Below are positions 1-64,000 of a stretch of DNA of 64,000 bases, piece by piece. Position numbers and translations under genes: made by a program. The stretch spans positions 39,770 to 103,769 of the forward strand of contig CAZSNA010000002.1 in NCBI GenBank assembly GCA_964607825.1, in the 5' to 3' direction. Below the pieces are notes generated by a model, which was not told the DNA's origin, searched no databases, and was given only the letters and a program-made list of their open reading frames with translations. Within the stretch, counting starts at the first letter, position 1. Each line of letters starts with the position of its first letter. The DNA is from an uncultured Fibrobacteraceae bacterium. GTDB taxonomy: Bacteria > Krumholzibacteriota > Krumholzibacteriia > LZORAL124-64-63.

Positions 1-1
1 C

Positions 2-760
2 ATCCCGGGCACCACGCTCTCGATCACCGTCGGCCTGAAGGTCATGGCCACCGAGCTGACCGACAACGACAAGGACTTCCGCGTCGTCGAGGAGATCACC
101 ATCGACGAGGACTGGGGCGTCAATCCCGGCGAGACCGGCTACGGCGAGGACGGCCAGGTGGTCATGAGCGGTCCCACCGTGTTCGGCGACGAGGACGGCT
201 CCGGCCGCATGACCATCCTCTATCACGGCCTGCCCGTGCACACCGAGCTGCTGCCCGAGCTGGGCGGCTTCATCGACACGGACTACGTGCCCCTGGCCAT
301 GCCCCAGGCCTCGGTCGGCGGCGTCATGGGCCTCGAGGGCACCCTGCGCTGGCTGCCCGAGATGACCTTCAGCGACATGAAGGTCAACCTCATGGGCTTC
401 GGTCTCGCGGCGAGCGCCAACTACTGGATCCCCACCCTGCCGGTGGACGTGAAGGTGGGCTACTTCAAGCAGAGCCTGGACGTGGGCGAGTACATCGCCA
501 CCGACGCCAGCAGCATGTACATCGCGGCGAGCAAGTCCTTCACCATGCTCACCGTCTACGGCGGCGTGGCCCAGGAGTCGTCCAGCATGGACGTGACCTA
601 CACCAGCGAGGACGGCGAGGCCGTGGACTTCGAGCTCGACGGCATGCAGGAGCAGCGCATGACCGTCGGCGCCACCCTGAACCTGGGGCTGAAGATCAAC
701 GCCGAGATCGGCATGGGCGACCTGACGACCTTCTCCGGCGGCGCCATGTTCGGTTTCTAG
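2..760 (+). CDS. 5'-truncated outer-membrane beta-barrel-like protein (hypothetical)
   Basis: The frame is open from the window edge, with no stop between nt 2 and the first ATG at 44. Alternating amphipathic strands and a C-terminal ...FSGGAMFGF ending in Phe are typical of OM beta-barrels. A hairpin terminator follows. Confidence 0.5.
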   Translation: MPGTTLSITVGLKVMATELTDNDKDFRVVEEITIDEDWGVNPGETGYGEDGQVVMSGPTVFGDEDGSGRMTILYHGLPVHTELLPELGGFIDTDYVPLAMPQASVGGVMGLEGTLRWLPEMTFSDMKVNLMGFGLAASANYWIPTLPVDVKVGYFKQSLDVGEYIATDASSMYIAASKSFTMLTVYGGVAQESSSMDVTYTSEDGEAVDFELDGMQEQRMTVGATLNLGLKINAEIGMGDLTTFSGGAMFGF

Positions 761-783
761 ATCGCGACGACGGACGAAAAGAA

Positions 784-807
784 GGGCGGGGCCGTGCGGC
801 CCCGCCC
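784..807. terminator. GC-rich hairpin terminator between convergent genes
   Basis: Perfect 10-bp stem GGGCGGGGCC / GGCCCCGCCC with loop GTGC. It is flanked by an A-run upstream and TCGTTTTA downstream, so it could act in both directions. Confidence 0.6.
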
Positions 808-830
808 TCGTTTTATCCCGGAGTTCTGGC

Positions 831-1430
831 TCAGTCGGGCGTGATCTCGCCCGTGTCCATGTCCACGTGCCAGACGTCCTCGCCCACGGTCACGGTGGCG
901 GTGTGGCCGGGGAAGAACTCGATCGTCGCCGTGTGGCCGGACGAGCTCATGATCACCTGTCCGCCGATGGGGAGGTTGCCCGGGTCGAGCGCCACGCTCA
1001 CGATGTCGAAGGTGACCAGGGGCGGGAAGTCGCAGGTGCCGGTCCCGTTGGCGAAGCCGGGGGTGGCGTCGTTGATGTCGAACGTCACCGGGGAATCCGT
1101 CTCCATGTCGTGGGGCAGGCCGTCGAAATCCACGTAGAGGATGTTGTCGCCCTCGGTCCACACCCGGTCGGCGTCGCCGTCGTCCCAGTAGGATCCGTAG
1201 ACGTGGTCCTGGTCGATGTACCGTACGACCGGCTGCTTGGAGGACATCTCCTGCAGCACGTTGCCCATGACGACGGCCACGAAGCCGGCCTGGTAGGCGG
1301 CGTCCTCAGCGGTCACCACGGGATCATCGTGCGGGGTCACGCCGTCGTCGCTGCTGCAGCCGCCGAGCGCGAAGAGCGAGACGGCGAGCAGGGCCAGCAG
1401 CATCAGGATCGTGTTCAGTCGCTTCATCAT
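831..1430 (-). CDS. hypothetical lipoprotein
   Basis: Start set at the MMKRLN... methionine. Signal peptide with lipobox LFALGGC|SS. No recognisable catalytic motif. Confidence 0.6.
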   Translation of the reverse strand: MMKRLNTILMLLALLAVSLFALGGCSSDDGVTPHDDPVVTAEDAAYQAGFVAVVMGNVLQEMSSKQPVVRYIDQDHVYGSYWDDGDADRVWTEGDNILYVDFDGLPHDMETDSPVTFDINDATPGFANGTGTCDFPPLVTFDIVSVALDPGNLPIGGQVIMSSSGHTATIEFFPGHTATVTVGEDVWHVDMDTGEITPD

Positions 1431-1530
1431 GTCCATCCCCCCGGCATTGCACATAACGTGCGTGAAAACACGTGAATTCCCATCGTACAGGCCTCGACTC
1501 TAGCATAGGAGCGGGGGCGTTGCCAACCCG

Positions 1531-2316
1531 TCAACGCAACAGGAGGCCCCGTGCGACGACCGGCGACGCGCCTTCGATGTCGAGACGGAAGAGATAGGCG
1601 CCCGAGGGCAGGGGGCGCCCCGCTGCGTCGCGTCCGCGCCAGTCGAGTTCCAGGGGAGCGGGGCCCAGTTCGCCGCGCCAGAGCATGTCGAGGCGGCGGC
1701 CGGCGGCGTCGAAGACCTCCAGGCGGGCCGGCGCCGACGGGTCCGCGCCCCGTAGGTTCAGCCGCACCGAGGGATTGAAGGGGTTGGGCGCCAGGAGGAG
1801 CGAGGCGCCGCCGGGGTGCGGTGGCGCATCCGAGACGGGATCGCACACCGCCACGGTGACGGAGCCCAGGGACAGGTCGGGCAGCGGGTCGGCCTGGGGG
1901 TCGGATACGTAGACGTCGATCACCTCGAGCACGGCGGCGTCGACCGCGGGGCCGGCGGTGAAGTGCCAGACGATCAGCTCGCCGGGGCCGGTGGCGTGAC
2001 AGTCGCCGCCCATGATCACCACGTAGGCGTGGAAGAGGCCGGGCGTCTCCTCCTCGTAGCCCTCCCACAGGAAGCAGCCCACGCCGTCGTAGATCGAGCC
2101 GGGCGAGGAGCCGACGCCCGTCAGCACGTCCGGGTCGTAGGCGATCCAGACGTCCACGGTGCGCATGTCGACCGGATCGTCCAGCCAGATGGAGACGCTG
2201 CCGTCCGCGCCGGGCGCGACGCATTGCCAGGAAGGATCCCAGCGGAGATCCGTCGCGTCGGCGCCGCCGGCGGCGAGGAGCAGGACGAGCGGCAGGATAC
2301 GGGCGATGGTCTTCAT
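1531..2316 (-). CDS. secreted cohesin-like domain protein with T9SS/FlgD-Ig-type C-terminal domain
   Basis: Signal peptide MKTIARILPLVLLLAAGGADA. Cohesin-like beta-sandwich pattern (VSIWLDDPVDMRTVDVWIAYDPDVL...). C-terminal APNPFNPSVRL...GAYLFRL...LLLR sorting-type domain. Confidence 0.7.
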   Translation of the reverse strand: MKTIARILPLVLLLAAGGADATDLRWDPSWQCVAPGADGSVSIWLDDPVDMRTVDVWIAYDPDVLTGVGSSPGSIYDGVGCFLWEGYEEETPGLFHAYVVIMGGDCHATGPGELIVWHFTAGPAVDAAVLEVIDVYVSDPQADPLPDLSLGSVTVAVCDPVSDAPPHPGGASLLLAPNPFNPSVRLNLRGADPSAPARLEVFDAAGRRLDMLWRGELGPAPLELDWRGRDAAGRPLPSGAYLFRLDIEGASPVVARGLLLR

Positions 2317-2332
2317 GTCGTCTCCGTTCGGT

Positions 2333-2365
2333 CCCCGGGCCCCGGCTCGCGGCCGGGACCCGGGG
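2333..2365. other. GC-rich hairpin flanking the IS (possible displaced terminator or IS target hairpin)
   Basis: 14-bp stem CCCCGGGCCCCGGC / GCCGGGACCCGGGG with one mismatch and a TCGCG loop. It lies 17 nt upstream of the start of the 1531-2316 gene. Confidence 0.4.
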
Positions 2366-2468
2366 GGTCGGGATGATGGGTCCTAGACATAATGGAACGG
2401 CTGAGCTCATCGGCATATCGTGGGTTAGTCCGCGAAGACCAGAGCACACACCCGAGAGGAGCCCAGCC

Positions 2469-3581
2469 ATGACGCAGCATACCACAGATCCGATCTGGGT
2501 GGGCATGGACGTCCACCAGGACTCGATCACCGCCGCGATTTTCCACGGCCAGAGCCATTCTCCCGAGGTCGTCCGCCTGCCCGGCGACCTCAACGCGGTC
2601 CGCAAGCTGTTCCGCCGCCTCGAGAAGCGAGGCACGCCGCGCAGCTGCTACGAGGCCTCCGGAGCCGGCTACGTGCTTCATCGCACCCTCGCCCATGACG
2701 GCTTCCACTGCGAGGTCATCGCTCCGAGCCTGATCCCGCGCACGCCGGGCGACCGTCGCAAGACCGACAGGCTGGACGCCGTGCGCCTGGCCAAGCACTA
2801 CCGCAGCGGCAACCTGACGCCGATCGCGGTGCCGGACGAGCACCAGGAAGCGGTTCGTCAGCTCGTGCGCACACGCAACGCCACGCAGACCCACATCACC
2901 AGGCTGAAGCACAGGACCGTCCGCGTGTTGGCCACCCACGGTTACCGCTTCACCGGCACCAAGACCAACTGGACCAAGCAGCACAGGACCTGGATGCGGC
3001 GGCTGGCCACCGAGTTGCCCGAGCCCTTGGCCACCGTCCACGGTCAGCACCTGGAGCACCTCGAGTACCTGGAGACCCAGCGCGCCGCGCTCGAAGACAG
3101 CATCGAGCGGTACGCCCGCCGCGAGCCCTGGCGCGCGAAGGTCGATGCCCTCTGCTGCTTCCGGGGCATCAAGACCCTGACCGCGATGATGATCCTGACC
3201 GAGATCGGAGACGTCCGCCGCTTCGCCCGACCGACCGGGCTGATGGCGTTCGCCGGGCTCGTCCCCGGCGAACGCTCCAGCGGCGAGACCCGCAGGCGCG
3301 GCCCGATCACCAAGGCCGGCTCGAGCGAACTGCGCAAGGCGTTGATCGAAGCGGCCTGGCACTACCGACACAAGGCCGGTGCAGACCTGATCCTCAAGCG
3401 CAGACGCATGGGACAGGATCCGCGCGTGGTCGCGGTCGCGGTGAAAGCCCAGCACAGGCTCAACAAGAAGTACCGCCGGCTGATCGAGAAGAAGCACACG
3501 TGCACCGCGGTAACAGCCGTGGCAAGGGAACTGTGCGGCTTCCTGTGGGCGGCTCTGCAGTACTGCGAGGAGGATCGATAG
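2469..3581 (+). CDS. IS110 family transposase (DEDD RuvC-like N-domain + Transposase_20 C-domain)
   Basis: ATG at 2469 preceded by GAGAGGAG. Motifs: IWVGMDVHQDS, CYEASGAGY, RRKTDRLDAVRLAKHYRSG, GIKTLTAMMILTEIGDVRRFARP, GLVPGERSSGE...ITKAGSSELRKALIEAAW. Confidence 0.9.
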   Translation: MTQHTTDPIWVGMDVHQDSITAAIFHGQSHSPEVVRLPGDLNAVRKLFRRLEKRGTPRSCYEASGAGYVLHRTLAHDGFHCEVIAPSLIPRTPGDRRKTDRLDAVRLAKHYRSGNLTPIAVPDEHQEAVRQLVRTRNATQTHITRLKHRTVRVLATHGYRFTGTKTNWTKQHRTWMRRLATELPEPLATVHGQHLEHLEYLETQRAALEDSIERYARREPWRAKVDALCCFRGIKTLTAMMILTEIGDVRRFARPTGLMAFAGLVPGERSSGETRRRGPITKAGSSELRKALIEAAWHYRHKAGADLILKRRRMGQDPRVVAVAVKAQHRLNKKYRRLIEKKHTCTAVTAVARELCGFLWAALQYCEEDR

Positions 3582-3592
3582 TCACAAGACAG

Positions 3593-3747
3593 GGAAGAGC
3601 GACGGAGGGGGATCCTCGTTTAAAGTATGCGGTACGGCTGCGGCCCAACCCGCGGTCCTAGAGAGAGGCGGCCCCGGACGGAGAGCATGAAGTGCGGTAA
3701 CCAACCCGCGGATATCAGTCTGATCGACCGTCGACAACAGCTCTTCC
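3593..3747 (+). ncRNA. candidate IS-encoded guide (bridge/seek-type) RNA
   Basis: An 8-bp closing stem pairs GGAAGAGC (3593-3600) with GCTCTTCC (3740-3747). It encloses two similar modules, TGCGG-N-CCAACCCGCGG, at 3639-3655 and 3693-3711. The region lies in the long 3' non-coding part of the IS. Confidence 0.3.
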
Positions 3748-3756
3748 TGACGCCAA

Positions 3757-3782
3757 GGACCCCGGGCTTGCGCCCGGGGTCC
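3757..3782. terminator. GC-rich hairpin terminator downstream of the 3809-6685 gene
   Basis: Perfect 11-bp stem GGACCCCGGGC / GCCCGGGGTCC with loop TTGC. It lies about 27 nt past the minus-strand stop at 3809. Confidence 0.55.
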
Positions 3783-3808
3783 GAGGTGGCTTGACAAGCC
3801 GTTCCATA

Positions 3809-6685
3809 TCACTTCATCAGCAGCATCTTGTGGACCGCCGAGTCGGGGCCCGCGTCGAGGCTGTAGAAATAGGCGCCCGAGGCGACGCCCTGGCCGGCGT
3901 CGTCGAGACCGTCCCAGACGATCGTCTGAACGCCGGTCGGCAGCTCGCCGTCGACCAGGGTGCGCACCAGCGAGCCGTCCACCGCGTACACGCGCAGGCG
4001 CACCGTGCGCGGCTCGGGCAGCTCGAAGGCGATCGTCGTCCGGGGGTTGAAGGGATTGGGATAGTTCGGCGCCGCCGAGAACCTGGCCGGCGTCGCGTCC
4101 GCGTCCGTCGCCATGGAGACCGGCAGCTCGCCGTTGTCGACGCCGCGCGCGGTCACCGTCGGCGCGAAGGCGACCTCGGCGCCGAAGCTCACCCGCAGCA
4201 GTTCGCCCGCGCCGACGATCGCCGCGCCGCGGCCCATCAGGGCCAGGTTGGCGTCGAGGCCGTTGCGGTCGATGTTCGCCACGAAGACCGGCGTCGGCTG
4301 CGCGAGCAGCAGGCCGCCTGCGCTCACCTCGCAGGACACGCCCGCAGGCAGCGGTGCGCGGAGACGCAGTCCCTTGAGGTTCGCGCAGGGTTCGGCCAGC
4401 TCGAGGGCCCAGGTCACGGCGTCGACACGGGTCCAGGCCAGGACCGCGTCGCGCGTGCCGCCCTCGGGCAGTCGCGGCGCCACGTTGCCGTAGTTCATGG
4501 CGAAGATCATCAGGTCCTCGAAGTCGATCACGTCGTCGGTTCCGGGGATGCCGAAGCCGCTCGCGTCGTCGGTCGGACCCACGTCGGCGTGGTTGTCGTA
4601 GCCGCCGTCGCCGTCGACGTAGCCGAAGGTGGCGCCGAGCTCGTCGATGTCGAGCACGTCCACCAGGCCGTCCCAGGGCACGTCCACGTCGCCGAGCCAG
4701 TAGTTGGTGGATCGGTTCAGCGGACCGGCGCCCGGTCCGATGTTGCCGGCCGCGTCCACGGCGTAGACCTCGTAGTAGTAGATGCCGCGCGGCGCGTAGG
4801 CGTCGACGTAGGCGGTGGCGGTGCCGGCGACGGTGTCGTCGATCATCGTCCACTCCGCGCTGGCGTCGGCCGCGGCGCGATCCGCGGGCCACACCGGCTC
4901 GGTGGGGTTGACGTCGTCGTACTCGGGATAGGCCGAGGTCGTGTTGTCGCCGGTGTGCCAGACGGCGCGCCAGATCTCGTAGTGGTCCACGTCCGAGGCG
5001 TCGACCATGGTCCAGTCGAGGGAGATCTGCTCGTGGCCGGGGGCAGACGTCAGGTCGGTCACGCCCGGCGGAGCGGTGCAGTCGACGGTGAACGAGACCG
5101 CGGGCATGGTCGCGAAGAGGTCCACGTTGTCGGGATCGCGCATGCGGTAGGAGTCGACCGTGATCTCCACCAGGCCGTCGCCGGTGGTCGTCAGGTCCAG
5201 GTCGAACAGGTCGCCCGGAGCCAGCAGGCCGGCGGTGGTGCCCAGGATCGAGCCGTTGACCGAGTACAGGCCGCCGCCCTGGTCCACCACGTAGAACACG
5301 GTGGGATCGCCGGTCGAGGCCAGGCCGCCGAGCTCGGCGAAGTCGCCCGTGCCGAAGCTCACGGGGCCGGTGATCGAGAGCACGATCTCGTAGCCGCGCA
5401 GGCCCGGCGTGGCGTCGCCGGGGTCGTAGGAGAAGGTGACGGTCTTGAGCTCGCCGCACTGGACGGGATCGGGCCCGGTCACGGCCGCGGTCACGTCGGC
5501 GCCGGCCAGGGCCCAGACCATCGCCACGCCGGCGGTCGCCTCGCCGCTGACCTCGGGCAGGTGGTAGCCGTCGCCGTAGACCCAGCCGCCGGAGGCGTCC
5601 TGGGTGGCGGCCAGCCAGCCCGCGCCGCGGTACATGGCGTCGTAGGTCGTCGGGGTGCCGGGGAGGTTCCCGGCCAGGGTCATCAGGGCGTAGCCGCTGG
5701 TCTGCCAGTCGCGGTCGATCTCGGCCGTGGCGCCGTACTGGTCGCTGAAGGCGCCGTCGGCGTACTGGCAGTCGAGCAGGATGGCCTCCATGGCGGGGAT
5801 CTCCGCCGTGTGGACGCCCGCCGCCGCGAAGGCGTCGATGATGCCCGTGATGCCGATCGTGTACCAGTAGTACAGGGGATCCGCCCAGCCGGGATCGCTG
5901 CCCATGTTGGCCCCGTCCGGATCGAAGTAGCCGGGGTTGCCCATGAAGCTGTCCTGGTAGACGACCTCGGCGATGGCCGCGGCTTCGGCGTCGTGGCCGC
6001 CCGCGGGGAAGGCGTCGTGCATGGCCATGGCCGCCGCGACCCACGCGGAGATGTCCCAGGGAATGATGCCGTTGCTGTAGCCCTGGCCGTAGCGGACGTC
6101 GCGGATGTACTCCGCCAGCGCGGCCATGGTGCCGTACACGCCCAGGTGGCGGTCCCAGATGGCCTGGGCGCCGGCCCGGTAGTGGGCGGGATCGGGGCAG
6201 TCCGGCAGGTTCGCGAAGTTCAGCAGGAAGGTGACGTCGGGGCCCGAGCGGATGTTGTCGGGTCCGGCGAGGACGATGTAGTCGGCCGCGTCCTTCATGG
6301 CCGTGAAGTAGGTGGCCCTGGGCTCGTGCAGGTAGGCCTGGTAGATGCCCTGGACGGTCGCGCCGTAGATGTTGGGCGGACTCGCTCCCGTGTCGTGCTC
6401 GAACAGGTTGGTGTACCAGTCCCAGCCGCCGTCGTCGGGGTCCGTGTCGGAGGCCCCGTTGCCGGCGTTGTCCTCGGTGATGTCGGCCTGCATGGCGACC
6501 AGGTGGTCCGCGCCGGCCAGCGCCGAGGCCAGGAAGTCGTTCGGATCGCCGAAGGCCTTGGCCGTGGGGATCGTGCCGCGTTCGCCGACGGGCAGGCCCT
6601 CGTGATGGGTGGCCGACGGCCCGGCGGCCCAGGCGCCCGCCGCGATCAGCAGCGGCACCAGGACAAGGAACACTCGCAGTCTCAT
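3809..6685 (-). CDS. large secreted multidomain surface protein (alpha/alpha-toroid prenyltransferase/cyclase-like + cohesin-like + FN3 + dockerin-like + T9SS-type CTD)
   Basis: Signal peptide MRLRVFLVLVPLLIAAGAWA. Toroid-repeat motifs DGGWDWY and DASGGWVYGDG. FN3 (TAPPGVTDLTSAPGHEQISLDW...YEIWRAVW). Dockerin-like EF-hand pair (DGLVDVLDIDEL / DDVIDFEDLMIFAMNYG). C-terminal NYPNPFNPRTTIAFEL...GAYFYSL...MLLMK. Confidence 0.8.
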   Translation of the reverse strand: MRLRVFLVLVPLLIAAGAWAAGPSATHHEGLPVGERGTIPTAKAFGDPNDFLASALAGADHLVAMQADITEDNAGNGASDTDPDDGGWDWYTNLFEHDTGASPPNIYGATVQGIYQAYLHEPRATYFTAMKDAADYIVLAGPDNIRSGPDVTFLLNFANLPDCPDPAHYRAGAQAIWDRHLGVYGTMAALAEYIRDVRYGQGYSNGIIPWDISAWVAAAMAMHDAFPAGGHDAEAAAIAEVVYQDSFMGNPGYFDPDGANMGSDPGWADPLYYWYTIGITGIIDAFAAAGVHTAEIPAMEAILLDCQYADGAFSDQYGATAEIDRDWQTSGYALMTLAGNLPGTPTTYDAMYRGAGWLAATQDASGGWVYGDGYHLPEVSGEATAGVAMVWALAGADVTAAVTGPDPVQCGELKTVTFSYDPGDATPGLRGYEIVLSITGPVSFGTGDFAELGGLASTGDPTVFYVVDQGGGLYSVNGSILGTTAGLLAPGDLFDLDLTTTGDGLVEITVDSYRMRDPDNVDLFATMPAVSFTVDCTAPPGVTDLTSAPGHEQISLDWTMVDASDVDHYEIWRAVWHTGDNTTSAYPEYDDVNPTEPVWPADRAAADASAEWTMIDDTVAGTATAYVDAYAPRGIYYYEVYAVDAAGNIGPGAGPLNRSTNYWLGDVDVPWDGLVDVLDIDELGATFGYVDGDGGYDNHADVGPTDDASGFGIPGTDDVIDFEDLMIFAMNYGNVAPRLPEGGTRDAVLAWTRVDAVTWALELAEPCANLKGLRLRAPLPAGVSCEVSAGGLLLAQPTPVFVANIDRNGLDANLALMGRGAAIVGAGELLRVSFGAEVAFAPTVTARGVDNGELPVSMATDADATPARFSAAPNYPNPFNPRTTIAFELPEPRTVRLRVYAVDGSLVRTLVDGELPTGVQTIVWDGLDDAGQGVASGAYFYSLDAGPDSAVHKMLLMK
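4814..5003. repeat. 190-bp tract identical to 7797-7986 (core of a ~1.3-kb paralogous block 3809-5100 vs 6792-8083)
   Basis: Base-by-base comparison by eye found no mismatch over 190 bp at a constant offset of 2983. The flanks drop to roughly 80-90% identity. Confidence 0.85.
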
Positions 6686-6791
6686 GTGGTCCCTCCTCGT
6701 TGTCGATCGGACTCCTGTCCTGGATTGACGGGGGTCCGTTCCCGTCGCGGGGTTCGGGCCCCGGCGCGCGGCCGGGGCCCTCGTCGAACGG

Positions 6792-9700
6792 CTACTTCAT
6801 GAGCAGCATCTTGCGGACCTCGATGTCGGGGCCCGCCTCGAGACGGTAGAAGTAGGTGCCGGTGGCGACGCCCTGGCGGCGGTCGTCGCGCCCGTCCCAG
6901 ACGATGTCGTGACGACCGGCCGGCAGCTCGCCGCCGACCAGCGTCCTCACCAGCGACCCGTCCACCGCGTAGATGCCCAGGCGCACACCGCGGGCCTCGG
7001 GCAGGTCGAAGGAGATCGTCGTGCTGGGGTTGAAGGGATTGGGGAAGTTCTGGCGCACGGCGAAGACGCGCGGCGCCGCGGCCTCGGTCACCGTGCTCAG
7101 CGACGCCTCGAGGTCGGCGTTGTCGACGCCGCGGGCGGTCACGTGCGGTGCGACCACCACGTCGGCGCTGAACGTGACGCGCAGCAGCTCGCCGTCGCCG
7201 GCGATGGCGGCGCCGCGGCCGAGCAGGGCCGCGCCGACGTCCAGGCCGGCATGGCCGGATCCCACGAAGGCGGGCAGGGTCTGCCCGTCGAGCAGCTCGC
7301 CCGCGACCGCGGTGCAGGTCACGCCCTCGGGCAGCCGCGCGGTCAGGCGCACGCCCTTCAGGCCGGTGCAGCCTTCCTCGAGCATCAGGGCCCAGGTGGT
7401 GTCGTCGAGGCGCTGCCACACGAAGGCGGGCGGCGTGTCGTCCTCGGCGGGCTGACGCGGGGCCACGTTGCCGTAGTTGAGCGCGAAGATCATCAGGTCC
7501 TCGAAGCCGACGGTGCTGTCGGTCTCGGGGATGCCGTAGCCGCTGCGGTCGTCGGTGGGCCCGACGTCGCAGTGGTTGTCGTAGCTGCCGTGGCCGTGGG
7601 CGTAGCCGTAGGTGGCGCCGAGCTCGTCGATGTCGAGCACGTCCACCAGGCCGTCCCAGGGCGCGTCCACGTCGCCGAGCCAGTAGTTGGTGGCCCGGTT
7701 GGAGGGACCCGCCCCGGGGCCGATGTTGTCGGCCGCGTCCACGGCGTAGACCTCGTAGTAGTAGATGCCGCGCGGTGCGCCGGCGTCCACGTACGAGGTG
7801 GCGGTGCCGGCGACGGTGTCGTCGATCATCGTCCACTCCGCGCTGGCGTCGGCCGCGGCGCGATCCGCGGGCCACACCGGCTCGGTGGGGTTGACGTCGT
7901 CGTACTCGGGATAGGCCGAGGTCGTGTTGTCGCCGGTGTGCCAGACGGCGCGCCAGATCTCGTAGTGGTCCACGTCCGAGGCGTCGGCCATGGTCCAGTC
8001 CAGCGAGACCTCCTCGTGGGCGGGGGCCGACGTCAGGTCGGTCACGCCCGGAGGAGCGGTGCAGTCGACGGTGATGGTCGCGCCGGTCGCCAGGGCGCCG
8101 ATGTCCTGGTTGTCCATGTCGCGGAGCGTGATCGCGGGGATCGTCACCGCGCCCGCGCCGTCGGCCGCCGGGTGGAAGGTGATGGAGAAGAGGTCGGCGG
8201 CGGTCGCCAGCCCGGACGTGCCGCCCAGGATGGCGCTGTCCATGGTGAACGTGCCGTCCCCGTTGTCCAGGGCCTGGAAGTAGTCGGGCGGGAAGGCGTC
8301 GAAGGCCCCCAGGTCGGTGATGTCGCCGGCGCCGAAGCTCAGCTCGGCCGAGCAGTCCACCGTGACGGTGAAGCCGCGCAGCTCGGGGGTGTAGGCGTCG
8401 GGCTCGTAGCGGAAGGTCAGGGTGACCGTCTCGCCGCAGTTGATGGGGCCGCTGCTCGCGGGCAGGGCCGCCACGGCGCCCATGCCGGCCCAGGGGTCGA
8501 ACAGCACGTCGTCGCTGACCGGATATCCCAGGCCTCCCGGGTTAAGGGTGGGATGGTACGGACCGGTCGCGTCGCCCCACCAGTTGCCGCGGGCGTCGAG
8601 GATGCCGGTCGTGAAGCCGCCCCCCCCGTGGGTCGTGTAGACGGCGAAGTCGCTGATGGGATCGAAGCTGTTGTCGTGGATCGAGCCCGTGGGTGCGGGC
8701 TCGGTGCCAAGGCCGGGCAGCCAGATGCCCTGCCAGCAGTCGATGAACTGGTTGTCGTAGATGTCGATGTCGCCGACCTTCCAGGTCTGGAGGCCCTGGC
8801 CCTCGCCCCAGCTGTTCTCGGCGACGTTGGTCATGATGTTGTCGTGGAACTGGAGCACCTCGACGTTGTGGGCCTCGAAGCAGGCCCAGGCCTGGGAGGG
8901 CGAGCTGAAGTTCTCGTTGATGTTCTCCCAGACGTTGTCGTGGGCGACCACGAGGTCGATGCGGTCGGCGGAATCGCCGCGGAAGGCGACGGCGCCGTCG
9001 CACTCGTGGATGTGGTTGTGGGTGAAGGTCACGGTGCCCATGACCGTCTCCCAGCCCGTGCTGGCCGAGTCGAACACCGACCAGCCGGCCACGTCCACGA
9101 ACTCGCAGTGGGTGACCGTCACGTCGCCGGTGAGGCGGCCGCCGGCGTAGGAACTCCACGTACCCGCGCCGTCGAGCAGCACATGGTCCATGGTGAAGTC
9201 GTTGTTGGGATGGCCGGCCCGGATGACCGCGCCCGCCGCACCCTCGCCGGTGATGGCGAAGTTCCGCAGCGTCAGCCCGTCGACCCCGTCGGGCAGCAGC
9301 ATGCCGCCGGCCAGGAAGGTCGAGGTCGTGCCGGCGCCGTCCAGGGTCATCGGCATGCCGGCCGGGATGGTGATGGCGCCGGGATAGGTGCCCGCGCCGA
9401 TGTTGATCGTGCTGGCGGTGACCAGGTCGACGCCCTCCTGGATCCGGCCTCCGCCGATCTGCTCGCCGAGGTCGTCGACCCACAGCACCGAGAAGTCGCC
9501 GGCGTAGCCGGGCATCGTCGCCGCGCCGCCGGCGAGCCAGGGCGTGAAGTCGACCGCGCCCAGGATCGAGGCCTCCAGGATCGCGGGGTCCGTCGTGCCC
9601 CAGTCGTTGCCCGAGGCGTCCTGCACGGTGGTCAGGGCCGCGTCGTTGTAGAAGAAGCCGTCGTTGCCGACGAGGCCGTTGTCCGTGGCGACGAGCGAGA

Positions 9701-11657
9701 TCTCGCCGCCGGACCCGAAGCACACCACGCCCCAGCCCCAGTTGGTGACCAGGCAGTTCGTCATGGTGACGTCGATGAGGTCGGCGGCCTGGTAGTTGGA
9801 CATGGAGAGGCCGTAGCCGGTTATCTGTCCGGTGAAGTCGCAGCCGGTCAGCGTCACCGCGGCGGTGCCCTTGGCGCCGCCCCCGAGACCGCCGTCGCCG
9901 AAGGGCGAGGGCTCGGCCTCGTGGGCCGGCTCGCCGCCCGCCTTGCCGGCCAGCGGATCCTGGATGCGCACGTAGAACCCGTTGCCGGAGTCGACGTCGC
10001 TGTTGACGATGGTCAGGCCGTCGGCCGTGGCGCTCGTGTCCTGGCAGTAGACGCCGGGCGAGTTGTCGACCACCGTCGAGCCCGTGATGTCCACCGTGCC
10101 GGCCTGGATCAGCAGGAGGCCCGAGGCCGCCCAGCCGCCGCCCGTGTAGATGCAGCCGCTCACGTCGCAGTCGGTGATGGTGCCGCCGAGGCCGCCCCAC
10201 ATCTGGATGCCGTTCTGGGCCGTGACGTCGGTGGGGCCCGCGCCCACGGTCGTGCACTCGGTCACGTGGGCGGTCAGGCCCGTGCCGTTCAGGGCGATGG
10301 CGCCCTTCTGGTAGTTGGTCACCGCCACGCGGGTCAGGGTCACCGTGTAGGGCCCGTCGTCGTCGTTGTAGGCGTACACGCCGACGCCGTGCTGGGCCCC
10401 GCTGAAGGGCGTGTCGATGACGTTGTCCACGTCCACGTCGGTCACCGAGCCGCCGGCGTTCCAGAACCCGATGCCCTGGAAGCGGTAGTTGGCGTTGCCC
10501 CGGCCGAGGCCGTCCACCGTGAAGCCGCTCATGGCGAAGGCGTCGACGCCATCGATGAAGACGATCGGGTAGTTGTCGGCGCTGGTCGTGTAGAAGAGCG
10601 TCAGGCCGGCCGGGGAGTCGACGTAGCTGACGCCCGCGCCCGCGCCGGCGAGGGTCAGGTCCTCCGTGTAGACGTGGAGCTGCTCCTCGTAGTGGCCGGC
10701 CCCCACGTTGATCGTGTCGCCGGCCTCGGCCGCGTCGATGGCCGCCTGGATGCTCATCCCGTCGTAGACCGCGAACTCGCCGCCGGCGATCTCCTCGAAG
10801 GTGGTGGCGTCCTCGAAGCCCGCGAACGCGAAGGCCGCGAAGGCCTGGGCGTCGGCCAGGTCGTCACGGTAGAAGGTGAAGCCCTCGGCGCCCGTCCGGA
10901 ACTCGTCGTTGCGCACCAGCCACTCGTAACCGTCGAAGACCACGTTGGTCGAGACCAGCCCGAACTGGTCCTCGACGAAGGTGTTGCCGAGGCCGCCCCA
11001 GTCGGTGAAGGAGCAGGTCCCGGCGTCGACGTACACGTCGTCGCAGGCCCGCGTCGGCACGAGGTACTGGGAGCAGTAGATCGCCACGCTGCCCCACGCG
11101 TTGTTGGCGGAGACGCAGCCGGTCATGGTCACGTGGTGGCAGCCGGTGAGCTGGAAGCCGTTGCCCCAGGTGGCGTCCAGCGAGGTGACGCCGTCGATCA
11201 CCACGTTGTCGTAGCCGTGGATGTCGAGGCCGGCGCGCCGCTTGGGATGCGCGGCGCCGCCCTGGATGGTCACGTTGCGGACGGTGAGACCGTCCTGCAC
11301 GTTGGGCGTGCCGCTGGCGTGGATCACGTAGCCGGCCTCGGCGCCCCCGGTGATCACGTTCAGGGTGAAGTTCTCCAGCACGACCCCGCCCACGGACGGG
11401 TGCAGGCCGTAGCCGGAGCCGCAGTCGATGTCGATCACCACCCCCGCCTCGCTCTGCCCGCTCAGGGTGATGCCCTGGGCGATGTTCAACGTGCTGGTGA
11501 GGGTGTAGGAGCCGTCGAGGATGTTGACGGTGTCGCCGGTGACGGCGCCGCCCACGACGGCGTGGAGCGTGCCGTCCGTCGGCACGGTGTAGGTTGCGGC
11601 CAGGGCTCCGGACGCCGCGAGCAGCGTCAGGGCCAGGGCCAGGCTCGTCCTTCGCAT
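6792..11657 (-). CDS. giant secreted right-handed beta-helix repeat protein with cohesin-like, FN3, dockerin-like and T9SS-type C-terminal modules
   Basis: Start moved to ATG 11657 (MRRTSLALALTLLAASGALA signal peptide, G-rich RBS). About 1000 aa of parallel beta-helix-type repeats follow. The tail has the same domain order as the 3809-6685 gene and ends NFPNPFNPSTTISFDL...GTYFYRL...MLLMK. Confidence 0.8.
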   Translation of the reverse strand: MRRTSLALALTLLAASGALAATYTVPTDGTLHAVVGGAVTGDTVNILDGSYTLTSTLNIAQGITLSGQSEAGVVIDIDCGSGYGLHPSVGGVVLENFTLNVITGGAEAGYVIHASGTPNVQDGLTVRNVTIQGGAAHPKRRAGLDIHGYDNVVIDGVTSLDATWGNGFQLTGCHHVTMTGCVSANNAWGSVAIYCSQYLVPTRACDDVYVDAGTCSFTDWGGLGNTFVEDQFGLVSTNVVFDGYEWLVRNDEFRTGAEGFTFYRDDLADAQAFAAFAFAGFEDATTFEEIAGGEFAVYDGMSIQAAIDAAEAGDTINVGAGHYEEQLHVYTEDLTLAGAGAGVSYVDSPAGLTLFYTTSADNYPIVFIDGVDAFAMSGFTVDGLGRGNANYRFQGIGFWNAGGSVTDVDVDNVIDTPFSGAQHGVGVYAYNDDDGPYTVTLTRVAVTNYQKGAIALNGTGLTAHVTECTTVGAGPTDVTAQNGIQMWGGLGGTITDCDVSGCIYTGGGWAASGLLLIQAGTVDITGSTVVDNSPGVYCQDTSATADGLTIVNSDVDSGNGFYVRIQDPLAGKAGGEPAHEAEPSPFGDGGLGGGAKGTAAVTLTGCDFTGQITGYGLSMSNYQAADLIDVTMTNCLVTNWGWGVVCFGSGGEISLVATDNGLVGNDGFFYNDAALTTVQDASGNDWGTTDPAILEASILGAVDFTPWLAGGAATMPGYAGDFSVLWVDDLGEQIGGGRIQEGVDLVTASTINIGAGTYPGAITIPAGMPMTLDGAGTTSTFLAGGMLLPDGVDGLTLRNFAITGEGAAGAVIRAGHPNNDFTMDHVLLDGAGTWSSYAGGRLTGDVTVTHCEFVDVAGWSVFDSASTGWETVMGTVTFTHNHIHECDGAVAFRGDSADRIDLVVAHDNVWENINENFSSPSQAWACFEAHNVEVLQFHDNIMTNVAENSWGEGQGLQTWKVGDIDIYDNQFIDCWQGIWLPGLGTEPAPTGSIHDNSFDPISDFAVYTTHGGGGFTTGILDARGNWWGDATGPYHPTLNPGGLGYPVSDDVLFDPWAGMGAVAALPASSGPINCGETVTLTFRYEPDAYTPELRGFTVTVDCSAELSFGAGDITDLGAFDAFPPDYFQALDNGDGTFTMDSAILGGTSGLATAADLFSITFHPAADGAGAVTIPAITLRDMDNQDIGALATGATITVDCTAPPGVTDLTSAPAHEEVSLDWTMADASDVDHYEIWRAVWHTGDNTTSAYPEYDDVNPTEPVWPADRAAADASAEWTMIDDTVAGTATSYVDAGAPRGIYYYEVYAVDAADNIGPGAGPSNRATNYWLGDVDAPWDGLVDVLDIDELGATYGYAHGHGSYDNHCDVGPTDDRSGYGIPETDSTVGFEDLMIFALNYGNVAPRQPAEDDTPPAFVWQRLDDTTWALMLEEGCTGLKGVRLTARLPEGVTCTAVAGELLDGQTLPAFVGSGHAGLDVGAALLGRGAAIAGDGELLRVTFSADVVVAPHVTARGVDNADLEASLSTVTEAAAPRVFAVRQNFPNPFNPSTTISFDLPEARGVRLGIYAVDGSLVRTLVGGELPAGRHDIVWDGRDDRRQGVATGTYFYRLEAGPDIEVRKMLLMK
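7797..7986. repeat. 190-bp tract identical to 4814-5003
   Basis: See the partner repeat at 4814-5003. Confidence 0.85.
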
Positions 11658-12026
11658 GAAATCCCCCCCGTTGGAGTGAAGCATCAGCAGGGCGACGCCG
11701 AACCGGCGTCACCGACCTGTAGGAAAACGGGCGATATCAACAGCCGTCCGGGCGAGTTCCGCGTTCGCGGAGGGACGGCGGCGAATCAAGGCGTGGGCGA
11801 TCGCGAGATGGTGCCATATCGGAAGCGTCTTGTCAAATTCCCCTTGTTCGTTAAAGGAGGATTTTGTCGATCCGCTCACAATGTCGCCGGTCGGCGCCGC
11901 ACGGGATCGACATTTTTCTTTCATCTTCGATATGGATATGCAATACTCCGAACCCTATCCCATACCCCTCTCGCCCAACAGGACCCTGCCGGTCTGTCGC
12001 CCGATTCCGGCGAAAGGCGGCATGAC

Positions 12027-12566
12027 ATGTCCTTGCTCCAGAGACTGTACCGGACGTGGCTCCGGACCTCGATCCTGCTCGCTCTCGCGCTTCCGGCCGC
12101 CGCCCAGACCGTGTCCATGGTGCCCCACGTCGCCATGCCCACCACCACGGAGTTCACGGTCTACTTCCACCTGGACACCGACACCAACGACGTGATGGGC
12201 GTGGAGATCTCGGCGACCTTCAACGACGCCGTCGTGCAGCTCGACGGCATCGACGCCGGCGACTGGTTCACGGCCTCCGGCCTGGACTGGTTCTTCTGGG
12301 ACTACACCACGCCCGGGACCGGCACGATCCACTTCACCGGCGCGTTGCTGAACCAGGGACGGACGGCCAGCGGCGTGATCGCCGTGTGCCGGTTCACGGC
12401 CCTCGCGCCGGGCGTCAGCCCCGTCGACTTCACGGACGTCGATGTGCGCGACGCCGCCAATCAGCCCTACCCCGCCGGGCACTCGGTCGACGACCTGATC
12501 ATCATCGACGACGCGATCCCCGCCGACAGCCTCAGCTTCGGCCAGGTCAAGGCGCTCTACCGGTAG
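12027..12566 (+). CDS. small secreted stand-alone cohesin-domain protein
   Basis: This is the real gene at the 3' end of a 1885-aa shadow ORF. ATG 12027; signal peptide MSLLQRLYRTWLRTSILLALALPAAAQ. Cohesin pattern: EFTVYFHLDTDTNDVMGVEISATFNDAVVQLDGIDAG...GTIHFTGALL...GVIAVCRFTAL. Confidence 0.75.
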   Translation: MSLLQRLYRTWLRTSILLALALPAAAQTVSMVPHVAMPTTTEFTVYFHLDTDTNDVMGVEISATFNDAVVQLDGIDAGDWFTASGLDWFFWDYTTPGTGTIHFTGALLNQGRTASGVIAVCRFTALAPGVSPVDFTDVDVRDAANQPYPAGHSVDDLIIIDDAIPADSLSFGQVKALYR

Positions 12567-12586
12567 CGACGCTCCGGCGCATGGAA

Positions 12587-12612
12587 AAGGGCGGGCCGCT
12601 CGGCCCGCCCTT
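12587..12612. terminator. GC-rich hairpin terminator between convergent genes
   Basis: AAGGGCGGGCC-GCTC-GGCCCGCCCTT, a perfect stem with an A-run upstream. Confidence 0.55.
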
Positions 12613-12630
12613 CGTCCGTCCGGTCTCGGC

Positions 12631-14379
12631 CTACTCGTCGGAGAGCGGAGCCGTCGCCGCGTGCGCGCCGCACTTGGCGCCCGCGTAGGTGGCGGTCACC
12701 TCGCCGCCGCCCCGCACGAACCACTGCGCTTCCCGGGTCCCGAAGCCGCCGATCCAGGTGGGCACGCGCCCCGGTCGCGTCTCCACCGGCTGCACGGTGC
12801 CGTGCCAGCGGTCGGTCAGCACGCCGCCCGAGAGCACCTCGACGCCGTCGCCCGCGAGCCGGAACTCGTCCAGGGGCAGGATCCGCTTGCCCCGCGCCTT
12901 GGCCGACAGGGTCGGCAGGCCGCCCGCGTTGACCGCCCGCGCGCGCACGCGCCACAGGCCGTCGCCGAGGGGGGTGGTCTCGGTGATCTCCACGCTCACC
13001 TGCGGCGCCTGTCCGGCGGTCCACAGCACGAACATGGCGTTGCGGTGGAGTTGCTCGGGCAGCATGAAGGTCGGCGGCATGCGGGTGGTGAAGGTGCGCC
13101 AGCCGCCGATCTCGATCTCGCCGTAGGTGGGATGGGTGAACGGGGTCCACTCCCTGTACATCTCGCCCATCATCAACGCGTCGTTGAACTGCTGGCGCTC
13201 CGCCAGGGGCGGGCGGCGGCTCCAGAGGTTGCCGTCCTCGCCGTTGGGCGCGTCGGCGCGGCCGCGGTAGGCGAGCTGCGAGCTCATGTGCATCTCGCCC
13301 ACGAAGCAGTAGACGCCCAGGCACTGGTACATCCACTCGTCGAAGTCGCCGTGGGTGGTGTAGAGGTCCTGCGACGAGATCAGGTAGCGGTAGCCCGGCA
13401 CCACCCGTTCGCCCTCGCGGCCGAGACGGTCGAAGACCTTCAGGTCGGCGGGCGGGATCGGCGGCGACAGGTCGGAGCCGGGGCCGCGCAGCCACATGCC
13501 GCCGTAGTTGTGGAAGTCGAACCCGAAGCAGATGCTCGGCCGCGATGCGATGAAGTCGGAAACGACGCGGGTGCAGCGGGCCGAGAAGGGGAAGTCGCCC
13601 GATCCGGACTGCACGTAGCGGGGCTGCCACATGAAGCCCCAGTTGCGGTTCATGTCCAGGTAGCCGGGGCCGTCCTCGTTGACGCGGCCGTCGCCGTCGT
13701 CGTCGATCCCCTCGCGGCCCAGCAGGCGCCACTCGGCCTGTTCGCCGGGCTCGATCCGGACGGTCACGCGCGGATCGTCGGGATGGGACTTGTGGGTGCC
13801 GTGGGGATCGCGGATGCGCATCTGCAGGATCTCGCCGTCGCCGTCGAGATCGTTCACGTCGTCCTCGTCGTCCAGGCCGTCGCCGTCGTCGTCGTAGGGC
13901 ACGCGGGCGGTGCGGCCCAGGGCGTAGCTGCCCGGGTCCTCGAAGAAGCGGGCGCGGCTGTCCACGTTGACCGTCGGCACGATGTGGAACGAGACCCGCG
14001 CGAGCAGCTCGCCCAGACGCGGCCAGTCGTCCGACCGCTCCAGCAGCAGCCAGGCCAGGTAGAGGCACAGCTCGGTGGACTGGATCTCGTTGCCGTGGAT
14101 GGCGCCGCCCACGTAGACGGCGGGTTTGGCGTCGGGCGGGCCGGTGGTCGGGTCGTTGACCGTCAGCCGCCAGATGTCGCGGCCCTCCTCGCTCTCGCCC
14201 AGCGAGACGAGTTCGGTGCGGTCGGGGTGGGTCCGGTGCAGGGCCTCCAGCACCGCCGTCACCTCGTCCTGGTCGTAGTAGCGGTCCCAGACCATGCGGT
14301 CCGGGTCGATGGCCGTCTCGGCCTGGGCGATCCGGAGGACGCCGGCCAGCAGCACGAGGATCGTCAGCACGCGCTTCAT
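12631..14379 (-). CDS. M14 family zinc carboxypeptidase (secreted)
   Basis: Start at ATG 14379 (MKRVLTILVLLAGVLRIAQA), overlapping the upstream stop as ATGA. Zn motif AIHGNE (HxxE), substrate motif DMNRNW, second Zn-His FHNYGG. Asp-rich Ca-binding-like inserts (DDDGDGLDDEDDVNDLDGDGE). Confidence 0.85.
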   Translation of the reverse strand: MKRVLTILVLLAGVLRIAQAETAIDPDRMVWDRYYDQDEVTAVLEALHRTHPDRTELVSLGESEEGRDIWRLTVNDPTTGPPDAKPAVYVGGAIHGNEIQSTELCLYLAWLLLERSDDWPRLGELLARVSFHIVPTVNVDSRARFFEDPGSYALGRTARVPYDDDGDGLDDEDDVNDLDGDGEILQMRIRDPHGTHKSHPDDPRVTVRIEPGEQAEWRLLGREGIDDDGDGRVNEDGPGYLDMNRNWGFMWQPRYVQSGSGDFPFSARCTRVVSDFIASRPSICFGFDFHNYGGMWLRGPGSDLSPPIPPADLKVFDRLGREGERVVPGYRYLISSQDLYTTHGDFDEWMYQCLGVYCFVGEMHMSSQLAYRGRADAPNGEDGNLWSRRPPLAERQQFNDALMMGEMYREWTPFTHPTYGEIEIGGWRTFTTRMPPTFMLPEQLHRNAMFVLWTAGQAPQVSVEITETTPLGDGLWRVRARAVNAGGLPTLSAKARGKRILPLDEFRLAGDGVEVLSGGVLTDRWHGTVQPVETRPGRVPTWIGGFGTREAQWFVRGGGEVTATYAGAKCGAHAATAPLSDE

Positions 14380-16223
14380 CGCCGACCTCCCGTCTCGCGC
14401 AGAGGGACGCCCGCGGCGTCGGCGCCGAAGCCCGGCGCCCCGGCTCGGATGGTGATCATGTCGCCCGGCGATCCCCGCACCAGCCAGCGCGTCGACGCCG
14501 AGCCCATGGCCGGCACCTGCGCGACGGTCTGGCGCGGGCGGCCCTCCAGCACCTCTGCGCCCTCGAGGGTCAGCGCCACCGGCCGCGGCCGGCGGCTGCG
14601 CTTGCCCTGGGCGGTGGGGTAGGGGACGGCGCCGCCGTTGCGCACGTGCGCCGTCACCACCCACAGGGCGTCGCCGCGGGATTCGATCTCCACCTCGAGG
14701 TCGTCGAGGCGCGGCAGCCGGTCGGGCAGGGAGGCGACGAAGGCCAGCGTGGGGGCCAGCAGGGAATCGAGGGCGGCGGCCGGGGGCGTGCGCCGGGCGA
14801 AGGGGGCTTCGCCGCCGACCTTCACGACGGTGCCGTCGGCCAGGGTCGCCTCGCGCCAGGGCAGGAGGCCGGCGCCGTCCAGGGCGGCGGCGCCGAGTTC
14901 GGCCAGGGCCCGCAGGGCGGGGTCGACGGCGTCGGCGGTGTCGGCCGGCGCGTCGGCGAGGGTGGTGTCGGCGGATGCGGTGTCGACGGATGCGGTGTCG
15001 ATGAGCGCGACATGCAACGGCGGCGTCCACACGTCCACCGCGAAGGCCGGCACGCCGAACTGGTAATAAGCCCAGTCCTGGATGTTGCCGGGAGCGGGCT
15101 TCGCCGGCGCCACGCGCGGGGCGTCTCGGCCCGCGTCCGCCAGGGCGGCGGCGTGGTCTGCGGCGAAGGCGTTCCACCAGACGAGGTCGGCCGCGGGCGG
15201 CGTCTTCGCCGGTCCGGTGTCCAGGTAGGACAGCACGTCGTCTTCGTCCAGCTCGGGACGGTTCAGGGCCTCGCGGGCGATCTCCAGCAACTCGGCCACG
15301 CCGTAGAGCTTCTGGGTGTCGAGCCCGGCGCGGCGGGCGAACCAGCGCGGGGGCTTGTACTTCATGGCGCGAGGGTCGGCGTCGGCCTCGGCGATCGGGG
15401 CGGCGGCGAGGGTGTTGGCAGGCCCGAACACGATCACCAGGGCGATCTCCGGGTGGGCGAAGGCGAAATCCAGCAGGGCGCGGCTCTCGATCTCGCTGGC
15501 GGCCCAGGGGCCGTGGCGCGGCGTCCAGTGACGGAAGCCGTGGGGAAAGTTGCGTCCCGGGATCGCGCCGCCCGGGGCGTCCTCGTTGTAGCGGCCGTCG
15601 CCGTCGTCGTCGTCGCCCTCGACCAGCTTGCGGTACAGGCCTCGCTCGCCTGCGGCCGGGTCGGCCTCGCGGGCGAAGCCCTCGTCCAGGAGCCAGGCGC
15701 CGGCGGGGTCGGGCAGGAGCATCTCGGCGATCAGGCCGTCGCCGTCCAGATCGTTCGGACCGTCCTCGTCGACGGCGCCGTCGCGGTCGTCGTCCTCGGG
15801 CCGGGCGTTGGCGCCGTCGCGGACCCGAGGCTTGGCGAAGAATCGGGCCGCGCCGTCGGGGCTCAGCGAGGGGACCAGATGCCAGGCCACGTCCTGTGCG
15901 CGGCCCGGCCAGGCGCCGGTCACCAGTCCGCGCGCCAGGGTCAGCACGGCCTCGGCGCCGGCGGGGGTGTCGCCGTGGGGGTCGCCGATCACCAGCACGG
16001 CCGGAGCGTCGGCGGCGCCGTCGCGGGGTGCGAGGCTCAGCAGGGGCAGGTCGCGGCCGCCGGCGGTGGTGGCCAGCACGGTCGACTCGGCGCGGGCGTT
16101 GTTGCGCGCGATCAGCTGCAGGGCCGTGGTCAGGGCGTCGTGATCGGCGTACTGGTCGGCCGGGGAGGCGGCCGCGGCGAGCGCGGGGATCAGAACGATC
16201 AACAGCGTGATAAGATGACGCAT
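14376..16223 (-). CDS. M14-like paralog with altered zinc motif (possible pseudopeptidase)
   Basis: Start at ATG 16223 (MRHLITLLIVLIPALAAAA signal peptide). Same Asp-rich inserts and a GRNFPH motif. HGDT occupies the position of HxxE. Confidence 0.7.
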   Translation of the reverse strand: MRHLITLLIVLIPALAAAASPADQYADHDALTTALQLIARNNARAESTVLATTAGGRDLPLLSLAPRDGAADAPAVLVIGDPHGDTPAGAEAVLTLARGLVTGAWPGRAQDVAWHLVPSLSPDGAARFFAKPRVRDGANARPEDDDRDGAVDEDGPNDLDGDGLIAEMLLPDPAGAWLLDEGFAREADPAAGERGLYRKLVEGDDDDGDGRYNEDAPGGAIPGRNFPHGFRHWTPRHGPWAASEIESRALLDFAFAHPEIALVIVFGPANTLAAAPIAEADADPRAMKYKPPRWFARRAGLDTQKLYGVAELLEIAREALNRPELDEDDVLSYLDTGPAKTPPAADLVWWNAFAADHAAALADAGRDAPRVAPAKPAPGNIQDWAYYQFGVPAFAVDVWTPPLHVALIDTASVDTASADTTLADAPADTADAVDPALRALAELGAAALDGAGLLPWREATLADGTVVKVGGEAPFARRTPPAAALDSLLAPTLAFVASLPDRLPRLDDLEVEIESRGDALWVVTAHVRNGGAVPYPTAQGKRSRRPRPVALTLEGAEVLEGRPRQTVAQVPAMGSASTRWLVRGSPGDMITIRAGAPGFGADAAGVPLRETGGRR

Positions 16224-16404
16224 GAACGACCTTCGGCTCGGGTGATGAACGGCCAGGCGCACCATTGTACCCCTTCCCGGTCGGGCCTGTGTATGACGAA
16301 TCTCGGCGTATCCGGCGCCGGGCCTCTCCGTCCGCGTAACGTCCGCGTAACGCAGCCGGCGTATCTTCGATCACGCGTTGCAGCTGATCCGTCGGCGAAA
16401 GGAC

Positions 16405-19400
16405 ATGTCCATGCGGTGTCTGTTCAATACTCTCGTTGCTCTCCTGATCATCGGCGTCGTCCTGCAGCTGGGCTGCGGTTCGTCATCCACGCCGACGGAG
16501 CCGGCTCCGGACCCGGAGCTGGTCGATCTGGCCGGTTCGGTCGCGGGCCATGACGCCGCCGACTTGACGATTCAAAGCTCCATCGGCGAATGGCCGGTGG
16601 GCGCGGACGGGGCCTTCACCGTCTCGGTACCCGCCAGCGGCGGCTGCCAGCTGGCCATCGTACAGTCGCCCGACGAGACCCCGGTCCTGCTGGGCTGGCT
16701 CGGCGAGTCGCGCCGGACCGTCGATCATCGGTCGACGGCCGAGGTCCTGGCCTACTTCGCCCTGGGCGGCTACCTCTTGCCGTTGGACCTCCAGATCGTG
16801 CTCATCGAGGCTCTGGAACAGGACGCGGGGGTGGACGACCTGGCCGCGGCCATCGAAGCCGCCCTGGCGGACGACGCCGCGAGCCTCGTCGATCACGACT
16901 CCGCGGGCGCCCAGGCCATCCGCGACGCCATCCTCGCCCTCTCGGCCCGCCTGGAACAGCTCTACGGCGCGGCGGCGCCGGGGGACAAGGCGATGCAGAT
17001 CAGCCCGTCCGACGCTCGCAGCGGCATCCACGTCCTGGCCGACGGCTCCCGGATCAACACGGTGCAGATCGTCAACGACTACCGCCGACGCAGCTACGCC
17101 GAGATCGGGCAGGACTCCTGGGTCCGGGAGGACGACGGCCAGACGGTGACCACGGGCACGTCCCACGAGGACTCGCCCCAGTGGGTCGACCCCACAAACG
17201 GCGTCGGCGAGGGTGTCCTGAACGTGACCGAGGACATCTTCAACGGCATCTACGACGTGGGGACCTTCGCCTACCAGCCGGTGCTGGCGGGCTCGTTCAC
17301 CCTACCCGTCCCCGAGGGGGCCTCCAGCGCCACCTACACGATCACCATCGTCGGTCCCGGCGCCGGCCTGGGCGACCTGCAGACGTTGACGCCGGAACAG
17401 CAGGATCAGGCCCTCTTCGTCACCGCCTACTCCCTGGTCACCGACCTGATCATCCCGGCGATGATGAGCATCATCATACCGGTCAGCACGGCCGATGCGG
17501 GGGCGACCGACGCCTTCACCCACGTCCTGACGTCGCCCGACGGGATCGCGATCCTGCAGGACATCACCAACCTCCTGCTGGCCGAGCCCGATCTGGTGTC
17601 GGACCTGCTCAACGGCGAGTTCGTGCAGGCCCTGACACGCTCGTGGGACACCATCATCCAGGGCGGCGCCTTCCAGACGGCGGCCATGAACTTCTTCGGC
17701 TACGCGATCCTGCACCTGGAGAGCCAGGGCGTGCTGAGCATGACCCAGGTCAACGCCGCCATCACCACGACCTCCACGATAGCCACCGTCTTCCGGGGAC
17801 TTGAGATCGCGAACCTCATCCTCGCCGCGGGCGATCTGGGCGTGGTCATCGCCCACATGGGCCTGTCGAACATGGCCGACGTGTGGACGATCACCGTGTT
17901 CCCGCCGGAGGTGCGCCTGTCGCCGGCGCTCAGCCGCATCGAACCGTTCGGGACCCAGACCCTGACCGCGGCCGTCCCCGAGCTGACCGGCAGCTCCTCG
18001 GACGTGACCTTCAAGTACCGCTGGAACTGCACGGGCCGGGCCGGCGTCATCGCCGACGCCGCGGGCCACTCAGGCACCAGCTTCGAGAGCAGTTACGAGT
18101 TCGTCTCCTACATCGCCGAGGCCGGCATCCCCGGCAACGACCAGGTGTCGGTGACGGTGACCCAGGTCGTCACCGGCGCCGGCGGCACGCAGGAATCGGA
18201 GATCGGCTCGGCCTCGGCGACCGTCATCGTGGGCGGCAACAGCACCTGGATCAGGCCCGAGGAGACGGACCTGCAGCCCGACGAGACGGTGACCCTGACC
18301 CTGTCGGTCTTCGTGGACGAGGACACGGGCGACCCGGCCGACCTGACCTACCAGTGGACCTGCGACGAGTCGTTCGGGACCGTGATCGCCGGCGGCACGC
18401 CGAGCGACTCCACGCTGACCTACCGGGCGGGATTCAACGCCGCCGAGGTCGACGAGATCGTCACCGCCGAGGCCTTCCTGCCCGGCGACGGAGGTCCCGA
18501 ATCCCAGGGCGAGTCCACCGCGATCCTCGCCGTGGCGCCGCCGGAACTGAGGATCACGCCCGTCGCGCCCATCGTGCTGCCCGAGGAATCGATCACGCTG
18601 ACGGCCAACGTCACGCCGACGCCCGACGGCACGCTGACCTACGTCTGGTCCTGCACCGACGACTACGGCGTCCTGAGCGGCTCCGGCGTCAGCGTCGACT
18701 ACGTCGCCGGCACCGACGATGGCCACGATATCGTGGAGGTCGAGATCACGCTGGCGCCCCCCGGCGGCGGGTCGGTGGTGCTGGGCACCGCGAGCGTGGC
18801 CGTCGAGGTGGACGAGCCCGTGCCGGGCGAGGCCTGCGTGCTCGAACTGGATACGATCAACAGCATCATGTACATCGACCCCACCGGGTATCGCTACTTC
18901 GACGTGGAGGTCCGGGACTGCTTCGACGAGCCCGTGGAGGGCGAGACCGTCACGCTGAGCATCGAGGGACCGGGGCACTTCGACGACACGGTCCTGGTCA
19001 CCGGTGCGGACGGTCGCGCCGACACGATCCTGCACGGCGACGCCATGGGCGCGGCCCGCATCACCGGCGAGACCAGCAACGGCGTCGTCGATGTCGTCTA
19101 CTGGGTCTTCGGCGGCGAGGTCGACGTGCTCCCGACCGAAGGGGTCCTGAGGACCGACAACGACGTCGTCGAGCTGGCCCTGACCCTCACGTCCGGAGAC
19201 ATGTTGGGCGCGCGGCTGGACTACGGCTGGACCGTCAGCCAGACGACCGTGGACAACTGGCACCACTACGCCGGCGACCTGGTCGTGAACGAATCCGATC
19301 CCACGCGCGCCACCCTCTACGCCGGCTGGGCTCCGGATCCCCCCGACATCATCCGGGTCGTGGCCGGAGCCTACGCCTACTGGGGCGAACAGCGCATCGG

Positions 19401-19899
19401 TCTGGGGCACGGCTTCTACGAGTTCACCACCACGTACAACCCCACGTCGGTCTCCGCCTCGGTCAATGTCCATATGTGTGAAGATCCCGGAGCGGGCTGG
19501 TACCGTGCGAAGGTCGACGGCCATTTTCAATGGGACGCCGCCGAGGGTGATTATTACCGCTACTTCCTGTATCACGAGGACTGCGAATCGGGCCCCTACG
19601 AGATGGACTTCATCGAAGTCGGCACGCTGAGGGGTATCCTCTGGTCCGATGAGTACCCGGACGACCACCCGTGCTGGTTGCCGGACAGGACGAAGGCCAC
19701 ATACTGGATGTTCACCGCAAATGCGTCGTTCGACGACCCGGACGATCGCGCGGCCTGGATCGACGCGCAGCGACAGGAAGCCCTGAGCATCATGCAGCCC
19801 TACAGCCTGGAGTACCAGGCGATCCCCGCGGACTGGCCGTCCGACCTGATCTACGGCGTGGTGGGGAGTGTGATGTTCCAGTGGAACTGTCCGGATTAG
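16405..19899 (+). CDS. very large lipoprotein with tandem Ig-like modules (hypothetical)
   Basis: ATG 16405 after AAAGGA. Lipobox VVLQLGC|GSS. Three ~100-aa repeats carry the motifs FKYRWNCTG / LTYQWTCDE / LTYVWSCTD. A Big_1/invasin-like module is present (VEGETVTLSIEGPGHF...GADGRADTILHGDAMGAARITGE). Confidence 0.7.
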   Translation: MSMRCLFNTLVALLIIGVVLQLGCGSSSTPTEPAPDPELVDLAGSVAGHDAADLTIQSSIGEWPVGADGAFTVSVPASGGCQLAIVQSPDETPVLLGWLGESRRTVDHRSTAEVLAYFALGGYLLPLDLQIVLIEALEQDAGVDDLAAAIEAALADDAASLVDHDSAGAQAIRDAILALSARLEQLYGAAAPGDKAMQISPSDARSGIHVLADGSRINTVQIVNDYRRRSYAEIGQDSWVREDDGQTVTTGTSHEDSPQWVDPTNGVGEGVLNVTEDIFNGIYDVGTFAYQPVLAGSFTLPVPEGASSATYTITIVGPGAGLGDLQTLTPEQQDQALFVTAYSLVTDLIIPAMMSIIIPVSTADAGATDAFTHVLTSPDGIAILQDITNLLLAEPDLVSDLLNGEFVQALTRSWDTIIQGGAFQTAAMNFFGYAILHLESQGVLSMTQVNAAITTTSTIATVFRGLEIANLILAAGDLGVVIAHMGLSNMADVWTITVFPPEVRLSPALSRIEPFGTQTLTAAVPELTGSSSDVTFKYRWNCTGRAGVIADAAGHSGTSFESSYEFVSYIAEAGIPGNDQVSVTVTQVVTGAGGTQESEIGSASATVIVGGNSTWIRPEETDLQPDETVTLTLSVFVDEDTGDPADLTYQWTCDESFGTVIAGGTPSDSTLTYRAGFNAAEVDEIVTAEAFLPGDGGPESQGESTAILAVAPPELRITPVAPIVLPEESITLTANVTPTPDGTLTYVWSCTDDYGVLSGSGVSVDYVAGTDDGHDIVEVEITLAPPGGGSVVLGTASVAVEVDEPVPGEACVLELDTINSIMYIDPTGYRYFDVEVRDCFDEPVEGETVTLSIEGPGHFDDTVLVTGADGRADTILHGDAMGAARITGETSNGVVDVVYWVFGGEVDVLPTEGVLRTDNDVVELALTLTSGDMLGARLDYGWTVSQTTVDNWHHYAGDLVVNESDPTRATLYAGWAPDPPDIIRVVAGAYAYWGEQRIGLGHGFYEFTTTYNPTSVSASVNVHMCEDPGAGWYRAKVDGHFQWDAAEGDYYRYFLYHEDCESGPYEMDFIEVGTLRGILWSDEYPDDHPCWLPDRTKATYWMFTANASFDDPDDRAAWIDAQRQEALSIMQPYSLEYQAIPADWPSDLIYGVVGSVMFQWNCPD

Positions 19900-19950
19900 G
19901 GTGGCGAGGCGATCGGGATTCATCGACGAAGCCGTGTCGTTCCGACGAGT

Positions 19951-19970
19951 GGGGGCGTGACAACGCCCCC
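19951..19970 (+). terminator. hairpin terminator after the lipoprotein gene
   Basis: GGGGGCG-TGACAA-CGCCCCC, about 50 nt after the stop at 19899. Confidence 0.5.
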
Positions 19971-20173
19971 GCTATGCCCTTGTGGTGACATGACATAATG
20001 GCAGCCGCTGGTCGCCCGTTGTACTCAGGTAAGAGTGTCTGATTCCTAACTCATTCTTTGTAAACGATTTACACGCAATCTCCCTTCCGGCCGTCTCCGG
20101 CACGCCCCCTGCAATACCCTTGAGACGACCCATCCGCGCTGATGCGCTTTCGGATAGAGAGAGGGAGAGCCCC

Positions 20174-22792
20174 ATGAAGAACCTGACCGTCAACGCCGCC
20201 GAGACCCTGCAGCGCGCCCAGTCCCGCGCCTACGAGACCGGCCACCCCGAGCTGGAGCCCCTGCACCTGCTGTGGGCCCTGCTGGCCGAGACCGGCGTCG
20301 CCGGCAGTGCCCTGCGCAGCCTCGAACTCGATCCCCGGCTCGTGCTGCGCACCGTCGAGGGCGAGCTGGCCAACCTGCCGACCGTCGAGCAGAAGGACGT
20401 GCCGGCGCCCGGCCGCGACCTGCAGCAGGTGTTGCTGGAGGCCCAGTCCCTGGCATCGCAGTCTTCCGGAGGCATGGTCGGCACGCGCGAGTTGCTGCTG
20501 GCCGTCGCCGCGGGCAACGGTCGCGCGGGCAGCGTGCTGAAGACCTTCGACGTCACGGCCGACAAGCTCGCCCGGGCCCTCGAGTCCGTCGGCGCCACCG
20601 GCGCCTACCAGGGCGACCAGGAGCCCGAGGTCGGCGGCGAGTCCGCCCTGGACCGCTACGCCCGCGACCTCTGCGCCGCCGCGCGCGACGGCAAGATCGA
20701 CCCGGTCATCGGCCGCGACGAGGAGATCCGCCGCGTGGTGCAGATCCTCTCGCGCCGCACCAAGAACAACCCCGTGCTCATCGGCAGCCCCGGCGTGGGC
20801 AAGACCGCCGTGGCCGAGGGCCTCGCCCGCCGACTGGTGGCCGGCGACGTGCCCGTCGGACTGCAGGGCAAGACCCTCTATACCCTGGACATGGGCGCCC
20901 TGCTCGCCGGCGCCAAGTACCGCGGCGAGTTCGAGGACCGGCTCAAGGGCGTGATCAAGGAAGTGACCGGGCGCGAGGGCGACACGCTGCTCTTCATCGA
21001 CGAGATGCACACGCTGGTCGGCGCCGGCGCCGCCGAGGGCGCCATGGACGCGTCGAACATCCTCAAGCCCGCCCTCGCCCGCGGCGAGTTGCACTGCATC
21101 GGCGCCACCACCCTCGACGAGTACCGCCGCCACATCGAGAAGGACCCCGCCCTGGAGCGGCGCTTCCAGCCGGTGATGATCGAGGAGCCCACGCGCGAGC
21201 AGGCCGTGGCCATCCTGCGCGGCCTGAAGGAGAAGTACGAGGTGCACCACGGCATCCGCGTGTCCGACTCGGCCGTCGTGGCGGCGGTGGACCTGTCGAG
21301 CCGCTACATCAGCGACCGGCAGCTCCCGGACAAGGCCATCGACCTGATGGACGAGGCCGCCTCGGAGCTGCGCATGGAGATCGACTCGGTGCCCGCCGAG
21401 GTGGACGTCCTGCAGCGACGCCGCGACCAGCTCGAGATGGAGAAGCTCGCGCTGGAGAGCGAGACCGAGGCGCAGGCCGTCGCCCGCCGCGAGGCCATCG
21501 AGCGCGAGCTGGCCGAGATGGAGGACGAGCTCGCGTCCCTGCGCGCCCGCTGGGAGCAGGAGAAGGCGGCCATCGACGACATCCGCGCCCTGCAGGCGGA
21601 GCAGGAGCGCCTCGGCACCGGGATCGAGGACGCCCAGCGCCGCGGCGACCTGGCGCAGGCCTCGCAGCTCAAGTACGGCCGCGCCAGCGAGCTGGAGACG
21701 GAGATCGACGCGGCCCGCGCGCGCCTGGTCGAGCTGCAGGGCGAGCGTCCGCTGCTGCGCGAGGAGGTGGAGGAGGAGGACATCGCGCGCCTGGTGGCCA
21801 AGTGGACCGGCATCCCGGCCCAGCGTTTGGTGGAGGACGAGACCGCCAAGCTGCGCGCGCTGGAGTCGCGCATCGCCGGGCGCGTCGTGGGCCAGGACCA
21901 CGCCGTCGCCCAGGTGGCGCGCACCGTGCGCCGCGCCCGCGCCGGCCTGACCGACCGCGACCGCCCCCTCGGATCGTTCCTGTTCCTCGGCCCGACCGGC
22001 GTAGGCAAGACCGAGCTCGTGAAGACCCTCGCCGCCGAGCTCTTCGGCGACGAGCGCCACATGGTGCGCCTGGACATGTCCGAGTACATGGAGCGCCATA
22101 GCGTGGCCCGCATGATCGGCGCCCCCCCCGGCTACGTGGGCTTCGAGTCGGGCGGACAGCTCACCGAGGCGGTCCGCCGCCACCCCTACACGGTGATCCT
22201 GCTGGACGAGGTGGAGAAGGCGCACCCCGAGGTGATGAACGTCCTGCTGCAGCTGCTCGACGACGGTCGCCTGACCGACGGCAAGGGCCGCGTGGTCGAC
22301 TTCCGCAACACCCTGGTGGTGATGACCAGCAACCTCTGCCAGGAGGAGCGTTTCGCGCCCCGCGCGGACCTCGACGAGGCCGGCCGCCGCGAGCAGGAGC
22401 AGGAGCTGCTGCAGTCGCTGGCCCAGCACTTCCGGCCCGAGTTCCTCAACCGCGTCGACGCGGTGGTGAGGTTCAACGCGCTCACGCGCGAGCTCATCCG
22501 CGTCATCGTGGAGCTGGAGCTGGCCAAGGTGGACGCCTCGCTGCGCGAGCAGCGCGTGCGCCTGAGCTGGACGCCGGCCGCGGTGGACCGTCTGGCCGAG
22601 CTGGGGTTCGACCCGCAGTTCGGCGCGCGGCCGGTGAAGCGCGTGATCCAGCGGGAGGTGCAGGACCGTCTGGCGGACGGGATCCTGGCGGGCGAGGTGT
22701 CGGCGGACGGGGAGGTGGAGCTGGACGTGGACGGTGACGGGTTCACGCTCGGCGCGGTGCTGTGCGGGGAGGTGAAGGAGGGGGAGGCGTGA
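20174..22792 (+). CDS. clpB: ATP-dependent chaperone/disaggregase ClpB
   Basis: ATG 20174 after GAGAGGGAGAG. Clp N-domain repeats, two AAA+ modules ([16 protein letters not shown]), a long coiled-coil middle domain, and [10 protein letters not shown] near the C-terminus. Confidence 0.95.
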
Positions 22793-22826
22793 CGCGGAAG
22801 CGTCCGGTCGACAAGCCGCCGACGAA

Positions 22827-22855
22827 AAGAGCGGGGCCTCGCGGCCCCGCCCTCT
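22827..22855. terminator. GC-rich hairpin terminator between convergent clpB and the TIR gene
   Basis: GCGGGGCC-TCGC-GGCCCCGC core with an extended stem and an A-run upstream. It is near-identical to the hairpin at 24808-24831. Confidence 0.55.
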
Positions 22856-22880
22856 TGTCATTCCGGGCGTCCGACCGGAT

Positions 22881-24698
22881 TCATGACTCAATGAAGTAGA
22901 TCAACCGGTCGTTGAAGTGGATGTCGCTCAACTCGGGTGGCGGCTCCGGCACCGGGGGCCCCTCCAGGATCACCGGCAAGATGTCCGGTGGCTTCTCCTC
23001 GATGCCCCTCTTGCGCTCGAGAGCGTAGAGCACTTCCCGCTTCACCCACTCCGAGGCTTTGGCCGCCGAGGACCAGAAGAGCAGGAAGAGGTCCGCGTCG
23101 TCGATACGGCGGTAGAGCTCCTTCTCCCAGCGAGCGCCCGGGTCCAGGGAGAGCAGGTCCTGGAAGTACTCGATGTTCACCCCCGCGAGCATCTGGACCC
23201 GCTTGAGAACCTCGTTGCGGTCGGGTGTTGCGTATGAGACGAATGCGCTTTCGTACCTCTTGAGTCGACCTGACGCCGCGGATGCTGGCTCACGATCGGC
23301 CACCTCGCCCGCCCGATCCGCGACGCCGATCCGGAAGTGCACCCTGCCGCAGGGAACTCCGTCGCACAGTACTCGCAGGCAGCCGATGATCGTCTCACCG
23401 GCGAAGTCGTCCGGCACGTCGAGCTGGAAGGTCGCGCGCTTGGGATCGCCGCGCCAAATGAAGGATCGTACCGGATCGTCGATCCGCATGCCTGGAGACG
23501 ACAACTCCAGGCTGAGACGCTGGCCCCGCTCGACCAAGTCCTCCAGGCCTGATACGCCGAGCCGTTTCGCTTCCGGATCCATCTTGCGGTTGAGCGACTC
23601 CACGTGTTCCGCCTGGTCCGGTCGATGCGCCCAGGCCTCGACGATCGTGCTGCAGCCCATTCGGACACGGGGTTGGGAATAGACCGTGCAGTCGAGGTCG
23701 TCGCTGAGGGTGTCCGGTTCAACCTCGGCTCGTGCCGGAGTGATCGTTCCGAAGGGTTCGGTAGGGATGAGGAGAGGATGCCAGCCCTGAGGTCCCGTTC
23801 TGGGTGGAAGGACCAGGTCGCTGGAGCGAGGCAGCACGAGCGGCTCACTGATGGTGCTTGCTTCCAACGGCCCGCTCGGTCGAACGGCCATCGCCTCTTC
23901 GCCCGGTGCATCGTCCACGCCGCCGGATGAGCCCGGATCATCCGTGGTACCGACCATCGCGGAGATCCGGATCTCGCCCTGTGCGCCGGCAGCGGTCGCA
24001 TTGCCGAACAGCAGCGTTCCCTGCCCATCGAAGGAATCCACTAGATACTTCGTCGCGTCCGCCATTTCACTCAAACGAAGGTCGGAGGCCGCGATCGTGA
24101 TGATGATGGTTCCGTGGCGATCATCCAGTTCGCGTGCAATGGAGTCCGCGAGATGGCGTGCGCCCACAGTGCTCCGATCTGGGCCGGAGGAGACAACGGA
24201 ATGATGACGCCAGATGGAATCGCCTACATGAGGGCCCAGGATGTCCGCCAGGGGGGCGTTGATCTGGTCGGGTCCCAGCAGCGAGGCCAGGATGGAGGCG
24301 CACCCTGCCGGATCGGCGCCGTCATCAAGCAGCAACAGTCCGCCTGAGACCTCACGGAGCGCCTTGCGATGAAGAGCCGATGCCGGTGACTCGTCCGTCA
24401 CCCGCGGAGAGATGAAGTACGCGGATGCGGGAAGCTCCTCGGAGGCGAGAGCGAGCTGGCAGGCCATCATGCCGCTCTCGTCCACTTCCAGCTCCAGCAT
24501 CGCTACAATCCCCGCCCGTGCATCCAGGCGTTTTTTCAGGGGGATGTCGGACCCGGTCGCTTTCTCGAAGTCGTCCGGCTGCAGTTGGAGTAGATCCTCG
24601 GCGTCAAGGCCGTTATCGCGCAACGTGGTGAGCACCTGCTCTCCGTAGCCGCCGATCCCGACGAACAGAACACCTGTGGATCCCTTGTGCTCGTGCAT
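22881..24698 (-). CDS. degenerate FtsZ/tubulin-like domain - beta-sandwich - TIR domain protein
   Basis: ATG 24698 after GGGAGG. The N-terminus reads like FtsZ with degraded GTP motifs: VLFVGIGGYGEQVL resembles VIGVGGGGGNAV, LLLLDDGADPAGCASILA resembles FIAAGMGGGTGTGAAPVIA, and GTIIITIAASDLRLSEMADATKYL...GEIRISAMVGT resembles GVLVNITAGFDLRLDEFETVGNTI...DELRVTVVATG. The C-terminal 124 aa (nt 22884-23255) form a TIR domain: AFVSYATPDR...DLFLLFWSSAAKASEWVKREVLYA, with the conserved W..E glutamate. Codon usage is visibly less GC-biased than in neighbouring genes. Confidence 0.85.
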   Translation of the reverse strand: MHEHKGSTGVLFVGIGGYGEQVLTTLRDNGLDAEDLLQLQPDDFEKATGSDIPLKKRLDARAGIVAMLELEVDESGMMACQLALASEELPASAYFISPRVTDESPASALHRKALREVSGGLLLLDDGADPAGCASILASLLGPDQINAPLADILGPHVGDSIWRHHSVVSSGPDRSTVGARHLADSIARELDDRHGTIIITIAASDLRLSEMADATKYLVDSFDGQGTLLFGNATAAGAQGEIRISAMVGTTDDPGSSGGVDDAPGEEAMAVRPSGPLEASTISEPLVLPRSSDLVLPPRTGPQGWHPLLIPTEPFGTITPARAEVEPDTLSDDLDCTVYSQPRVRMGCSTIVEAWAHRPDQAEHVESLNRKMDPEAKRLGVSGLEDLVERGQRLSLELSSPGMRIDDPVRSFIWRGDPKRATFQLDVPDDFAGETIIGCLRVLCDGVPCGRVHFRIGVADRAGEVADREPASAASGRLKRYESAFVSYATPDRNEVLKRVQMLAGVNIEYFQDLLSLDPGARWEKELYRRIDDADLFLLFWSSAAKASEWVKREVLYALERKRGIEEKPPDILPVILEGPPVPEPPPELSDIHFNDRLIYFIES

Positions 24699-24807
24699 GC
24701 AGACCTCCCGTCGAGATGACGAAATGCGTGGGCGGTCCCCAGGATATCATGATGCGGTCTGGGGATATACCTCACGTACTCTGCGTCGGTCCGTAGCTGC
24801 AAAACAA

Positions 24808-24831
24808 GGGCGGGGCCTCGCGGCCCCGCCC
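24808..24831. terminator. GC-rich hairpin terminator after the LTD gene / upstream of the TIR gene
   Basis: GGGCGGGGCC-TCGC-GGCCCCGCCC, a perfect 10-bp stem preceded by AAAACAA. Confidence 0.55.
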
Positions 24832-24855
24832 TCTCTCGTACCCATCCGGGACGAC

Positions 24856-27540
24856 TTACTTGATCAACGTCATCTTCTCCGCCTGCGTGAAGCCGGAGCC
24901 CGTCTTCAGGCGGTAGAAGTAGGTGCCGCTGTTCACCGGGCGTCCGCTCTCGTCGCGGCCGTCCCAGCTGTAGACGTTCAGGTACTCGCCGGCGGTCAGG
25001 TGGGCGTCGACCACCTTGCGCACGTGGCGGCCGCGGATGTCGAAGACGTCCAGGGCGACGTGGTCGTCGCGCTCCAGCATGAAGCTGAAGCTCGTCTTCG
25101 GGTTGAAGGGGTTGGGGTAGTTGGCGCCCAGCGCGGTGGCGAGCACGGGCGTGTCGCCGATGCCGGTGGCGTCGTAGTTGGCCGCGCCCGGGGTGCCCTG
25201 GTCGCCGTCGCCGAAGGTCGGGCCGCCGGCTCCCCAGTTGGAACCGACGTTGTTGTCGCCCGAGGTGAACTGCATCGACTGGCCGTTCGGATCCGGCCAC
25301 AGCGTGCCGCCGTCCCAGGCCACGTAGTCGATCTCGGCCATGGTGGCGTCGTAGAGGATCAGCTCGTCGGCGCCGTTGCTCAGGCCGATGCCGCTGTAGA
25401 CGTAGTCCGCCGTCACGCCCTGGGTGGCCATGGTGTCGGCGTTGACGCAGAACACCATGTACTCGCCCGGGTTGATGACCAGCGGGCCGCCGTTGGCGAT
25501 CAGGTGCGAGTCGAAGTCCGCGTCGGCGATGGTCCAGCCTTCCAGGTCCACGGCCTCGGTGTCGGCGTTGTAGAGCTCGAACCACTCGCCGCCCGAGTCG
25601 TAGACGACGTAGGGGTTCTGCATGATCTCGTTGATCACGATGGCGGGCAGCTCGGGCACGTCGATGACCGCGGTGGTGTTCGCGGCGATCGGGTTGCCGT
25701 GCTGGTCCTCCACGTTGTTGACGCGCACGGTGTGCTCGGGGACGCCCAGGGTCGAGGCCAGGGTCAGCACCACGTAGGTGGGGTCGCCCTGCACGACGGC
25801 CTCGGTCACGGCGATGGTGTTGGCCGGCGTGGCCGTCTCGTAGACCTCGTAGTTGAGCGCGTCGGCGCCGGTGATCGCGTCGATGGGCTCGTTGTAGAGC
25901 AGGGTGACCGAGGTCGTCGCGGTCAGCGTGGCGCTGGTCAGGGTCGGCGGATCGAGGTCGGGATCCTGGCCGTTGTTGGTGATGTCCGAGAGGAGGCCGA
26001 CGATGATCTGGCCCTGCCCGGAGTAGGTGCCGCCTGCGCCGGCGGCCACCAGCTCGTCGCCGATCAGCCAGGTCTCCAGGCCCGGGGCGACGTCGTCGTC
26101 GATGCGGATCACCACGTCGCCCGAGCCGTCGTTGATCGTGAAGTTGTGGGCCGGGTTGCCGCCGGCGGTGGTGGCGATGGCCGTGATCGGGCCGGTGGTG
26201 CCGGTGTAGGTGCCCTCGTTGTTGGGCAGGGCGGCGTTGGCGGTGGTCTTGATCGTCGGGCTCAGCGCCGGGTTGCCGGTGCTGACCAGCTCGACCTCGT
26301 AGCTCACCAGCTCCAGCGTCGTGAAGTAGTAGTCCACGCGGCCGGTCACCTTGACGATGTTCGAGGTGTCGTTCAGCAGCTCCATGCCGGTGCTGTAGTA
26401 GGTGCCGTAGATGTTCAGGCCCCGGCCGGAGGCGTCCTGCACGTAGGCGCTGACGGAGGTGCCGTCGGCCTGGTAGTTGCCGGGGATGAAGACCTGGCCC
26501 TGGATCATGATCGTGGTGCCGTCGAAGCCGGCCGAGTCGGCGTGCACGAAGGAGATGGGCGTGATGGTCTCGGGCGCCACGGCGTAGGTGTAGAAGCTCA
26601 GCGGAGCGTCCGACGGGTTGGTCGTGGTCTGGGTGTCGTCGTCGGTGGCCGAGACGTAGTAGTCGACCGTCGAGCCGTCGGGGGCGCCGGGAATGGTGCC
26701 CGTGTAGGTGTCGCCCGTGTCCAGGGCCATGGCCACGGTCGAGAAGCCGCCGCCGTCGACCTGGTAGTGGATGCTCGCCGACGTGACGATGCCGTCGTTG
26801 TCGGTGATGTCGGCGTAGACCGTGACGGTCTCGCCGGGGATGGGCAGCAGCGAGCGGTGATAGACGTTCGCGACCGCGGGCGGCACGGGCTGCACGCCGC
26901 CGTTGCTGGCGCCGGGGGTCGGGTCCTGCGCGTTGTACGCGGTGGTGACCAGGGCGCCGCCGCCGCCGTCGGGGATGCGCTGGTTGGAGTGGCCGGTCCC
27001 GTCGCCGTTCATGCGCTCGTCCACCTGGGGCTGGCCCGGCGTCAGGACGTCCAGCAGGCCGGTGTCGTCGGCGTCGCCGGTGTCGTAGACGATGGCGTCG
27101 ACCAGGTTGGTCGCGGTGACGGCCGTGCCGACGGGGAAGTCCGTGTCGTGGCCCGTGTACAGGGCGACGGCGTCGGCGCCGTTCTGGATCAGGTTCGTGT
27201 CGGGGGTCACGTCCCAGTCGCAGTTGGCGACGTTGGCCGCGTCGCCGCAGACCACGAAGAAGCCGTTCGCGTCACAGACGTAGCCGTCCAGGTCGAAGGC
27301 GGCGTACGACGTGTCGGAGCTGCCGTTGAAGAGGACCAGTACGAGACCGTCCAGCGACTCGCTGGGAGCACCGTAGAGCTCGATGAACTCCGCGCTGTCC
27401 GTGCTGACCTGGTCGGCGTCGACCTCGTTGATCAGTACGACGGCCTGGGCGCTCGCGGCGCCGAGGACGAGGGCGAGCAGCAGCGTCAACCAGACCTTGG
27501 CGGCGCTCCCGAATCGTGTCGATGTCTGCATGGTCATCAT
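24856..27540 (-). CDS. secreted lamin-tail-domain (LTD) / OB-fold protein with T9SS-type CTD (ExeM/NucH-like architecture, no nuclease domain seen)
   Basis: Signal peptide ...WLTLLLALVLGAASAQA. Two LTD modules (VVLINEVDADQV..AEFIELYG and IVINEIMQNP...GEWFELYNAD). OB-like segment (IMIQGQVFIPGN...VKVTGRVDYYFTTLELV). C-terminal NYPNPFNPKTSFSFML...GTYFYRL...MTLIK. Confidence 0.8.
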   Translation of the reverse strand: MMTMQTSTRFGSAAKVWLTLLLALVLGAASAQAVVLINEVDADQVSTDSAEFIELYGAPSESLDGLVLVLFNGSSDTSYAAFDLDGYVCDANGFFVVCGDAANVANCDWDVTPDTNLIQNGADAVALYTGHDTDFPVGTAVTATNLVDAIVYDTGDADDTGLLDVLTPGQPQVDERMNGDGTGHSNQRIPDGGGGALVTTAYNAQDPTPGASNGGVQPVPPAVANVYHRSLLPIPGETVTVYADITDNDGIVTSASIHYQVDGGGFSTVAMALDTGDTYTGTIPGAPDGSTVDYYVSATDDDTQTTTNPSDAPLSFYTYAVAPETITPISFVHADSAGFDGTTIMIQGQVFIPGNYQADGTSVSAYVQDASGRGLNIYGTYYSTGMELLNDTSNIVKVTGRVDYYFTTLELVSYEVELVSTGNPALSPTIKTTANAALPNNEGTYTGTTGPITAIATTAGGNPAHNFTINDGSGDVVIRIDDDVAPGLETWLIGDELVAAGAGGTYSGQGQIIVGLLSDITNNGQDPDLDPPTLTSATLTATTSVTLLYNEPIDAITGADALNYEVYETATPANTIAVTEAVVQGDPTYVVLTLASTLGVPEHTVRVNNVEDQHGNPIAANTTAVIDVPELPAIVINEIMQNPYVVYDSGGEWFELYNADTEAVDLEGWTIADADFDSHLIANGGPLVINPGEYMVFCVNADTMATQGVTADYVYSGIGLSNGADELILYDATMAEIDYVAWDGGTLWPDPNGQSMQFTSGDNNVGSNWGAGGPTFGDGDQGTPGAANYDATGIGDTPVLATALGANYPNPFNPKTSFSFMLERDDHVALDVFDIRGRHVRKVVDAHLTAGEYLNVYSWDGRDESGRPVNSGTYFYRLKTGSGFTQAEKMTLIK

Positions 27541-27702
27541 CTCCCGTGTTTCTCTGCCAGTTGCGACGCCCGGACGACTCGGGCGGCGGATTCAGGGGTG
27601 GCTCGGCATCGTATCACATCGCTGGAGAAATGACATGAAATTGCTGCGAAAAATGCGCCGTCGGCAGGAAACATCATGGGAGGTTGCGGCGGGGAGCGGG
27701 AG

Positions 27703-27733
27703 CCCTTAGAGTCGGGTGGTCCCATTAGAGTCA
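27703..27733 (+). promoter_or_regulatory. direct repeat CCC(A)TTAGAGTC x2 immediately upstream of the SLOG gene (candidate operator)
   Basis: CCCTTAGAGTC at 27703-27713 and CCCATTAGAGTC at 27721-27732. These are the only A/T-containing repeats in the short leader before the GGAG RBS and GTG at 27746. Confidence 0.3.
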
Positions 27734-27745
27734 TGGAGCCATATC

Positions 27746-28273
27746 GTGAATGATGACAAGCAGTTGAGCCTCGGCATCACGGGGCACCGGCACCTGGGGG
27801 ACCCCGAGGCGGTGGCCCAGGCCCTGGACCGGGCGGTCGCGACGCTGGCCGGACCGGCGCCCCCGCTCTACAGCGCACTCGCCGAGGGCTCCGATCGCCT
27901 GGCGGCCCGGTCGGTGCTGGCGGCCGGCGGCCGCCTTCACGTCGTGCTCCCCCTGGCCCCCGACGACTACCGGAACGACTTCGCCGACGACGCCTCGTGG
28001 GCCGAGTTCAACGCGCTGCTGTCGCGCGCCGAGACCGTCGAGACCGTGCCGCCCCAGCCGGACCGCGGCACGTCCTATCTCATTGCCGGTCGCCGTGTGG
28101 CGGACCTGTGTGATATCCTGATCGCCGTCTGGGACGGTCGTCCCGCACGTGGTCGCGGCGGCACCGCCGAGATCGTGGCCCATGTCCGGTCGGCGGCGCG
28201 CCCCCTGTATTGGATCGACAGCGAAGATCCCGCGCGCGTGGTGCGCGAACGCATGCCTGGAGATATCCGGTAG
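27746..28273 (+). CDS. SLOG-superfamily (Smf/DprA-LOG, YpsA/LSDAT-like) predicted nucleotide-ligand-binding protein
   Basis: GTG 27746 lies 7 nt after GGAG; an alternative GTG exists at 27716. Motifs: LGITGHRHL, SALAEGSDRLAARSVL, LHVVLPL, CDILIAVWDGRPARGRGGTAEIV. Confidence 0.7.
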   Translation: MNDDKQLSLGITGHRHLGDPEAVAQALDRAVATLAGPAPPLYSALAEGSDRLAARSVLAAGGRLHVVLPLAPDDYRNDFADDASWAEFNALLSRAETVETVPPQPDRGTSYLIAGRRVADLCDILIAVWDGRPARGRGGTAEIVAHVRSAARPLYWIDSEDPARVVRERMPGDIR

Positions 28274-29338
28274 GTGTCCATGTTCGAGCCTCGCCCCGTC
28301 AAGACCATCGCCGCCGACCAACGGGATGCGGAGGTGCGTCGACGCGCCGAGGGGTACATGAAACTGCTCGCGGCCTGCTGCGAGGAGCGGCCACTCCCGA
28401 AGCAGGTCTGCGCCCGTCTGGCCGAGCGGCTCGAAGCGACCGCCGCACATTTCCTGCCCCGCTACGTCGAGGTCAACCACGCCGCCATGAGCTTCCAGGC
28501 GCGCTATCGTCGCGCCTCGATCGCCGTCTTCGTGCTGGCCGCCGCGGCGCTGATCGTGGTGGCCGGCCAGCACGTGTTCCACGGTCCGCGCTGGCTGGTG
28601 GGCCTGGAGGTGGCCGCCATCGCGACGGTCCTGGCCATCTTCCACCTGGGCAACCGCTTCGGCTGGCACCGCAACTGGGTGGACTACCGTTTCCTCGCCG
28701 AGCGCCTGCGCACCGGCCTGTTCGTCGCCTTCCTCAGCGGCAAGACCAACGCCGACGACGAGCTGCACTGGTCCGACCGACTGATCGAGGAGTCCTGGTG
28801 CCTGGACGAGGTCGCAGACCTGTGGCGCGGCCGGCCCCGCTTCGCGACCCCGCCGCCGGAAGCGGTCCCGGTCCTGCAGGACTTCATGCGGCGCGCCTGG
28901 CTCGACATCCAGCGCGGTTTCCACGAACGCAAGGAGCGCGGCGCCCTGCACACCCACGAACGCATCTCCCTGGCGAGCGAGACGCTGTTCTGGCTGACCT
29001 TCATCGCGGCGATCCTGCACCTGTTGCCCCACGACTGGCTGCACGCCGCGCGTCTCGACGGCCTGTTGACCGAGCCGCGTCTCACCTTCGCCGTGATCGC
29101 CCTGCCCGCCTTGGGCACGGTCTTCTCCGGCCTGCGCGGGCATTTCGAGTTCAAGAAGCAGTCCGTCCGGGCGGGGGTCATGGTGCGGTATCTCGAGCAT
29201 CTGGATGGGAAGCTGAGCAACGTGCAGGATCTCGAGGATCTCCTGCGCGTGGTCTGGGAGACGGAGCTGCTGATGCTGCAGGAGAACGCCGGGTGGCATC
29301 TGAATACCATGTCGAAGCCGATCGAGGTGGAGGCCTGA
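28274..29338 (+). CDS. membrane protein with two tandem 2-TM SLATT-like modules (predicted pore-forming effector)
   Basis: GTG 28274 abuts the upstream TAG; an alternative ATG exists at 28280. First TM pair ASIAVFVLAAAALIVVAG / WLVGLEVAAIATVLAIFHL, then WHRNWVDYRFLAERLR. Second TM pair TLFWLTFIAAILHLL / LTFAVIALPALGTVFSGL, then an amphipathic helix. Confidence 0.65.
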   Translation: MSMFEPRPVKTIAADQRDAEVRRRAEGYMKLLAACCEERPLPKQVCARLAERLEATAAHFLPRYVEVNHAAMSFQARYRRASIAVFVLAAAALIVVAGQHVFHGPRWLVGLEVAAIATVLAIFHLGNRFGWHRNWVDYRFLAERLRTGLFVAFLSGKTNADDELHWSDRLIEESWCLDEVADLWRGRPRFATPPPEAVPVLQDFMRRAWLDIQRGFHERKERGALHTHERISLASETLFWLTFIAAILHLLPHDWLHAARLDGLLTEPRLTFAVIALPALGTVFSGLRGHFEFKKQSVRAGVMVRYLEHLDGKLSNVQDLEDLLRVVWETELLMLQENAGWHLNTMSKPIEVEA

Positions 29339-29361
29339 GGGAGAAAGCGAGAGGTTGATCC

Positions 29362-31929
29362 ATGCCTAAGCCGAGAATCCTGGTCGCGGGCGACATCGTC
29401 AAAGACAACCACATCTACGTCGGCGAGCGGTCGTATCCCTCCCTGGACGAGATGGGCACCTATCGTCGTCAGATCGACGGGGGGGCCAGGTTGCTCTGCA
29501 GCCTCGTCGAGAAGGTGTACAAGGAAGCGGCGGAGTCGGTCGAGCCCTACATGAGTTCAGGGCCTAACGACAGGGCCTACGCTGTGTGGAATGTCGTCAA
29601 GCAGGCCAAGCTCTCAGACAAGGAAGACAAGAACGAGACCTGGCGCGTCTCCCAGCTTCTCGGCTACAGCCCCAAGCCGGAATGGAGGAACAACGGTCTT
29701 CCCAAGGGTGAGTGTCCCGACTGCGATATCGCGGTTCTGGATGACGCCGGTCTGGGGTTCCGCTTCGCGAAGAGGACGTGGCCCAAGTTCATGCTTGATG
29801 ACGGCGAGCCCCATCACCCGGACTGGATCATCCTGAAGATGAGCCACCCCGTGCTCGAGGGGGATCTATGGTTCGAGCTCCGCAAGCGCTACGTCATGGA
29901 CAGGGCGGAGGGACACAAGATCGTCATCGTGGTGGGGGCGGAGGATCTTCGACGGAGCGGCGTCACCATCTCGAGCGGGCATTCGTGGGAACACAGCGTC
30001 CAGGACCTGCTCGACGGCTTCAAGGACAATCAGATCTTCGCCGGCGTTCGCGAGTGCGGCCACTTCCTCGTCACCTTCCAGAGCGAGGGCGCGCTCTGGA
30101 TCGACAACACGGGCGACGCTCCGAGGGCCAAGCTCGTCTTCGACCCGAAGCGGCTGGAGGGCGACTATGAGGACGAGTTCGAGGGCCAGATGGTCGGAGC
30201 CGGGTCCTGTTTCACGGCCGGCCTGGTCGGCGCCTTTCTCGAGTCGCCCGACTCCGCCGCCATGGAGCTGGGCATCAAGCGCGGACTCCATGCGGCCAGG
30301 GTCCTCTGGGAAAGAGGCCATGAACCCGTCAGCCGGAACAGGGCGCCCGGCTATCCCTTTTCCGCGGTGCGCAAGGCCCTGAGCAGCAAGCCCGACACGT
30401 ACACCTGCTCCGAGGTTCCGCACGCGGCTTTCCGCGAGGGAACACACGACTGGTCGTTCCTCGAAGACGGCGGGCACCATGGAACGCCCATGTACGGCCA
30501 GGCCCGGCGACTGGCCCTGAGCGGCTTCAAGGATCTGAAAGGCATCCCCTACGGGGAGTACGGCGCCCTCCTCACGGCGGACCGCGGCGAACTGGAGAGC
30601 TACAACTCGCTGCGCCGTCTCATCCTGTCGTACAGGGACGATACCGGGGCCAAGAAGCCGCTCTCTATAGGCGTGTTCGGTCCGCCGGGCGCAGGTAAAT
30701 CGTTCGGCGTGGAAGAGATCGCGAAGGGGACTCTCGGCCAGGACGTACCCCTGCTGGTCTTCAATCTCTCGCAGTTCGACATCAACACCCCGGACATGCT
30801 GCACGGAGCCCTGCACCAGGTTCGCGACGAGGCGATCAAGGGCAGCACTCCGGTCGTCTTCTGGGACGAATTCGATTGCCGAGGTCTGCAGTGGCTCCAG
30901 TACCTGCTGTCGCCCATGCAGGACGGTTCGTTCGTCGACGATCAGATCACACGTGTCCTGGGGAAGTGCCTGTTCGTGTTCGCCGGCGGCGTGATGAGCT
31001 CGCGCCAGGAGTTCGTGACGGCGGCGGAATGGGAGAAGAAGGGCATCGAGGAATTCGAACAGCTCAAGGGACCGGACTTCGCCAGCCGGCTGCACGGATA
31101 CCTCGACGTGCTCGGCCCCAATCGCCGGGAACCGCGGACGAAGGACGAATACGGTCGGGACCTGTTGGCCCGGCCCGACCTGAGCTTCCCGGTCAGGCGG
31201 GCGATTCTCATCCGGGGTCTGCTGAGAGTGGGTAAATCGGACGAACTGGACATCGACCCCGGACTCCTGAACGCCTTGCTCAAGGTGCGGTCCTACAAGC
31301 ACGGTACCCGATCCCTGCAGAACCTGCTGAAGATGCTGTCCAAGAACCCCGAGGGCCGGTACATGCCGTCGAGCCTGCCGCCGGCGGAGCAGCTCCGACT
31401 TTTCGTCGACGAGAAGGAGTTCATGGAGCATGTCGTCGAGTACGAGTCGTTCCAGACCTGTTGCCACGAGCTGGCGGTGTCCGTCCACGATCACTACTGG
31501 GACGACAAGATCAAGAGGGGGTGGGGCAAGGAAGAGGACCGGGAGCCGTTCGAGCAGCTGAGCGAATCCTTGAAGGCCGACAACGTCGCCGCCGCACTGC
31601 GGATCCCGGAGATCCTGGCTCTTGTGGGGCTTCGTCTCGTCAGGAAGGAGTCATCGTTCGAGGGAGACCCCAGGGAGATCAAGACCATACTCGAGAACAA
31701 CATCGAGCTGCTCGCGAGAGCCGAGCACATCCTCTGGCGACGATACCGAACCCTGAGCGGCTGGAAAGTGCACAAGAAGAGCAAGACGGACTACGTCTGG
31801 AAGCGGCACAAGGATCTGATCGATTTCGACGATCTCACTCCGGACAAGCAGGAGTACGATCGGGACAGCGTCCGGGCCTATCCGGCCAAGGCCGACAAGG
31901 CCGGGTTCAAGATCGTCAAGGAATCCTGA
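29362..31929 (+). CDS. PfkB/ribokinase-like - AAA+ ATPase - RyR-domain fusion protein
   Basis: ATG 29362 after GAGAGG. N-terminal ILVAGDIVKDNHIY...GGARL...VGAGSCFTAGLVGAFL (GAGD-type motif with D replaced by S). Walker A GPPGAGKS (30679-30702) and Walker B VVFWDEFD (30853-30876). C-terminal RyR-type repeats: HDHYWDDKIKRGWGK... and ILWRRYRTLSGWKVHKK..KRHKDLIDFDDLTPDKQEYDRDSV. Uses AGA/AGG/AAA/TTG codons that are rare elsewhere in the window. Confidence 0.8.
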   Translation: MPKPRILVAGDIVKDNHIYVGERSYPSLDEMGTYRRQIDGGARLLCSLVEKVYKEAAESVEPYMSSGPNDRAYAVWNVVKQAKLSDKEDKNETWRVSQLLGYSPKPEWRNNGLPKGECPDCDIAVLDDAGLGFRFAKRTWPKFMLDDGEPHHPDWIILKMSHPVLEGDLWFELRKRYVMDRAEGHKIVIVVGAEDLRRSGVTISSGHSWEHSVQDLLDGFKDNQIFAGVRECGHFLVTFQSEGALWIDNTGDAPRAKLVFDPKRLEGDYEDEFEGQMVGAGSCFTAGLVGAFLESPDSAAMELGIKRGLHAARVLWERGHEPVSRNRAPGYPFSAVRKALSSKPDTYTCSEVPHAAFREGTHDWSFLEDGGHHGTPMYGQARRLALSGFKDLKGIPYGEYGALLTADRGELESYNSLRRLILSYRDDTGAKKPLSIGVFGPPGAGKSFGVEEIAKGTLGQDVPLLVFNLSQFDINTPDMLHGALHQVRDEAIKGSTPVVFWDEFDCRGLQWLQYLLSPMQDGSFVDDQITRVLGKCLFVFAGGVMSSRQEFVTAAEWEKKGIEEFEQLKGPDFASRLHGYLDVLGPNRREPRTKDEYGRDLLARPDLSFPVRRAILIRGLLRVGKSDELDIDPGLLNALLKVRSYKHGTRSLQNLLKMLSKNPEGRYMPSSLPPAEQLRLFVDEKEFMEHVVEYESFQTCCHELAVSVHDHYWDDKIKRGWGKEEDREPFEQLSESLKADNVAAALRIPEILALVGLRLVRKESSFEGDPREIKTILENNIELLARAEHILWRRYRTLSGWKVHKKSKTDYVWKRHKDLIDFDDLTPDKQEYDRDSVRAYPAKADKAGFKIVKES

Positions 31930-31996
31930 GCGAGACGGGCATCGGTCGTACGCCTATTGTGAAGGCACTGGCATCGTCCCGTGCCGATCGCCCTCG

Positions 31997-32590
31997 CTAT
32001 CTCAGGATTCGCGCCATCTCCCTCTCCACTTCCCGCCCCCGATCCCGCCCATACCAAAGATGCAACCTCTCCAGCATCTCCGGCTTCTCCAACCCCTCCG
32101 CCTTCGCCTGCGCGACCACCGCCTGCGCCGCCGCCGGCCGCGGCCCCCAGCCCCATAATTCCTCGCCCTCGGCGTCGAACACCACCAGCCGCGGAACGGC
32201 GCGCCCGCCGTTCGTCAGGTAGCGGTCCATGATGTCGAGGTTCTCGTCGCGCGGCAGGATGCGCAGCTCGATCAGCGGATTGCGCGCGGCCATGGCCGCC
32301 AGGTAGGGCAGGCACTGGGCCGAGTCGCCGCACCAGGGCTCGGTGAGCACCATCCACAGGCGGGGTTCGGCGACGGCGTCGAGGCGGGCGGCGAGGTCGT
32401 CGGAGACCTCGTAGGTGCGGCCGATGCGACGGGAGCGATGCAGGTTGAGCTTCGTGTAGCCGACGCGCTCGGCGGCCTCGGGGTCGAGACCCTCGGTGGG
32501 GGCGTCCGCCTGCCGCTCCATCAGCTCGAGGTAGGCGTCGTAGTCGAGGCCCCCGTGGGGGCGGCGGTCGAGGAAGAACTGTGCGGGCAT
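31997..32590 (-). CDS. thioredoxin-like fold protein
   Basis: ATG 32590 after GGAGG. MVLTEPWCGDSAQCLP motif and the RAVPRLVVFD pattern of thioredoxin-family proteins. Confidence 0.7.
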   Translation of the reverse strand: MPAQFFLDRRPHGGLDYDAYLELMERQADAPTEGLDPEAAERVGYTKLNLHRSRRIGRTYEVSDDLAARLDAVAEPRLWMVLTEPWCGDSAQCLPYLAAMAARNPLIELRILPRDENLDIMDRYLTNGGRAVPRLVVFDAEGEELWGWGPRPAAAQAVVAQAKAEGLEKPEMLERLHLWYGRDRGREVEREMARILR

Positions 32591-32714
32591 GGCGCCTCCG
32601 GGCGAGTCTCGCGGGTCAAGTCGTTCGCGCGCGGGTCGATGATCAGGGGAGGGGTCGGCGCCGTCAAGATCGTCCCGGCTCCGGACCGTCACGAACGCCG
32701 TGAAGGGGTGTGCC

Positions 32715-33842
32715 ATGATCCGCCGTATGTTCCTCGTGCTCCTGCTGCTCGCCGGCTGCTCCGGCGACGATCCCGCCGAGCCGCCCGCGAACGACGAGCC
32801 CGGCTGTCCCGACGGCCCCATGCTCACCGTCAGCCCCATCGCCTTCGAGGATCTCGACAGCGTCTACCCCCTGGGCAACATCAATCCGCCCGGGCACATC
32901 TCGCCGACCGATCACATGGGCCTGACCATCCGCGTCGAGCCCGGCGCGGACGCGCCCGTGGAGACGGATCTGCTCTCGCCCGGCGACCTGGTGGTCACGC
33001 AGCTCAGCGCCCAGGAGTTCGTCAACGCGGGCTACGCCGACTTCGGCATCGGCCTGCAACCCTGCGAGGACATCTACGTGGGGTTCGGGCACGTCACCTC
33101 CCTGGATCCCGACCTCTTCGACTTCGCCGGCGACTTCGCCGACTGGACCCTGCTCAGCGAGGACGTCCAGCCGGACGAGACCTACCGCTACTACCGCTTC
33201 GACTGCGAGGTGCCGGTGGTCGCCGGCCAGCGCCTGGGCAGCGGCGGGGGCGTCGCCGACCAGTGGGGCGTGGACATCTCCGTCTACGACCTGACCCTCC
33301 CTCCCGCGACCATGGCCAGCGACCGCTGGGACGGCGAGTGGTACCTCAACTCGCGCTGCATCCTCGACTACTTCGTCGACGGGGCCGTCCACGACGCGCT
33401 CTACCAGCTCCTGGAGCTTCCGCAGGACGTGCTGGACGCGGGAGACGCCTGCGGCAACCTCTACGACGACGTGCCGGGCGCCCTGCGCGGCGTCTGGTTC
33501 CACGAGAGCACGACCCTGACCTGGCCCGACGAGAACAATCTCTCGTTCTCCGTGCGCAACACCGATCCGGGCCAGTACCTGATCGGCATGGGCGTCGCCG
33601 CGGCGACCGTTCCGGGCGCCGCGTATTTCATCGAGACCACGACGACCGGCAACGTGAACAGGGTCTTCGAAGAGGTGACCCCGGCCTCGGGGCTGCAGTA
33701 CTACGATCCCCTCTACCAGGGCGGCCTGCTGATCCTGGTGCAGATGGTCGCGCCGGACACGCTGTGGATCGAGGGCGTGGCCGGCGCGGAGCCCGGAGAC
33801 GGGGTCCAGTTCAGCGGGGCGAAGTCGGTGTTCGTGCGCTGA
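32715..33842 (+). CDS. hypothetical lipoprotein
   Basis: MIRRMFLVLLLLAGC|SG lipobox. No confident domain assignment. Confidence 0.65.
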   Translation: MIRRMFLVLLLLAGCSGDDPAEPPANDEPGCPDGPMLTVSPIAFEDLDSVYPLGNINPPGHISPTDHMGLTIRVEPGADAPVETDLLSPGDLVVTQLSAQEFVNAGYADFGIGLQPCEDIYVGFGHVTSLDPDLFDFAGDFADWTLLSEDVQPDETYRYYRFDCEVPVVAGQRLGSGGGVADQWGVDISVYDLTLPPATMASDRWDGEWYLNSRCILDYFVDGAVHDALYQLLELPQDVLDAGDACGNLYDDVPGALRGVWFHESTTLTWPDENNLSFSVRNTDPGQYLIGMGVAAATVPGAAYFIETTTTGNVNRVFEEVTPASGLQYYDPLYQGGLLILVQMVAPDTLWIEGVAGAEPGDGVQFSGAKSVFVR

Positions 33843-33927
33843 GTCGCCCCGTCCCCCCGGAACCTCTGGCGCTCCCCGTCCTTACATGCTTCCATGACCT
33901 CCAGACCAACCCGAGGGAGGAAGCGCC

Positions 33928-35154
33928 ATGAAGACCGCCTGGATCCCCATCGTCCTCGCCGCCCTGGGACTCGGCTCGACCGCCGAGGCCAGCAGCTGCG
34001 CTCCGGAGGACCCCTTCGCCGCCGCCGATGCGGCCGCGGCCGCCAACGCCTTCGCCGTCGATCTGTATCGCGAGATCTCCGCCGGCGACGACAACCTCTT
34101 CTACTCGCCCTCGAGCCTCGCGGCCGCTCTGGCCATGACCTGGGCGGGCGCGCGCGGGGAGACCGCCGCCGAGATGGCGGACGTGCTCCACCTGCCCGCC
34201 GACCAGGCCGCGGCCCACGCCGCCTGGGCCGCCCTGCAGGACGCCTGGGCGCCGGGCGAGGACGCGACCCACCGCCTGGAGGTCGCCAACCGGCTCTGGC
34301 CGCAGATCGGCTTCGACCTGCAGCCGTCGTACCTGGAGCTGGTGCGCGAGCGCTACGACGGCGGCCTGCAGCCCCTCGACTTCGTCGGCGATCTCGAGGG
34401 CTCGCGCCTGACCATCAACGCCTGGGTCGAGGATCGGACCGAGGAGAAGATCAAGGATCTGCTGCCTCCGGGCAGCCTCGTCCCCGCCACGCGCCTGGTG
34501 CTGACCAACGCCGTCTACTTCCTCGGCGACTGGAAGCACGCCTTCGAGCCCCGCGCCACCCGCGACGAGGATTTCCGCCTGCCCGACGGCGGGACGGTCG
34601 CGGCGCCCATGATGCGCCAGGTCGAGCGCCTGAACCTGGCCGTGCACGAGGGGGTGCGCGTGCTGGAGCTGCCCTACGCGGGCGAGGAGCTGTCCATGTT
34701 CGTGCTGCTGCCCGACGCGCCCGACGGCCTGGCCGATCTGGAGCGCCGTCTCGACGCCGCGACCCTGGAGACCTGGCTGGGCGGCGCGACGCCCGAACGG
34801 GTGCGCTGCGTGCTGCCGAAGTTCAGCGTCACGGCCGGCTTCGACCTGGCCGCGACCCTGGCGAAGATGGGCATGCCCTCGGCCTTCGCGCCGTCGCGGG
34901 CCGATTTCTCGGGCCTGACCGGCGGCAAGGACCTGGTGATCGATCGCGTGATCCACAAGGCCTTCGTGGACGTGGACGAGACGGGCACCGAGGCGGCGGC
35001 GGCCACGGCGATCACCATGAAGCTGACCAGCGTGTCCAATGAGCCGCCTCCGGTCGAGTTCCGGGCGGACCATCCGTTCCTGTACCTGATCCGGCATCGG
35101 GAGACCGGCGCCATCCTGTTCCTGGGGCGCTTGACGGATCCGCGGACGTCTTGA
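33928..35154 (+). CDS. serpin family serine protease inhibitor (secreted)
   Basis: Signal peptide, then NAFAVDLYREI...NLFYSPSSLAAALAM. Hinge/reactive-centre loop DETGTEAAAATAITMKL and C-terminal FRADHPFLYLIRHRETGAILFLGRLTDP. Confidence 0.9.
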   Translation: MKTAWIPIVLAALGLGSTAEASSCAPEDPFAAADAAAAANAFAVDLYREISAGDDNLFYSPSSLAAALAMTWAGARGETAAEMADVLHLPADQAAAHAAWAALQDAWAPGEDATHRLEVANRLWPQIGFDLQPSYLELVRERYDGGLQPLDFVGDLEGSRLTINAWVEDRTEEKIKDLLPPGSLVPATRLVLTNAVYFLGDWKHAFEPRATRDEDFRLPDGGTVAAPMMRQVERLNLAVHEGVRVLELPYAGEELSMFVLLPDAPDGLADLERRLDAATLETWLGGATPERVRCVLPKFSVTAGFDLAATLAKMGMPSAFAPSRADFSGLTGGKDLVIDRVIHKAFVDVDETGTEAAAATAITMKLTSVSNEPPPVEFRADHPFLYLIRHRETGAILFLGRLTDPRTS

Positions 35155-35257
35155 CCCGAGGGAACAACGCGGCTAGCCTGACGTACCAGTGCGAGTGCCA
35201 ACCTTCCGGTCCGCGTCGGAGACCCCATCCGATCGCGATCATCTGGAGGAGATCAAG

Positions 35258-35905
35258 ATGACATCGTTGAGAAAGCCGGTTCTGGCCGGACTCACGCTTC
35301 TGTGCCTCGTCGCCGTGCTGGCCGAGGACGCCGACGCCCGACCGCTGCGTCGCGGCCCCGGGCAGTCCGAGGTCATCATCGAGGGCAGCGCCGCGCGGCC
35401 CTTCGGCGACCTGGCCGCCGACTGGACCGAGCCCGCCGGCTTCCAGGCCGGACAGGGCTGGGAGGTGGGCTTCCGCTTCCGCCAGCGCTTCCCGGCGGGC
35501 TGGGCCGTGTCGCCCTCGTTCCACTACGTGGACTTCGGCAACTATCTGGCCGTCGATCCCGTCGAGGACATGGACATCGGGCCCAAGATGTACCGCTACG
35601 GCATCGACGTGCAGTACTTCTTCCCCGCGTCCCACGGGAATCCGCAGCTCTACTTCAGCTTCGGCGCCGCCCTGATCCGCAACAAGCTGCGCATCGGCTA
35701 TCTCGACACCGAGGACTTCTTCGACGACGGCGCCAACGCGGTGGCCGGCGCCGCGGGCCTGGGCGTGCGCATCGGCAATTTCGAGATTTCCGGGGAATAC
35801 AACCTGAACAAGTTCAGCACCTCGCGCTTCATCGACGGTCAGGAGGACTTCGACTGGAGCTACGCCGTGCTGCGCGTGGGCATCGCCCTGCCCGGTTCCT
35901 ACTAG
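35258..35905 (+). CDS. outer-membrane beta-barrel protein (OmpA-beta/porin-like small barrel)
   Basis: ATG 35258 after GGAGGAG. Signal peptide. Alternating strands ending ...AVLRVGIALPGSY (aromatic C-terminus). Confidence 0.6.
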   Translation: MTSLRKPVLAGLTLLCLVAVLAEDADARPLRRGPGQSEVIIEGSAARPFGDLAADWTEPAGFQAGQGWEVGFRFRQRFPAGWAVSPSFHYVDFGNYLAVDPVEDMDIGPKMYRYGIDVQYFFPASHGNPQLYFSFGAALIRNKLRIGYLDTEDFFDDGANAVAGAAGLGVRIGNFEISGEYNLNKFSTSRFIDGQEDFDWSYAVLRVGIALPGSY

Positions 35906-35952
35906 AGATCAAGCCCGGGGCGCCGGTTCGCGCCATCGGTCATAAGACAAAC

Positions 35953-35984
35953 GAAGACGGCACCGCTCGCGCGGTGCCGTCTTC
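35953..35984. terminator. bidirectional hairpin terminator
   Basis: Perfect 14-bp stem GAAGACGGCACCGC / GCGGTGCCGTCTTC with loop TCGC, between convergent genes. Confidence 0.65.
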
Positions 35985-36019
35985 TTCGCGTGTCCCGCAG
36001 CTACGGCGGGCCCGCTCGG

Positions 36020-36379
36020 TCAGAAGACCGCGATGGGCTGTCCGGGCTGTCCCGGCGCGCCCAAGGTGGGCGTGTACGGCTCTGAGGCGACGGACCAGGG
36101 CCCCTGGCGTCCCTGACCGTCGACGCCCGCCACGCGGATGCTGTGCTCCGTATCGTAGGCGGCCGTCAACACGTACTCGTTGCTGTGCGCGTTGTTGTCC
36201 ACGGTGACCCAGTTGCCGCCGTCCTCCGAATGCTGGACGACGTAGTGGTCGACCGGCGAGCCGGTGGTCGGTGCCGACCAGGTATAGGTCACCTCTTCCT
36301 GGGCCGCGGCGGTCGCGGCGAGGGCCAGGATGGACAGGGCGGTCAGTAGGGGGATCCGGATACGATTGCACTGCTTCAT
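36020..36379 (-). CDS. small secreted FN3-domain protein
   Basis: ATG 36379. Signal peptide MKQCNRIRIPLLTALSILALAATAAAQ. FN3 pattern: YTWSAPTTGSPVDHYVVQHSEDGGNWV...HSIRVAGVDGQGRQGPWS. Confidence 0.65.
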   Translation of the reverse strand: MKQCNRIRIPLLTALSILALAATAAAQEEVTYTWSAPTTGSPVDHYVVQHSEDGGNWVTVDNNAHSNEYVLTAAYDTEHSIRVAGVDGQGRQGPWSVASEPYTPTLGAPGQPGQPIAVF

Positions 36380-36772
36380 CTTGATGCGCTCCGTCTCGTG
36401 TCGGGCAGGCCCCCCCCGGGGGCGTCGGGTGTCTCGGATTCGGTGTCGAACGGGGTCCGGGCTGGCCGTCACGTCGGTTGTTGCAAGCACGGTGCCATGT
36501 CTTCGTGTGACGCCGGAGTTGAGGCGTCCTGTCGATACCGGACCGGAGGCGCGTCCGTGCGCTCCCGGTCGTGCCCCGTCGTTCCCCGTGGGGGAGGACG
36601 GGATGCGCTCGCCCGGCGCGGTGGGGAAGTGCGGGCGGAACGCGAAATCGGCGGATCCGCATTGCGAAAGGGAGTTCGGCTCCCATATTTGACTCTCACA
36701 ATGCGAGCCGCGCTGTCGCGCGACGCCCTGAATGTCGGGCATGACGATGTCGTACGCAACGGGAGAAACGCC

Positions 36773-37318
36773 ATGAATCCGGAAGTCGTTGCCCTGTGGC
36801 CAGAACTGGAGTGGATCGAGAACGAGGAATTGCGCGAGCAGACCGCCCGGACCTGGGAACAGGCCCTGGCCGAGAGCGATCTGGACGCCGAGGACCTGCA
36901 GCGCATCCCCTTCACGCTGCTGGTGCCGGACCTGAAGGTGAGCTTCATGGCCCACAAGCGCTGCGTGGTGCATGTGGCCCGCGAGTCGGCCCTGAAGATG
37001 AACGAGTTCTTCGGTGACGACCTGCAGTGCGACATGGACACCGTGATCGCCGGCGCCATCCTGGCCGACGTCGGCAAGCTGCTGGAATACAAGAAGAACC
37101 CCGACGGCACCAGCGGGAAGAGCGACTGCGGCAAGTACCTGCGCCACCCCTTCAGCGGTGTGGCCGTGGCGCGCGCCTGCGGCGTGCCCGACCGGGTCTG
37201 CCACATCATCGCCGCCCACGCGGGCGAGGGGAACATGGTCACGCGCACGCCCGAGGCCTACGTGGTGCACCATGCGGACTTCATGACCTTCCTCCCCTTC
37301 AAGCACAAGTTCGAGTAG
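36773..37318 (+). CDS. HD-domain-like phosphohydrolase with variant motif
   Basis: ATG 36773 after GGGAGA. HKRCVVHVA..., then GAILADVGK where canonical HD proteins have LHDIGK (His replaced by Ala), and a later HHADF. Confidence 0.55.
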   Translation: MNPEVVALWPELEWIENEELREQTARTWEQALAESDLDAEDLQRIPFTLLVPDLKVSFMAHKRCVVHVARESALKMNEFFGDDLQCDMDTVIAGAILADVGKLLEYKKNPDGTSGKSDCGKYLRHPFSGVAVARACGVPDRVCHIIAAHAGEGNMVTRTPEAYVVHHADFMTFLPFKHKFE

Positions 37319-37328
37319 ACTGTCCGGC

Positions 37329-38801
37329 ATGAAAGCCGCCGGACATCGCTGGTTCTTGCGTCTCGGACTCGCGCTCGCCGGCCTGGCCGCCCTGGGGCTG
37401 CCGGGCTGCGAGCGTGGGCCCGAGCGTCCCAACGTGGTGGTCGTGGTGCTGGACACCCTGCGACGCGACGCCACCGGTCCGGCCACCGACGCCACGCCGC
37501 CGGCGCTGCGCCGGGAAGGGCTGACCCCCCGCCTGGACGCCCTGGCAGCCGAGGGCGTGACGTTCCGGTCGGCCTGGGCGTCGGCGCCGTGGACGACGCC
37601 GTCCCACGCCTCCCTGTTCACCGGACGCCTGCCCGCCCGCCACGGCTGCACCTCCCTCCATCCCCAACTGGACGACGGGATCCCCACCTTCGCCGAGCGT
37701 CTGCTCGACGCGGGCTACGACACAGGGGCCTTCTTCAGCAACACCTGGCTCGCGCACCGCACCACGCGTCTGCTGCGGGGGTTCGACACGCGCGAGGAGG
37801 CCCAGCTCGGCCGCATCGGCAAGCTCCGCAGCGAGCGGGGCGACCAGGGCGGCGGGGAGAGCCTCGACAACGTGTCCCATTGGCTCGGCCGCCAGACCGC
37901 GGAGACCCCGTTCCTGCTCTTCGTGAACTTCCTGGAGCCGCATCTCGCCTACGATCCGCCGGCGGACTACCGCGAGCAGGCCCTGTCCGACCTGGCGCCG
38001 CACGACCGCATCGAGATCGACTGGGCCCACGCCTTCAACGCGGGCGTCCACGATCCGGAGGCGGTGAACTGGGACCGCGTGGCGCGTCTCTACGCGGGGG
38101 ACTGCTGGCACGCCGACAGCCTGCTGGGACACGTGCTGGATCGGCTGGAGGAACTGGAGCTGGCCGACGACACCGTGGTCGTCGTCACCTCCGATCACGG
38201 CGAGCACCTGGGCGACCACGGGCTGATGGACCACCAGTTCTCCGTCGCGGAGGCGCTGCTGGCCGTGCCGCTGGTGGTGCACGTGCCGCCGCGCTGGCGC
38301 TCGCGTCTCGATCTCGGCGTCGCGCCGGGCGGGGTCCGCGACGACCCGGTGGTGCTGGTCGACGTTTACGCCACCGTGCTCGAGATGGCCGGCCTGGCGC
38401 CCGATCCGGACACGCCCTACGCCCGCTCGCTCCTCGACGCGCCCGCGCCGCCGGACCGGCCCCTGTACGCCGAGTACGCCGGGCCGGTGCCGAAGCTGCT
38501 GGACATCCTGCGCGAGTTCAATCCGGAGGCGGACCTGTCGCATCTCGCGCCGGCCCGCGCCACGGTCCGCGTGGGCGACTGGCGCCTGAGCGCGACCTCG
38601 GCGGGGGACACGGTGCTGCATCACCTGGGACGCGACCCCGGCCAGACGCGCGACCTCCGCGGCGAGGAACCCGCGATCGCGGCCGAGCTCGCCGCGCTGC
38701 TGGCGGAGCTGGCGGCGGGCCGGATCGAGATCGGGGACGAGGAGATCGAGATCGACGAGGCCACGCGCCGCCAGCTCGAGTCCCTGGGATACGCCCACTG
38801 A
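37329..38801 (+). CDS. sulfatase-like hydrolase/transferase (alkaline-phosphatase superfamily) lipoprotein
   Basis: Lipobox LGLPGC. PNVVVVVLDTLRRD, then APWTTPSHASLFTG (Thr at the nucleophile position instead of Cys/Ser-x-P-x-R), then VVVVTSDHGEHLGDHG. Confidence 0.8.
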   Translation: MKAAGHRWFLRLGLALAGLAALGLPGCERGPERPNVVVVVLDTLRRDATGPATDATPPALRREGLTPRLDALAAEGVTFRSAWASAPWTTPSHASLFTGRLPARHGCTSLHPQLDDGIPTFAERLLDAGYDTGAFFSNTWLAHRTTRLLRGFDTREEAQLGRIGKLRSERGDQGGGESLDNVSHWLGRQTAETPFLLFVNFLEPHLAYDPPADYREQALSDLAPHDRIEIDWAHAFNAGVHDPEAVNWDRVARLYAGDCWHADSLLGHVLDRLEELELADDTVVVVTSDHGEHLGDHGLMDHQFSVAEALLAVPLVVHVPPRWRSRLDLGVAPGGVRDDPVVLVDVYATVLEMAGLAPDPDTPYARSLLDAPAPPDRPLYAEYAGPVPKLLDILREFNPEADLSHLAPARATVRVGDWRLSATSAGDTVLHHLGRDPGQTRDLRGEEPAIAAELAALLAELAAGRIEIGDEEIEIDEATRRQLESLGYAH

Positions 38802-38908
38802 GCCGAACTCGGCTTGACAGACGGCGAAACTGCGTTATCTAACTCGGAGCCGAGGCGCGCTGCCGCGCCCGGGCGATTCAGATTCAGCTCTCCCGGGAGG
38901 GACACGAC

Positions 38909-39139
38909 ATGGCCGATAATACCGACAAGGTCGCCGACAACGTAGATGGCGCCTGGTTCGTCGACACCAACTGCATCGACTGCGATCTCTGCCGCCAGAC
39001 GGCGCCCGACAACTTCGAGCGCAACGAGGACGACGGCTACACCTACGTCTCCAAGCAGCCGGAGAACGGGGAAGAGGAGGAGCTCTGCCAGGAGGCCCTG
39101 GAGGAGTGTCCGGTCGAGGCCATCGGCGACGACGGCTGA
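38909..39139 (+). CDS. small single-cluster ferredoxin
   Basis: WFVDTNCIDCDLC...ALEECPVEAI pattern. 76 aa, acidic. RBS GGGAGGGA upstream. Confidence 0.8.
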   Translation: MADNTDKVADNVDGAWFVDTNCIDCDLCRQTAPDNFERNEDDGYTYVSKQPENGEEEELCQEALEECPVEAIGDDG

Positions 39140-39285
39140 TCACGGCCGACGGTACGAAGAGGGTCCCGCTCGATGGAGCGGGGCCCTTCGTTTATCATGT
39201 GGAACGCGGAACCTCGGGTTCGACAAGGCGTAGAAGCGCCCGCCAAGACGATAATCCCCCTGATCCCGATACGAGAGGTAGAACC

Positions 39286-40752
39286 ATGAGACAAGCGATC
39301 GAAGGCAAGCGCGCGGGCTGGGCCCTGGGGCTGCTGCTGCTGGGCGCCGGCTTCGTCCTGGGCCTGTCGGCGTCCGGCGGCGACGAGACGGCCGTGCCGG
39401 GGCTGTCCCCGACGGCCGCCGTGGCGGCGCCCGCGAACGAGCTGCGCAGCTACGCCGACGTGGCCGACGCGGCCATGGGCGGCGTGGTGAACATCTCCAC
39501 CGACAAGGTGGTCGAGATGCCCGACTGGCATCCCATGCTGGAGGACCCCCTCTTCCGCCGCTTCTTCGGCCAGCCGGACGACGAGGGGGGCAACGAACGC
39601 GTGGAGCGGTCGCTGGGCTCCGGCGTCATCGTGAGCGAGGACGGCTACATCCTCACCAGCAACCACGTGATCGCCCAGGCGAGCAAGATCCGCGTGATGC
39701 TCAACGGCAACACCGAGTACGAGGCGGAGATCGTCGGGCAGGACGAGATGACCGACGTGGCCCTGATCAAGATCGAGCCCGATGGGCCGCTGCCCACGGT
39801 GCGGATCGGCGACTCGCGCGCCCTGCGCATCGGCGACCAGGTGATGGCCGTCGGCAACCCCTTCGGCGTGGGCCAGACCGTCACCCTGGGCATCGTCAGC
39901 GCCCTGGGCCGCACCATCGGCCTGATGCAGTACGAGGACTTCATCCAGACCGACGCGTCCATCAACCCCGGCAACTCGGGCGGCGCCCTGGTGAACATGC
40001 AGGGCGAGCTGGTGGGCATCAACACGGCCATCCTCAGCCGCAGCGGCGGCTCGCAGGGGGTCGGCTTCGCGATCCCCAGCCACATGGCCGAGCGGATCAT
40101 GGGCATGCTGATCGCCGACGGCCGCGTCAAGCGCGCCTGGCTCGGCGTGATCACGGGCGAGGTGGACCGGACCATGGCCGACGCCCTGGGCATGGAGCGT
40201 CCGCGCGGCGTGCTGATGACCGCGGTCAACGAGGACACGCCGGCCGAGAAGGCGGGACTCGAGGAGGGCGACGTCATCCTGTCGGTGGACGGCAAGGACG
40301 TGAACTCCATCAGCGAGCTGCGCAACACCATCAGCCTGGCGGGCGTGGGCACCGAGGTCGAGCTGGACGTCCTGCGCGACGGCCGCGAGCGCGAGCTGAC
40401 CGTGGAGCTCGGCGAGATGCCGGCCGACCTGACGGCGGCGCGGTCGACGGAGGACGACGAGGATTCCGCCGGCGGCCTGGACGGCGTGACCGTGCGGACC
40501 CTGTCTCCGCGCCTGCGCGCCCAGCTCGAACTGGACGACGACCTCGAGGGTGTGGTAGTGACAGATGTCGAACGGACCAGCAACGCCTGGCACCGGGGAC
40601 TGCGCGAGGGCGCGGTGATCCTCGAGGTGGCCCGCGAGCGGGTCCGCGACCTGGACGACTACCGGCGTCTGATCGAGAAGGACCAGGATCGCCCCGCGCT
40701 GCTGAAGGTGCGGCGCGGCGAGCAGACGACGGTGATCGCCATACCCAGATAA
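39286..40752 (+). CDS. htrA: periplasmic serine endoprotease HtrA/DegP/DegQ family (trypsin-like + 2 PDZ)
   Basis: ATG 39286 after GAGAGGT. Catalytic triad contexts TSNHVI, DVALIKI and GNSGGALVN. Two PDZ-like segments. Confidence 0.9.
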   Translation: MRQAIEGKRAGWALGLLLLGAGFVLGLSASGGDETAVPGLSPTAAVAAPANELRSYADVADAAMGGVVNISTDKVVEMPDWHPMLEDPLFRRFFGQPDDEGGNERVERSLGSGVIVSEDGYILTSNHVIAQASKIRVMLNGNTEYEAEIVGQDEMTDVALIKIEPDGPLPTVRIGDSRALRIGDQVMAVGNPFGVGQTVTLGIVSALGRTIGLMQYEDFIQTDASINPGNSGGALVNMQGELVGINTAILSRSGGSQGVGFAIPSHMAERIMGMLIADGRVKRAWLGVITGEVDRTMADALGMERPRGVLMTAVNEDTPAEKAGLEEGDVILSVDGKDVNSISELRNTISLAGVGTEVELDVLRDGRERELTVELGEMPADLTAARSTEDDEDSAGGLDGVTVRTLSPRLRAQLELDDDLEGVVVTDVERTSNAWHRGLREGAVILEVARERVRDLDDYRRLIEKDQDRPALLKVRRGEQTTVIAIPR

Positions 40753-40761
40753 GCGGGTCCC

Positions 40762-41844
40762 ATGCGTCTCCTCTTCGCGAGCTGTCTCGACGAGTGGGGC
40801 GGCGGAGAGCAATGGATGCTCTCCGCCGCCCTCGGTTTACGCGACCGGGGGCACGCGTGCCGCCTGGCCTGCCGCCCCGGCAGCGCCCTCGGCGAGCGCG
40901 CGTCCGCGGCGGGTCTGACGGTCCACCCGGTGCGCTACCGCGGCGACCTGGACCCGGCCACCACCTGGCGCTTCTGGCGGCTCTGCCGCACCCACCGCAT
41001 CGACCTCTGCTGCCTGAACATGGACAAGGTGCTGCGCACCGGCGGCCTCGGCGCCCGCTGGGCCGGGGCGGCGGTGGTGCCGCGGCGGGGCAGCGAGTCG
41101 CCCGTCGGCGGCAAGGTCTCCCACAAGCTCGCCTACCTGAAGGTGGCCGACGGCGTGATCGCCAACTCCCGGGCCACCCGCCGCACCATGCTCGAGAGCG
41201 CGCCCTGGCTGCCGCCCGAGCGCATCCGCGTCATCTACAACGGCATCGACTGCCGGCGTTACGCCGACGACTCGGCCCGCGCCCGCGTGCGCGCCGAGCT
41301 GGGCGCCGGCCCCGACGATCCGGTGATCGCCATGGTCGGCGAGCTGACCACGCGCAAGAACCACCGCGCGGTGGTGGCGCGGCTGGCGGCGCTGAGGACC
41401 CGGTTCCCCGGGCTGCAGGTGTGGATCGCGGGGGAGGGGCCGGAGCGCGAGGCGCTGGCCGACCTGGGCGGCGAGGGCCTGAAGCTGCTGGGCTTCCGCG
41501 ACGACGTGCCCGACCTGCTGCAGGGCGCCGACCTGGTCTGCCACCCGGCCCGACGCGAGGGGTTCGGCTACGTGGTCGTGGAGGCCATGGCGGCCGGCCG
41601 GCCGGTGATCGTCGCGCGGGCCAGCAACCTGCCCGAGATCGTCGCCGACGGGAAGACGGGACTGCTGGTGGATCCGGAGGACGGCGACGGCTGGGAGTCG
41701 GCGATCGCCGGGCTGCTGGCCGATCGCGAGCGCGCGGCCGCCCTGGCCGCGTCCGGACGCGCCCGCGCACGCGCCGAGTACGACATCGCGCGGATGCTGG
41801 ACGAGACGGAGGCGTACTTCGAGGATTGCCGGGCGCGGCGTTGA
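40762..41844 (+). CDS. glycosyltransferase family 4 (GT-B)
   Basis: GGGEQWMLSAALGLRDRGH N-domain. C-domain EGFGYVVVEAMAAGRPVIVAR...EIV..GKTGLLV (EX7E-type motif). Confidence 0.85.
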   Translation: MRLLFASCLDEWGGGEQWMLSAALGLRDRGHACRLACRPGSALGERASAAGLTVHPVRYRGDLDPATTWRFWRLCRTHRIDLCCLNMDKVLRTGGLGARWAGAAVVPRRGSESPVGGKVSHKLAYLKVADGVIANSRATRRTMLESAPWLPPERIRVIYNGIDCRRYADDSARARVRAELGAGPDDPVIAMVGELTTRKNHRAVVARLAALRTRFPGLQVWIAGEGPEREALADLGGEGLKLLGFRDDVPDLLQGADLVCHPARREGFGYVVVEAMAAGRPVIVARASNLPEIVADGKTGLLVDPEDGDGWESAIAGLLADRERAAALAASGRARARAEYDIARMLDETEAYFEDCRARR

Positions 41845-41908
41845 ACGCGCCGGGCCGATCCGGTACGGTCCCCGGATCGAATCCGTCATCCGCTTCCATG
41901 GAGGCCCC

Positions 41909-42214
41909 ATGCGATTGAACGGCAACAAGGCCTGCCCGCATTGCGGGGCGCGGCAGACGATCTTCACGCCCCTGATCAAGCCGTTCAGCACCTGGGACTG
42001 TCCCGCGTGCGGCGGGCGGCTCTACAGTCCCATGAGCCGCAACTTCGTCATGGTCCTGGCCTGCAGCCTGATCCAGTTTCCCATGATGCTGGTCTCGGAC
42101 ACGCTCGCCTGGCGTCTGTCCGCGATCCTGATCGTCTGGGTCGGGTTCGGCATGCTCTTCGCCCACCTGGCCCTCGACGTCCAGGTCACCGAATCCTCCA
42201 CCCGGGAGTCCTGA
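41909..42214 (+). CDS. zinc-ribbon membrane protein (hypothetical)
   Basis: ATG after GGAGG. CPHC...CPAC ribbon followed by two hydrophobic helices. The stop lies 1 nt before the next gene's GTG. Confidence 0.55.
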   Translation: MRLNGNKACPHCGARQTIFTPLIKPFSTWDCPACGGRLYSPMSRNFVMVLACSLIQFPMMLVSDTLAWRLSAILIVWVGFGMLFAHLALDVQVTESSTRES

Positions 42215-43355
42215 CGTGCGCACCGCTCCGATCCTCGCCTCGGTCCTCGTCGGCCTGCTCGCCCTCGCCGGCTGCGCCCCCGACGACCACGCCGTCCTGG
42301 AGACCCGCTTCGCCGCAGCCCTGGACAGCCTCGTGGCCCATCACGGCGTGCCCGGCGCCACCGCCGCCTACGTCCTGGCCGACGGTACGCTCGGCCGCGC
42401 CCATGCCGGCGTGGGCAACGAGGCCACCGGCGCGCCCATGCCCGCGGACGCGCGCATGATCACCGGCAGCGTCGGCAAGACCTGGGTGGCCGCGCTCGCG
42501 CTGATGCTCGAGCGGGAGGGGGCGCTGGACTTCGACGCGCCCCTGTCGACCTATCTGGGCGACCGGCCCTGGTTCGGCCGCCTGCCCAACGGCGACCGCA
42601 TCACCCTGCGCCACTGCCTGCGCCACGAGGCGGGCGTGCCCGACCACATCACGACCGAGCGCTTCACGCGCGAGGTGAGCGCCATGGTGGCCTCGGGCGA
42701 TCCCGACTCCACCTTCGCCCACGAGTACCTGCTCTCGTTCATCTTCGACGAGGCGCCCGTCCACGCGCCGGGGGAGGACTGGCACTACACGGACACCCAC
42801 TACTTCCTGGTGGGCCTGGCCATCGAGTCGGTCACCGGGCGGCGCTACGACGACCTGCTCCGCGAGCGCCTGCTCGAGCCCCTGGGCCTGGACGACACCG
42901 CCCCCACCGACACCCCGCGCCTGCCCCGCCTGATCGACGGCCACGTGGAGACGGACAACATCTTCGGCCTGCCGGAGACCTCGCTCCTGGAGCCCGGCCT
43001 GATGAACCACAACCCCGCCCTGGAGTGGTGCGGCGGCGGCGTGGTCTCCACCGCGGCGGACCTGGCCAGCTGGGCGAAGCTGCTCTACGAGGGGAAGGCG
43101 CTGGACGCGGACTACGTGGACGAGCTGGTCGACGGGGCGCTCATGGACGACGCCGACCCGTCGGCGGGCGCCTACGGGCTGGCCTGCTTCGTGCAGCCCT
43201 CGCCCCACGGCGAGACCTGGGGGCACAGCGGCTGGTATCCCGGCTACCACACGCTGGTGACCTACTACACGGAGTCGCGCGTCGCGGTGACCCTGCAGAT
43301 CAACCGGGACTACGACTCGCATATGCGGGAGATCGCCGCCGCCCTGGCGGATGTC

Positions 43356-45743
<2,388 letters not shown>

Positions 45744-45760
45744 TCGGTACCTCCGCGGAG

Positions 45761-46108
45761 TCAGTCGTCCGGGCTGTCGTGGGCGTCGAGCAGCGCCTGG
45801 GCCTCCTCGATCCGATCGGCCGGCACCATGAAGATAACCGGCCCGCTGATGGGGTTGACGGGAACCAGCCGGCCGAAGCCGAACAGGTCCTGGAGCTGTT
45901 CGTTGCGCGCCAGGTACGGGATGCCGGCGTCGTCGAGCAGGGACTTCACCAGGGCCGCCCGGATGGCGTCGCCGGTCTCTACGAGCTGCGCCAGCTCGAG
46001 ATCGGCCACGGGCGGGGCGGTCGGAGGCTCCGCCTGGAGGGCGACGCCGCAGTTGGCGCACTCACTCACTCCGGGGACGTACTCGGCACCGCAGTCGGGG
46101 CAGTACAT
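45761..46108 (-). CDS. zinc-ribbon + DUF2007-like (putative signal-transducing, PII-fold) small protein
   Basis: [15 protein letters not shown] ribbon. The C-terminal [16 protein letters not shown]...[17 protein letters not shown] matches the DUF2007 pattern. It lies 18 nt upstream of the hybrid kinase. Confidence 0.65.
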
Positions 46109-46322
46109 GTCGTCCTCCCTGTCTCCCTGTCTCCCTCTCGGACCGGTTGTTCGGCCGGACTCTACATGCCCGTCGGCCCGCGATCAAGCGCGGGATCGCG
46201 GTCACGGGGGCCTGGGCACGATATCTGCAGACGACGGGAGCCTACGCCGTCGAGTCCGCGAACCCGGATCCGGCCGAGCAAAGGTAACGAACTGCCGCCC
46301 AGGTGTTTCGGAAGGACGGTCC

Positions 46323-48044
46323 ATGCCTCGTGGCTCCCATCTCGTCTTGTTTCTAGCCCTGTATCTGTGCATGTCCAGCGCGTTGTGCCCGGCCGCGGCC
46401 GGCGACGAGGTCGGCCGCGAGGAGGCCGCGGAGATCGCGCGTCGCTGGGCCGGGTCCGTGGCGGCCCATCAGGGGGACTGGGCCGGCGCCGCCGCGCCGA
46501 CGGTGGGCGGGATCGAGCCCCTGCGCGAGGACGGCGTCCTGCTCGGCTGGCGCTGCCGCATGGTGCCCGACGGCTGGGTGATCGTCCCCGCGCGTCGCGA
46601 GCTGGCGCCGGTGAAGGCCTGCGCCGAGCACGGCGACGGCGGCGGCCTGGCCGGACTGGTCCTGGACGACCTGCACGATCGCGTCGCGTACCTGGGCCGG
46701 GTCGCCGCGGACGCCCGGTCGCCGCATCCGGGCTGGGCGCGCCTGCTGTCGTCGTCGCCGGCGGCCAAGAGCGCCGCCGAGACCGTAGGTCCCCTGCTGA
46801 CGACCCGCTGGCACCAGGGCTGGCCCTACAACGAGCTCTGCCCGGACGGCGACGGCGGCCGCACCTTCGTGGGCTGCACCGCCCTGGCCGCCGCCCAGCT
46901 CATGCGCTACCACGGCTGGCCCGTGCGGGGCCGCGGCGAGATCGCCTACTGGTGGGACGGGGACCGCGGCTGCAGCGGCGACTCCCCGGGCGACACCCTG
47001 CGGGCCGACTTCACCGATCCCTACGACTGGTCGGCCATGGGCGAGGCCGTCGGGTCGGAGGATCCGCCCGAGAGCCGCGCGGCCGTGGCCGAGCTCTGCT
47101 ACGAGACCGCCGCGGCCTGCCGGATGGACTTCAGCGCCTGCGGTTCGGGGGCCTCCCTGTCCAGGGCGCGCGCGGCGCTCGTCGGCACCTTCCGCTACCT
47201 CGACGCGGCCAGGGAGCGCCAGCGGTTCCACATGAGCGACGAGGCCTGGTTCGACCTGATCCGCAACGACCTGGACCGCGGCCTGCCCCTGCTCTACGCC
47301 TCGACCATCCACACCATGGTCTGCGACGGCTGGCGCGAGATCGACGGCCTGCGCCAGGTGCACATCAACTACGGCTGGGGCGGCGACGGCGACGGCTGGT
47401 TCGCCCTGGACGCCATCGAGACCTCCCTCAACCCCCAGGCCGAACGCCTGGTCCACGACCTGCAGCCGGACACGGCCACGCCCATCGCGCTGGACGCCTT
47501 CGTCGCGGAGCGCATCCCGCGCGGCGCCCGGTTGACCTGGGAGGTGGGGGCGTTCGACGACGTGGACGGCCTGCACGTCTGGCGCGAGGACGCGGGCGGT
47601 TCGCGGTCCAGGCTCACCGACGAACACCTGATGATCCGCGAGACCATGACCTGGACCGACCCGTCGCCGCCCGTCGCCCGCGCCGAGTACTGGCTGCAGG
47701 CGATCTCCGGCGGAGGCGGCGCGGGCTGGCACGGGCCGGCGCCGCTGCCGCCGCTCGACGACGAGTCGATCCGCACCCTGCTGTCGCCGGTGGTCAACAC
47801 CGGAGGACCGGTCTCCACCCTGTCGCTGCGGCTCGCCCGGCCGGGACGGGTGAGGGCCGACGTGGTGGACGTGCGCGGTCGGCGCACGGCCAGGCTCCTC
47901 GACGAGCTCCGACCGGTGGGCGAGACCAACCTGAGCTGGAACGGCCGCACCGACGACGGGCGCTCGGCGCCCAGCGGGGTCTACCTGGTGCGGGTGGAGG
48001 TCCACGGGCGGGTCTGGACGGAAAAAGTCGTGCTGGCCCGTTGA
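46323..48044 (+). CDS. peptidase C10 (streptopain-like) family cysteine protease with FlgD-Ig/T9SS-type C-terminal domain
   Basis: ATG 46323. Signal peptide. Prodomain; TTRWHQGWPYNELCP; catalytic Cys context TFVGCTALAAAQLMRYHGWP; His context HTMVCDGW...HINYGWGG. C-terminal beta-sandwich ...GVYLVRVEV...VVLAR. Confidence 0.8.
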   Translation: MPRGSHLVLFLALYLCMSSALCPAAAGDEVGREEAAEIARRWAGSVAAHQGDWAGAAAPTVGGIEPLREDGVLLGWRCRMVPDGWVIVPARRELAPVKACAEHGDGGGLAGLVLDDLHDRVAYLGRVAADARSPHPGWARLLSSSPAAKSAAETVGPLLTTRWHQGWPYNELCPDGDGGRTFVGCTALAAAQLMRYHGWPVRGRGEIAYWWDGDRGCSGDSPGDTLRADFTDPYDWSAMGEAVGSEDPPESRAAVAELCYETAAACRMDFSACGSGASLSRARAALVGTFRYLDAARERQRFHMSDEAWFDLIRNDLDRGLPLLYASTIHTMVCDGWREIDGLRQVHINYGWGGDGDGWFALDAIETSLNPQAERLVHDLQPDTATPIALDAFVAERIPRGARLTWEVGAFDDVDGLHVWREDAGGSRSRLTDEHLMIRETMTWTDPSPPVARAEYWLQAISGGGGAGWHGPAPLPPLDDESIRTLLSPVVNTGGPVSTLSLRLARPGRVRADVVDVRGRRTARLLDELRPVGETNLSWNGRTDDGRSAPSGVYLVRVEVHGRVWTEKVVLAR

Positions 48045-48182
48045 AAAGAACCCTGCAGGACGCCGAATCGTGCTATGATCCCCGTGACATCCGGAGCGTC
48101 CGTCCGTCCCGCTGCGGCCCGCATCTCGGCTGACATCGGTGCGGGGCCGACGAGACCTCCCTGATCGGCACCCTAGGGATCA

Positions 48183-49934
48183 ATGACTTCTCGCCCACTC
48201 GCCCGCCTGCTGCTGTTCACGGCGTTCGCCCTCATCGGTGCGACCGCGGCTTTCGCCGCGGCCGTTGACGACGACCTCGCCGGCCGCGTGGCGCGCAACT
48301 GGGTGCGCGCCGTGGAGCACGGCCTGGGGACCTGGGGCGGCCGGACCACGCCGATGGTCCACGAGCGGGAGCCCCTCCAGCGGGACGGTCGGCTGCTCGG
48401 CTACCTGTTCCGGGTGGCGCCGCGGGGCTACGTACTGGTGCCCCCCAGCCGCGAGCTCTCGCCCATCACCGCCTACAGCGAGACCGCCCACATGACCGGC
48501 CGGGAGCCCGAGGGGATCTTCGATTTCCTGGGCGACGCCCTGGCCGACCGCCTCGACGCCCTGGAGTCCGGCCTCGGCGTCGGCGAGCATCCCGCCTGGG
48601 ACCGTCTGGGCCTGCCCGAGGACGAGTTCGAGTCCCTCCTGGCCGCCAAGGACGAGGACTGGGAAGGCGCCGGCCCCCTGGTCACGTCCCAGTGGCACCA
48701 GGGCTGGCCCTACAACACGCTCTGCCCCGTGGGCAGCGGCGACGCCCGCACCTTCGTGGGCTGCACCGGCCTGGCGCTCGCCCAGATCCTGCGTCACCAC
48801 AACTGGCCCATGCGCGGCTACGGCAACGTGTCCTACTGGTGGGACGGCGACGCCGATTGCGGCAGCGGCTCGCCCGGCGAGGACGTCGAGGTCAACTTCA
48901 TGGTGCCCCACGACTGGCAACAGATGCCCGACGTCGTGGACTGGCTCTCCTCCCCGGAGGAGCAGTACGCGGTGTCCGAGCTCTGCTACCACGTGGCCGC
49001 CGCCCTGTGGACCGACTTCAGCACCTGCGGCTCGGAGGCCTCCCTGTCGCGCGCCAGCGCCACGCTCGTGAACCACTTCAACTACCGGTACGGCGCCCGC
49101 GAGCACCTCCGCTTCCGTTATCCGGACTCCGTCTGGTTCGCGATGATCCGGGGCGAGATCGACGCCGGCGCGCCGACGCTCTACGCCAGCACCATCCACA
49201 CCATGATCTGCGACGGCTGGCGCGAGGGGGAGGGGCTGCAGCACGTCCACATCAACTACGGCTGGGCCGGGGACAGCGACGGCTGGTACGCCCTCGACTC
49301 CATCGAGACCTCCCTCAACCCCTACGCCGAACGCATGGTCACCGGCATCCGGCCCAACGACACGGTGCAGACCCTGGTGCCGGAGTTCGAGGTGGAGCGC
49401 GACGGCCGCGACGCCAAGCTGAAGTGGGAGCTCGACACCCTCGACCCGACGACCGGCTTCCACGTCTGGTGCGGACTGGCGCCCGGCGAGATGGAGCCGA
49501 TCACGACGACCGCCCTGACCGGCGCCACCGATTACGAGTGGTACGACACGGCCGCACCGCGGGGGGACTGCTACTACAAGCTGGAGATGATCCCGCCCGG
49601 GGGCGGACTCTCGATATGGATCGGTCCGGAGGCCTGTCCGTCCGCCGTGGTGATCGACGACCAGATCGTGCCCATGCTGGGTCCGAACCCCTTCAACCCC
49701 ATGACCGAGATCCGCTTCGACCTGCCCCGCGAGGCCCCGGTCCGCGCGGAGATCTTCGATCTGGCCGGCCGCCGCCTGCGGACCCTCGTCGACGGCATGC
49801 TCCCGCCCGGTCCGCAGCGCACCGTCTGGGACGGTCGCGACGCCGCCGGGCGTCACGCGCCCTCGGGACATTATCTCCTGCGGCTGACCGTCGACGGCAC
49901 CCCGTCCGTCGCCAAGCTCATCCTCGCTCGCTGA
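48183..49934 (+). CDS. peptidase C10 (streptopain-like) family cysteine protease paralog with T9SS-type CTD
   Basis: Same motifs as the upstream paralog: TSQWHQGWPYNTLCP, TFVGCTGLALAQILRHHNWP, HTMICDGW...HINYGWAG. C-terminal GPNPFNPMTEIRFDL...GHYLLRL...LILAR. Confidence 0.85.
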   Translation: MTSRPLARLLLFTAFALIGATAAFAAAVDDDLAGRVARNWVRAVEHGLGTWGGRTTPMVHEREPLQRDGRLLGYLFRVAPRGYVLVPPSRELSPITAYSETAHMTGREPEGIFDFLGDALADRLDALESGLGVGEHPAWDRLGLPEDEFESLLAAKDEDWEGAGPLVTSQWHQGWPYNTLCPVGSGDARTFVGCTGLALAQILRHHNWPMRGYGNVSYWWDGDADCGSGSPGEDVEVNFMVPHDWQQMPDVVDWLSSPEEQYAVSELCYHVAAALWTDFSTCGSEASLSRASATLVNHFNYRYGAREHLRFRYPDSVWFAMIRGEIDAGAPTLYASTIHTMICDGWREGEGLQHVHINYGWAGDSDGWYALDSIETSLNPYAERMVTGIRPNDTVQTLVPEFEVERDGRDAKLKWELDTLDPTTGFHVWCGLAPGEMEPITTTALTGATDYEWYDTAAPRGDCYYKLEMIPPGGGLSIWIGPEACPSAVVIDDQIVPMLGPNPFNPMTEIRFDLPREAPVRAEIFDLAGRRLRTLVDGMLPPGPQRTVWDGRDAAGRHAPSGHYLLRLTVDGTPSVAKLILAR

Positions 49935-50616
49935 CCAGCTTGTATCCCACCCCGTGGACGGTCACGATGTGGCCGGGCCTGCCCGCGTCCGCCTCGAGGA
50001 TCTTGCGCAGGTTCAGGATGAAGTTGTCGACGGTGCGGGTGGTGGGGTAGGCGTCGTAGCCCCAGACGCGGTCGAGGATGACGCGGCGCGAGACGGCCTC
50101 GCCCGCCTTCTCCAACAGCACGCGCAGGATCAGGGCCTCCTTCTCCTTCAGCGTGAACTCGCCGCGGGGGTTGACCACGCTCAGGCGCGCCAGATCGATC
50201 TCGTTGTCGCCGAGGGTCAGGCGGGTCGGCGCGGACCGCTCGGTGCGCCATTCCTCGCGCCGGAAGATGCCCTTGATGCGGGCCAGCAGCTCGCGGAGGT
50301 TGAAGGGCTTGGTGATGTAGTCGTCGCCGCCGGTCTCCAGGCCGCGGACGCGTTCGTCGTCGCGGCCGCGGGCGGTGAGGAAGAGCACCGGCACGCGGTC
50401 GCCCGCGTCGCGGATGCGGCGGCAGAACTCGAAGCCGTCCATGCCGGGCAGCATCACGTCCAGCACGATCAGGTCGATGCCGCCGCGCTTCCAGAACCGC
50501 AGACCCTCCTCGCCGGAGTCGGCCAGCACCGGCTCGTAGCCCTCCAGCTCGAAGTTCAGGCGCAGCCCGTCGGCCAGGTGCGCGTCGTCCTCGACCACCA
50601 GGATCCGTCGCTTCAT
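49918..50616 (-). CDS. OmpR-family response regulator
   Basis: ATG 50616 overlaps the kinase stop as ATGA. Receiver ILVVEDDAHL...DLIVLDVMLPGMDG. Winged-helix C-domain ...TVHGVGYKL. Confidence 0.9.
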   Translation of the reverse strand: MKRRILVVEDDAHLADGLRLNFELEGYEPVLADSGEEGLRFWKRGGIDLIVLDVMLPGMDGFEFCRRIRDAGDRVPVLFLTARGRDDERVRGLETGGDDYITKPFNLRELLARIKGIFRREEWRTERSAPTRLTLGDNEIDLARLSVVNPRGEFTLKEKEALILRVLLEKAGEAVSRRVILDRVWGYDAYPTTRTVDNFILNLRKILEADAGRPGHIVTVHGVGYKLVSERG

Positions 50617-51695
50617 GTGCGTTCCTCTTCCCGGACGGGCAGGACCAGGGTGAAGGTCGCGCCGCGTCCCTCCTCGCTCTCCAGTTCGATGGCGCCGCCC
50701 AGGGCCTCGGCGTTGCGCTTCGCCAGGTGGAGGCCCAGGCCGCTGCCGGGCGTCCCGGCGTCGCCGCGGTAGAAGCTGTCGAAGATGCGGCCGCGCTCGC
50801 GACGGGGCACGCCGGGGCCCTCGTCGCTCACGCCCAGGCGGTGACGTCCCTCGCGCGTCTCCAGGGTCAGGCGCACCCGGCCGTCGCCGTGGACCACCGC
50901 GTTGTGGAGCAGGTTGCGCAGGGCCACGCGCAGGGCCCGGCGGTCGCCGTGGACCAGGCGGCCCGCGGACAGGTCGCGTGTCACGTCGGCGCCGCGCTCC
51001 TCCAGGAAGGGCCCCAGGGACGCCAGCAGGTCCTCGGTCTCCTCGGCCAGGTCGAGGGTCTCGGGGCGGCGGCACAGGTCGTCCTCGTCGCGGCTGAGGG
51101 CGAGGATCTGCTCCATCATGGCCTCGAGGCGCTCGATGTCGGTGGTCAGCGCGCCGTGGATGCGACGGCGGTCCGCTTCGTCCAGGTCGGTCCGCTCCAG
51201 GGTCTCCGTGTAGAGGCGGATGCAGGTCAGGGGCGTCTTGAGCTCGTGGGTGGCGCCGGCCAGGAAGAGCTCGCGGGCCCGCTTGAACTCGCGCTCCCGC
51301 CGGAAGGCCAGGGTCAGGATGGTCGTGCCCGCGATCAGCAGCGCCAGGAAGAAGATGCCCTCGCCCTGGAACATGCGGTTGCGGCGGCGGGCCTCGTCCC
51401 GGATGGCCCGGGTGACCTCGGGGTCGACGCTCACGGTCCAGCCGCCCCCGTCGGCCCGCTCGAAACGCAGGTGGGGATAGCTCTCGCCCAGGGCCGCCCG
51501 GGGGTCGCTCGCCACGCGTCCGTCCAGCTCCAGCAGGAAGACGGCGTGCAGGCGGTCGGTGGCCAGGCGCTGGAGCTGATACCGCTCGTAGGTCCGCCCC
51601 TCGCGGTGGATGTAGTAGGTCCACCACGCGCCCATGGCCAGGATGAGGACGACCAGGATCGCGTAGAGCAGTCCCAGGCGGCGATGCCACGTCAT
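50613..51695 (-). CDS. sensor histidine kinase (2 TM, HisKA + HATPase_c)
   Basis: H-box GATHELKTPLT, N-box LRNLLHNAVVHG, G-boxes DEGPGVP and GSGLGLHLA. Confidence 0.85.
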   Translation of the reverse strand: MTWHRRLGLLYAILVVLILAMGAWWTYYIHREGRTYERYQLQRLATDRLHAVFLLELDGRVASDPRAALGESYPHLRFERADGGGWTVSVDPEVTRAIRDEARRRNRMFQGEGIFFLALLIAGTTILTLAFRREREFKRARELFLAGATHELKTPLTCIRLYTETLERTDLDEADRRRIHGALTTDIERLEAMMEQILALSRDEDDLCRRPETLDLAEETEDLLASLGPFLEERGADVTRDLSAGRLVHGDRRALRVALRNLLHNAVVHGDGRVRLTLETREGRHRLGVSDEGPGVPRRERGRIFDSFYRGDAGTPGSGLGLHLAKRNAEALGGAIELESEEGRGATFTLVLPVREEERT

Positions 51696-51939
51696 GTCGC
51701 GTCCGATCGGGAGGGTCGGGGTTCGTTCACGGGCCCGAATATAGCAGCGCCTCGCGTGCGCGTCACCCGCGGGGGACGGCGCACGAGGCGACGGAGCCGG
51801 CCGTTGGCGCTTCGGCCGGGACGCGGCCGTCGGAATGCCGTTCCGAGGGCGGCTTTTCCGCCGGATCCTCGCGGGCCCGATCCTTGCCCCCGCGATTCCC
51901 GTTCACACGACGGGATCCATCGCACACGGGAGGTGCCCC

Positions 51940-52122
51940 ATGAAGGACGGACGAAGCGCGGAGGTGCAGGAGACGCTGGCGCGTCTCGGCATCGAGGAGG
52001 TGACCGAGCGGCTGGAGATCAGTCCGCTGCTGGCGAGCGACGACGGCGCGCTGGAAGACCCCACGCCGTGCTGCCACTGCGTCTGCAAGTACGTGCCGAT
52101 CGAACTGCCGAGAACGTACTGA
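51940..52122 (+). CDS. 60-aa Cys-rich peptide (candidate RiPP/signal precursor)
   Basis: ATG 51940 lies 4 nt after GGGAGGTG. The sequence is MKDGRSAEVQETLARLGIEEVTERLEISPLLASDDGALEDPTPCCHCVCKYVPIELPRTY. It has an acidic helical leader-like N-half and a CCHCVC core at 52069-52086. Its stop overlaps the next start (TGATG). Confidence 0.5.
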   Translation: MKDGRSAEVQETLARLGIEEVTERLEISPLLASDDGALEDPTPCCHCVCKYVPIELPRTY

Positions 52123-53264
52123 TGACGTCACGGAGCCGCGGGCGCGGCACGACCGCGCCCGCCTCCGGCGCCTCCGGACGCGAGAGCTGGGCCCTGTGGA
52201 CGCTGTGGGCTCTGAAGCCCGACGCCACCGCGGCCACCCTGTCGATCCTGCGCGCCCGCCGTCGCGCGCTGGCCGAACTGGAGCACCGGGTGCTGGTCGA
52301 GGGCCGCGGCGACGCGGCGCGACTGTTCGCCGACGCCCGCGCCGTGCTGGACGCCGAGCCCGGGCTGCGCCGCGGCGTGATCGCCACCCTGCACATGGGG
52401 CCGTACACCCTGGTGCCCGCCCTGCTCGTGGCCGCCGGCGATCGACCCGCCGTGGTGCTGGACGCCGCGGCCGAAGAGGCGATCCGGCCCCGCGCCGAGG
52501 CCCAGCGCCGCCGCCTGGGCCTGCCCGGCGAGGTGGAGTGGATCGTGGTGGATCGACCCCTGTTCGCGCGCGCCCTGTTGCGGGCCCTGCGCGCGTCGCG
52601 CCCGGTGGTGGTCTACCTGGACGGCAACCGCGGCGCCGGCGGTCCCGCCGCCACCCGCGACCACGGCCTGGCCTACGCCCTGCCCGGACGCAGGCTGCGA
52701 CTTCGCACCGGCCTGGCCCGCCTGATCGCCCGCACCGGCGTACCGGTCCACGGCGTCGCCCCGCGCTGGCGCGACGACGGGACCATCGACTGGAGCGTCC
52801 GTCGTCTGGGTCCCTGGTCCGACGGCGAGTCGCCCGAGCACATCACCCGCGATCTCTACGACTGGATGTTCACGCAGATCGACGCCACGCCGGAGCAGTG
52901 GTCGTACTGGGGGATGCTCGCCGCCTCCAGCGACTGCTTCGCGACCCGCAACCTGGCGGTGAGCGGCCCCCGCGACCACGCCCGGCGCAACGCCATCTTC
53001 CTGGACCACCTGGTCCGCCGCCCGCGGGACGCCCGGCTGGCGCTCACCGCGCGCGTCGAGGTCTGGGAGCCCGACGTGCTGGTCGACCTGGACCGCGACG
53101 CCTTCTACGGCGCGGAGGGCCTGCGCGACGGCGACCTCGACCTGCTGCGCGACGCCGAGCCCAGCCTGGCCGACCTGATCGAGCGGTGCGGCCGCGAGTG
53201 GGTCGGCTTCCACGGCCGCCGCCTCTACCTGCTCGGCCTGGCGGACCTGCGGACGGAGCCGTGA
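52122..53264 (+). CDS. LpxL/HtrB-like (lysophospholipid acyltransferase superfamily) acyltransferase homolog
   Basis: ATG 52122 is in frame inside a long shadow-extended ORF. ATLHMGPYTL resembles the H-box of LpxL. VVYLDGNRG...YALPGRRLRLRTGLARLIARTGVPVHGVAPRW resembles the D..FFG...T.G.A.LA...A.VVP block. ATPEQWSYWGML resembles APEQYMWLHRRFK. Confidence 0.65.
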   Translation: MTSRSRGRGTTAPASGASGRESWALWTLWALKPDATAATLSILRARRRALAELEHRVLVEGRGDAARLFADARAVLDAEPGLRRGVIATLHMGPYTLVPALLVAAGDRPAVVLDAAAEEAIRPRAEAQRRRLGLPGEVEWIVVDRPLFARALLRALRASRPVVVYLDGNRGAGGPAATRDHGLAYALPGRRLRLRTGLARLIARTGVPVHGVAPRWRDDGTIDWSVRRLGPWSDGESPEHITRDLYDWMFTQIDATPEQWSYWGMLAASSDCFATRNLAVSGPRDHARRNAIFLDHLVRRPRDARLALTARVEVWEPDVLVDLDRDAFYGAEGLRDGDLDLLRDAEPSLADLIERCGREWVGFHGRRLYLLGLADLRTEP

Positions 53265-54262
53265 CATCCCGGCGACGGATCATCCCGCAGCCCGGCGAGC
53301 GCTGGCTGCTGCGCGACGGCGGCCGCTGTTACGCGTTGCCGGCCTCGCTCGGGCGGCGGTTGCGGGACGGGGAGGCGGTGCCGGGGCTCGAGGCGGCGCT
53401 GGCGGAGACGACGGAGGCGACGGCCGGACGCTCGCTGTGGATCGCCTTGCCGCTCTTGCCTGCGCGGACGGTCGCCGCGCTGGCCTCCATCCTCGCGCCG
53501 GCCGCGTCCTGGGTCGGGCTGGCCGCGGCCGCGGTCGCGGGTGCGATCGGGTGCGCCTGGACCTGGGGGACGCCGGTCGCCGGCGTTCGCTGGCCGATTG
53601 TCGTGGCGGCCCTGCTCGCCGCCGGCCTCGTCCATGAGCTCGGCCACGCGGCGGCCCTGGTCCGCGGGGGCGGCCGGCCCGGCGCCGTCGGTGTGGGCGC
53701 GCTGTTCGTGTTCCCCGTCCTGTTCTGCGACGTCACCGCCGCCGCGTTGCTGTCACGCGCCGATCGGGCGCGAGTGGACGTGGCCGGGGTCGCCTGGCAC
53801 CTGGCGGTCGGGGGGGCGCTGGCGGTCGCGGGTCGCGGGCTCGACCTCCCCGGGCTGACCCTCGCCTCGTGGGGCGTCCTGGCCGCAGCGACGTGGAGCG
53901 CCCTGCCCTTCCTGCGCACCGACGGCTACTGGCTGCTCTGCGATCTGCTCGGACTCGAGGCGCTAGAATCGCCGGCGCCGGACGGGGCTGGGCTGGGTCT
54001 GCGGTACATGCTGGCGATGTGGCGGGTGGGGAGCCTCGTGTTTCTCGGGGTGATCGCGGCCGCGCTGGCGGAGCGGGGGTGGTGGTTGGTGGAGGCGTCG
54101 GAGGGGATGGGGGTGGAGGTGCGGGTGGGGATGGCGACGGTGGGGATTGGGCTCGCATGTCTCCTCGTGTACGGACTGGCGCGAAGATCCATCGCGATGA
54201 TCGTCGGGTTGCATAGGGATGTAGTTGAATTGTATGTACATAATAGGTACACTGGTACGTGA
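53261..54262 (+). CDS. polytopic M50-like (site-2-protease-type) zinc metalloprotease
   Basis: GTG 53261 overlaps the upstream stop (GTGA). Soluble N-terminal ~60 aa, then multiple TM helices. HELGH at 53633-53647 lies inside a TM segment. A later LPFLRTDGYWLLCDLLG (LDG-type) motif is present. Confidence 0.7.
   Translation: MTSRRRIIPQPGERWLLRDGGRCYALPASLGRRLRDGEAVPGLEAALAETTEATAGRSLWIALPLLPARTVAALASILAPAASWVGLAAAAVAGAIGCAWTWGTPVAGVRWPIVVAALLAAGLVHELGHAAALVRGGGRPGAVGVGALFVFPVLFCDVTAAALLSRADRARVDVAGVAWHLAVGGALAVAGRGLDLPGLTLASWGVLAAATWSALPFLRTDGYWLLCDLLGLEALESPAPDGAGLGLRYMLAMWRVGSLVFLGVIAAALAERGWWLVEASEGMGVEVRVGMATVGIGLACLLVYGLARRSIAMIVGLHRDVVELYVHNRYTGT
54225..54253 (+). promoter_or_regulatory. 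sigma70-like promoter with palindromic operator for brnTA
   Basis: TTGAAT (54225-54230), N17, TACACT (54248-54253). The perfect 10-bp palindrome TATGTACATA (54233-54242) lies in the spacer. This is an A/T-rich island inside the last codons of the M50-like gene. Confidence 0.35.
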
Positions 54263-54573
54263 CGGAGCCGAGGTTCGAATGGGATCGAAGCAAGGCCGTC
54301 CGGAACGAGGCCAAGCACGGGGTGACCTTCAGGGAGGCCGTGGGCGTGTTCGCGGACGAGAGCGGTCTGCTCATCCCGGATCCGGATCACGACAGGGGCG
54401 ATAAGCGGTATGTCCTGCTGGGGCTCGGCGCGTCGCTGCGACTGCTGATCGTGTGCCACGCCTACGACGACGAGCGGAACGTCGTCCGCCACATATCCGC
54501 ACGCAAGGCGACGCGAGCCGAGCGTGCCCAGTACGGAGTCCGATCGAATGCGCGAAAATTACGATTTCAGTGA
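54259..54573 (+). CDS. brnT: BrnT-family (DUF497) type II toxin
   Basis: GTG 54259 overlaps the upstream stop (GTGA). FEWDRSKAVRNEAKHGVTFREAVGVF...RYVLLG...LIVCHAY...RHISARKATRAER matches the BrnT pattern. Confidence 0.8.
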   Translation: MTEPRFEWDRSKAVRNEAKHGVTFREAVGVFADESGLLIPDPDHDRGDKRYVLLGLGASLRLLIVCHAYDDERNVVRHISARKATRAERAQYGVRSNARKLRFQ

Positions 54574-54757
54574 GGGCAAGCGGAATCCCTATTCCGGCCG
54601 GATCAAGAAGCAGATCACCATCCGGCTCGACGTGGGAACGGTCGAGTATTTCAAGGCGCTCTCCGAGGAGACCGGCATCCCGTATCAGACGCTGATCAAC
54701 CTGTACCTGCGGGATTGCGCGGCGGCCAAGCGCCGCCCGTCGCTGGAATGGGCCTGA
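54548..54757 (+). CDS. brnA: BrnA-family antitoxin (RHH/CopG-like)
   Basis: Start chosen at MRENYDFSEGKRNPY; an upstream in-frame ATG exists at 54524. ...ITIRLDVGTVEYFKALSEETGIPYQTLINLYLRDCA matches the BrnA pattern. It overlaps the brnT 3' end. Confidence 0.75.
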   Translation: MRENYDFSEGKRNPYSGRIKKQITIRLDVGTVEYFKALSEETGIPYQTLINLYLRDCAAAKRRPSLEWA

Positions 54758-54760
54758 CCC

Positions 54761-56062
54761 CTACGGCCGCTCCCGCTCCTCCTCCGAGAACAGCTCCCGC
54801 AGCGTGTCGAGCTGTCGCCGCCGCTCCTCGGGGCTCTCGGAGTTCTTGATGCTCGCCATGGATCGCCCGAGCACCTTCTTGATGAACTGCTGGAGGCTCT
54901 CCTCCACCGCCGCGGCCACGTCCGCCGAGTTGCGGCGGCGCACGTAGCCCACCTGCTTCTCCTTGAGAGTCTCGAGGTAGGCGCGGAACTCGGCGACGGT
55001 CGGGCGCAGGTCCAGATCCGTGATCCAGCCCCGGAACTCGTCCAGCTCTTCGGCGATGAGCGTCTCGGCGGCGGGGATGTGCTTGCGGCGGGCGGCCAGG
55101 TTGGTGCGGACGATCTCGTCCAGGTCGTCCAGGCCGAAGACGAAGGCGCCGTCCACGTCGCCGGCCTCGGGCGCGATGTCGCGGGGCACGGCGATGTCCA
55201 GCAGGAACAGGGGCTTGCCCCGGCGGGCGTTCACGGCGGCCTGGACCAGGTCGGCGTCGATCACCGGCTGCGCGGCGCCGGTGGTCGACAGCACCACGTC
55301 GGCGCCGCCGAGGGCCTCGCCCAGGTCCGACCAGGGTCGCGCGCGCACCAGCTCCCCCTTGCCGCGGTTCAGGTCGTCGGCCAGGGCCTCGGCGCGCTCG
55401 GGGCTGCGGTTGACCACCGTGAGGCCGCCGATGCCGGCCTGCAGCAGGTGGCGGGCCGCTAGGGCGCCCGTCTCGCCGGCGCCGACCAGCAGGCCCCGCT
55501 GCTGCGAGAGGCTCGAGAAGAACTTGCGCGACAGCTCCACCGCCGCGAAGGCCACGCTCACCGCGCCCGCGCAGATCTTGGTCTCGGTGCGTACGCGCTT
55601 GCCCGCGCGGAAGGCGCCCTGGAAGGCGCGCATCAGGATGGGCCCCAGCTCGTGTCGCGCCCGCGCGAAGCGGTAGGCGCCCTTGAGCTGGGAGGTGATC
55701 TGGGGTTCGCCGATCATCATGCTCTCGAGGCCGGCCGACAGGCGGTAGAGGTGCGCGACGGCCTCGTCGCCGTCCAGGCGGCGGGCGTAGTCGCCGAAGA
55801 ACAGGTCGGGGTCGACGCCGGCGGACGTCAGGGCCGAGGTCAGCGAGCGGCGCAGGCTGAAGCCGGCCTCGACCTCCAGGTACAGCTCGGTGCGGTTGCA
55901 GGTGCTCAGGGGCACGGCCGACACGAAGCCCGGCTCACGGGAGAGGGCGTCGAGGAAGGCGGCGGACGCCGAGTGGTCGAGGTGGGCCTGCTCGCGCACC
56001 TCGGTGGGGGCCAACAGGTGGTCGACCCCGCGCATGACCAGCTTGGCGGCGGTCCCCGTCAT
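54761..56062 (-). CDS. hemA: glutamyl-tRNA reductase
   Basis: ATG 56062 overlaps the upstream stop as ATGA. PLSTCNRTELY catalytic Cys motif. NADPH-binding LLVGAGETGALAARHL. Confidence 0.9.
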   Translation of the reverse strand: MTGTAAKLVMRGVDHLLAPTEVREQAHLDHSASAAFLDALSREPGFVSAVPLSTCNRTELYLEVEAGFSLRRSLTSALTSAGVDPDLFFGDYARRLDGDEAVAHLYRLSAGLESMMIGEPQITSQLKGAYRFARARHELGPILMRAFQGAFRAGKRVRTETKICAGAVSVAFAAVELSRKFFSSLSQQRGLLVGAGETGALAARHLLQAGIGGLTVVNRSPERAEALADDLNRGKGELVRARPWSDLGEALGGADVVLSTTGAAQPVIDADLVQAAVNARRGKPLFLLDIAVPRDIAPEAGDVDGAFVFGLDDLDEIVRTNLAARRKHIPAAETLIAEELDEFRGWITDLDLRPTVAEFRAYLETLKEKQVGYVRRRNSADVAAAVEESLQQFIKKVLGRSMASIKNSESPEERRRQLDTLRELFSEEERERP

Positions 56063-56922
56063 GCACCGCCTCCCGCGGCGAAATCGTGGAAGCTGGGGAA
56101 GAAGCGGTGGATCACGCCCATGGTCGCCAGGACGGTCAGGTAGGCCGCGATCGCCAGCACGGTCATGCGGCGGCCGCGCCAGCCCCACCAGCGATGGCCG
56201 ATCAGGCCCAGCAGATAGCCGAGGAAGATCACCCACGACACCAGGACCTTGGGATCGAAGGGCGTCAGCCGGGCGGCCGTGGTCGGGTCGACGCGCTCGG
56301 CCAGGTCGTAGAGCCACAGGTGGCCCAGGGCCAGCGCGGCGAAGAGCTGGGGCACGCCCAGGCGCGCGGCGCCGACGCTCATGCGCTCCAGAGTGTCCAG
56401 GGGCGGCAGGCGGCGGAACCACAGGCCGAACTGCTTGCGGCTGAGCTGCCGCATCTGCACCAGGTACAGCACCGCGTAGAGGAAGCTCAGGCTCAGCGCG
56501 GCGTAGGCCAGCAGCACCAGCGCCGCGTGGCCGGTGTAGCCCGGGTCGTCGAGCAGCGGATCGACGGTGCGCAGGCCGGGGGTGACGGCGCTGGCGACGA
56601 TCTGCATCACGGCGGCCAGGCCCACGATCAGCACGCCGGTCTGGCGCACGCCCGTGCGGTGCTCGATCACCGCGTAGATCAGCAGGGTGGCGAAGGCCAG
56701 CAGGGAGAGGAACGCCAGGGCCGAGGCCATGGGCACGCGTCCCTGCTCGACCGTCCGCAGCGCGATCGTCAGCAGGTGCAGCACGATGGTGGCGTCGAGT
56801 CCGCGTCGGCTCCAGACGCGGCCGTCCTCGGTGTTCTTCACGAACAGCCACAGGTAGGCGCCCCAGGTGGCCGCGTAGGCGGCCGGCAGCAGGATGTTCA
56901 GGACGGCCAGGGTCTCGTTCAC
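56059..56922 (-). CDS. cytochrome c assembly (CcsA/HemX-like) membrane protein
   Basis: GTG start at 56922. Polytopic. Positioned as HemX is in hemAXCDBL-type operons. W-rich segment GLIGHRWWGWRG. Confidence 0.75.
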   Translation of the reverse strand: MNETLAVLNILLPAAYAATWGAYLWLFVKNTEDGRVWSRRGLDATIVLHLLTIALRTVEQGRVPMASALAFLSLLAFATLLIYAVIEHRTGVRQTGVLIVGLAAVMQIVASAVTPGLRTVDPLLDDPGYTGHAALVLLAYAALSLSFLYAVLYLVQMRQLSRKQFGLWFRRLPPLDTLERMSVGAARLGVPQLFAALALGHLWLYDLAERVDPTTAARLTPFDPKVLVSWVIFLGYLLGLIGHRWWGWRGRRMTVLAIAAYLTVLATMGVIHRFFPSFHDFAAGGGA

Positions 56923-56923
56923 C

Positions 56924-58348
56924 TCAACGCTCTCCTTGCAGGTGGGCCAGGGCCTCGTCGGCGACGCGCTCCGCGTCCTTGACGCAGGCGTTGACCGAGA
57001 TCCCCCGGTACGAGCTGCCGGTCAGCAGCAGGCCGGGCCGCGCCGCCAGGCGCGTCTCGATGCGTCGCAACCGCGCCAGGTGGCCGGGCACGTACTGGGC
57101 GATGGCCCGCTCGTGGCAGAAGACCTCGCAGAGCTCCGGGGCGCCGCGCAGGCCCAGCAGGCCGCGCAGCTCGGACAGGGCGACGTCGCGCAGTTCCGCG
57201 TCGTCCGCGTCGAGGACGCCGCGGTCGCGGGGACCGCCGACCATGGCGCGGATCAGGACCCGATCGCGGGGCGCACGCCCTGAGAATACACTGCTCGTCC
57301 AGAGCGCACCGAGCAAGCGCCTTCTTTCGCGGGAGGGGACGAGCAGGCCGAAGCCGTCGAGGTCGTGGGACACGTCGGCGCGGTCGAAGCCGAGGGCGAT
57401 CACGGCCATGGGCACGTAGGGGATGCCGTCCAGCTCGGCGGCGAGGTCGGGGTCGAGGTGGAGGAGCTGCCGGGCGGTCGCGTGGGCGGGCGCCGCGGCG
57501 ATCACGGTGTCGAAAGGGCCGTGGGTCTCGTCGCCGGCCTGCAGGAGATAGCCCGGGTCGACGGCGTCCACGCGCGCGACCGGGCAGGCCGTGCGAAGCT
57601 CGGCGCGCGGGTCGGCGTCCAGGGCGGCGGCCAGCGCCTCCGGCAGCGTGGCGATGCCGCCGTCGAGGGAGTGCAGCACGCCGGTCGGGCCGGCGTCGGC
57701 CTGGCCGCCGCTGCGCCTGCGGAGCTTGAACAGCGCCTTGAAGAGACCGCCGTGGTCGCGCTCCAGCTCCACCATGCGGGGGAAGGCGGCGGCCAGGCTG
57801 AGCTCGCGGGCGTCGCCGCCGAACACGCCCTTGACCATGGGGTCGAGCATGGTCTCGGCGAAGGCCCGGCCCAGGCGGCGGGCGCCGAAGTCGTAGACGG
57901 TCTCGTCGGTGGCGGGGTCGACGTCGGCGCGGCCCAGGTCCCGGCGCGGCGACACGAAGATCTCGCCCAGGATGCGCGCCTTGTCCCGCGCGCGGAACAG
58001 GCGCGACTTCAGGAAAGCGGGCGGCGAGACGGGGATCTCGCACAGCCGTCCCCGCAGCATCAGGAAGCGTCGGCGGGCGGCGTCGGTGCTGCGCTGCAGC
58101 CGTTCGTCCAGGGCGAGGCGCTCGACCAGGCGCAGGGTGGCGGGTTCGTTGTCCAGGAAGCCGTTGGGGCCCCGCTCCAGGGTCCAGCCGTCGCGGCGCA
58201 GGGTGCTCAGGTTGCCGCCGGGCCGCTCGTCGGATTCGAAGACCGTCACCGACAGGTCGAGGCCGCGGCCGCCGTCGAGGAGGTTCAGGGCCGTGGCCAG
58301 GCCGGCCACGCCGCCGCCGATCACCGCGATTCGCCGTGTCTCAGCCAT
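56924..58348 (-). CDS. hemY: protoporphyrinogen/coproporphyrinogen III oxidase, FAD-dependent (HemY type)
   Basis: IAVIGGGVAGLATA dinucleotide fold. About 470 aa of HemY-like sequence through ...SYRGISVNACV. Confidence 0.85.
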   Translation of the reverse strand: MAETRRIAVIGGGVAGLATALNLLDGGRGLDLSVTVFESDERPGGNLSTLRRDGWTLERGPNGFLDNEPATLRLVERLALDERLQRSTDAARRRFLMLRGRLCEIPVSPPAFLKSRLFRARDKARILGEIFVSPRRDLGRADVDPATDETVYDFGARRLGRAFAETMLDPMVKGVFGGDARELSLAAAFPRMVELERDHGGLFKALFKLRRRSGGQADAGPTGVLHSLDGGIATLPEALAAALDADPRAELRTACPVARVDAVDPGYLLQAGDETHGPFDTVIAAAPAHATARQLLHLDPDLAAELDGIPYVPMAVIALGFDRADVSHDLDGFGLLVPSRERRRLLGALWTSSVFSGRAPRDRVLIRAMVGGPRDRGVLDADDAELRDVALSELRGLLGLRGAPELCEVFCHERAIAQYVPGHLARLRRIETRLAARPGLLLTGSSYRGISVNACVKDAERVADEALAHLQGER

Positions 58349-59417
58349 GATGCGCCTCTCCGTCGCCGTGGGCGGCCGTAATGAGATGGTCGGTCATGGC
58401 GTCCAGCCAGGCCGGATCCGTGCCGAGTGCTTTTCCCCGCGTGAAGTGCGTGACGCCCACCGCCTCGGCGATCTCCCTCAACTCGATGTCCAGCTCGTGC
58501 AGGGTCTCGACGTGCTCGCAGGTGAAGCTCACCGGCTGGATGTGCAGGCGGCGACGTCCGGCGGCGGCCAGGCGGCGGGTCTCGGCGACGAGATCGGGTC
58601 CGAGCCATTTGATGGGACCGACGCGGCTCTGGAAGGCCAGCCGGGGCTCGGCGCCCCCGTCCACGTCGTCAAGCCAGGCGGCGTGTCCGGACAGCCGGTC
58701 GCGAAGCGCGGCGTGGACGGCGGCGACGGTGGCGCGGGTCTGGTCCAGGTAGGGATCGCCGGCGTCCACGTACTTCTGCGGCAGCGAGTGGGCCGCGAAG
58801 AGCAGGGCGCAGTCGGCGGGGTCGGCGCCGTCGTCGGCCCAGGCGCCCAGCGCGTCCGCGGCGCCGGCGGCCAGGCTCGTCGTGAAACCGGTCAGCGTTT
58901 CCCAGCTCGGCACCACGTGGACCGGTGTACCGGGATGCCGCGCCGCGATCCCGTCGAGCACGAACTCCAGGGTGCTGCCGCTGGTGGCGTCGGCGTACTG
59001 CGGATACATGGGCACCACCAGGTACTGCTCGGCGCCCCGGGCCTTCAGCGCGTCGACGCTCTCGTCCGGGAAGGGGCGCCAGTAGCGCATGGCGACGCCG
59101 GGCAGCCAGGTCGCGCCGCGTCCGGCGGCGCGTTCAGCCAGGGCCTCGGCCTGCCGACGGGTCGTGGGCAGCTGGGGCGAACCGCCGCCGATCCGGGCGT
59201 AGCGCTCGCGCACGGCGGGCCCGCGCCGCCGCGCGATCAGCCGCGCCGCCAGGGGACCGATCAACCGCGGGATGGGGATGATGCGCGGGTCGGCGAACAG
59301 GTTGCGCAGGAAGGGCTCCACGTCGTCCGGCCCGTCGGGTCCGCCCATGCCGCAGAGGATCAGGCCGGTCGGCCGTGCGGGGTCGAGGCGGTCGGCGGGG
59401 TAATCCGGCATCCGCAT
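58341..59417 (-). CDS. hemH: ferrochelatase
   Basis: Start ATG 59417 (MRMPDYP...). LILCGMGGPD..VEPFLRNLF, VVPMYPQY, FAAHSLP, and the SFTCEHVETLHELD motif. Confidence 0.9.
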   Translation of the reverse strand: MRMPDYPADRLDPARPTGLILCGMGGPDGPDDVEPFLRNLFADPRIIPIPRLIGPLAARLIARRRGPAVRERYARIGGGSPQLPTTRRQAEALAERAAGRGATWLPGVAMRYWRPFPDESVDALKARGAEQYLVVPMYPQYADATSGSTLEFVLDGIAARHPGTPVHVVPSWETLTGFTTSLAAGAADALGAWADDGADPADCALLFAAHSLPQKYVDAGDPYLDQTRATVAAVHAALRDRLSGHAAWLDDVDGGAEPRLAFQSRVGPIKWLGPDLVAETRRLAAAGRRRLHIQPVSFTCEHVETLHELDIELREIAEAVGVTHFTRGKALGTDPAWLDAMTDHLITAAHGDGEAHHG

Positions 59418-59422
59418 GGCGG

Positions 59423-60799
59423 CTAGACCGTCCGGCTGAACAGCGGCTTCTCGCCGTCGCGTTCCAGGTAGGCGTCCAGCTCCATGCAGATGTTGCGGGC
59501 GAAGTGGCGACCCAGGTCGGTGATCGTCAGGCGGTCGGGTTCGAAGACGACGAAGCCCTCGTCCTCGTAGGGCCTCATGGCGGCCAGCCCCTCGGCGAGC
59601 AGCTCGTTCGCGGGCGCGCCGAAGGCCGCCTCGGTCAGCGACCAGGGCAGCTCGCCGTTGCACATCAGGTGCAGGATGGCCAGGCGGCGCAGGCGGTCGT
59701 CGTCGCTCAGGACGTGGCCGCGCACCACCGGCAGCCGGCCGGCGTCCACGGACGCGCTCCAGCCGTCGAGGGCGGCGTCGTTCTGGACGAAGCGATCGCA
59801 CACCTCGCCGATGCCGCTCATGCCGAAGGCCAGCATGTGGGGCGCGGGCCGCGTGGTGTAGCCCATGAAGTTGCGGTGCAGGCGCCGCTCGCGGCGGGCC
59901 ACGGCGAGCTCGTCGTCGCGCCTGGCGAAGTGGTCGATGCCGATCCAGTCGTAGCCCGCGTCCTCGAACATGTCGATCGAGAGCTGGAAGAGCGCGAACT
60001 TCTCGTAGCCCTCGGGCATGCGCGTGGTGTCGACCTTCTCCTGCTCGGGACGGACCCAGGGCACGTGGGCGTAGCTGAAGCAGGCCACGCGGTCGGGCTC
60101 GACGGCGATGATCTCGCGCAGGGTGTCGGCGAAGCTCTCGCGGGTCTGGCCGGGCAGGCCGTAGACCAGGTCCACGTTCACGCCCTCGAAGCCGGCGTCG
60201 CGGCAGCCGTGGTAGACGCGCAGGGTGCGCTCGCGCGACTGCTTCCGTCCGATGGCGAGTTGCACGTCGGGCTCGAAGTCCTGGATGCCCAGGCTGATGC
60301 GGTTGAAGCCGGCCGAGCGCAGGTGCGCCGCCTCCTCGGGCGAGCCGATGCGCGGGTCGATCTCCAGGGAGATCTCTGCGTCGGGCGCCACGTCGAAGCG
60401 GTCGCGCAGCAGGTCCAGGGCGCGCTCCACCTGCGGCGGCTTGAGGTAGTTGGGCGTGCCGCCGCCCCAGTGGATCTGCACCGCGCGCCGGCCGCGGCCC
60501 AGCTCATCGACCGCCAGGTCCAGCTCGCGCTCGACGCGGTCGAGGTAGCGGTCCACGGCGTCCTTTTCGCGCGAGACGACGGCGTTGCAGCCGCAGTAGT
60601 GGCAGTGCTTGGCGCAGAAGGGCAGGTGCAGGTAGATCGAGAGCTCGTCGTCCGGACGGGCGGCCAGGTCGCGCAGGGCGGCCCGGTAGTCGTCGGCGCC
60701 GAAGTCGCTCGACCAGGCGGGTACGGTGGGATAGCTCGTGTAGCGCGGCCCGGCCTTGTCGTGGCGGGCCAGCAGCTCGCGGGACACCTCGACGGCCAT
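59423..60799 (-). CDS. hemN: oxygen-independent coproporphyrinogen III oxidase (radical SAM)
   Basis: GPRYTSYPT; radical-SAM LHLPFCAKHCHYCGCN; GGGTPN. About 458 aa. Confidence 0.9.
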   Translation of the reverse strand: MAVEVSRELLARHDKAGPRYTSYPTVPAWSSDFGADDYRAALRDLAARPDDELSIYLHLPFCAKHCHYCGCNAVVSREKDAVDRYLDRVERELDLAVDELGRGRRAVQIHWGGGTPNYLKPPQVERALDLLRDRFDVAPDAEISLEIDPRIGSPEEAAHLRSAGFNRISLGIQDFEPDVQLAIGRKQSRERTLRVYHGCRDAGFEGVNVDLVYGLPGQTRESFADTLREIIAVEPDRVACFSYAHVPWVRPEQEKVDTTRMPEGYEKFALFQLSIDMFEDAGYDWIGIDHFARRDDELAVARRERRLHRNFMGYTTRPAPHMLAFGMSGIGEVCDRFVQNDAALDGWSASVDAGRLPVVRGHVLSDDDRLRRLAILHLMCNGELPWSLTEAAFGAPANELLAEGLAAMRPYEDEGFVVFEPDRLTITDLGRHFARNICMELDAYLERDGEKPLFSRTV

Positions 60800-60800
60800 G

Positions 60801-61832
60801 TCAGTCGCCCCTCCGGTAGCCCTGCACGGTCTCCACCAGCGTCGCGACGTTCGCCACCGGCGTCTGCGGCAGGATGCCGTGGCCCAGGTTGAAGACGTGG
60901 CCCGCGGCGGTGTCGCCCGCGCGGCAGATCTCCAGGGCGCGGCGGCGGATCTCCTCGGGGGTGCCGAAGAGCGCCAGCGGGTCGAGGTTGCCCTGCACCG
61001 GGCGGCCCAGCTTCGCGGCGGCCGCGGCCAGGTCGAGGGTCCAGTCCAGCCCGAAGGCCTCGCAGGGCACGGCGCGGATCAGGTCGATGAACGGCGCGCA
61101 GCCCTTGAGGAAGTAGACGCGGGGGACGGTCCCCTCGAGGCCGCCGAGGATCTTCTTGATGCCGGGCAGGACGATCGCCTCGTAGTCCTGCGGGTGGAGG
61201 ATGCCGCCCCAGGTGTCGAAGAGCTGCACGGCGTCGACGCCCGCGGCCACCTGCATGCGCAGGTAGTCGAGGATCTGGTCGGCGAGCTTGTCCAGCAGCG
61301 AGCGCAGCAGGTCCGGGCGCGAGTAGAGCATGGTCTTGAGGTGGCGGAAGTCCTTCGAGCCGCCGCCCTCGATCATGTAGGAGGCCAGGGTCAGCGGCGC
61401 GCCGGCGAAACCGATCAGCGGGGTGCGGCCGCCGAGCTCCCCCTTGAGCAGCTCGATGGTCTCGGCCACGTAGCCGGTGTGCTCCTGCGGGTCGACCACG
61501 TTCAGCGCGGCGACCTGCGCCTCGTCGCGGATGGCGGTCTCCATCTTCGGGCCGCCGTCGTCGAAGCGGAAGGGCGCGCCCATGCCCTCCAGGGGCATGA
61601 GGATGTCGCTGAACAGGATGGCCGCGTCGAAGCCGAAGCGGCGGATGGGCTGCAGGGTGACCTCGCAGGCCAGGTCCGGCGTCTTGCACAGCTCGATGAA
61701 GGAGACCGTCTCGCGCACGGCCATGTACTCGGGGAGATAGCGGCCGGCCTGGCGCATGATCCAGATGGGGCGACGGGCCGTGGGCTCGGCGCGCAGGGCG
61801 GAGAGGTAGGGGGATTCGGTCAGGGTGCTCAT
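60801..61832 (-). CDS. hemE: uroporphyrinogen decarboxylase
   Basis: Start ATG 61832 lies 4 nt after GAGGAG. RPIWIMRQAGRYLPEY signature; DTWGG. Confidence 0.9.
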   Translation of the reverse strand: MSTLTESPYLSALRAEPTARRPIWIMRQAGRYLPEYMAVRETVSFIELCKTPDLACEVTLQPIRRFGFDAAILFSDILMPLEGMGAPFRFDDGGPKMETAIRDEAQVAALNVVDPQEHTGYVAETIELLKGELGGRTPLIGFAGAPLTLASYMIEGGGSKDFRHLKTMLYSRPDLLRSLLDKLADQILDYLRMQVAAGVDAVQLFDTWGGILHPQDYEAIVLPGIKKILGGLEGTVPRVYFLKGCAPFIDLIRAVPCEAFGLDWTLDLAAAAAKLGRPVQGNLDPLALFGTPEEIRRRALEICRAGDTAAGHVFNLGHGILPQTPVANVATLVETVQGYRRGD

Positions 61833-61982
61833 GGGGCTCCTCGCGTTCATCGGCGCCGGTCGGGGTCGCGTGCGGGTCGAAAATAGCAGGGGGAAGGTCC
61901 GCTTATGTCATGGGATCGTCACTGTCGGGCGTTTTCCGTCATATCCGGAGGCTCGCGGGGAGGGGATGGCGAGGGGGGGGCG

Positions 61983-64000
61983 TCACCGGTCGCTCGTGAC
62001 CGGAGCGGAGTCCGGTCTCCCGGACGCCGGACCCTGTTCCGCCTGCAGGATCGTGCGCAACTGGTTCAGCAACGCGTGCGGCTCGTAGGGCTTCCTCAGG
62101 AAGTGGACGTCCTCGGCGAGCACGAAGGTGGAGTCGTCCGCATCCATGGCGTAGCCGCTCGAGAAGAGGAACAGCAGATCCGGCCTCGTCTCGCGTATGC
62201 GCTCGCAGACGCCCTTGCCGCCGAGCTTGGGCATGACCAGGTCCAGCATCACCAGGTCGATCTCGTCGGCGTGCTCCCGGAAGACCTGCAGCGCCCGCTC
62301 GCCGTCGTCGGCGGTCAGGACCGTGTAGCCCGCGCGTTCCAGGATGGTCCGGGTCAGCACGAGCACGCCCTCGTCGTCGTCGGCGACCAGGATGGTCTCG
62401 GTGCCGCCCCTGGCGGTGCGGGTCGGGCCCTCGTTCGCGCGGGCGATCGGCCGGTCGGCCAGCGGCAGGTAGATCCGGAACTCGGTCCCCTCGCCGACGA
62501 CGCTGTGGACGTCGATCATGCCCTCGTGCTGCTTGATCAGCCCGTAGACCGTCGACAGCCCCAGGCCCGTGCCCAGGCCGACCTCCTTCGTCGTATAGAA
62601 GGGCTCGAAGATGTTGGCGATGGTCTCGTCGTCCATGCCGCTGCCCGTGTCCGAGACGCTCAGGAGCACGTATCGTCCCGGCCGGGCCCAGCTGTGCCGG
62701 GCCTTGAACGCCTCGTCGATCTCGGCGTTGGCGGTCCTGATGGTGATGGTGCCGCCTTCGGACAGGGCGTCGCGGGCGTTGACGCAAAGGTTCAGCAGGA
62801 CCTGCTCGATCTGCCCCGAGTCCACGCGCACGACCCCCAGGTCGGGTCCGGGGACCACCTCGAGGGTGAGGGTCTCGCCGATCAGGCGGCGGATCATCCT
62901 CATCGTGTCGGCGACCAGCTCGTTCAGGTCGACGTAGCTCATCTCCAGCATCTGCCGGCGGCTGAACGCCAGCAGCTGGCCGGTCAACGACGCGGCGCTC
63001 TGGCCGGCCTTGACGACCAGCTCGATGTTCGTGTGCGCAGGGTGGTCCGGGTCCAGGTCGGACAGGGCCATGTTCCCGTACCCGCTGATCACGTGAAGCA
63101 GGTTGTTGAAGTCGTGCGCGATGCCGCCGGCCAGCAGCCCGATCGCCTCCATCTTCTGCGCCTGGAAGAGCTGGGCCTCCAGGGCGTCTCGCTCCTGCCG
63201 GGCCTGCTGCTGGTCGGAGATGTCCTGGTGGGTGCCGATGCGCTCGACCTCGCGCCCCGCGTCGTCGTAACGGCTCTGCCAGCGGTTGCGGAACACGCGG
63301 ATCTCGCCGTCGGGGCGCAGGATGCGGAACACGTGGTCGTGGAAGCGCCGGCCCTCGCCCGCCGTCCGCATGGCCTCGAGTACGATGTGATGATCGTCGG
63401 GATGGATGATCGAGAAGACGAACTCCGGCGTGATCGGCTGCGGCTCGCGCCCGATCATCTCCCAGCTCGCGTCCGACCAGGTGATCTCGTCGGTGACGAG
63501 GTCGTGCCGCCAGCTGCCGATGGCGATGATGCGCTGGGCGTCGTTCAGCGTGCTGATGCCCTGCCGCAGCCCCTGGATGTCGAGATGGGCGCCGAGCCCG
63601 TTCGCGATCCGTTCGCCGATCTCGCCGAACAGGCGACGCTGCGACTCGGTCCAGTGCGTCCCGTCGGCGCAGCGATGGAGTCCGATGAGCCAGGGCCTGC
63701 CGACGGTCGGGTGGATCGCCAGCTGCATGAGCACGCGGATCGAGTACTGCTCGAACAGGGGGGCGACGGCGTCGTTGGCGTCCGCCGGTTCCATGATGAC
63801 GGGCCCGTCCGCCGCGAGCATCCCGGCATGGACCTCGCTGGCGCCGGTGGTCATGGGGATCAGCCCCCCCCGGGAGAACGCGCCGGGCCACTCCGGCCGC
63901 GTCCGCTCGGCCGGCACGTGCCAGTTCGCCGCCGTGGGGTCGCAGGGGTACACGAACCAGGCCCGGTCGCAGTCGAAGGCCCGGAGCAGCGTGTCGAGCA
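61983..64000 (-). CDS. hybrid sensor histidine kinase/response regulator (GAF/PAS + HisKA/HATPase + receiver), 5'-truncated by window edge
   Basis: The frame stays open upstream of the GTG listed at 63953 (...LDTLLRAFDCDRAWFVYPCDP). H-box HDFNNLLHVISGY, N-box LNLCVNARDA, G-boxes DTGSGMD and GTGLGLS. Receiver ILVADDDEGV...DLVMLDLVMPKLGG. Confidence 0.8.
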   Translation of the reverse strand, partial: LDTLLRAFDCDRAWFVYPCDPTAANWHVPAERTRPEWPGAFSRGGLIPMTTGASEVHAGMLAADGPVIMEPADANDAVAPLFEQYSIRVLMQLAIHPTVGRPWLIGLHRCADGTHWTESQRRLFGEIGERIANGLGAHLDIQGLRQGISTLNDAQRIIAIGSWRHDLVTDEITWSDASWEMIGREPQPITPEFVFSIIHPDDHHIVLEAMRTAGEGRRFHDHVFRILRPDGEIRVFRNRWQSRYDDAGREVERIGTHQDISDQQQARQERDALEAQLFQAQKMEAIGLLAGGIAHDFNNLLHVISGYGNMALSDLDPDHPAHTNIELVVKAGQSAASLTGQLLAFSRRQMLEMSYVDLNELVADTMRMIRRLIGETLTLEVVPGPDLGVVRVDSGQIEQVLLNLCVNARDALSEGGTITIRTANAEIDEAFKARHSWARPGRYVLLSVSDTGSGMDDETIANIFEPFYTTKEVGLGTGLGLSTVYGLIKQHEGMIDVHSVVGEGTEFRIYLPLADRPIARANEGPTRTARGGTETILVADDDEGVLVLTRTILERAGYTVLTADDGERALQVFREHADEIDLVMLDLVMPKLGGKGVCERIRETRPDLLFLFSSGYAMDADDSTFVLAEDVHFLRKPYEPHALLNQLRTILQAEQGPASGRPDSAPVTSDR

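Follow-up and report, generated by a model that had tools for sequence, protein, structure and literature searches.

A TIR protein with an apparently FtsZ-derived pseudo-GTPase domain and a widespread beta-sandwich-TIR cassette

Relation to described TIR systems

TIR proteins are an immune currency common to bacteria, plants and animals. In TIR NADases the conserved glutamate of the TIR domain is catalytic, and these enzymes are generally activated by ordered assembly, as in SARM1, TIR-SAVED and SPARTA. Among the Thoeris systems, type III combines multiple TIR proteins with a SLOG protein, while type VII pairs a TIR protein with a SLATT effector, ThsH, and uses a cADPR signal (10.64898/2025.12.03.692087). 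In NTP-dependent conflict systems, inactive versions of enzymes of cell division and of other cellular processes have been proposed to serve as effector or decoy domains, which are carried by vWA-MoxR (VMAP) or GTPase-centred systems of several genes (Kaur, Burroughs, Iyer and Aravind, 2020, PMC7159879).

The window, by which we mean the whole 64-kb stretch of DNA that was analysed, holds a single TIR gene. It encodes a 605-residue protein that begins with ATG, and the coordinates and length given for it in the initial annotation agree exactly with the ORF list (Table 1). As in SPARTA TIR-APAZ, TIR-SAVED (CBASS), SARM1 and TIR-STAND/NLR proteins, a conserved-glutamate TIR domain is joined to a domain that would control oligomerization, but here the controlling domain has an FtsZ fold, and Pfam and PADLOC models detect no Argonaute, SAVED, ARM/SAM or STAND NTPase domain in the protein. 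The parallel with the cell-division decoys is that a conflict protein has apparently taken up a housekeeping protein in catalytically dead form; those decoys, however, are not attached to a TIR cassette, and no FtsZ-TIR fusion is described among them (PMC7159879). The likeness to Thoeris types III and VII is that SLOG- and SLATT-family proteins are found near a TIR protein that carries an additional sensing domain. In contrast to Thoeris, the TIR and SLOG/SLATT genes of the window are not one operon, SLOG and SLATT occur together and with a RyR-AAA protein as third gene, and the sensor would consist of an FtsZ-derived domain and a beta-sandwich. A ThsB sensor of such a type is unreported in the literature searched, and the Thoeris survey mentions tubulin nowhere (10.64898/2025.12.03.692087). 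The suspicion voiced earlier that the FtsZ-like-TIR architecture was undescribed therefore stands, as it is rare and is not found in the literature searched. The database labels of these proteins read only 'TIR domain-containing protein' or 'cell division protein FtsZ'.

Table 1. Features of the FtsZ-TIR gene and of the genes and hairpins around it (window coordinates).
Feature	Position	Strand	Basis or remark
Whole ORF, 605 aa + stop	22881..24698	-	ORF list; FtsZ-like domain, linker, beta-sandwich, TIR
Shine-Dalgarno GGGAGG	24704..24709	-	Read from sequence; 5 nt upstream of ATG
FtsZ-fold pseudo-GTPase domain, residues 10-251	23946..24671	-	hhalign, AF2, Foldseek
T1-loop remnant VGIGGYG, residues 13-19	24642..24662	-	Aligns to IGIGGAG of true FtsZ P0140
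Lost tubulin signature site, EVDESGM, residues 71-77	24468..24488	-	hhalign and MAFFT alignments
T7-loop/H8 remnant PDQINAPLAD, residues 143-152	24243..24272	-	Aligns to PGFINVDFAD of P0140
Disordered linker, residues 257-329	23712..23930	-	AF2 pLDDT <50; ~70 aa
Linker motif DDAPGEEAMAV, residues 262-272	23883-23915	-	Conserved in three orthologues
Ig-like beta-sandwich with one inserted helix, residues 331-460	23319..23708	-	AF2 pLDDT 97
TIR domain, residues 484-605	22884..23249	-	Pfam TIR_2, Glu conservation
Putative catalytic Glu555 (WVKRE)	23034-23036	-	Invariant in 40/40 cassette sequences
GC-rich hairpin	22827..22855	.	FtsZ-TIR gene terminator, common to convergent clpB; minus-strand T-rich tail
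Second hairpin, near-identical	24806..24834	.	Terminator of upstream LTD gene
YpsA/YAcAr-like SLOG protein, 185 aa, candidate partner	27716..28273	+	Weak Pfam YAcAr match
DUF4231/SLATT membrane effector, 354 aa, candidate partner	28274..29338	+	Pfam DUF4231
AAA + RyR-domain protein, 855 aa, candidate partner	29362..31929	+	Pfam RyR, AAA; third gene of SLOG-SLATT operon

Domain architecture and ancestry

The proposal that the C-terminus is a TIR domain keeping the Glu after Trp is confirmed by the Pfam TIR_2 match (residues 486-595, E 2.5e-17; 63.9 bits, the cut-off being 28) and by the invariance of E555, and strands alternate with helices over this region of the AF2 model (pLDDT 80-94). Alignment places E555 opposite the glutamate in LKEL of SPARTA TIR-APAZ and in WVKKEI of 9m0n, and the best solved-structure sequence matches of the domain are the TIR-TPR protein 9m0n and TIR-APAZ. 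ThsB-type system models are weak best matches far below their thresholds (E 1.5e-5 and 22 bits for PADLOC ThsB1; 23 bits for NCBIfam ThcB4 of type III Thoeris, whose cut-off is 220). The beta-rich middle region noticed earlier is modelled with confidence as a beta-sandwich, which corresponds to no Pfam family and gives weak generic Foldseek matches (best E 2.4e-4) that include UNC5b ZU5/UPA and NLRP1 FIIND; the likeness to UPA/ZU5 (TM 0.53-0.73) is no more than a lead. A profile search matches 1469 proteins at E<=1e-3, and among the 150 listed the beta-sandwich stretch is matched behind differing N-terminal contexts. Together, a contiguous beta-sandwich of ~130 residues followed by TIR_2 with the tail EGPPxPxPPxELxHLHFND make up a cassette, which the window protein carries at 43-51% identity to 37 other cassettes. 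This widespread cassette, missed by the initial annotation, occurs at 248 loci among species-representative genomes. Its fusion partners include kinase, WD40, FHA, Hsp70, MshEN and RyR domains, and cassette proteins with a short N-terminus also exist (for example P0004, 317 aa). The linker motif reads SDIPADEAMAT in the orthologue P0003.

The first ~260 residues of the protein had been aligned by eye to FtsZ, and this reading is borne out by profile alignment, by an AF2 model built without FtsZ in its input alignment, by Foldseek and by a Pfam trace. Searches with the single sequence give a marginal FtsZ signal, and the three-orthologue profile and structure prediction were required to establish it. 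The 605-residue protein passes neither of the curated Pfam thresholds (Tubulin PF00091, FtsZ_C PF12327), with no match to the former and a sub-threshold match to the latter (E 0.05, 14.4 bits against a cut-off of 27); the top phmmer match among PDB sequences is FtsZ 4e6e at E 0.75, hhalign of the window sequence alone against FtsZ gives E 0.064, and BLASTP of the domain against the true FtsZ P0140 is not significant. With the three-orthologue profile, hhalign aligns query residues 12-234 to FtsZ residues 7-289 (probability 79.5%, E 1.5e-5), while reversed and shuffled controls give E >= 0.16. The AF2 model of residues 10-250 (pLDDT ~85-95) has the two-subdomain fold of FtsZ, with a Rossmann-like GTPase subdomain, core helix H7 and a C-terminal subdomain, and all 50 of the Foldseek PDB matches listed are bacterial or archaeal FtsZ (E down to 2e-13, ~300 aligned columns, target-normalised TM 0.5-0.6). 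Cellular FtsZ matches the structure better than the phage tubulins PhuZ and TubZ do, and the domain family is not found in IMG/VR viral contigs; a phage origin, or mimicry specifically of a phage tubulin, is thus unsupported.

While the fold is common to both, the domain is ~55 residues shorter than FtsZ, and its gene lies outside any dcw cluster and is fused to an effector domain. It retains remnants of T1, the T2 Asp, the T7 N/D and the C-terminal-subdomain motif SGxDR. Seventeen positions are invariant across the three orthologues and a true FtsZ, including the T1 residues G14, G16 and G19, D42, the T7 residues N147 and D152, and G172-x-D174-R175; P143 of the T7 remnant is likewise invariant. 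In the N-x-D-x-x-D motif of T7, by which FtsZ completes the GTPase site of the adjacent subunit, the middle Asp is replaced by Pro in the window protein (N147-A-P-L-A-D152), while P0003 keeps an intact N-A-D-A-E-D. The T3 loop, which contacts the gamma-phosphate in FtsZ, is deleted, and at the T4 signature, (G/A)GGTG(S/T)G in its general form, none of the seven residues of GGGTGTG is identical in EVDESGM, a stretch that is unconserved across the three orthologues. The initial annotation had the GTP-binding glycines lost, which holds for T4 but not for T1, where VGIGGYG is partly kept. Because the T3 loop and GGGTGTG are missing, GTP binding or hydrolysis of the FtsZ type is not to be expected of the domain.

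Intact counterparts exist. P0140 (JGI) and P0151 (NCBI MFH1198525.1), which are annotated only as 'cell division protein FtsZ', join an intact FtsZ to the same beta-sandwich-TIR cassette, in the same domain order and with a cassette 44% identical to that of the window protein over 275 residues, and the FtsZ-like domain of the window protein aligns colinearly with theirs. In contrast to the window protein, which fails both thresholds, they pass Pfam Tubulin and FtsZ_C, and they keep GGGTGTG, T7 NVDFAD and a DIPA(I/V)IR motif resembling the FtsZ C-terminal peptide. They can probably polymerise with GTP. They belong to a low-GC lineage and lie in a TIR/STAND island beside an integrase; the island of P0151 comprises integrase, TIR-STAND-TPR, another TIR, DUF4062-STAND and WD40 genes. 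The profile alignment, the AF2 and Foldseek results and these intact fusions on the same cassette support the view that the N-terminal domain is a decayed copy of FtsZ, as judged from sequence and predicted structure.

Genomic setting and evolution

The gene is monocistronic, with its own ribosome-binding site and terminator, and is less GC-biased than clpB, as had been noticed (GC3 0.76, against 0.97 for clpB and 0.98 for the LTD gene). The two near-identical hairpins reported around it are real (28 of 29 nucleotides identical), the second being slightly wider than first described (24806-24834, not 24808-24831), but they do not bracket the gene as a unit: they are ordinary terminators. The upstream hairpin ends the LTD gene, so that the FtsZ-TIR gene has its own promoter region (24699-24805). 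Since this hairpin is conserved as the LTD terminator in the orthologous loci, with homologues in L008 and L001, and the downstream one is different in L008, we rejected them as the boundaries of an inserted element; a similar hairpin also lies at 786-805. Canonical terminator and promoter scans returned nothing, and the hairpin at 22827..22855 went unflagged.

The degenerate form of the protein is very rare, with three syntenic orthologues in 5.8 billion proteins, and the domain family was not found in 185,579 species-representative genomes. An identical 605-residue protein is present on 12 contigs of the public collection, and its orthologues are P0002 and P0003. A mobile defence-island setting does not apply to this gene, which has been inherited vertically and keeps its chromosomal place between clpB and the LTD gene in three genomes, with no flanking integrases or transposases in the window. 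Across these genomes ClpB is 85-87% identical, LTD 70-73% and the TIR domain 84-87%, while the N-terminal domain is 29-35% identical and evolves ~9 times faster than the TIR domain of the same protein (dN 0.70-0.82 against 0.08), including at the residues of its longitudinal interface. Its omega is ~0.6 at a dS near saturation (about 1 or higher), at which dN/dS is unable to show positive selection. None of the three lineages contains frameshifts, stops or large deletions.

The SLOG, SLATT and RyR-AAA genes were missed by the initial annotation; the SLOG/SLATT genes lie 3.0 kb from the TIR gene, on the opposite strand and separated from it by the LTD gene. The SLOG assignment is based on weak Pfam matches across family members (YAcAr, YpsA, NDT and DprA models), and the family profile finds nothing significant among PDB sequences (best nucleoside 2-deoxyribosyltransferase, E 0.13), while the SLATT protein scores 41.3 bits against the NCBIfam SLATT_1 cut-off of 41. 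PADLOC has no model for the SLOG, SLATT and RyR-AAA proteins or for the N-terminal and middle domains of the FtsZ-TIR protein. The window SLOG and SLATT genes are homologous to the N-terminal (E 4e-22) and C-terminal (E 4e-21) halves of one gene at locus L007, a SLOG-SLATT fusion that lies 30 nt upstream of an intact FtsZ-TIR gene, and at L110 a degenerate FtsZ-like gene and a separate TIR gene stand beside SLOG-SLATT; in these relatives SLOG/SLATT is directly adjacent. TIR genes are carried by 23 of 80 loci of the window's SLOG-SLATT family, and cassette TIRs are linked to SLOG-SLATT, SLOG-patatin or RyR modules at L026, L079, L036 and L164. Full-length homologues of the RyR-AAA protein occur at at least 8 of the 80 SLOG-SLATT loci and also beside the cassette TIR of L036, while L164 encodes a RyR-beta-sandwich-TIR fusion. 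In favour of a Thoeris-like link, the SLOG-SLATT-RyR/AAA operon is also conserved, again without a TIR gene, in the assemblies that hold P0003. Conversely, the SLOG-SLATT family lies within 10 kb of only 3 of 80 cassette loci, and an obligate partnership between it and the cassette was rejected. At L172 the SLOG operon is preceded by two genes (577 and 503 aa) with signal-peptide-like N-termini, as read from their sequences; neither has a TIR or a homologue in the window.

Proposed function and its alternatives

We consider it reasonably probable, on sequence and modelling grounds, that this single-chain protein has a conflict role, in which a sensor or decoy derived from FtsZ drives a catalytic TIR domain. 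The complete chain, from FtsZ-derived sensor through TIR cleavage of NAD+ to a SLOG/SLATT output, is proposed by analogy and only tentatively, at somewhat below an even chance. In this chain the N-terminal domain would serve as a bait or sensor, engaged by an FtsZ-targeting phage protein or by the cell's own FtsZ polymer, a trigger that we purely infer. Engagement would cluster the protein and bring together its TIR domains, which, as in other TIR enzymes, would then be active and cleave NAD+. By a slight balance of likelihood the product would be an ADP-ribose-derived signal to be recognised by the YpsA-like SLOG protein, with the SLATT membrane protein encoded 3 kb away carrying out the response, following the logic of Thoeris types III and VII; direct depletion of NAD+ would be the fallback output. 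The fast N-terminal domain beside a nearly frozen TIR domain fits an arms-race sensor, although, with an omega of ~0.6 and dS near saturation, it could reflect relaxed constraint instead.

A stand-alone sensor-effector, in which clustered TIR domains deplete NAD+ and abort infection while the SLOG/SLATT/RyR-AAA operon is unrelated and occupies a variable slot, we judge rather unlikely. It would account for the 77 of 80 cassette loci that have no SLOG-SLATT family within 10 kb, for the same absence around P0002 and P0003, for the monocistronic gene, and for a set of closest solved TIRs that includes the NAD+-depleting SPARTA TIR-APAZ. Several SLOG-SLATT-RyR/AAA loci, moreover, have no TIR, one such operon being present on another contig in assemblies that hold P0003, so that the operon may be self-contained. 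Against this, the SLOG-SLATT family recurs beside FtsZ-TIR (L007), beside FtsZ-like and TIR genes (L110) and beside other cassette TIRs, and a SLOG sensor needs a producer of its ligand, for which the window offers one TIR gene only.

Vertical inheritance at the fixed clpB-LTD position in three genomes, with no integrases or transposases at its flanks, is also what a non-immune, lineage-specific regulator of division or NAD metabolism would display, for instance a dominant-negative FtsZ cap with an NAD-sensing TIR. FtsZ rings can be perturbed by SLOG proteins of the YpsA clade, which are tied to NAD/ADP-ribose (PMC6459960), and this would suit such a role. We nevertheless hold this housekeeping function to be quite improbable, as the GC3 of the gene is far below that of the neighbouring core genes, the divergence of its N-terminal domain is extreme for interaction with a highly conserved partner, and the cassette has the partners (kinase, WD40, FHA and STAND-rich islands) and the phyletic distribution that typify conflict systems.

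The first option of the initial annotation, a scaffold whose N-terminal domain alone forms FtsZ-type head-to-tail filaments and thereby juxtaposes the TIR domains, is highly improbable. The FtsZ fold, the T1 glycines and the T7 N...D are retained, the intact relatives can probably polymerise, and ordered assembly generally activates TIR enzymes; with T3 deleted, however, and T4 replaced at all seven positions and unconserved among orthologues, nucleotide-dependent assembly is unlikely, and the longitudinal-interface residues evolve fast. GTP-driven self-polymerisation of the window protein is, on its sequence, unlikely given the loss of T3 and T4. Just as improbable is a decaying relic, in which the domain is a functionless remnant of an FtsZ-TIR fusion under relaxed constraint and only the cassette works: low identity, an omega of ~0.6, missing catalytic motifs and short cassette proteins such as P0004 would suit it, but AF2 gives a confident compact fold from three sequences only, 17 positions are invariant through to a true FtsZ, the reading frame is undamaged in all three lineages, and omega stays below 1.

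Returning to the sensor or decoy, what each one recognises is the central question for most bacterial TIR sensors. Several known division inhibitors encoded by phages act on FtsZ, and since the sensing module is recognisably an FtsZ copy, it yields a concrete and testable hypothesis of the trigger. An extended version, in which the state of the division ring is itself the immune signal, is speculative and unlikely: here the N-terminal domain would dock through its conserved T7-loop face on the GTP-bearing end of the cell's own FtsZ filaments, or decoy phage attackers of FtsZ, so that templated TIR domains would make an NAD-derived signal that acts through SLOG to open SLATT. If the guard or decoy reading is wrong, the protein is a rare but otherwise unremarkable domain rearrangement on a TIR effector. 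The intact fusion, the TIR operon with its separate, half-degenerate FtsZ-like gene, and the fully degenerate fusion form a natural series for dissecting the assembly control of TIR domains. Newly defined alongside it are a widespread beta-sandwich-TIR cassette without a Pfam family and a YpsA-like SLOG-SLATT(-RyR/AAA) module that often accompanies TIR genes and extends the Thoeris-type repertoire. The fusion suggests that bacteria can tie surveillance of the division machinery to NAD-based antiviral signalling; were division-ring sensing true, cytoskeletal templating, and not a nucleic acid or small molecule, would switch the TIR domain on, and the protein would be a bacterial-cytoskeleton guard analogous to the guard and decoy receptors of plants.

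Domain architecture of the FtsZ-like-TIR protein

The reading frame of the FtsZ-like-TIR gene agrees exactly with the initial annotation. As a single sequence, its N-domain, the FtsZ-like part at residues ~10-251, gives a marginal signal (Pfam FtsZ_C, E 0.05; top PDB match FtsZ 4e6e, E 0.75). A profile built from the three orthologues is colinear with the FtsZ profile (query 12-234 against FtsZ 7-289, 79.5% probability, E 1.5e-5); in the reversed and the column-shuffled controls E stays >= 0.16. The AlphaFold2 model, whose underlying alignment held no FtsZ sequence, reaches a pLDDT of ~85-95 over residues 10-250, and the 50 PDB matches that Foldseek lists for it are without exception FtsZ (~300 aligned columns, lowest E 2e-13), with phage FtsZ and PhuZ models matching more poorly (E >= 3e-7). 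The GTP-binding glycines had been described as lost. This holds for loop T4, where GGGTGTG is replaced by EVDESGM in a stretch unconserved among orthologues, but not for T1, which alignments show to be kept as VGIGGYG. The T2 Asp is kept as D42, T3 is deleted, T7 retains N147 and D152 (N-x-D-x-x-D in the degenerate orthologue P0003), and the C-terminal subdomain keeps its SGPDR and GEIRISAM motifs. The N-domain is therefore an FtsZ-derived pseudo-GTPase with a dead nucleotide site, one that retains the FtsZ fold yet fails the family's sequence definition.

The C-terminal TIR domain passes the Pfam threshold (TIR_2, residues 486-595, E 2.5e-17). Its conserved Glu after Trp, E555 of WVKRE, is invariant in 40/40 related sequences; SPARTA TIR-APAZ proteins and a TIR-TPR protein, whose solved structures are nearest in sequence, have a Glu in the aligned position. 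The PADLOC and NCBIfam matches are of TIR type but weak: ThsB1, TIR-NLR and Thoeris type III ThcB4 each score far under the family cut-off. The middle region, previously noted as beta-rich, is modelled very confidently as a beta-sandwich with one helix (residues 331-460, pLDDT 97), in which no Pfam family was found. Foldseek gives it weak generic matches (E-values ~1e-3), the best TM-scores being to the UNC5b ZU5/UPA region (0.73) and to NLRP1 FIIND chains B and D (0.53-0.59); in animal immunity these domains adjoin death-fold oligomerisation modules. The structure proposed in the initial annotation, a degenerate FtsZ domain joined to a TIR, is supported.

Features of the FtsZ-like-TIR gene and its surroundings in the window
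Feature	Position (nt)	Strand	Remarks
Hairpin, third copy	786-805		22 kb from FtsZ-like-TIR gene
Secreted protein gene	16378-19899	+	1173 aa; between M14 peptidase genes and clpB
clpB	20120-22792	+	convergent neighbour of FtsZ-like-TIR gene
Hairpin	22827-22855		flanks FtsZ-like-TIR gene
FtsZ-like-TIR ORF	22881-24698	-	605 aa, ATG start
Beta-sandwich	23319-23708		residues 331-460
Linker motif	23883-23915		residues 262-272
Ribosome-binding site			GGGAGG, 5 nt upstream of FtsZ-like-TIR ATG, read from sequence
Hairpin	24806-24834		flanks FtsZ-like-TIR gene
Secreted LTD/FlgD_ig protein gene	24856-27540	-	other neighbour of FtsZ-like-TIR gene
YpsA/YAcAr-like SLOG protein	27716-28273	+	185 aa
DUF4231/SLATT membrane protein	28274-29338	+	354 aa
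AAA + RyR-domain protein	within 27716-31929	+	855 aa; third gene of SLOG-SLATT operon

Rarity, intact relatives and evolution in the clade

Among 1.84 billion representative proteins, a deep profile search finds only the degenerate orthologues P0002 and P0003 to match across the full query (N-domain, linker and beta-sandwich); of these two, a 5.8-billion-protein search had recovered only P0002. The former search also yielded P0140 (685 aa), in which an intact FtsZ (Pfam Tubulin 1e-45, FtsZ_C 6e-19; GGGTGTG and NVDFAD present) precedes the same beta-sandwich and TIR. Among the best 120 matches listed from the latter, the only other intact fusion is P0151 (NCBI MFH1198525.1), 79% identical to P0140. 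Databases label these two 'cell division protein FtsZ' and the degenerate orthologues 'TIR domain-containing protein'. Between its FtsZ part and its beta-sandwich P0140 carries DIPAIIRKG, which we take to resemble the FtsZ C-terminal peptide. Inside the otherwise disordered, divergent linker a motif, D-x-x-P-x-x-E-A-M-A-(V/T), is conserved, reading DDAPGEEAMAV in the window protein versus SDIPADEAMAT in P0003, with DIPA(I/V)IR in the intact fusions. The P0003 form recalls DIPAFLR, the FtsZ C-terminal peptide, and the motif may be a relic of that peptide and a relic docking peptide. The gradation in nature from intact fusions to degenerate ones supports a TIR protein with a putative FtsZ-derived sensor domain. 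GTP-driven self-polymerisation, the first option of the initial annotation, is unlikely for the window protein and plausible for the intact relatives.

The cassette of beta-sandwich and TIR is a widespread module, matched by 1469 representative proteins (profile search, E <= 1e-3) and by 248 loci in species-representative genomes, mostly of Acidobacteriota, filamentous Cyanobacteria, Planctomycetota, Chloroflexota and Actinomycetota. On its N-terminal side the cassette is joined to, among others, Ser/Thr kinases (13/87), WD40, FHA, Hsp70, MshEN with DUF4062, and RyR; FtsZ is the partner at only one of 80 loci.

Since the three degenerate orthologues are syntenic (M14 peptidases - clpB - gene - LTD - ... 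- serpin - HD - sulfatase), the gene has been passed on by vertical descent within this clade, whose bacteria are unclassified. Across the three genomes, ClpB (identity 85-87%, dN 0.08) and the TIR (84-87%, 0.08) are followed by LTD (70-73%, 0.18-0.22), the beta-sandwich (55-62%, 0.27-0.35) and the FtsZ-like domain (29-35%, 0.70-0.82), so that the N-domain changes far faster than the remainder of the protein. Omega is ~0.6 for the N-domain and ~0.1 for the TIR, ratios that are rough because dS is near saturation. The N-domain is not neutral: its fold is confident, some of its motifs are invariant and its reading frame is intact. Both the GC content of the gene (0.63-0.66) and its GC3 (0.76) fall well short of the values for clpB (GC3 0.97) and LTD (GC3 0.98); its codons are, as first observed, less GC-biased than those of clpB.

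The two hairpins reported to flank the gene are real and share 28/29 nt, although hairpins at orthologous loci differ. Together with the third, related copy, they are nearly identical GC-rich palindromes of the form GCGGGGCC-NNNN-GGCCCCGC. They act as terminators whose T-rich tails lie on the minus strand. The 1173-aa secreted protein, which has a signal-peptide-like N-terminus, has no counterpart at that position in the syntenic orthologous locus L008.

The SLOG-SLATT-RyR/AAA operon and its TIR associations

The SLOG protein of the operon belongs to a family whose members match YAcAr, YpsA, NDT and DprA (SLOG-type) models weakly, and PADLOC did not recognise the operon. No TIR gene lies within it; the 64-kb window has a single TIR gene, that of the FtsZ-like-TIR protein. 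Assemblies bearing P0003 have the same TIR-less operon, but on a different contig from P0003. The operon occupies a variable slot, where L008 has only two small genes; it is conserved in GCA_018814885.1 on another contig.

At the P0151 locus (L007), the gene 30 nt upstream of P0151 is a fusion of homologues of the window SLOG (E 4e-22) and SLATT (E 4e-21) proteins. The island there (L007 5112-20067, GCA_043808235.1) comprises a phage-type integrase, a TIR-STAND-TPR protein (1059 aa), the SLOG-SLATT fusion, the FtsZ-TIR, a second TIR (366 aa), a WD40 protein (821 aa), a DUF4062-STAND protein (684 aa) and another WD40 protein (752 aa). This has the look of a conflict island, either multi-TIR and type III Thoeris-like or STAND-rich. 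Type III Thoeris consists of several TIRs and a SLOG effector, and systems of TIR and SLATT have been verified as type VII Thoeris with a cADPR signal (Yirmiya et al., 2025; 10.64898/2025.12.03.692087).

Such associations recur. When 80 loci of the SLOG-SLATT family were fetched, 23 held TIR genes within the fetched sequence, 22 of them <=5 kb from the SLOG-SLATT gene, and at least 8 held RyR-AAA homologues. Locus L110 is an independent association of FtsZ-like and TIR genes, with a stand-alone, half-degenerate FtsZ-like gene (FtsZ_C 4e-14, Tubulin under threshold) directly upstream of a TM-TIR gene. There (551-6350), SLOG-SLATT (+) faces the minus-strand pair of FtsZ-like gene and secreted-repeat/TM/TIR gene, beyond which lies a TIR-STAND gene, and the FtsZ-like motifs read GCSDMGC (T1) and GEKSGTS (T4). 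The cassette TIR adjoins a SLOG-SLATT fusion in L026 and an RyR-AAA homologue in L036, and in L164 an RyR domain is fused directly to the cassette. In L079 its neighbour, 4 nt downstream of the cassette-TIR gene, is a 1141-aa protein (10874-14296) whose N-terminus is SLOG-like (E 5e-5) and in which patatin-type motifs (GGGFRAS ... DGG) were read by eye. With its patatin-like phospholipase core and C-terminal TM helices, this protein is possibly a TIR-signal-activated phospholipase effector. SLOG-SLATT is also accompanied by SIR2_2-TIR fusions (~470-480 aa), which in L141 and L144 follow it immediately and in L156 precede it by a few kb; in L159 and L136 the downstream position is taken by DUF4062-TIR(-SPOR) proteins.

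Predicted function

In the mechanism that we propose, the FtsZ-derived domain would act as a sensor or decoy, clustering would activate the TIR, and SLOG-SLATT would read the TIR output. For inactive copies of cellular enzymes, Kaur et al. (PMC7159879) propose a decoy or dominant-negative role. FtsZ rings are disrupted when YpsA, a SLOG protein, is overproduced, and the YpsA clade is linked to NAD and ADP-ribose (Brzozowski et al., 2019; PMC6459960). Against a SLOG-SLATT partnership, a gene of this SLOG-SLATT family is close by at only 3/80 cassette loci, TIR is absent from several SLOG-SLATT-RyR/AAA loci, and in the window the operon and the FtsZ-like-TIR gene are on opposite strands with the LTD gene between them. 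We hold the reading of the output by SLOG-SLATT tentatively, at somewhat under an even chance. That the TIR depletes NAD+ directly, with no partner, is rather unlikely, and non-immune or relic scenarios take what probability these two leave.

Within the literature reached by full-text searches of FtsZ/tubulin with TIR, no FtsZ/tubulin-TIR fusion is described, in line with the initial annotation, which knew of none. The window protein, whose putative sensor domain is not described in the papers searched, is rare and most likely a TIR conflict protein.

Follow-up and report, generated by a model that had tools for sequence, protein, structure and literature searches.

The question raised by this locus is whether three compactly arranged genes, found in the 64,000-nt stretch of DNA analysed here (the window), form a self-contained, nucleotide-sensing membrane effector system, as an earlier note made from the letters alone had proposed, or depend on partners encoded elsewhere.

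Organisation of the locus

The three tightly spaced ORFs lie on the forward strand, with all the junctions that the earlier note had described. ORF1 (27746..28273, 175 aa) starts at 27746 with GTG rather than ATG (an alternative GTG is at 27716), and a GGAG Shine–Dalgarno-like motif can be read 7 nt upstream of this codon (27735..27738). Its TAG stop (28271–28273) adjoins without a gap the GTG start of ORF2 (28274..29338, 354 aa), for which the public gene calls choose the in-frame ATG at 28280, giving a product of 352 aa. The TGA of ORF2 (29336–29338) is followed by a 23-nt spacer and then by the ATG of ORF3 (29362..31929, 855 aa), 7 nt upstream of which a second Shine–Dalgarno-like motif, GAGAGG, is readable (29349..29354). 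The neighbouring genes are both on the minus strand, the 5' one (24856–27540) being divergent and the 3' one (31997–32839, thioredoxin-like) convergent with the trio. The contrast between GC3 (0.84–0.91) and GC2 (0.40–0.52) in a genome of 70% GC, together with hundreds of homologs for each of the three products (with E-values reaching 0 for ORF3), demonstrates that these are real genes rather than chance ORFs. The same locus, identical, was found again in 14 metagenome contigs. The motifs quoted in the first description are present in the translations, namely GITGHRH, SALAEGSDRLAA, VVLPL and CDILIAVWDG..RGGTAEIV, as well as WHRNWVDYRFLAERLR, VGAGSCFTAG, GPPGAGKS and VVFWDEFD.

The SLOG and SLATT proteins

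The AF2 model of the stand-alone protein ORF1 (pLDDT 95.3) has its best Foldseek match in YpsA (2nx2, TM 0.72, E 1.7e-7), followed by DprA, LOG, ShosA and the SLOG domain of ThsA, and the Pfam matches of the family, which are weak, all fall within the SLOG clan. The proposed SLOG assignment is thereby upheld, and the model places ORF1 in the YpsA-like clade of this fold. The GxTGHR, LAEG-x-D (GxD/E motif) and GGT signatures are conserved over 99 homologs, and the protein is predicted to be a nucleotide-signal receptor.

The recognition of ORF2 as a SLATT protein with two tandem 2-TM hairpins was likewise correct, as the curated cut-offs are passed for both Pfam DUF4231 (score 28.4, cut-off 24.7) and NCBIfam SLATT_1 (41.3, cut-off 41). 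Both models match the region of hairpin 1 (28505..28654, + strand, aa ~78–127, Kyte–Doolittle peaks 2.3 and 2.0); with hairpin 2 (28961..29137, + strand, aa ~230–288, peaks 1.7 and 1.6) the number of hydrophobic segments is four. A second weak SLATT_1 stretch is reported by NCBIfam without a position, and a BLAST comparison of the two halves of ORF2 revealed no mutual similarity. ORF2 is predicted to be a pore-forming effector. The SLOG and SLATT parts are fused in at least 12 loci and also in the close relative P0243 (536 aa; 55% identity to ORF1, 64% to ORF2), and since they make up a single polypeptide in many relatives, ORF1 and ORF2 can be taken to act together.

The ORF3 protein

ORF3 is the undescribed component of the locus and represents a large uncharacterised family, whose full-length members (33–46% identity) occur across phyla, in no fewer than 539 species genomes, and are annotated solely as 'RyR domain protein'. 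In the AF2 model (pLDDT 91.8, pTM 0.91) the N-terminal domain (29362..30396, + strand, aa 1–345) has a ribokinase/PfkB-like fold, and its active site is non-canonical, in agreement with the degraded motif pointed out previously. Foldseek aligns it with nucleoside kinase 2c49, HldA, ketohexokinase and ribokinase (E ~1e-7, TMt ~0.5), and a Pfam PfkB match to this domain is absent. The GG motif (G40, G41) is retained, the position of the GAGD Asp is occupied by Tyr, Phe or Ala and the NXXE motif is lacking, so that canonical phosphotransfer is unlikely. The domain was found in 1269 clusters (50% identity), nearly all of them having it N-terminally in the same architecture, and D11, D15, W94, R95, D127, R134, K159, R197 and E210 are invariant.

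The AAA+ ATPase module (30544..31401, + strand, aa ~395–680) is indeed a classical one: the Pfam AAA cut-off is passed (score 23.8, cut-off 21.2), Foldseek matches it to ClpA and ClpC, and the intact Walker A (GPPGAGKS, K446) and Walker B (D502, E503) as well as R576 are invariant among 110 homologs. Between the two Walker motifs lies a conserved F-N-L-S-Q-F loop, which would correspond in position to pore loop 1 of classical AAA+ proteins.

The C-terminal region (31411..31926, + strand, aa ~684–855) forms a pair of RyR Repeat12-like units, the first degenerate and the second canonical. Of the RyR-type repeats claimed earlier, one is detected by sequence models (Pfam RyR score 32.3, cut-off 27.4; sequence matches 6uhi and 3nrt in the PDB), while the degenerate one is revealed solely by the structure model and the alignment of the family; the Foldseek matches of the region are 6uhi, 6uhh and 9ls7 (TMt 0.5–0.6). 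All 110 homologs have H789, W792 and D833, and 102 have H816 as well. These residues align with the RyR domain of B. thetaiotaomicron, whose residue spacing equals that of the phage protein RyDEP, and they correspond to H75, W78, H100 and D117 of RyDEP, which binds or cleaves 2'/3'cADPR with these four residues, most RyDEP homologs that possess them binding the signal only (PMC13232231). Given this precedent for RyR as a 2'/3'cADPR-binding or -cleaving module, our analysis favours the RyR cleft of ORF3, and not solely the kinase-like domain, as the site of an ADPR-type ligand; the pocket of the latter, to which a ribose-type signal had been tentatively assigned, is kept as a possibility. The conservation of the RyR pocket fits binding or catalysis alike, and more than one ligand.

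Gene neighbourhoods of ORF3 homologs

In a census of 80 ORF3 loci, TIR or DUF4062-STAND genes were present in 46, an ORF1-type SLOG, often fused to a 4-TM SLATT, in 29, and both in 17. Up to 1 kb from ORF3 there are 1.64 TIR genes per 10 kb, a density that drops to 0 at 6–8 kb; 21 of the 25 located at ≤1 kb are on the same strand. Of the locally called TIR proteins, 15 were compared with Pfam, and every one of these passed TIR_2. Tight operons combine TIR, SLOG–SLATT and ORF3 (L008, L062, L056, L037), and among the other neighbours are ion-channel–RCK–RyR (2TM-channel-RCK) and RelA–SLOG–RyR proteins. The family is thus linked operonically to TIR/DUF4062-STAND genes and to effectors with SLOG, LSDAT or RyR sensor domains, and the linkage extends to a direct ORF3–TIR fusion (P0388, RKL-AAA-RyR-TIR, with RKL standing for the ribokinase-like domain); another fusion, P0267, has the layout RKL-AAA-NACHT-TPR. 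The divergent and convergent flanks are as claimed for a self-contained trio, but in view of these operons and of P0388 the trio is probably not self-contained.

The synteny of the trio is confirmed elsewhere, either as split genes with differing flanks (L081/82, L083, L090/91, L027) or with a SLOG–SLATT fusion. Full ORF3 was found in none of the seven independently fetched loci of SLOG1, the ORF1-type SLOG family, and the apparent constancy of ORF3 is therefore an ascertainment effect. ORF3 stands alone amid housekeeping genes in 15 of 81 ORF3 loci.

The window itself encodes a 605-aa TIR protein (22881..24698, minus strand) with a C-terminal TIR_2 domain (nt ~22914–23243, Pfam E 2.5e-17), which is 41% identical to the TIR beside the ORF3 homolog in L005 and, compared with 11 reference TIRs, best matches that of type III Thoeris. 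This gene has an atypical GC3 (0.77) and lies outside the operon, on the opposite strand 3 kb upstream of ORF1, from which it is separated by an unrelated gene of native appearance; its product is a possible signal-generating partner in trans, of uncertain membership. The window is no defence island, the surroundings of the trio being housekeeping or secreted proteins.

Possible function of the trio

The best reading of the sequence is that the trio is a putative nucleotide-gated membrane effector. The TIR and SLOG neighbours, the ORF3–TIR fusion and the RyDEP-like pocket suggest, with what we judge to be an even chance, that it supplies the receptor and the effector of a conflict system that is Thoeris-like, linked to TIR and based on ADPR-type nucleotide signalling. 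Upon an insult such as infection, a TIR-type enzyme, here possibly the protein encoded at 22881–24698 acting in trans, would turn NAD+ into an ADP-ribose-derived signal; ORF1 would bind this signal and, through contact with ORF2, make the SLATT hairpins oligomerise or open, which would breach the membrane and lead to cell death or arrest (abortive infection). The RyR cleft of ORF3 (H789/W792/H816/D833) may take the same class of ligand, and its intact AAA+ module would hydrolyse ATP and so control the response. ORF3 would most likely be an accessory regulator setting the threshold of the signalling, amplifying or resetting it, with the kinase-like domain providing an extra ribose- or nucleoside-type pocket and not canonical kinase activity. 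This reading is weakened by the place of the TIR gene outside the operon, by the lack of a TIR within 8–9 kb in the closest relatives of the trio (L081–L083, L090/91), by the SLOG1 loci devoid of a full ORF3 and the solo ORF3 genes, by the non-defence surroundings in the window and by the failure of the published two-gene candidate described below.

A TIR-free system, in which ORF3 is both infection sensor and signal generator, seems to us rather unlikely. Its AAA+ module would sense a phage cue, and a ribose-containing small molecule would be made or converted by either the ribokinase-like domain or the glycosidase-type dyad of RyR, sensed by ORF1 and followed by opening of ORF2. The window's own clade keeps the trio with no TIR within 8–9 kb (L081–L083, L090/91), the flanking genes are divergent and convergent, the many invariant charged and aromatic residues of the ribokinase-like domain suggest a working rather than a decayed site, and H789/D833 match the catalytic dyad of RyDEP. 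However, the GAGD Asp and NXXE needed for canonical phosphotransfer are missing, TIR/DUF4062 are the commonest partners family-wide, up to fusion, SLOG1 modules elsewhere pair with them and work without ORF3, and two uncharacterised genes preceding the trio in L081/L090 could supply the missing input. The ~19 loci with just TIR or DUF4062 plus ORF3 have the classic two-gene Thoeris layout and would suit ORF3 as an effector parallel to SLOG–SLATT, gated by RyR, in which a TIR-derived signal switches on the AAA+ module and harm is done via protein unfolding or ATP consumption, perhaps with a contribution of the kinase-like domain. The nearby RyR domains fused to RelA_SpoT and 2TM-channel-RCK effectors behave as sensors, and the F-N-L-S-Q-F loop appears to be placed like pore loop 1. 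We consider this option unlikely all the same, as ORF3 has no recognised toxin module, it occurs solo amid housekeeping genes, and many of its TIR partners are STAND/WD40/TPR giants, which are normally self-sufficient NADase effectors.

Doubtful to the same degree is that ORF3 acts as a host off-switch or buffer preventing auto-immunity, analogous to ring nucleases or to Trip13 in CBASS, with RyR sequestering or hydrolysing cADPR-type signals and AAA+ disassembling activated TIR or effector oligomers. The RyDEP precedent with the invariant H789/D833 dyad and the small stand-alone RyR proteins adjoining ORF3 homologs agree with such a role, and the optional nature of ORF3 in SLOG1/TIR modules fits an accessory; yet most RyDEP homologs with these residues only bind the signal, the ribokinase-like domain is left without a rationale, and trio-only and solo loci hold no obvious target to switch off. 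A non-immune physiological circuit sensing NAD+/ADPR or adenine nucleotides, which might serve in the response to stress, in ion homeostasis or, in complex bacteria, in developmental cell death, would be in line with the housekeeping and secreted proteins around the trio, with K+-channel-like RCK proteins and RelA/SpoT domains among the partners, with ATP/ADP binding by animal RyR R12 (PMC12627627), with the roles of YpsA, the closest fold, in cell division and oxidative stress (PMC6459960), and with the complex life styles of the taxa rich in the family (Planctomycetota, Chloroflexota, Acidobacteriota, Myxococcota). We regard it as very improbable: the spread is patchy across phyla and includes one archaeon, plasmid-borne copies lie beside IS elements and a giant SIR2 protein, the GC3 of the system is atypical, the partners are variable and modular, as is typical of conflict systems, and HipA toxin–antitoxin and CHAT genes are close by in relatives.

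Comparison with Thoeris systems

The trio is most likely a variant of the Thoeris-like anti-phage suicide systems, because the same genes adjoin TIR immune-signalling genes in other bacteria. It matches none of the PADLOC and NCBIfam defence models, and to this extent the statement that it belongs to no named defence system stands; 'TIR + SLOG-4TM' has already been published as a candidate type of Thoeris. The assertion that no SLOG–SLATT pairing had been tested is outdated: type VII Thoeris has a SLATT protein as its verified effector, the SLOG domain of ThsA is the receptor of 3'cADPR, and the two-gene candidate 'TIR + SLOG and 4TM' did not confer defence on E. coli when it was assayed (bioRxiv 10.64898/2025.12.03.692087). 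The TIRs beside ORF3 homologs are closest to those of the type III (SLOG effector) and '4TM SLOG' systems.

Organisation of the Operon

An ORF scan of the window, whose GC content is about 70%, places three genes on the plus strand: ORF1 (27746–28273, with an alternative start at 27716), which encodes a SLOG protein, ORF2 (28274–29338), which encodes a tandem SLATT membrane protein, and ORF3 (29362–31929), whose product joins a ribokinase-like domain (RKL, aa 1–345) to an AAA+ module and an RyR region. The most likely start of ORF1 is the GTG at 27746 with GGAG upstream of it. The ORF1 stop codon TAG (28271–28273) lies immediately before the GTG of ORF2 at 28274, a further in-frame ATG being present at 28280, and the TGA of ORF2 (29336–29338) is followed by a 23-nt spacer carrying GAGAGG 7 nt 5' of the ORF3 ATG. 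The arrangement described in the earlier note, with three same-strand ORFs separated by tight junctions, was found in the sequence, as were all of the motifs quoted there in the translations. The public gene calls have identical boundaries and give proteins of 175, 352 and 855 aa. We consider the three ORFs to be real genes because of their codon-position GC pattern and because of the hundreds of homologs that they have. Upstream of the trio lies a divergent gene for a secreted LTD/T9SS-type protein (24856–27540, minus strand), and the gene downstream, for a thioredoxin-like protein, is convergent with it. The scan of the locus revealed neither a sigma-70-like promoter nor a convincing terminator, no tRNA was found in or around it, no RNA family was recognised by Rfam over 22–33 kb of the window, and no direct repeats flank the trio.

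The SLOG–SLATT Pair

The AF2 model of the ORF1 protein, obtained with a deep alignment, has a pLDDT of 95.3. Its top Foldseek match is YpsA (2nx2; TM 0.72, E 1.7e-7), followed by DprA, LOG, ShosA, MCP and the SLOG domain of ThsA. The residues G10, G13, H14, R15, E47, G48, D50, G138, G139 and T140 are each retained in at least 90% of 99 homologs; the profile alignment matches the GLAKGID motif of DprA, and the GxD/E motif described for the YpsA clade (PMC6459960) is represented in ORF1 by G48-S-D50. The SLOG assignment proposed earlier is borne out by these fold matches and conserved motifs, and the evidence for the SLOG fold is strong. Among the curated SLOG models none matched ORF1 above its cut-off, the best being YAcAr with 14.5 bits at a cut-off of 28.2, and no precomputed Pfam domain was recorded among the 120 ORF1 homologs listed; ORF1 therefore represents a SLOG family outside the Pfam and NCBIfam models, to which we refer as SLOG1. 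The weak Pfam matches collected over the 99 homologs belong nearly all to the SLOG clan (YAcAr 31, DprA 17, YpsA 8, nucleoside deoxyribosyltransferase 7, cpYpsA 4 and LDcluster4 3).

The ORF2 protein passes the Pfam DUF4231 model (28.4, cut-off 24.7) and, at the borderline, NCBIfam SLATT_1 (41.3 against a cut-off of 41). Its four hydrophobic segments form two hairpins, at aa ~80–126 and ~232–288, the second of which has weak profile support, and BLAST of one half of the protein against the other detected no similarity. The curated cut-offs passed and the presence of two 2-TM hairpins confirm the reading of ORF2 as a tandem SLATT protein, whose role, as predicted for SLATT domains, would be ligand-triggered disruption of the membrane.

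In at least 12 loci the counterparts of ORF1 and ORF2 are a single SLOG–SLATT polypeptide of 540–650 aa; a close fused relative, P0243, has 55% identity to ORF1 and 64% to ORF2. One might suppose that the TAG/GTG junction of our operon marks a freshly broken gene of this kind. We rejected this possibility because separate ORF2 homologs of 351–354 aa exist (40–73% identity) and because three other loci, L081, L083 and L090 (59%, 63% and 46% identity to ORF2), keep the split with differing junction geometries, the SLOG and SLATT genes being separated by 6 nt in L081 and by 5 nt in L090 and overlapping by 4 nt in L083. The same three loci demonstrate the synteny of the trio in other genomes, on which its earlier reading as a system depended. 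The SLOG protein ORF1 adjoins and pairs with the SLATT protein ORF2, which amounts to an effector with a predicted signal-binding domain, as in Thoeris systems.

The ORF3 Protein

The AF2 model of ORF3 (pLDDT 91.8, pTM 0.91) is split by Foldseek into three modules, ribokinase/PfkB-like, AAA+ and RyR Repeat12-like, while Pfam detects only the AAA and RyR regions. The RKL matches 2c49, 4e84, 7ag6, 1rka and ketohexokinase (E 1e-7 to 1e-6, TMt 0.46–0.54), so that nucleoside kinase, HldA, ketohexokinase and ribokinase are all included among its fold relatives. The PfkB-like domain proposed earlier is thus supported as to its ribokinase fold and its degraded GAGD motif, but not by any sequence match to Pfam PF00294, which gave no hit in ORF3 even at E ≤ 1. 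The catalytic Asp of GAGD is absent, its position being held by Tyr, Phe or Ala, and NXXE is absent as well; the corresponding stretches of the family consensus read G279-(Y/F/R/S)-x-S-C and S-A-D-D-L-R197 and lack Asp and Asn where these residues are expected. The register of these motifs comes from motif comparison only, because hhalign did not align the RKL family with RbsK of E. coli. With these substitutions the RKL is, judging from its motifs, not a canonical kinase, yet it is not decayed either: the GG dipeptide, the N-terminal Asp and many invariant charged and aromatic residues are retained. A phmmer search with the RKL yielded 1269 clusters at 50% identity; the best 150 of them are nearly all proteins of ~850–950 aa matched at the N-terminus (two were domain-checked), which is consistent with the RKL being almost exclusively the N-terminal module of the ORF3 architecture.

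The AAA+ module (aa ~395–680) scores 23.8 with Pfam AAA at a cut-off of 21.2 and resembles ClpA and ClpC in Foldseek. All 110 ORF3 homologs aligned have G440, P442, G443, G445, K446, S447, D502, E503 and, as the Arg of the second region of homology, R576, and the classical AAA+ module with its Walker A and B motifs is therefore upheld.

The C-terminus passes Pfam RyR (PF02026) with 32.3 at a cut-off of 27.4. Its sequence matches include 6uhi (E 4.6e-15) and 3nrt, and Foldseek aligns it to 6uhi, 6uhh and 9ls7 over 176–197 columns (TMt 0.5–0.6), 6uhh being the ATP-bound R12 of RyR3; the C-terminal RyR repeats described earlier are real and have the R12-like two-repeat fold. In the second repeat H789, W792 and D833 are present in 110/110 homologs and H816 in 102/110, whereas repeat 1 retains H709, is aromatic at position 712 and has N741 instead of the Asp. 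The pocket aligns with that of a B. thetaiotaomicron RyR domain, in which the residues are spaced as in RyDEP (H, +3 W, +25 H, +42 D), and through this alignment and the text of PMC13232231 it was equated with H75/W78/H100/D117 of the phage protein RyDEP. The cleft is accordingly predicted, from its residues, to be a pocket for a cADPR isomer or an adenine nucleotide.

Natural variants of the architecture occur. The protein P0388 (1322 aa) is an RKL-AAA-RyR-HTH-TIR_2 fusion with TIR_2 at the C-terminus, and P0267 (1638 aa) is an RKL-AAA-NACHT-TPR fusion in which NACHT-TPR stands where RyR would be. ORF3 is split into an RKL-AAA protein and a separate RyR-RyR protein in L052, L076 and L077. Single-repeat RyR ORFs of 86–136 aa, the size of RyDEP, directly adjoin ORF3 homologs in L002, L034, L042, L046, L049, L058 and L018.

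The TIR Gene and Its Surroundings

The minus-strand gene at 22881–24698 encodes 605 aa with TIR_2 (Pfam E 2.5e-17) as the C-terminal domain; the gene lies 3 kb upstream of ORF1 and opposite to it, with the LTD gene (24856–27540) in between. The TIR domain is 41% identical to that of a TIR protein adjoining an ORF3 homolog in L005. When compared with 11 reference TIRs it matches best, like most TIRs at ORF3 loci, those of type III Thoeris; the other common best match of the ORF3-locus TIRs is the '4TM SLOG' TIRs. The NCBIfam model of type III ThcB4 gives 23 bits with the window TIR at a cut-off of 220. Residues 1–480 of the protein have no family assignment apart from a weak FtsZ_C match (E 0.05) and may constitute its sensor part; its start, MHEHKGSTGVLFVGIGGYGEQVL, resembles a nucleotide-binding G-rich loop.

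The TIR gene is exactly flanked by two copies (22827–22855 and 24806–24834) of a 29-nt GC-rich palindrome, AAG(A/G)GCGGGGCCTCGCGGCCCCGCCCTCT, which are 97% identical, the number of matches expected by chance being 0; a third copy is present at 783–808. The palindrome could represent an element of REP or terminator type, or else be a relic of insertion of the TIR gene. No gene near the locus has a GC3 below that of the TIR gene, 0.77, and lower values occur in just two distant ORFs; the GC3 of the trio is 0.84–0.91, and the neighbours of both are higher (0.92–0.98).

The 890-aa ORF at 20120–22792 next to the TIR gene attracted attention as a second ORF3-like protein owing to a local AAA match, and was dismissed because Pfam identifies it as ClpB, a housekeeping chaperone. 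The remaining genes of the window encode, besides ClpB, peptidases, T9SS-type secreted proteins, a serpin and a sulfatase, and the window is not a defence island. The secreted proteins encoded at 3809–6685, 6792–11684 and 24856–27540 are very large and have FlgD_ig/T9SS-type C-terminal sorting domains, with Lamin-tail domains in one and a beta-helix in one; taken with the GC content of about 70%, they suggest a host resembling Gemmatimonadota, the FCB group or a candidate phylum. The serpin is a full-length bacterial one (Pfam Serpin, E 2.6e-111) encoded on the plus strand at 33928–35154, 2 kb downstream of the trio.

Distribution and Neighbourhoods of ORF3 Homologs

Relatives of ORF3 are present in at least 539 genomes, taken as one genome per species, from most bacterial phyla and one archaeon; the cultured carriers include Intrasporangium oryzae NRRL B-24470, Oligosphaera ethanolica DSM 24202 and Maioricimonas sp. 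JC845. A search of 2.9 million viral contigs turned up no ORF3 relative; a phage collection gave a single weak match, to the RyR region, and a BFVD fold search with ORF3 returned generic AAA+ matches only. Three matches lie on plasmids and are annotated as 'RyR domain-containing protein', 'Ryanodine receptor Ryr' or hypothetical. On plasmid pA of Methylobacterium sp. FF17 (L084, 302–10679) the ORF3 homolog is divergent from the gene of a 2082-aa 'SIR2 family protein', with an IS transposase and an HTH gene between them.

The gene neighbourhoods of 80 ORF3 loci and of the window were surveyed with local HMMs, and all 15 locally called TIRs that were checked against Pfam passed TIR_2. A TIR or DUF4062 gene lies within 8 kb of ORF3 in 46 of the 80 loci and a SLOG1 gene in 29 (accompanied by SLATT in 19), both kinds of partner being found together in 17. 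The density of TIR genes falls from 1.64 per 10 kb at ≤1 kb from ORF3 to 0 at 6–8 kb, and 21 of the 25 TIR genes within 1 kb are co-directional with it. Tight operons of TIR, SLOG-SLATT and ORF3 genes are seen in L008, L062, L056 and L037, a tight natural operon with the order TIR-ORF3-SLOG occurs in Intrasporangium oryzae, and several ORF3 loci contain two or three TIR genes. Other recurrent partners are LSDAT-type SLOG proteins and giant proteins of the DUF4062-NACHT/NB-ARC-TPR and TIR-WD40 types. The hhalign match between DUF4062 and TIR (E 0.0018, probability 15%) is too weak for DUF4062 to be classed as a TIR domain.

The constancy of ORF3 in this survey is there by construction because the loci were fetched via ORF3. 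In seven independently fetched SLOG1 loci a full ORF3 was found in none; RyR proteins occur in three of them, DUF4062 in three (with STAND-TPR evident in two), patatin-SLOG plus TIR in one and SLATT_3 in one.

Several further architectures were encountered. Proteins with two N-terminal TM segments and a TrkA_N/RCK domain, mostly with a C-terminal RyR, are encoded next to ORF3 homologs or SLOG1 genes (L003, L040, L048, L051, L063, L075, L039, L097 and L099); in effect these would be prokaryotic ion channels bearing an RyR domain, and by analogy they recall the type X Thoeris effectors. Fusions of RelA_SpoT, LSDAT (SLOG) and RyR (720–970 aa) adjoin ORF3 homologs in L005, L013, L018, L024, L025 and L078, and one without RyR in L073. 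Their RelA portion matches the PADLOC candidate PDC-S33 (E 3.7e-16), and their make-up resembles that of toxSAS-type effectors, here with two domains for nucleotide sensing. In L081 (4151–7414) and L090 (5143–8427) two packed co-directional genes for proteins of 577–585 and 503–506 aa precede the SLOG-SLATT-ORF3 genes; neither has a Pfam or PADLOC match or any similarity to the window or its TIR protein, and the pair could serve that clade as an input module. In L095 (4814–9677) a patatin gene overlaps the start of a SLOG1 gene by 4 nt, with a TIR_2 gene nearby, an arrangement corresponding to the 'SLOG Patatin' candidate Thoeris, itself unverified, except that the SLOG is a protein of its own.

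Proposed Function

The earlier reading of the domains has proved accurate. Its functional guess, a ligand-gated membrane-permeabilising defence, was reasonable, but the trio is probably not a self-contained new system, and the locus is better framed as a Thoeris-like signalling variant. Given the domain identities, the SLOG–SLATT coupling, the linkage of ORF3 to TIR, DUF4062 and SLOG genes, the conserved RyR pocket and the intact ATPase motifs, all of which we regard as demonstrated, the trio is in our opinion very probably a single functional module within a TIR-associated conflict network. Its mode of action might be the following. A TIR-type enzyme would produce an ADPR-derived signal, and binding of this signal by ORF1 would gate the four-TM SLATT protein ORF2, leading to a breach of the membrane; the RyR cleft of ORF3 would take up a ligand of that same class, and ATP hydrolysis by ORF3 would control the response.

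This complete statement, in which ORF3 binds the signal and regulates the module as an accessory protein, seems to us about as likely to be right as wrong. ORF3 could alternatively be an off-switch or buffer of the response, a licensing factor, a generator of the signal, or an effector in its own right gated through its RyR domain. ORF3 is solo in 15 of the 81 loci, and the trios most closely related to that of the window have no TIR encoded together with the effector.

Current estimates place Thoeris-type signalling in ~8% or more of prokaryotic genomes. To our knowledge very little has been learned of its accessory and regulatory components, of which Cap2/3 and Cap9-11 alone have been noted so far, and we know of no described host counterpart of the phage cADPR-binding RyR domain. 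An effector composed of SLOG and four TM segments is already known as an unverified candidate type; what is new here is the RKL/AAA+/RyR family and its linkage to TIR signalling. One may go further and propose, as a tentative generalisation that we find somewhat less probable than its opposite, that the host RKL/AAA+/RyR proteins are a widespread unrecognised component of TIR- and DUF4062-based immunity, in which RyR serves as a receptor for cADPR-type second messengers. If this were true, bacterial RyR would join SLOG, Macro, SAVED and CARF as a second-messenger receptor, the RyDEP sponges and glycosidases of phages would be captured copies of host receptors, and the nucleotide cleft of R12 in animal ryanodine receptors would derive from this bacterial immune module. 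The SLOG-4TM effectors might then require ORF3 as a third gene, which would explain the failure of the published two-gene constructs. Through the operon gene order, the ORF3–TIR fusion and the conserved ligand pocket, the locus connects a large host RyR family with TIR, SLOG and SLATT, and it therefore offers testable candidates for a new signal receptor or regulator, for the missing partner of the 'SLOG-4TM' Thoeris and for the prokaryotic origin of the RyR nucleotide-binding module.

Comparison with Known Systems

ORF1 and ORF2 have no match in PADLOC, and ORF3 has only a P-loop-level match to mad8 (E 0.009). The trio matches no PADLOC or NCBIfam defence model, those of Thoeris included, in agreement with its not having been recognised earlier as any named system; the PADLOC-DB used is the 2023 release, and Thoeris types V–XI are outside its coverage because of that date.

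The nearest relatives are found among the systems treated by Yirmiya et al. (bioRxiv 10.64898/2025.12.03.692087), who name 'SLOG and 4TM' and 'SLOG Patatin' as candidate effectors (Tables S1/S2) and report that E. coli was not protected by either of two SLOG-4TM two-gene constructs, whose source loci are in Streptomyces sp. GKU 895 and Ca. Nitrospira nitrosa COMA1 (IMG genes 2862473379/80 and 2691454909/10). The SLOG and four-TM effector of their 'TIR + SLOG and 4TM' candidate equals the sum of ORF1 and ORF2, and fused homologs adjoin TIR genes in L008, L062, L056 and L037, where the TIRs resemble the '4TM SLOG' and type III ones. In the window, by contrast, the effector consists of two translationally coupled genes, its operon lacks a TIR, and ORF3 is added. 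'RyR' is not mentioned in the text and supplements of that work; 'AAA' is not mentioned in the text, and both of the supplementary matches displayed for it are organism names.

According to the same source, type VII Thoeris combines a SLATT effector with cADPR, the effector of type X is an ion channel, and 3'cADPR is bound by the SLOG domain of ThsA (bioRxiv 10.64898/2025.12.03.692087). Type VII (ThsB TIR and ThsH SLATT) is similar to our module in that its SLATT effector is thought to oligomerise on a TIR-made ADPR-derived signal, and differs from it in that here the presumed receptor is a separate SLOG protein, the SLATT protein is a tandem one with four TM segments, and ORF3 is additional. 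In types I and III (ThsA SIR2-SLOG; ThsD SLOG effector with several TIRs) SLOG is the receptor of the TIR product, and the two or three TIR genes of several ORF3 loci resemble type III in this respect. The ThsA SLOG (7uxs) is a fold match of ORF1 with TM 0.45, YpsA, DprA and LOG being closer (TM 0.72); the output of the trio is a membrane protein and not SIR2 as in ThsA.

The phage RyDEP proteins, which have an RyR/R12 domain, were shown in May 2026 to bind or destroy cADPR isomers, either cleaving the ribose–ribose bond of 2'/3'cADPR or binding with nanomolar affinity, and their pocket residues are conserved throughout PF02026 (PMC13232231). They share with ORF3 the common fold and the H/W/H/D pocket (H789/W792/H816/D833 in ORF3). 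RyDEPs, however, are small phage homodimers with an anti-defence role, while ORF3 is a host protein in which a tandem repeat, one copy of it degenerate, is fused to AAA+ and the RKL.

As cited in PMC6459960 and PMC7159879, Burroughs et al. 2015 (NAR 43:10633) predicted SLOG–SLATT conflict systems; judging by these two papers and by the Pfam and NCBIfam names, such systems resemble our pair in that a pore-forming 2-TM effector of the SLATT type is associated with a SLOG sensor or fused to it. The searchable literature, which does not cover Burroughs et al. 2015, nowhere connects RyR domains with SLOG, with SLATT or with TIR systems of the host, and neither RyR nor DUF4062 is mentioned in Kaur et al. 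2020. With the PfkB/ribokinase kinases ORF3 shares the fold of aa 1–345, the GG dipeptide and an N-terminal Asp as in their substrate-binding motifs; it differs from them in the lack of a PF00294 match, of the GAGD Asp and of NXXE.

The resemblance of the trio to TRPM2 and the ryanodine receptors, in which a SLOG or RyR module that binds ADPR or adenine nucleotides controls membrane conductance, is an analogy of parts, the membrane domains not being homologous. The R12 of animal RyR binds adenine nucleotides (PMC12627627), and prokaryotic LSDAT proteins and channel-RCK-RyR proteins recur in the neighbourhoods of ORF3.

Follow-up and report, generated by a model that had tools for sequence, protein, structure and literature searches.

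Lipidation of ribosomally synthesised, post-translationally modified peptides (RiPPs) is known from several groups of natural products, including selidamides, lipolanthines, goadvionins, lipoavitides and aphotorhaptins, in which a ribosomal precursor is acylated by a dedicated GNAT-family acyltransferase (PMC8784127; PMC13647313). Known selidamides pair a peptide arginase with acylation of ornithine (PMC13647313). Daptides are made from short precursors with aliphatic cores, an invariant C-terminal Thr and an acidic helical leader motif (ELExMEAP), and their clusters encode an oxidative decarboxylase (DapB/DapC), an aminotransferase (DapD), a methyltransferase (DapM), an RRE-fused intramembrane leader peptidase (DapP), and MpaB, a fusion of an N-terminal domain and a C-terminal RiPP-recognition element (RRE) that acts as a leader-binding adaptor for a separate enzyme (Ren et al. 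2023, PMC10036551). In epipeptides (YydF type), the protease YydH/LiaK is found next to the radical-SAM epimerase YydG. Acyltransferases of the PatA and LpxL/LpxM type, in contrast, are enzymes of envelope glycolipids. PatA, the mycobacterial PIM acyltransferase, acts at the membrane surface on lipid-linked acceptors and uses His126 with a distal acid, Glu200, rather than the HX4D arrangement, and the same has been proposed for HtrB and MsbB (PMC4792965).

Here, we analysed a stretch of 64,000 nucleotides (the window) from an uncultured Fibrobacteraceae bacterium (GTDB lineage Krumholzibacteriota; assembly GCA_964607825.1, contig CAZSNA010000002.1, positions 39,770 to 103,769 of the forward strand). 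It carries a small operon of a conserved Cys-rich peptide, a protein with a predicted lipid-A-type acyltransferase fold and an RRE-like domain, and a putative membrane-embedded protease. With moderate confidence, we propose that the operon makes a lipid-modified ribosomal peptide by a route that was not found in the literature and curated models searched. The features of the locus, in window coordinates, are:

51928..51935 (+), Shine-Dalgarno sequence GGGAGGTG, 4 nt (CCCC) before the precursor ATG
51940..52122 (+), precursor peptide gene (60 aa, MKDGRSAEVQETLARLGIEEVTERLEISPLLASDDGALEDPTPCCHCVCKYVPIELPRTY) with an N-terminal leader and a Cys-rich core
51976..52032 (+), leader recognition motif LARLGIEEVTERLEISPLL (aa 13-31)
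52069..52086 (+), core Cys cluster CCHCVC (aa 44-49), the candidate modification site
52122..53264 (+), gene 2 (380 aa), a predicted LPLAT(PatA/LpxM-fold)-RRE fusion protein
52176..52934 (+), acyltransferase-fold domain of gene 2 (aa 19-271), His91 codon at 52392-52394 and Asp167 codon at 52620-52622
52968..53261 (+), C-terminal RRE-like winged-helix domain of gene 2 (aa 283-380)
53261..54262 (+), gene 3 (333 aa), a divergent S2P-type intramembrane zinc metalloprotease and putative leader peptidase, HExxH codons at 53633-53647 and Asp221 codon at 53921-53923
49918..51695 (-), divergent OmpR/PhoB-type response regulator (49918-50610) and two-TM histidine kinase (50613-51695)

Every sequence feature listed in a sequence-only reading of the locus is present. 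The peptide stop TGA (52120-52122) overlaps the ATG of gene 2 (52122-52124), and the gene 2 stop TGA (53262-53264) overlaps the GTG of gene 3 (53261-53263). Gene callers on public contigs that carry the identical proteins call the same 60-, 380- and 333-aa genes. The sequence-only reading proposed a precursor peptide, a tailoring acyltransferase and a leader peptidase, with the peptide possibly sensed by the adjacent kinase. Every computational test that it suggested came out in favour, and none of its computationally testable grounds for rejection applied. The possibility of sensing by the kinase is neither supported nor excluded.

The small ORF is a real gene. A profile built from four peptides finds a matching ORF directly upstream of almost every gene 2 homologue, with 45 matches in related loci and E-values down to 1e-32. 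About 108 peptide clusters, all unnamed or "hypothetical", share the leader TLxRLG[IV]EE[LIV]xERLExSP[LI][LV], followed by a highly variable core. R24-L25-E26 are invariant in the family alignment, and an ELE[ED]RLE core occurs in the leaders of precursors from distant Bacteroidota and high-GC relatives. In 31 distinct leader sequences, third codon positions vary about six times more than second positions (7.58 against 1.26), which is the substitution pattern of a coding sequence. The motif [AG]GGAGGTG is found upstream of the precursor in 23 of 25 related intergenic regions, and the block is conserved in an alignment of 14 of them. In the core, C49 is invariant and C44/C45 are at least 90% conserved in the family alignment. 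All 108 family peptides have at least one Cys after the leader, and 99 have at least two. The leader motif (EERLExSP) resembles that of daptides, but the window peptide ends in Tyr and only two of 108 family peptides end in Thr.

Gene 2 contains the blocks ATLHMGPYTL, RTGLARLIARTGVPV and PEQWSYW. A Foldseek search with its predicted structure gave as top hits PatA (TM 0.66-0.68; 5f2z with E 5.6e-8, TM 0.66) and LpxM (5knk; 6.3e-7), and a profile of 124 distant relatives hits PatA at 3.8e-13 and LpxM at 3.5e-6. Gene 2 has no TM helix, like PatA, and has a Trp-rich N-terminal helix. However, it is not a lipid A or PIM acyltransferase orthologue. It falls below every curated acyltransferase threshold, with 15 bits against a cutoff of 22.3 for PF03279 and 23.5 bits against 209 for PRK07920, it has distinct signature motifs (HxG[PS]Y, YLDGNxGxGG and PEQWxxW), and it is never seen in an envelope operon in the loci examined. 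His91 and Asp167 are the only invariant residues across the 124 relatives, which have a mean identity of about 16%. His91 aligns with the catalytic His of PatA (in PHSGNWD) and of LpxM. The sequence-only reading noted that the acidic residue that normally follows the His is not obvious, and its absence is real: the position is T/G/S/A/N in the family and is not conserved in the distant relatives. Asp167 aligns with the Asp of the LpxM ILPDH motif and is the candidate for an acid located in a later block, as is Glu200 of PatA (PMC4792965), although the match to Glu200 rests on a profile alignment to LpxM and on sequence-block logic rather than on a structural superposition.

The C-terminal domain of gene 2, which was not recognised in the sequence-only reading, resembles an RRE. 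In the AF2 model it consists of one helix, four beta strands and three helices. A profile of the domain hits winged-helix regulators (1e-5) and the lasso-peptide RRE TfuB1 (6jx3_B; E 0.008), and Pfam PqqD matches 3 of 27 members. A relative weakly matches the lasso PqqD model and the N-terminal RRE region of the daptide peptidase model. Support for the assignment is moderate and does not include a hit at a curated threshold. The organization is reminiscent of MpaB, in which the RRE starts after residue 266, compared with about residue 280 here. This precedent raises the possibility that gene 2 does not acylate the peptide but is an adaptor or chaperone that holds the leader and hands the precursor to the membrane protease. 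The product would then be an unmodified linear Cys-rich peptide, perhaps a metal-binding, redox-active or disulfide-bonded signal or bacteriocin. Consistent with this, the canonical HX4(D/E) acid is missing, three to five clustered Cys residues would suit metal binding, and the window operon has no acyl-donor genes. We consider it unlikely, since an inert scaffold would not be expected to keep His91 and Asp167 invariant, and G93, G168, N169, G171, W260 and W263 at 90% or more, across such distant relatives. Furthermore, HHpred gave no annotation for the N-terminal domain of MpaB, such that homology with it is not established. Gene 2 does not hit any daptide model.

Gene 3 is polytopic by hydropathy, with HELGH at residues 125-129 at the end of a hydrophobic helix and TDGYW at 220-224. 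Its best named hit is the daptide leader peptidase (NF041824 daptide_HExxH, 2.5e-22), followed by YydH/LiaK (NF058609, 4.9e-7). At 79.6 bits against a cutoff of 300, it is related to the daptide peptidase but is not an equivalog. H125, E126, H129, P216, D221 and G222 are invariant, and a profile of the family hits MjS2P (3b4r) at 3.7e-5, aligning these motifs to H54, E55, H58 and the PMDG motif. In the AF2 model (pLDDT 90.5), HExxH lies in a TM helix and is followed by a beta-hairpin, two helices and a PxxxxDG motif, as in site-2 proteases (M50: MjS2P, RseP, SpoIVFB). There are no PDZ or CBS domains, but a short N-terminal beta-beta-beta-alpha-alpha module instead. Membership of the site-2 proteases rests on the profile hit and the motifs, as there was no Pfam hit (including PF02163) at E<=1 and Foldseek found no PDB hit with E<0.7.

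The peptide, gene 2 and gene 3 are adjacent in all related loci with enough flanking DNA, down to 37% identity for gene 2. The same holds in most sampled distant relatives from other phyla, although one, locus L061, lacks the protease. Some organisms fuse genes 3 and 2, and single proteins of 786-836 aa combine RRE, HExxH protease, LPLAT (lysophospholipid acyltransferase superfamily: LpxL/LpxM/PatA) and RRE (proteins P0057, P0076 and P0090). The window operon itself has no fatty-acyl-AMP ligase (FAAL), ACP, exporter or immunity gene. Within +/-10 kb there are no daptide decarboxylase, aminotransferase or methyltransferase genes and no GNAT gene was called, and the only radical-SAM gene nearby is HemN in the heme operon. 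The system is not a daptide. In contrast to the window operon, relatives with the ELE[ED]RLE leaders carry FAAL plus ACP, or a FAAL-ACAD-ACP fusion, next to two LPLAT-RRE genes (loci L057 and L059). Distant relatives also carry an arginase-family gene, as in ornithine-acylating selidamides (PMC13647313).

The two-component system is adjacent to the trio in about 21 of about 31 loci with enough upstream flank, but is absent from whole sub-clades, and its regulator is a generic, highly conserved OmpR/PhoB-type protein. It could be argued that the small protein is not a natural product but a substrate or regulator in a circuit of regulated intramembrane proteolysis or envelope-lipid remodelling controlled by this system, with gene 2 acting on a lipid. 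S2P proteases classically work in signalling, and gene 2 has the predicted fold of envelope glycolipid acyltransferases. This appears very unlikely in view of the RRE-like domain, the leader and hypervariable core of the peptide, and the relationship of gene 3 to RiPP leader peptidases. In addition, some loci carry several precursor copies (L046-L048, and at least 8 in L029), the trio occurs without the two-component system, and relatives sit with ABC transporters and CPBP-type immunity-like genes.

Taken together, our favoured model, which we consider somewhat more likely than not, is that of a minimal three-gene RiPP operon. The precursor would bind through its conserved leader (LGIEEVxERLE) to the RRE-like domain of gene 2, and the PatA/LpxL-fold domain would transfer a fatty acyl group from a housekeeping acyl-ACP or acyl-CoA to a nucleophile in the core, using a His91/Asp167 charge relay. 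The acceptor is most likely a Cys thiol, possibly followed by a shift to a neighbouring amine, or a Lys, although a thioester on Cys would be an unusual end product. The now lipophilic precursor would reach the membrane, where gene 3 would remove the leader and release a small lipopeptide at or across the membrane. No modified product has been observed, and acyl transfer is inferred from the fold, the invariant His/Asp pair and the FAAL/ACP genes in relatives; the acceptor residue and the order of steps are likewise inferred. Alternatively, gene 2 may perform a different acyl-type transfer, such as attaching the peptide to a membrane lipid or glycolipid, forming an intramolecular thioester or thiolactone through Cys, or transferring a short or unusual acyl group. 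Cys is the only universally conserved core residue, and L061 pairs peptide and LPLAT-like genes with a LytS/LytTR system, as in agr, and encodes a peptide ending in CDFVPL, which recalls thiolactone autoinducers. This alternative is unlikely, as the Cys cluster in the window family is followed by 11 or more residues rather than a short AIP-like tail, and the FAAL(-ACAD)-ACP neighbours in relatives point to ordinary fatty acyl donors.

One possibility, about as likely as not, is that the operon is the minimal form of a widespread RiPP class, not found in the literature or curated models searched, in which an RRE-fused PatA/LpxL-fold acyltransferase lipidates Cys-containing core peptides and is physically coupled to an S2P-type intramembrane leader peptidase. 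A review-style introduction from October 2026 lists every known lipidated RiPP as GNAT-dependent, and this would be the first ribosomal lipopeptide route that does not use a GNAT. It might also be a small-peptide counterpart of protein S- or N-palmitoylation. If gene 2 acylates its peptide, it defines a new enzyme family for ribosomal lipopeptide biosynthesis and would be a new leader-programmable lipidation tool for peptide engineering. It would also link RiPP maturation mechanistically to the membrane, through an acyltransferase and intramembrane protease pair that has repeatedly been fused in nature. The enzyme family comprises about 650 protein clusters at 50% identity, and the ELE[ED]RLE leader together with the HxG[PS]Y and YLDGNxGxGG motifs offers a simple handle for mining it. 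Members occur in Krumholzibacteriota/Latescibacterota-like lineages, in high-GC metagenome contigs of unknown taxonomy, and in Bacteroidota, including the cultured, tractable Neolewinella aurantiaca SSH13 and Elizabethkingia meningoseptica WHH. The arginase and FAAL/ACP genes of relatives suggest more elaborate products. For the uncultured FCB-group lineages that carry the window-type operon, the product may be a conserved membrane-associated or signalling lipopeptide of unknown role.

The organization of the region is exactly as described in the sequence-only reading: a small ORF with a strong ribosome-binding site, followed by two overlapping genes and accompanied by a divergent two-component system (TCS). 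The features of the operon and its surroundings are as follows.

46323-48044 and 48183-49934 (+), two tandem Peptidase_C10 (streptopain-like) paralogues, the second with a FlgD_Ig-type C-terminal domain
49918-50610, response regulator, transcribed divergently from the trio
50613-51695, histidine kinase, transcribed divergently from the trio
51696-51939, intergenic region shared by the TCS and the trio
51928-51935, GGGAGGTG, four bases before an ATG at 51940
51940-52122, ORF encoding a 60-aa peptide, the TGA of which shares one base with the ATG of gene 2
52122-53264, gene 2 (380 aa), containing ATLHMGPYTL, RTGLARLIARTGVPV and PEQWSYW, the TGA of which overlaps the GTG of gene 3
53261-54262, gene 3 (333 aa), containing HELGH and TDGYW
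54205-54757 (+), BrnT/BrnA toxin-antitoxin pair, in which the BrnT GTG overlaps the gene 3 stop (GTGA)
54761 to about 61800 (-), heme biosynthesis operon comprising glutamyl-tRNA reductase, a CcsA-like protein, protoporphyrinogen oxidase, ferrochelatase, HemN and UroD

Gene callers applied to public contigs with identical proteins call the same three genes. The operon itself has no FAAL, ACP, exporter or immunity gene. A C10 peptidase gene is conserved upstream of the TCS in many related loci and may thus belong to the same conserved neighbourhood. The last ~45 nt of gene 3 are unusually AT-rich for this high-GC sequence, and BrnT also follows gene 3 in two of the related loci (L005 and L006).

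The 60-aa peptide is a real and conserved precursor. Gene 2 has only 14 close relatives among 5.8 billion clustered proteins, and scans of species-representative genomes and of metagenomes returned about 50 loci. The closest relatives come from uncultured FCB-group MAGs, the record titles of which read Krumholzibacteriia, Latescibacterota and “uncultured Fibrobacteraceae”. A profile built from four peptides finds a matching small ORF directly upstream of almost every gene 2 homologue, with 45 matches in related loci, 38 of which are distinct in sequence. A database search with the peptide alignment returns 108 clusters, all unnamed or “hypothetical”. No curated family was found with Pfam and NCBIfam for the 60-aa peptide or with NCBIfam for the precursors of eight relatives, the only hit being a meaningless match (E 0.29) to a daptide precursor model. 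All the peptides share the leader TLxRLG[IV]EE[LIV]xERLExSP[LI][LV], in which R24, L25 and E26 are invariant. The leader is followed by an acidic, Gly-rich spacer of variable length and then by a highly variable core. Every one of the 108 peptides has at least one Cys after the leader and 99 have two or more, typically in clusters such as CCxCxC, CCxxxCxC, CxCxCxC or CCSCK. Across 31 distinct leader DNA sequences, variation is concentrated at third codon positions (7.58, against 1.26 at second positions) and synonymous codon differences outnumber non-synonymous ones. This is the leader/core architecture of a RiPP precursor.

Gene 2 is predicted to be an LPLAT-fold enzyme fused to an RRE-like domain. 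Curated models barely detect it: PF03279 gives E 0.014 and the PIM acyltransferase model PRK07920 gives 2.4e-5, both far below their cutoffs, and the source names of relatives are only “lauroyl/myristoyl acyltransferase” or “hypothetical”. In an AlphaFold2 model with a mean pLDDT of 79.8, residues 19-271 match PatA (E 5.6e-8, TM 0.66-0.68) and LpxM in the PDB. By sequence, a profile of the close family did not hit PatA or LpxM in the PDB. An exhaustive profile search finds 650 clusters at 50% identity with E<=1e-3, of which about 20 belong to the subfamily of gene 2 itself. In an alignment of 124 of these proteins, at about 16% mean column identity, the only invariant columns are His91 and Asp167, while G93, G168, N169, G171, G197, P208, W260 and W263 are at least 90% conserved. 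The profile of these 124 members hits PatA at 3.8e-13 and LpxM at 3.5e-6, with His91 aligned to their catalytic His and Asp167 aligned to the Asp of the LpxM “ILPDH” motif. The sequence-only reading noted that the acidic residue that normally follows the His is not obvious, and it is indeed missing. PatA itself, however, catalyses through His126 and a distal Glu200, and its authors propose that HtrB, MsbB and PatA all use a block-3 acid (PMC4792965). Although the match of Asp167 to PatA Glu200 is not confirmed structurally, an invariant His/Asp pair at these positions argues for a working active site. Gene 2 has no predicted TM helix. Its residues 283-380 fold in the model as one helix, four strands and then three helices. 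A profile of this region hits winged-helix regulators and the lasso-peptide RRE TfuB1 (E 0.008 over nearly its full length), three of 27 members hit Pfam PqqD, and a relative weakly hits both the lasso PqqD model and the N-terminal RRE region of the daptide peptidase model.

Gene 3 encodes a divergent S2P-type protease and putative leader peptidase. Pfam finds nothing, whereas NCBIfam gives the daptide intramembrane metalloprotease at 2.5e-22 and the YydH/LiaK epipeptide protease at 4.9e-7, both below the equivalog cutoffs. H125, E126, H129, P216, D221 and G222 are invariant. The AF2 model is confident (pLDDT 90.5) and shows a short N-terminal module of three strands and two helices, followed by the S2P core order of an HExxH helix, a beta-hairpin, two helices and the PxxxxDG motif. 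Despite this confidence, Foldseek finds no PDB match for the model, and S2P membership therefore rests on the alignment of the family profile with M. jannaschii S2P (3b4r, 3.7e-5), in which both zinc-ligand motifs are in register.

The peptide, gene 2 and gene 3 are adjacent and in the same order in every related locus with enough flank, and this holds down to 37% identity for gene 2. One genome (MAG JADJYS01) carries two copies of the locus, L009 and L028, the second of which looks degraded, with only partial gene 2 and TCS matches and no clean precursor ORF. Three representative proteins of 786-836 aa (P0057, P0076 and P0090) fuse an RRE, the HExxH protease, the LPLAT domain and a second RRE in one chain. 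One such fusion, in locus L058 (7818-10442), lies behind a 50-aa ORF that has a different, Cys-free core, next to ABC-transporter and Rce1/CPBP-like genes. Distant relatives keep an ELE[ED]RLE leader and a short Arg/Cys core such as RCDRxxC, GRCVCRNN or DRCLCR. They occur in Neolewinella, Lewinella, Elizabethkingia, marine metagenome contigs and high-GC contigs of unknown taxonomy, and combine the S2P and LPLAT-RRE genes with an arginase-family gene. In the Bacteroidota clusters (L029 900-8855, Neolewinella aurantiaca SSH13; L031 6444-10064, Elizabethkingia meningoseptica WHH; L053-L055; L060), one to eight or more tandem precursors of the form …ELE[ED]RLE[TM]VQLA…RCDRxxC are found with an RRE-S2P protease, an LPLAT-RRE gene and an arginase-family gene with an N-terminal extension. 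These are cultured, tractable hosts of the same enzyme pair. Two high-GC clusters (L057 3073-12870; L059 3068-12947) have a precursor (core GRCVCRNN or DRCLCRIEAEK), an S2P protease, an arginase, two LPLAT-RRE genes, a 252-aa membrane protein, and a fatty-acyl-AMP ligase (FAAL) with an ACP, which in L059 take the form of a single FAAL-acyl-CoA-dehydrogenase-ACP protein of 1261 aa. The presence of FAAL and ACP is the strongest indirect evidence that the family handles fatty acyl groups. In a different arrangement that resembles agr, a 48-aa ORF ending in …PKCDFVPL (L061 7761-10876) is followed by an LPLAT-like gene with no adjacent protease, and then by a LytS-type kinase and a LytTR regulator.

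From these comparisons, and in the absence of experimental data, we consider the following sequence of events most likely, with moderate confidence. The RRE docks the leader, the LPLAT domain transfers an acyl chain from a housekeeping acyl-ACP or acyl-CoA to the core, and the S2P-type protease then removes the leader at the membrane. The acceptor is most plausibly a Cys, the only universally conserved core residue, but a shift to an adjacent amine is possible, as is acylation of the Lys that often follows the last Cys. Acyl transfer, the acceptor, the order of steps and the cleavage site are all inferred. The main alternative is that gene 2 is only a leader-binding adaptor, like MpaB in daptides. 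The invariant His/Asp pair and the FAAL/ACP neighbours argue against this possibility. Homology of gene 2 with MpaB was not established, and HHpred gave no annotation for the MpaB N-domain.

The TCS is adjacent in roughly two thirds of the loci with enough upstream flank, but this adjacency is limited to certain clades and the TCS is absent from whole sub-clades with other core types. The regulator is 72-83% identical across loci where gene 2 is only 37-74% identical, and both TCS proteins give only generic PhoR/PnpS- and PhoB/MtrA-like sub-threshold hits in NCBIfam. A promoter and terminator scan found only the TCS promoter on the minus strand. K-mer and alignment analysis of 25 intergenic regions revealed the RBS, the conserved TCS promoter (GTGACG-17-TATATT on the minus strand) and one further conserved block (GGGYCCnnnnnTTGC) about 60 nt upstream of the precursor RBS, which could be a promoter or operator for the trio. 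No clear response-regulator repeat was found. A sensing link, as suggested in the sequence-only reading, or a regulatory link is possible but unsupported.

No NCBIfam model covers gene 2 or the precursors, and no paper in the library searched links an LPLAT to a RiPP. Neither a RiPP with a lipid A or lysophospholipid acyltransferase nor one with FAAL plus arginase was found there, and the combination of an RRE, a site-2 protease and an acyltransferase led only to the daptide paper. A paper from October 2026 lists all lipidated RiPPs as GNAT-dependent. Membership of the daptides, epipeptides and selidamides was rejected on defining features. With respect to daptides, there is no C-terminal Thr and no decarboxylase, aminotransferase or methyltransferase, and with respect to GNAT-lipidated RiPPs, there is no GNAT. 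The system also fails the curated thresholds for lipid A and PIM acyltransferases. It works like a daptide cluster in its logic of a leader, an X-RRE protein and an S2P peptidase, and like GNAT-lipidated RiPPs in its presumed outcome. We therefore regard it as a candidate new RiPP class.
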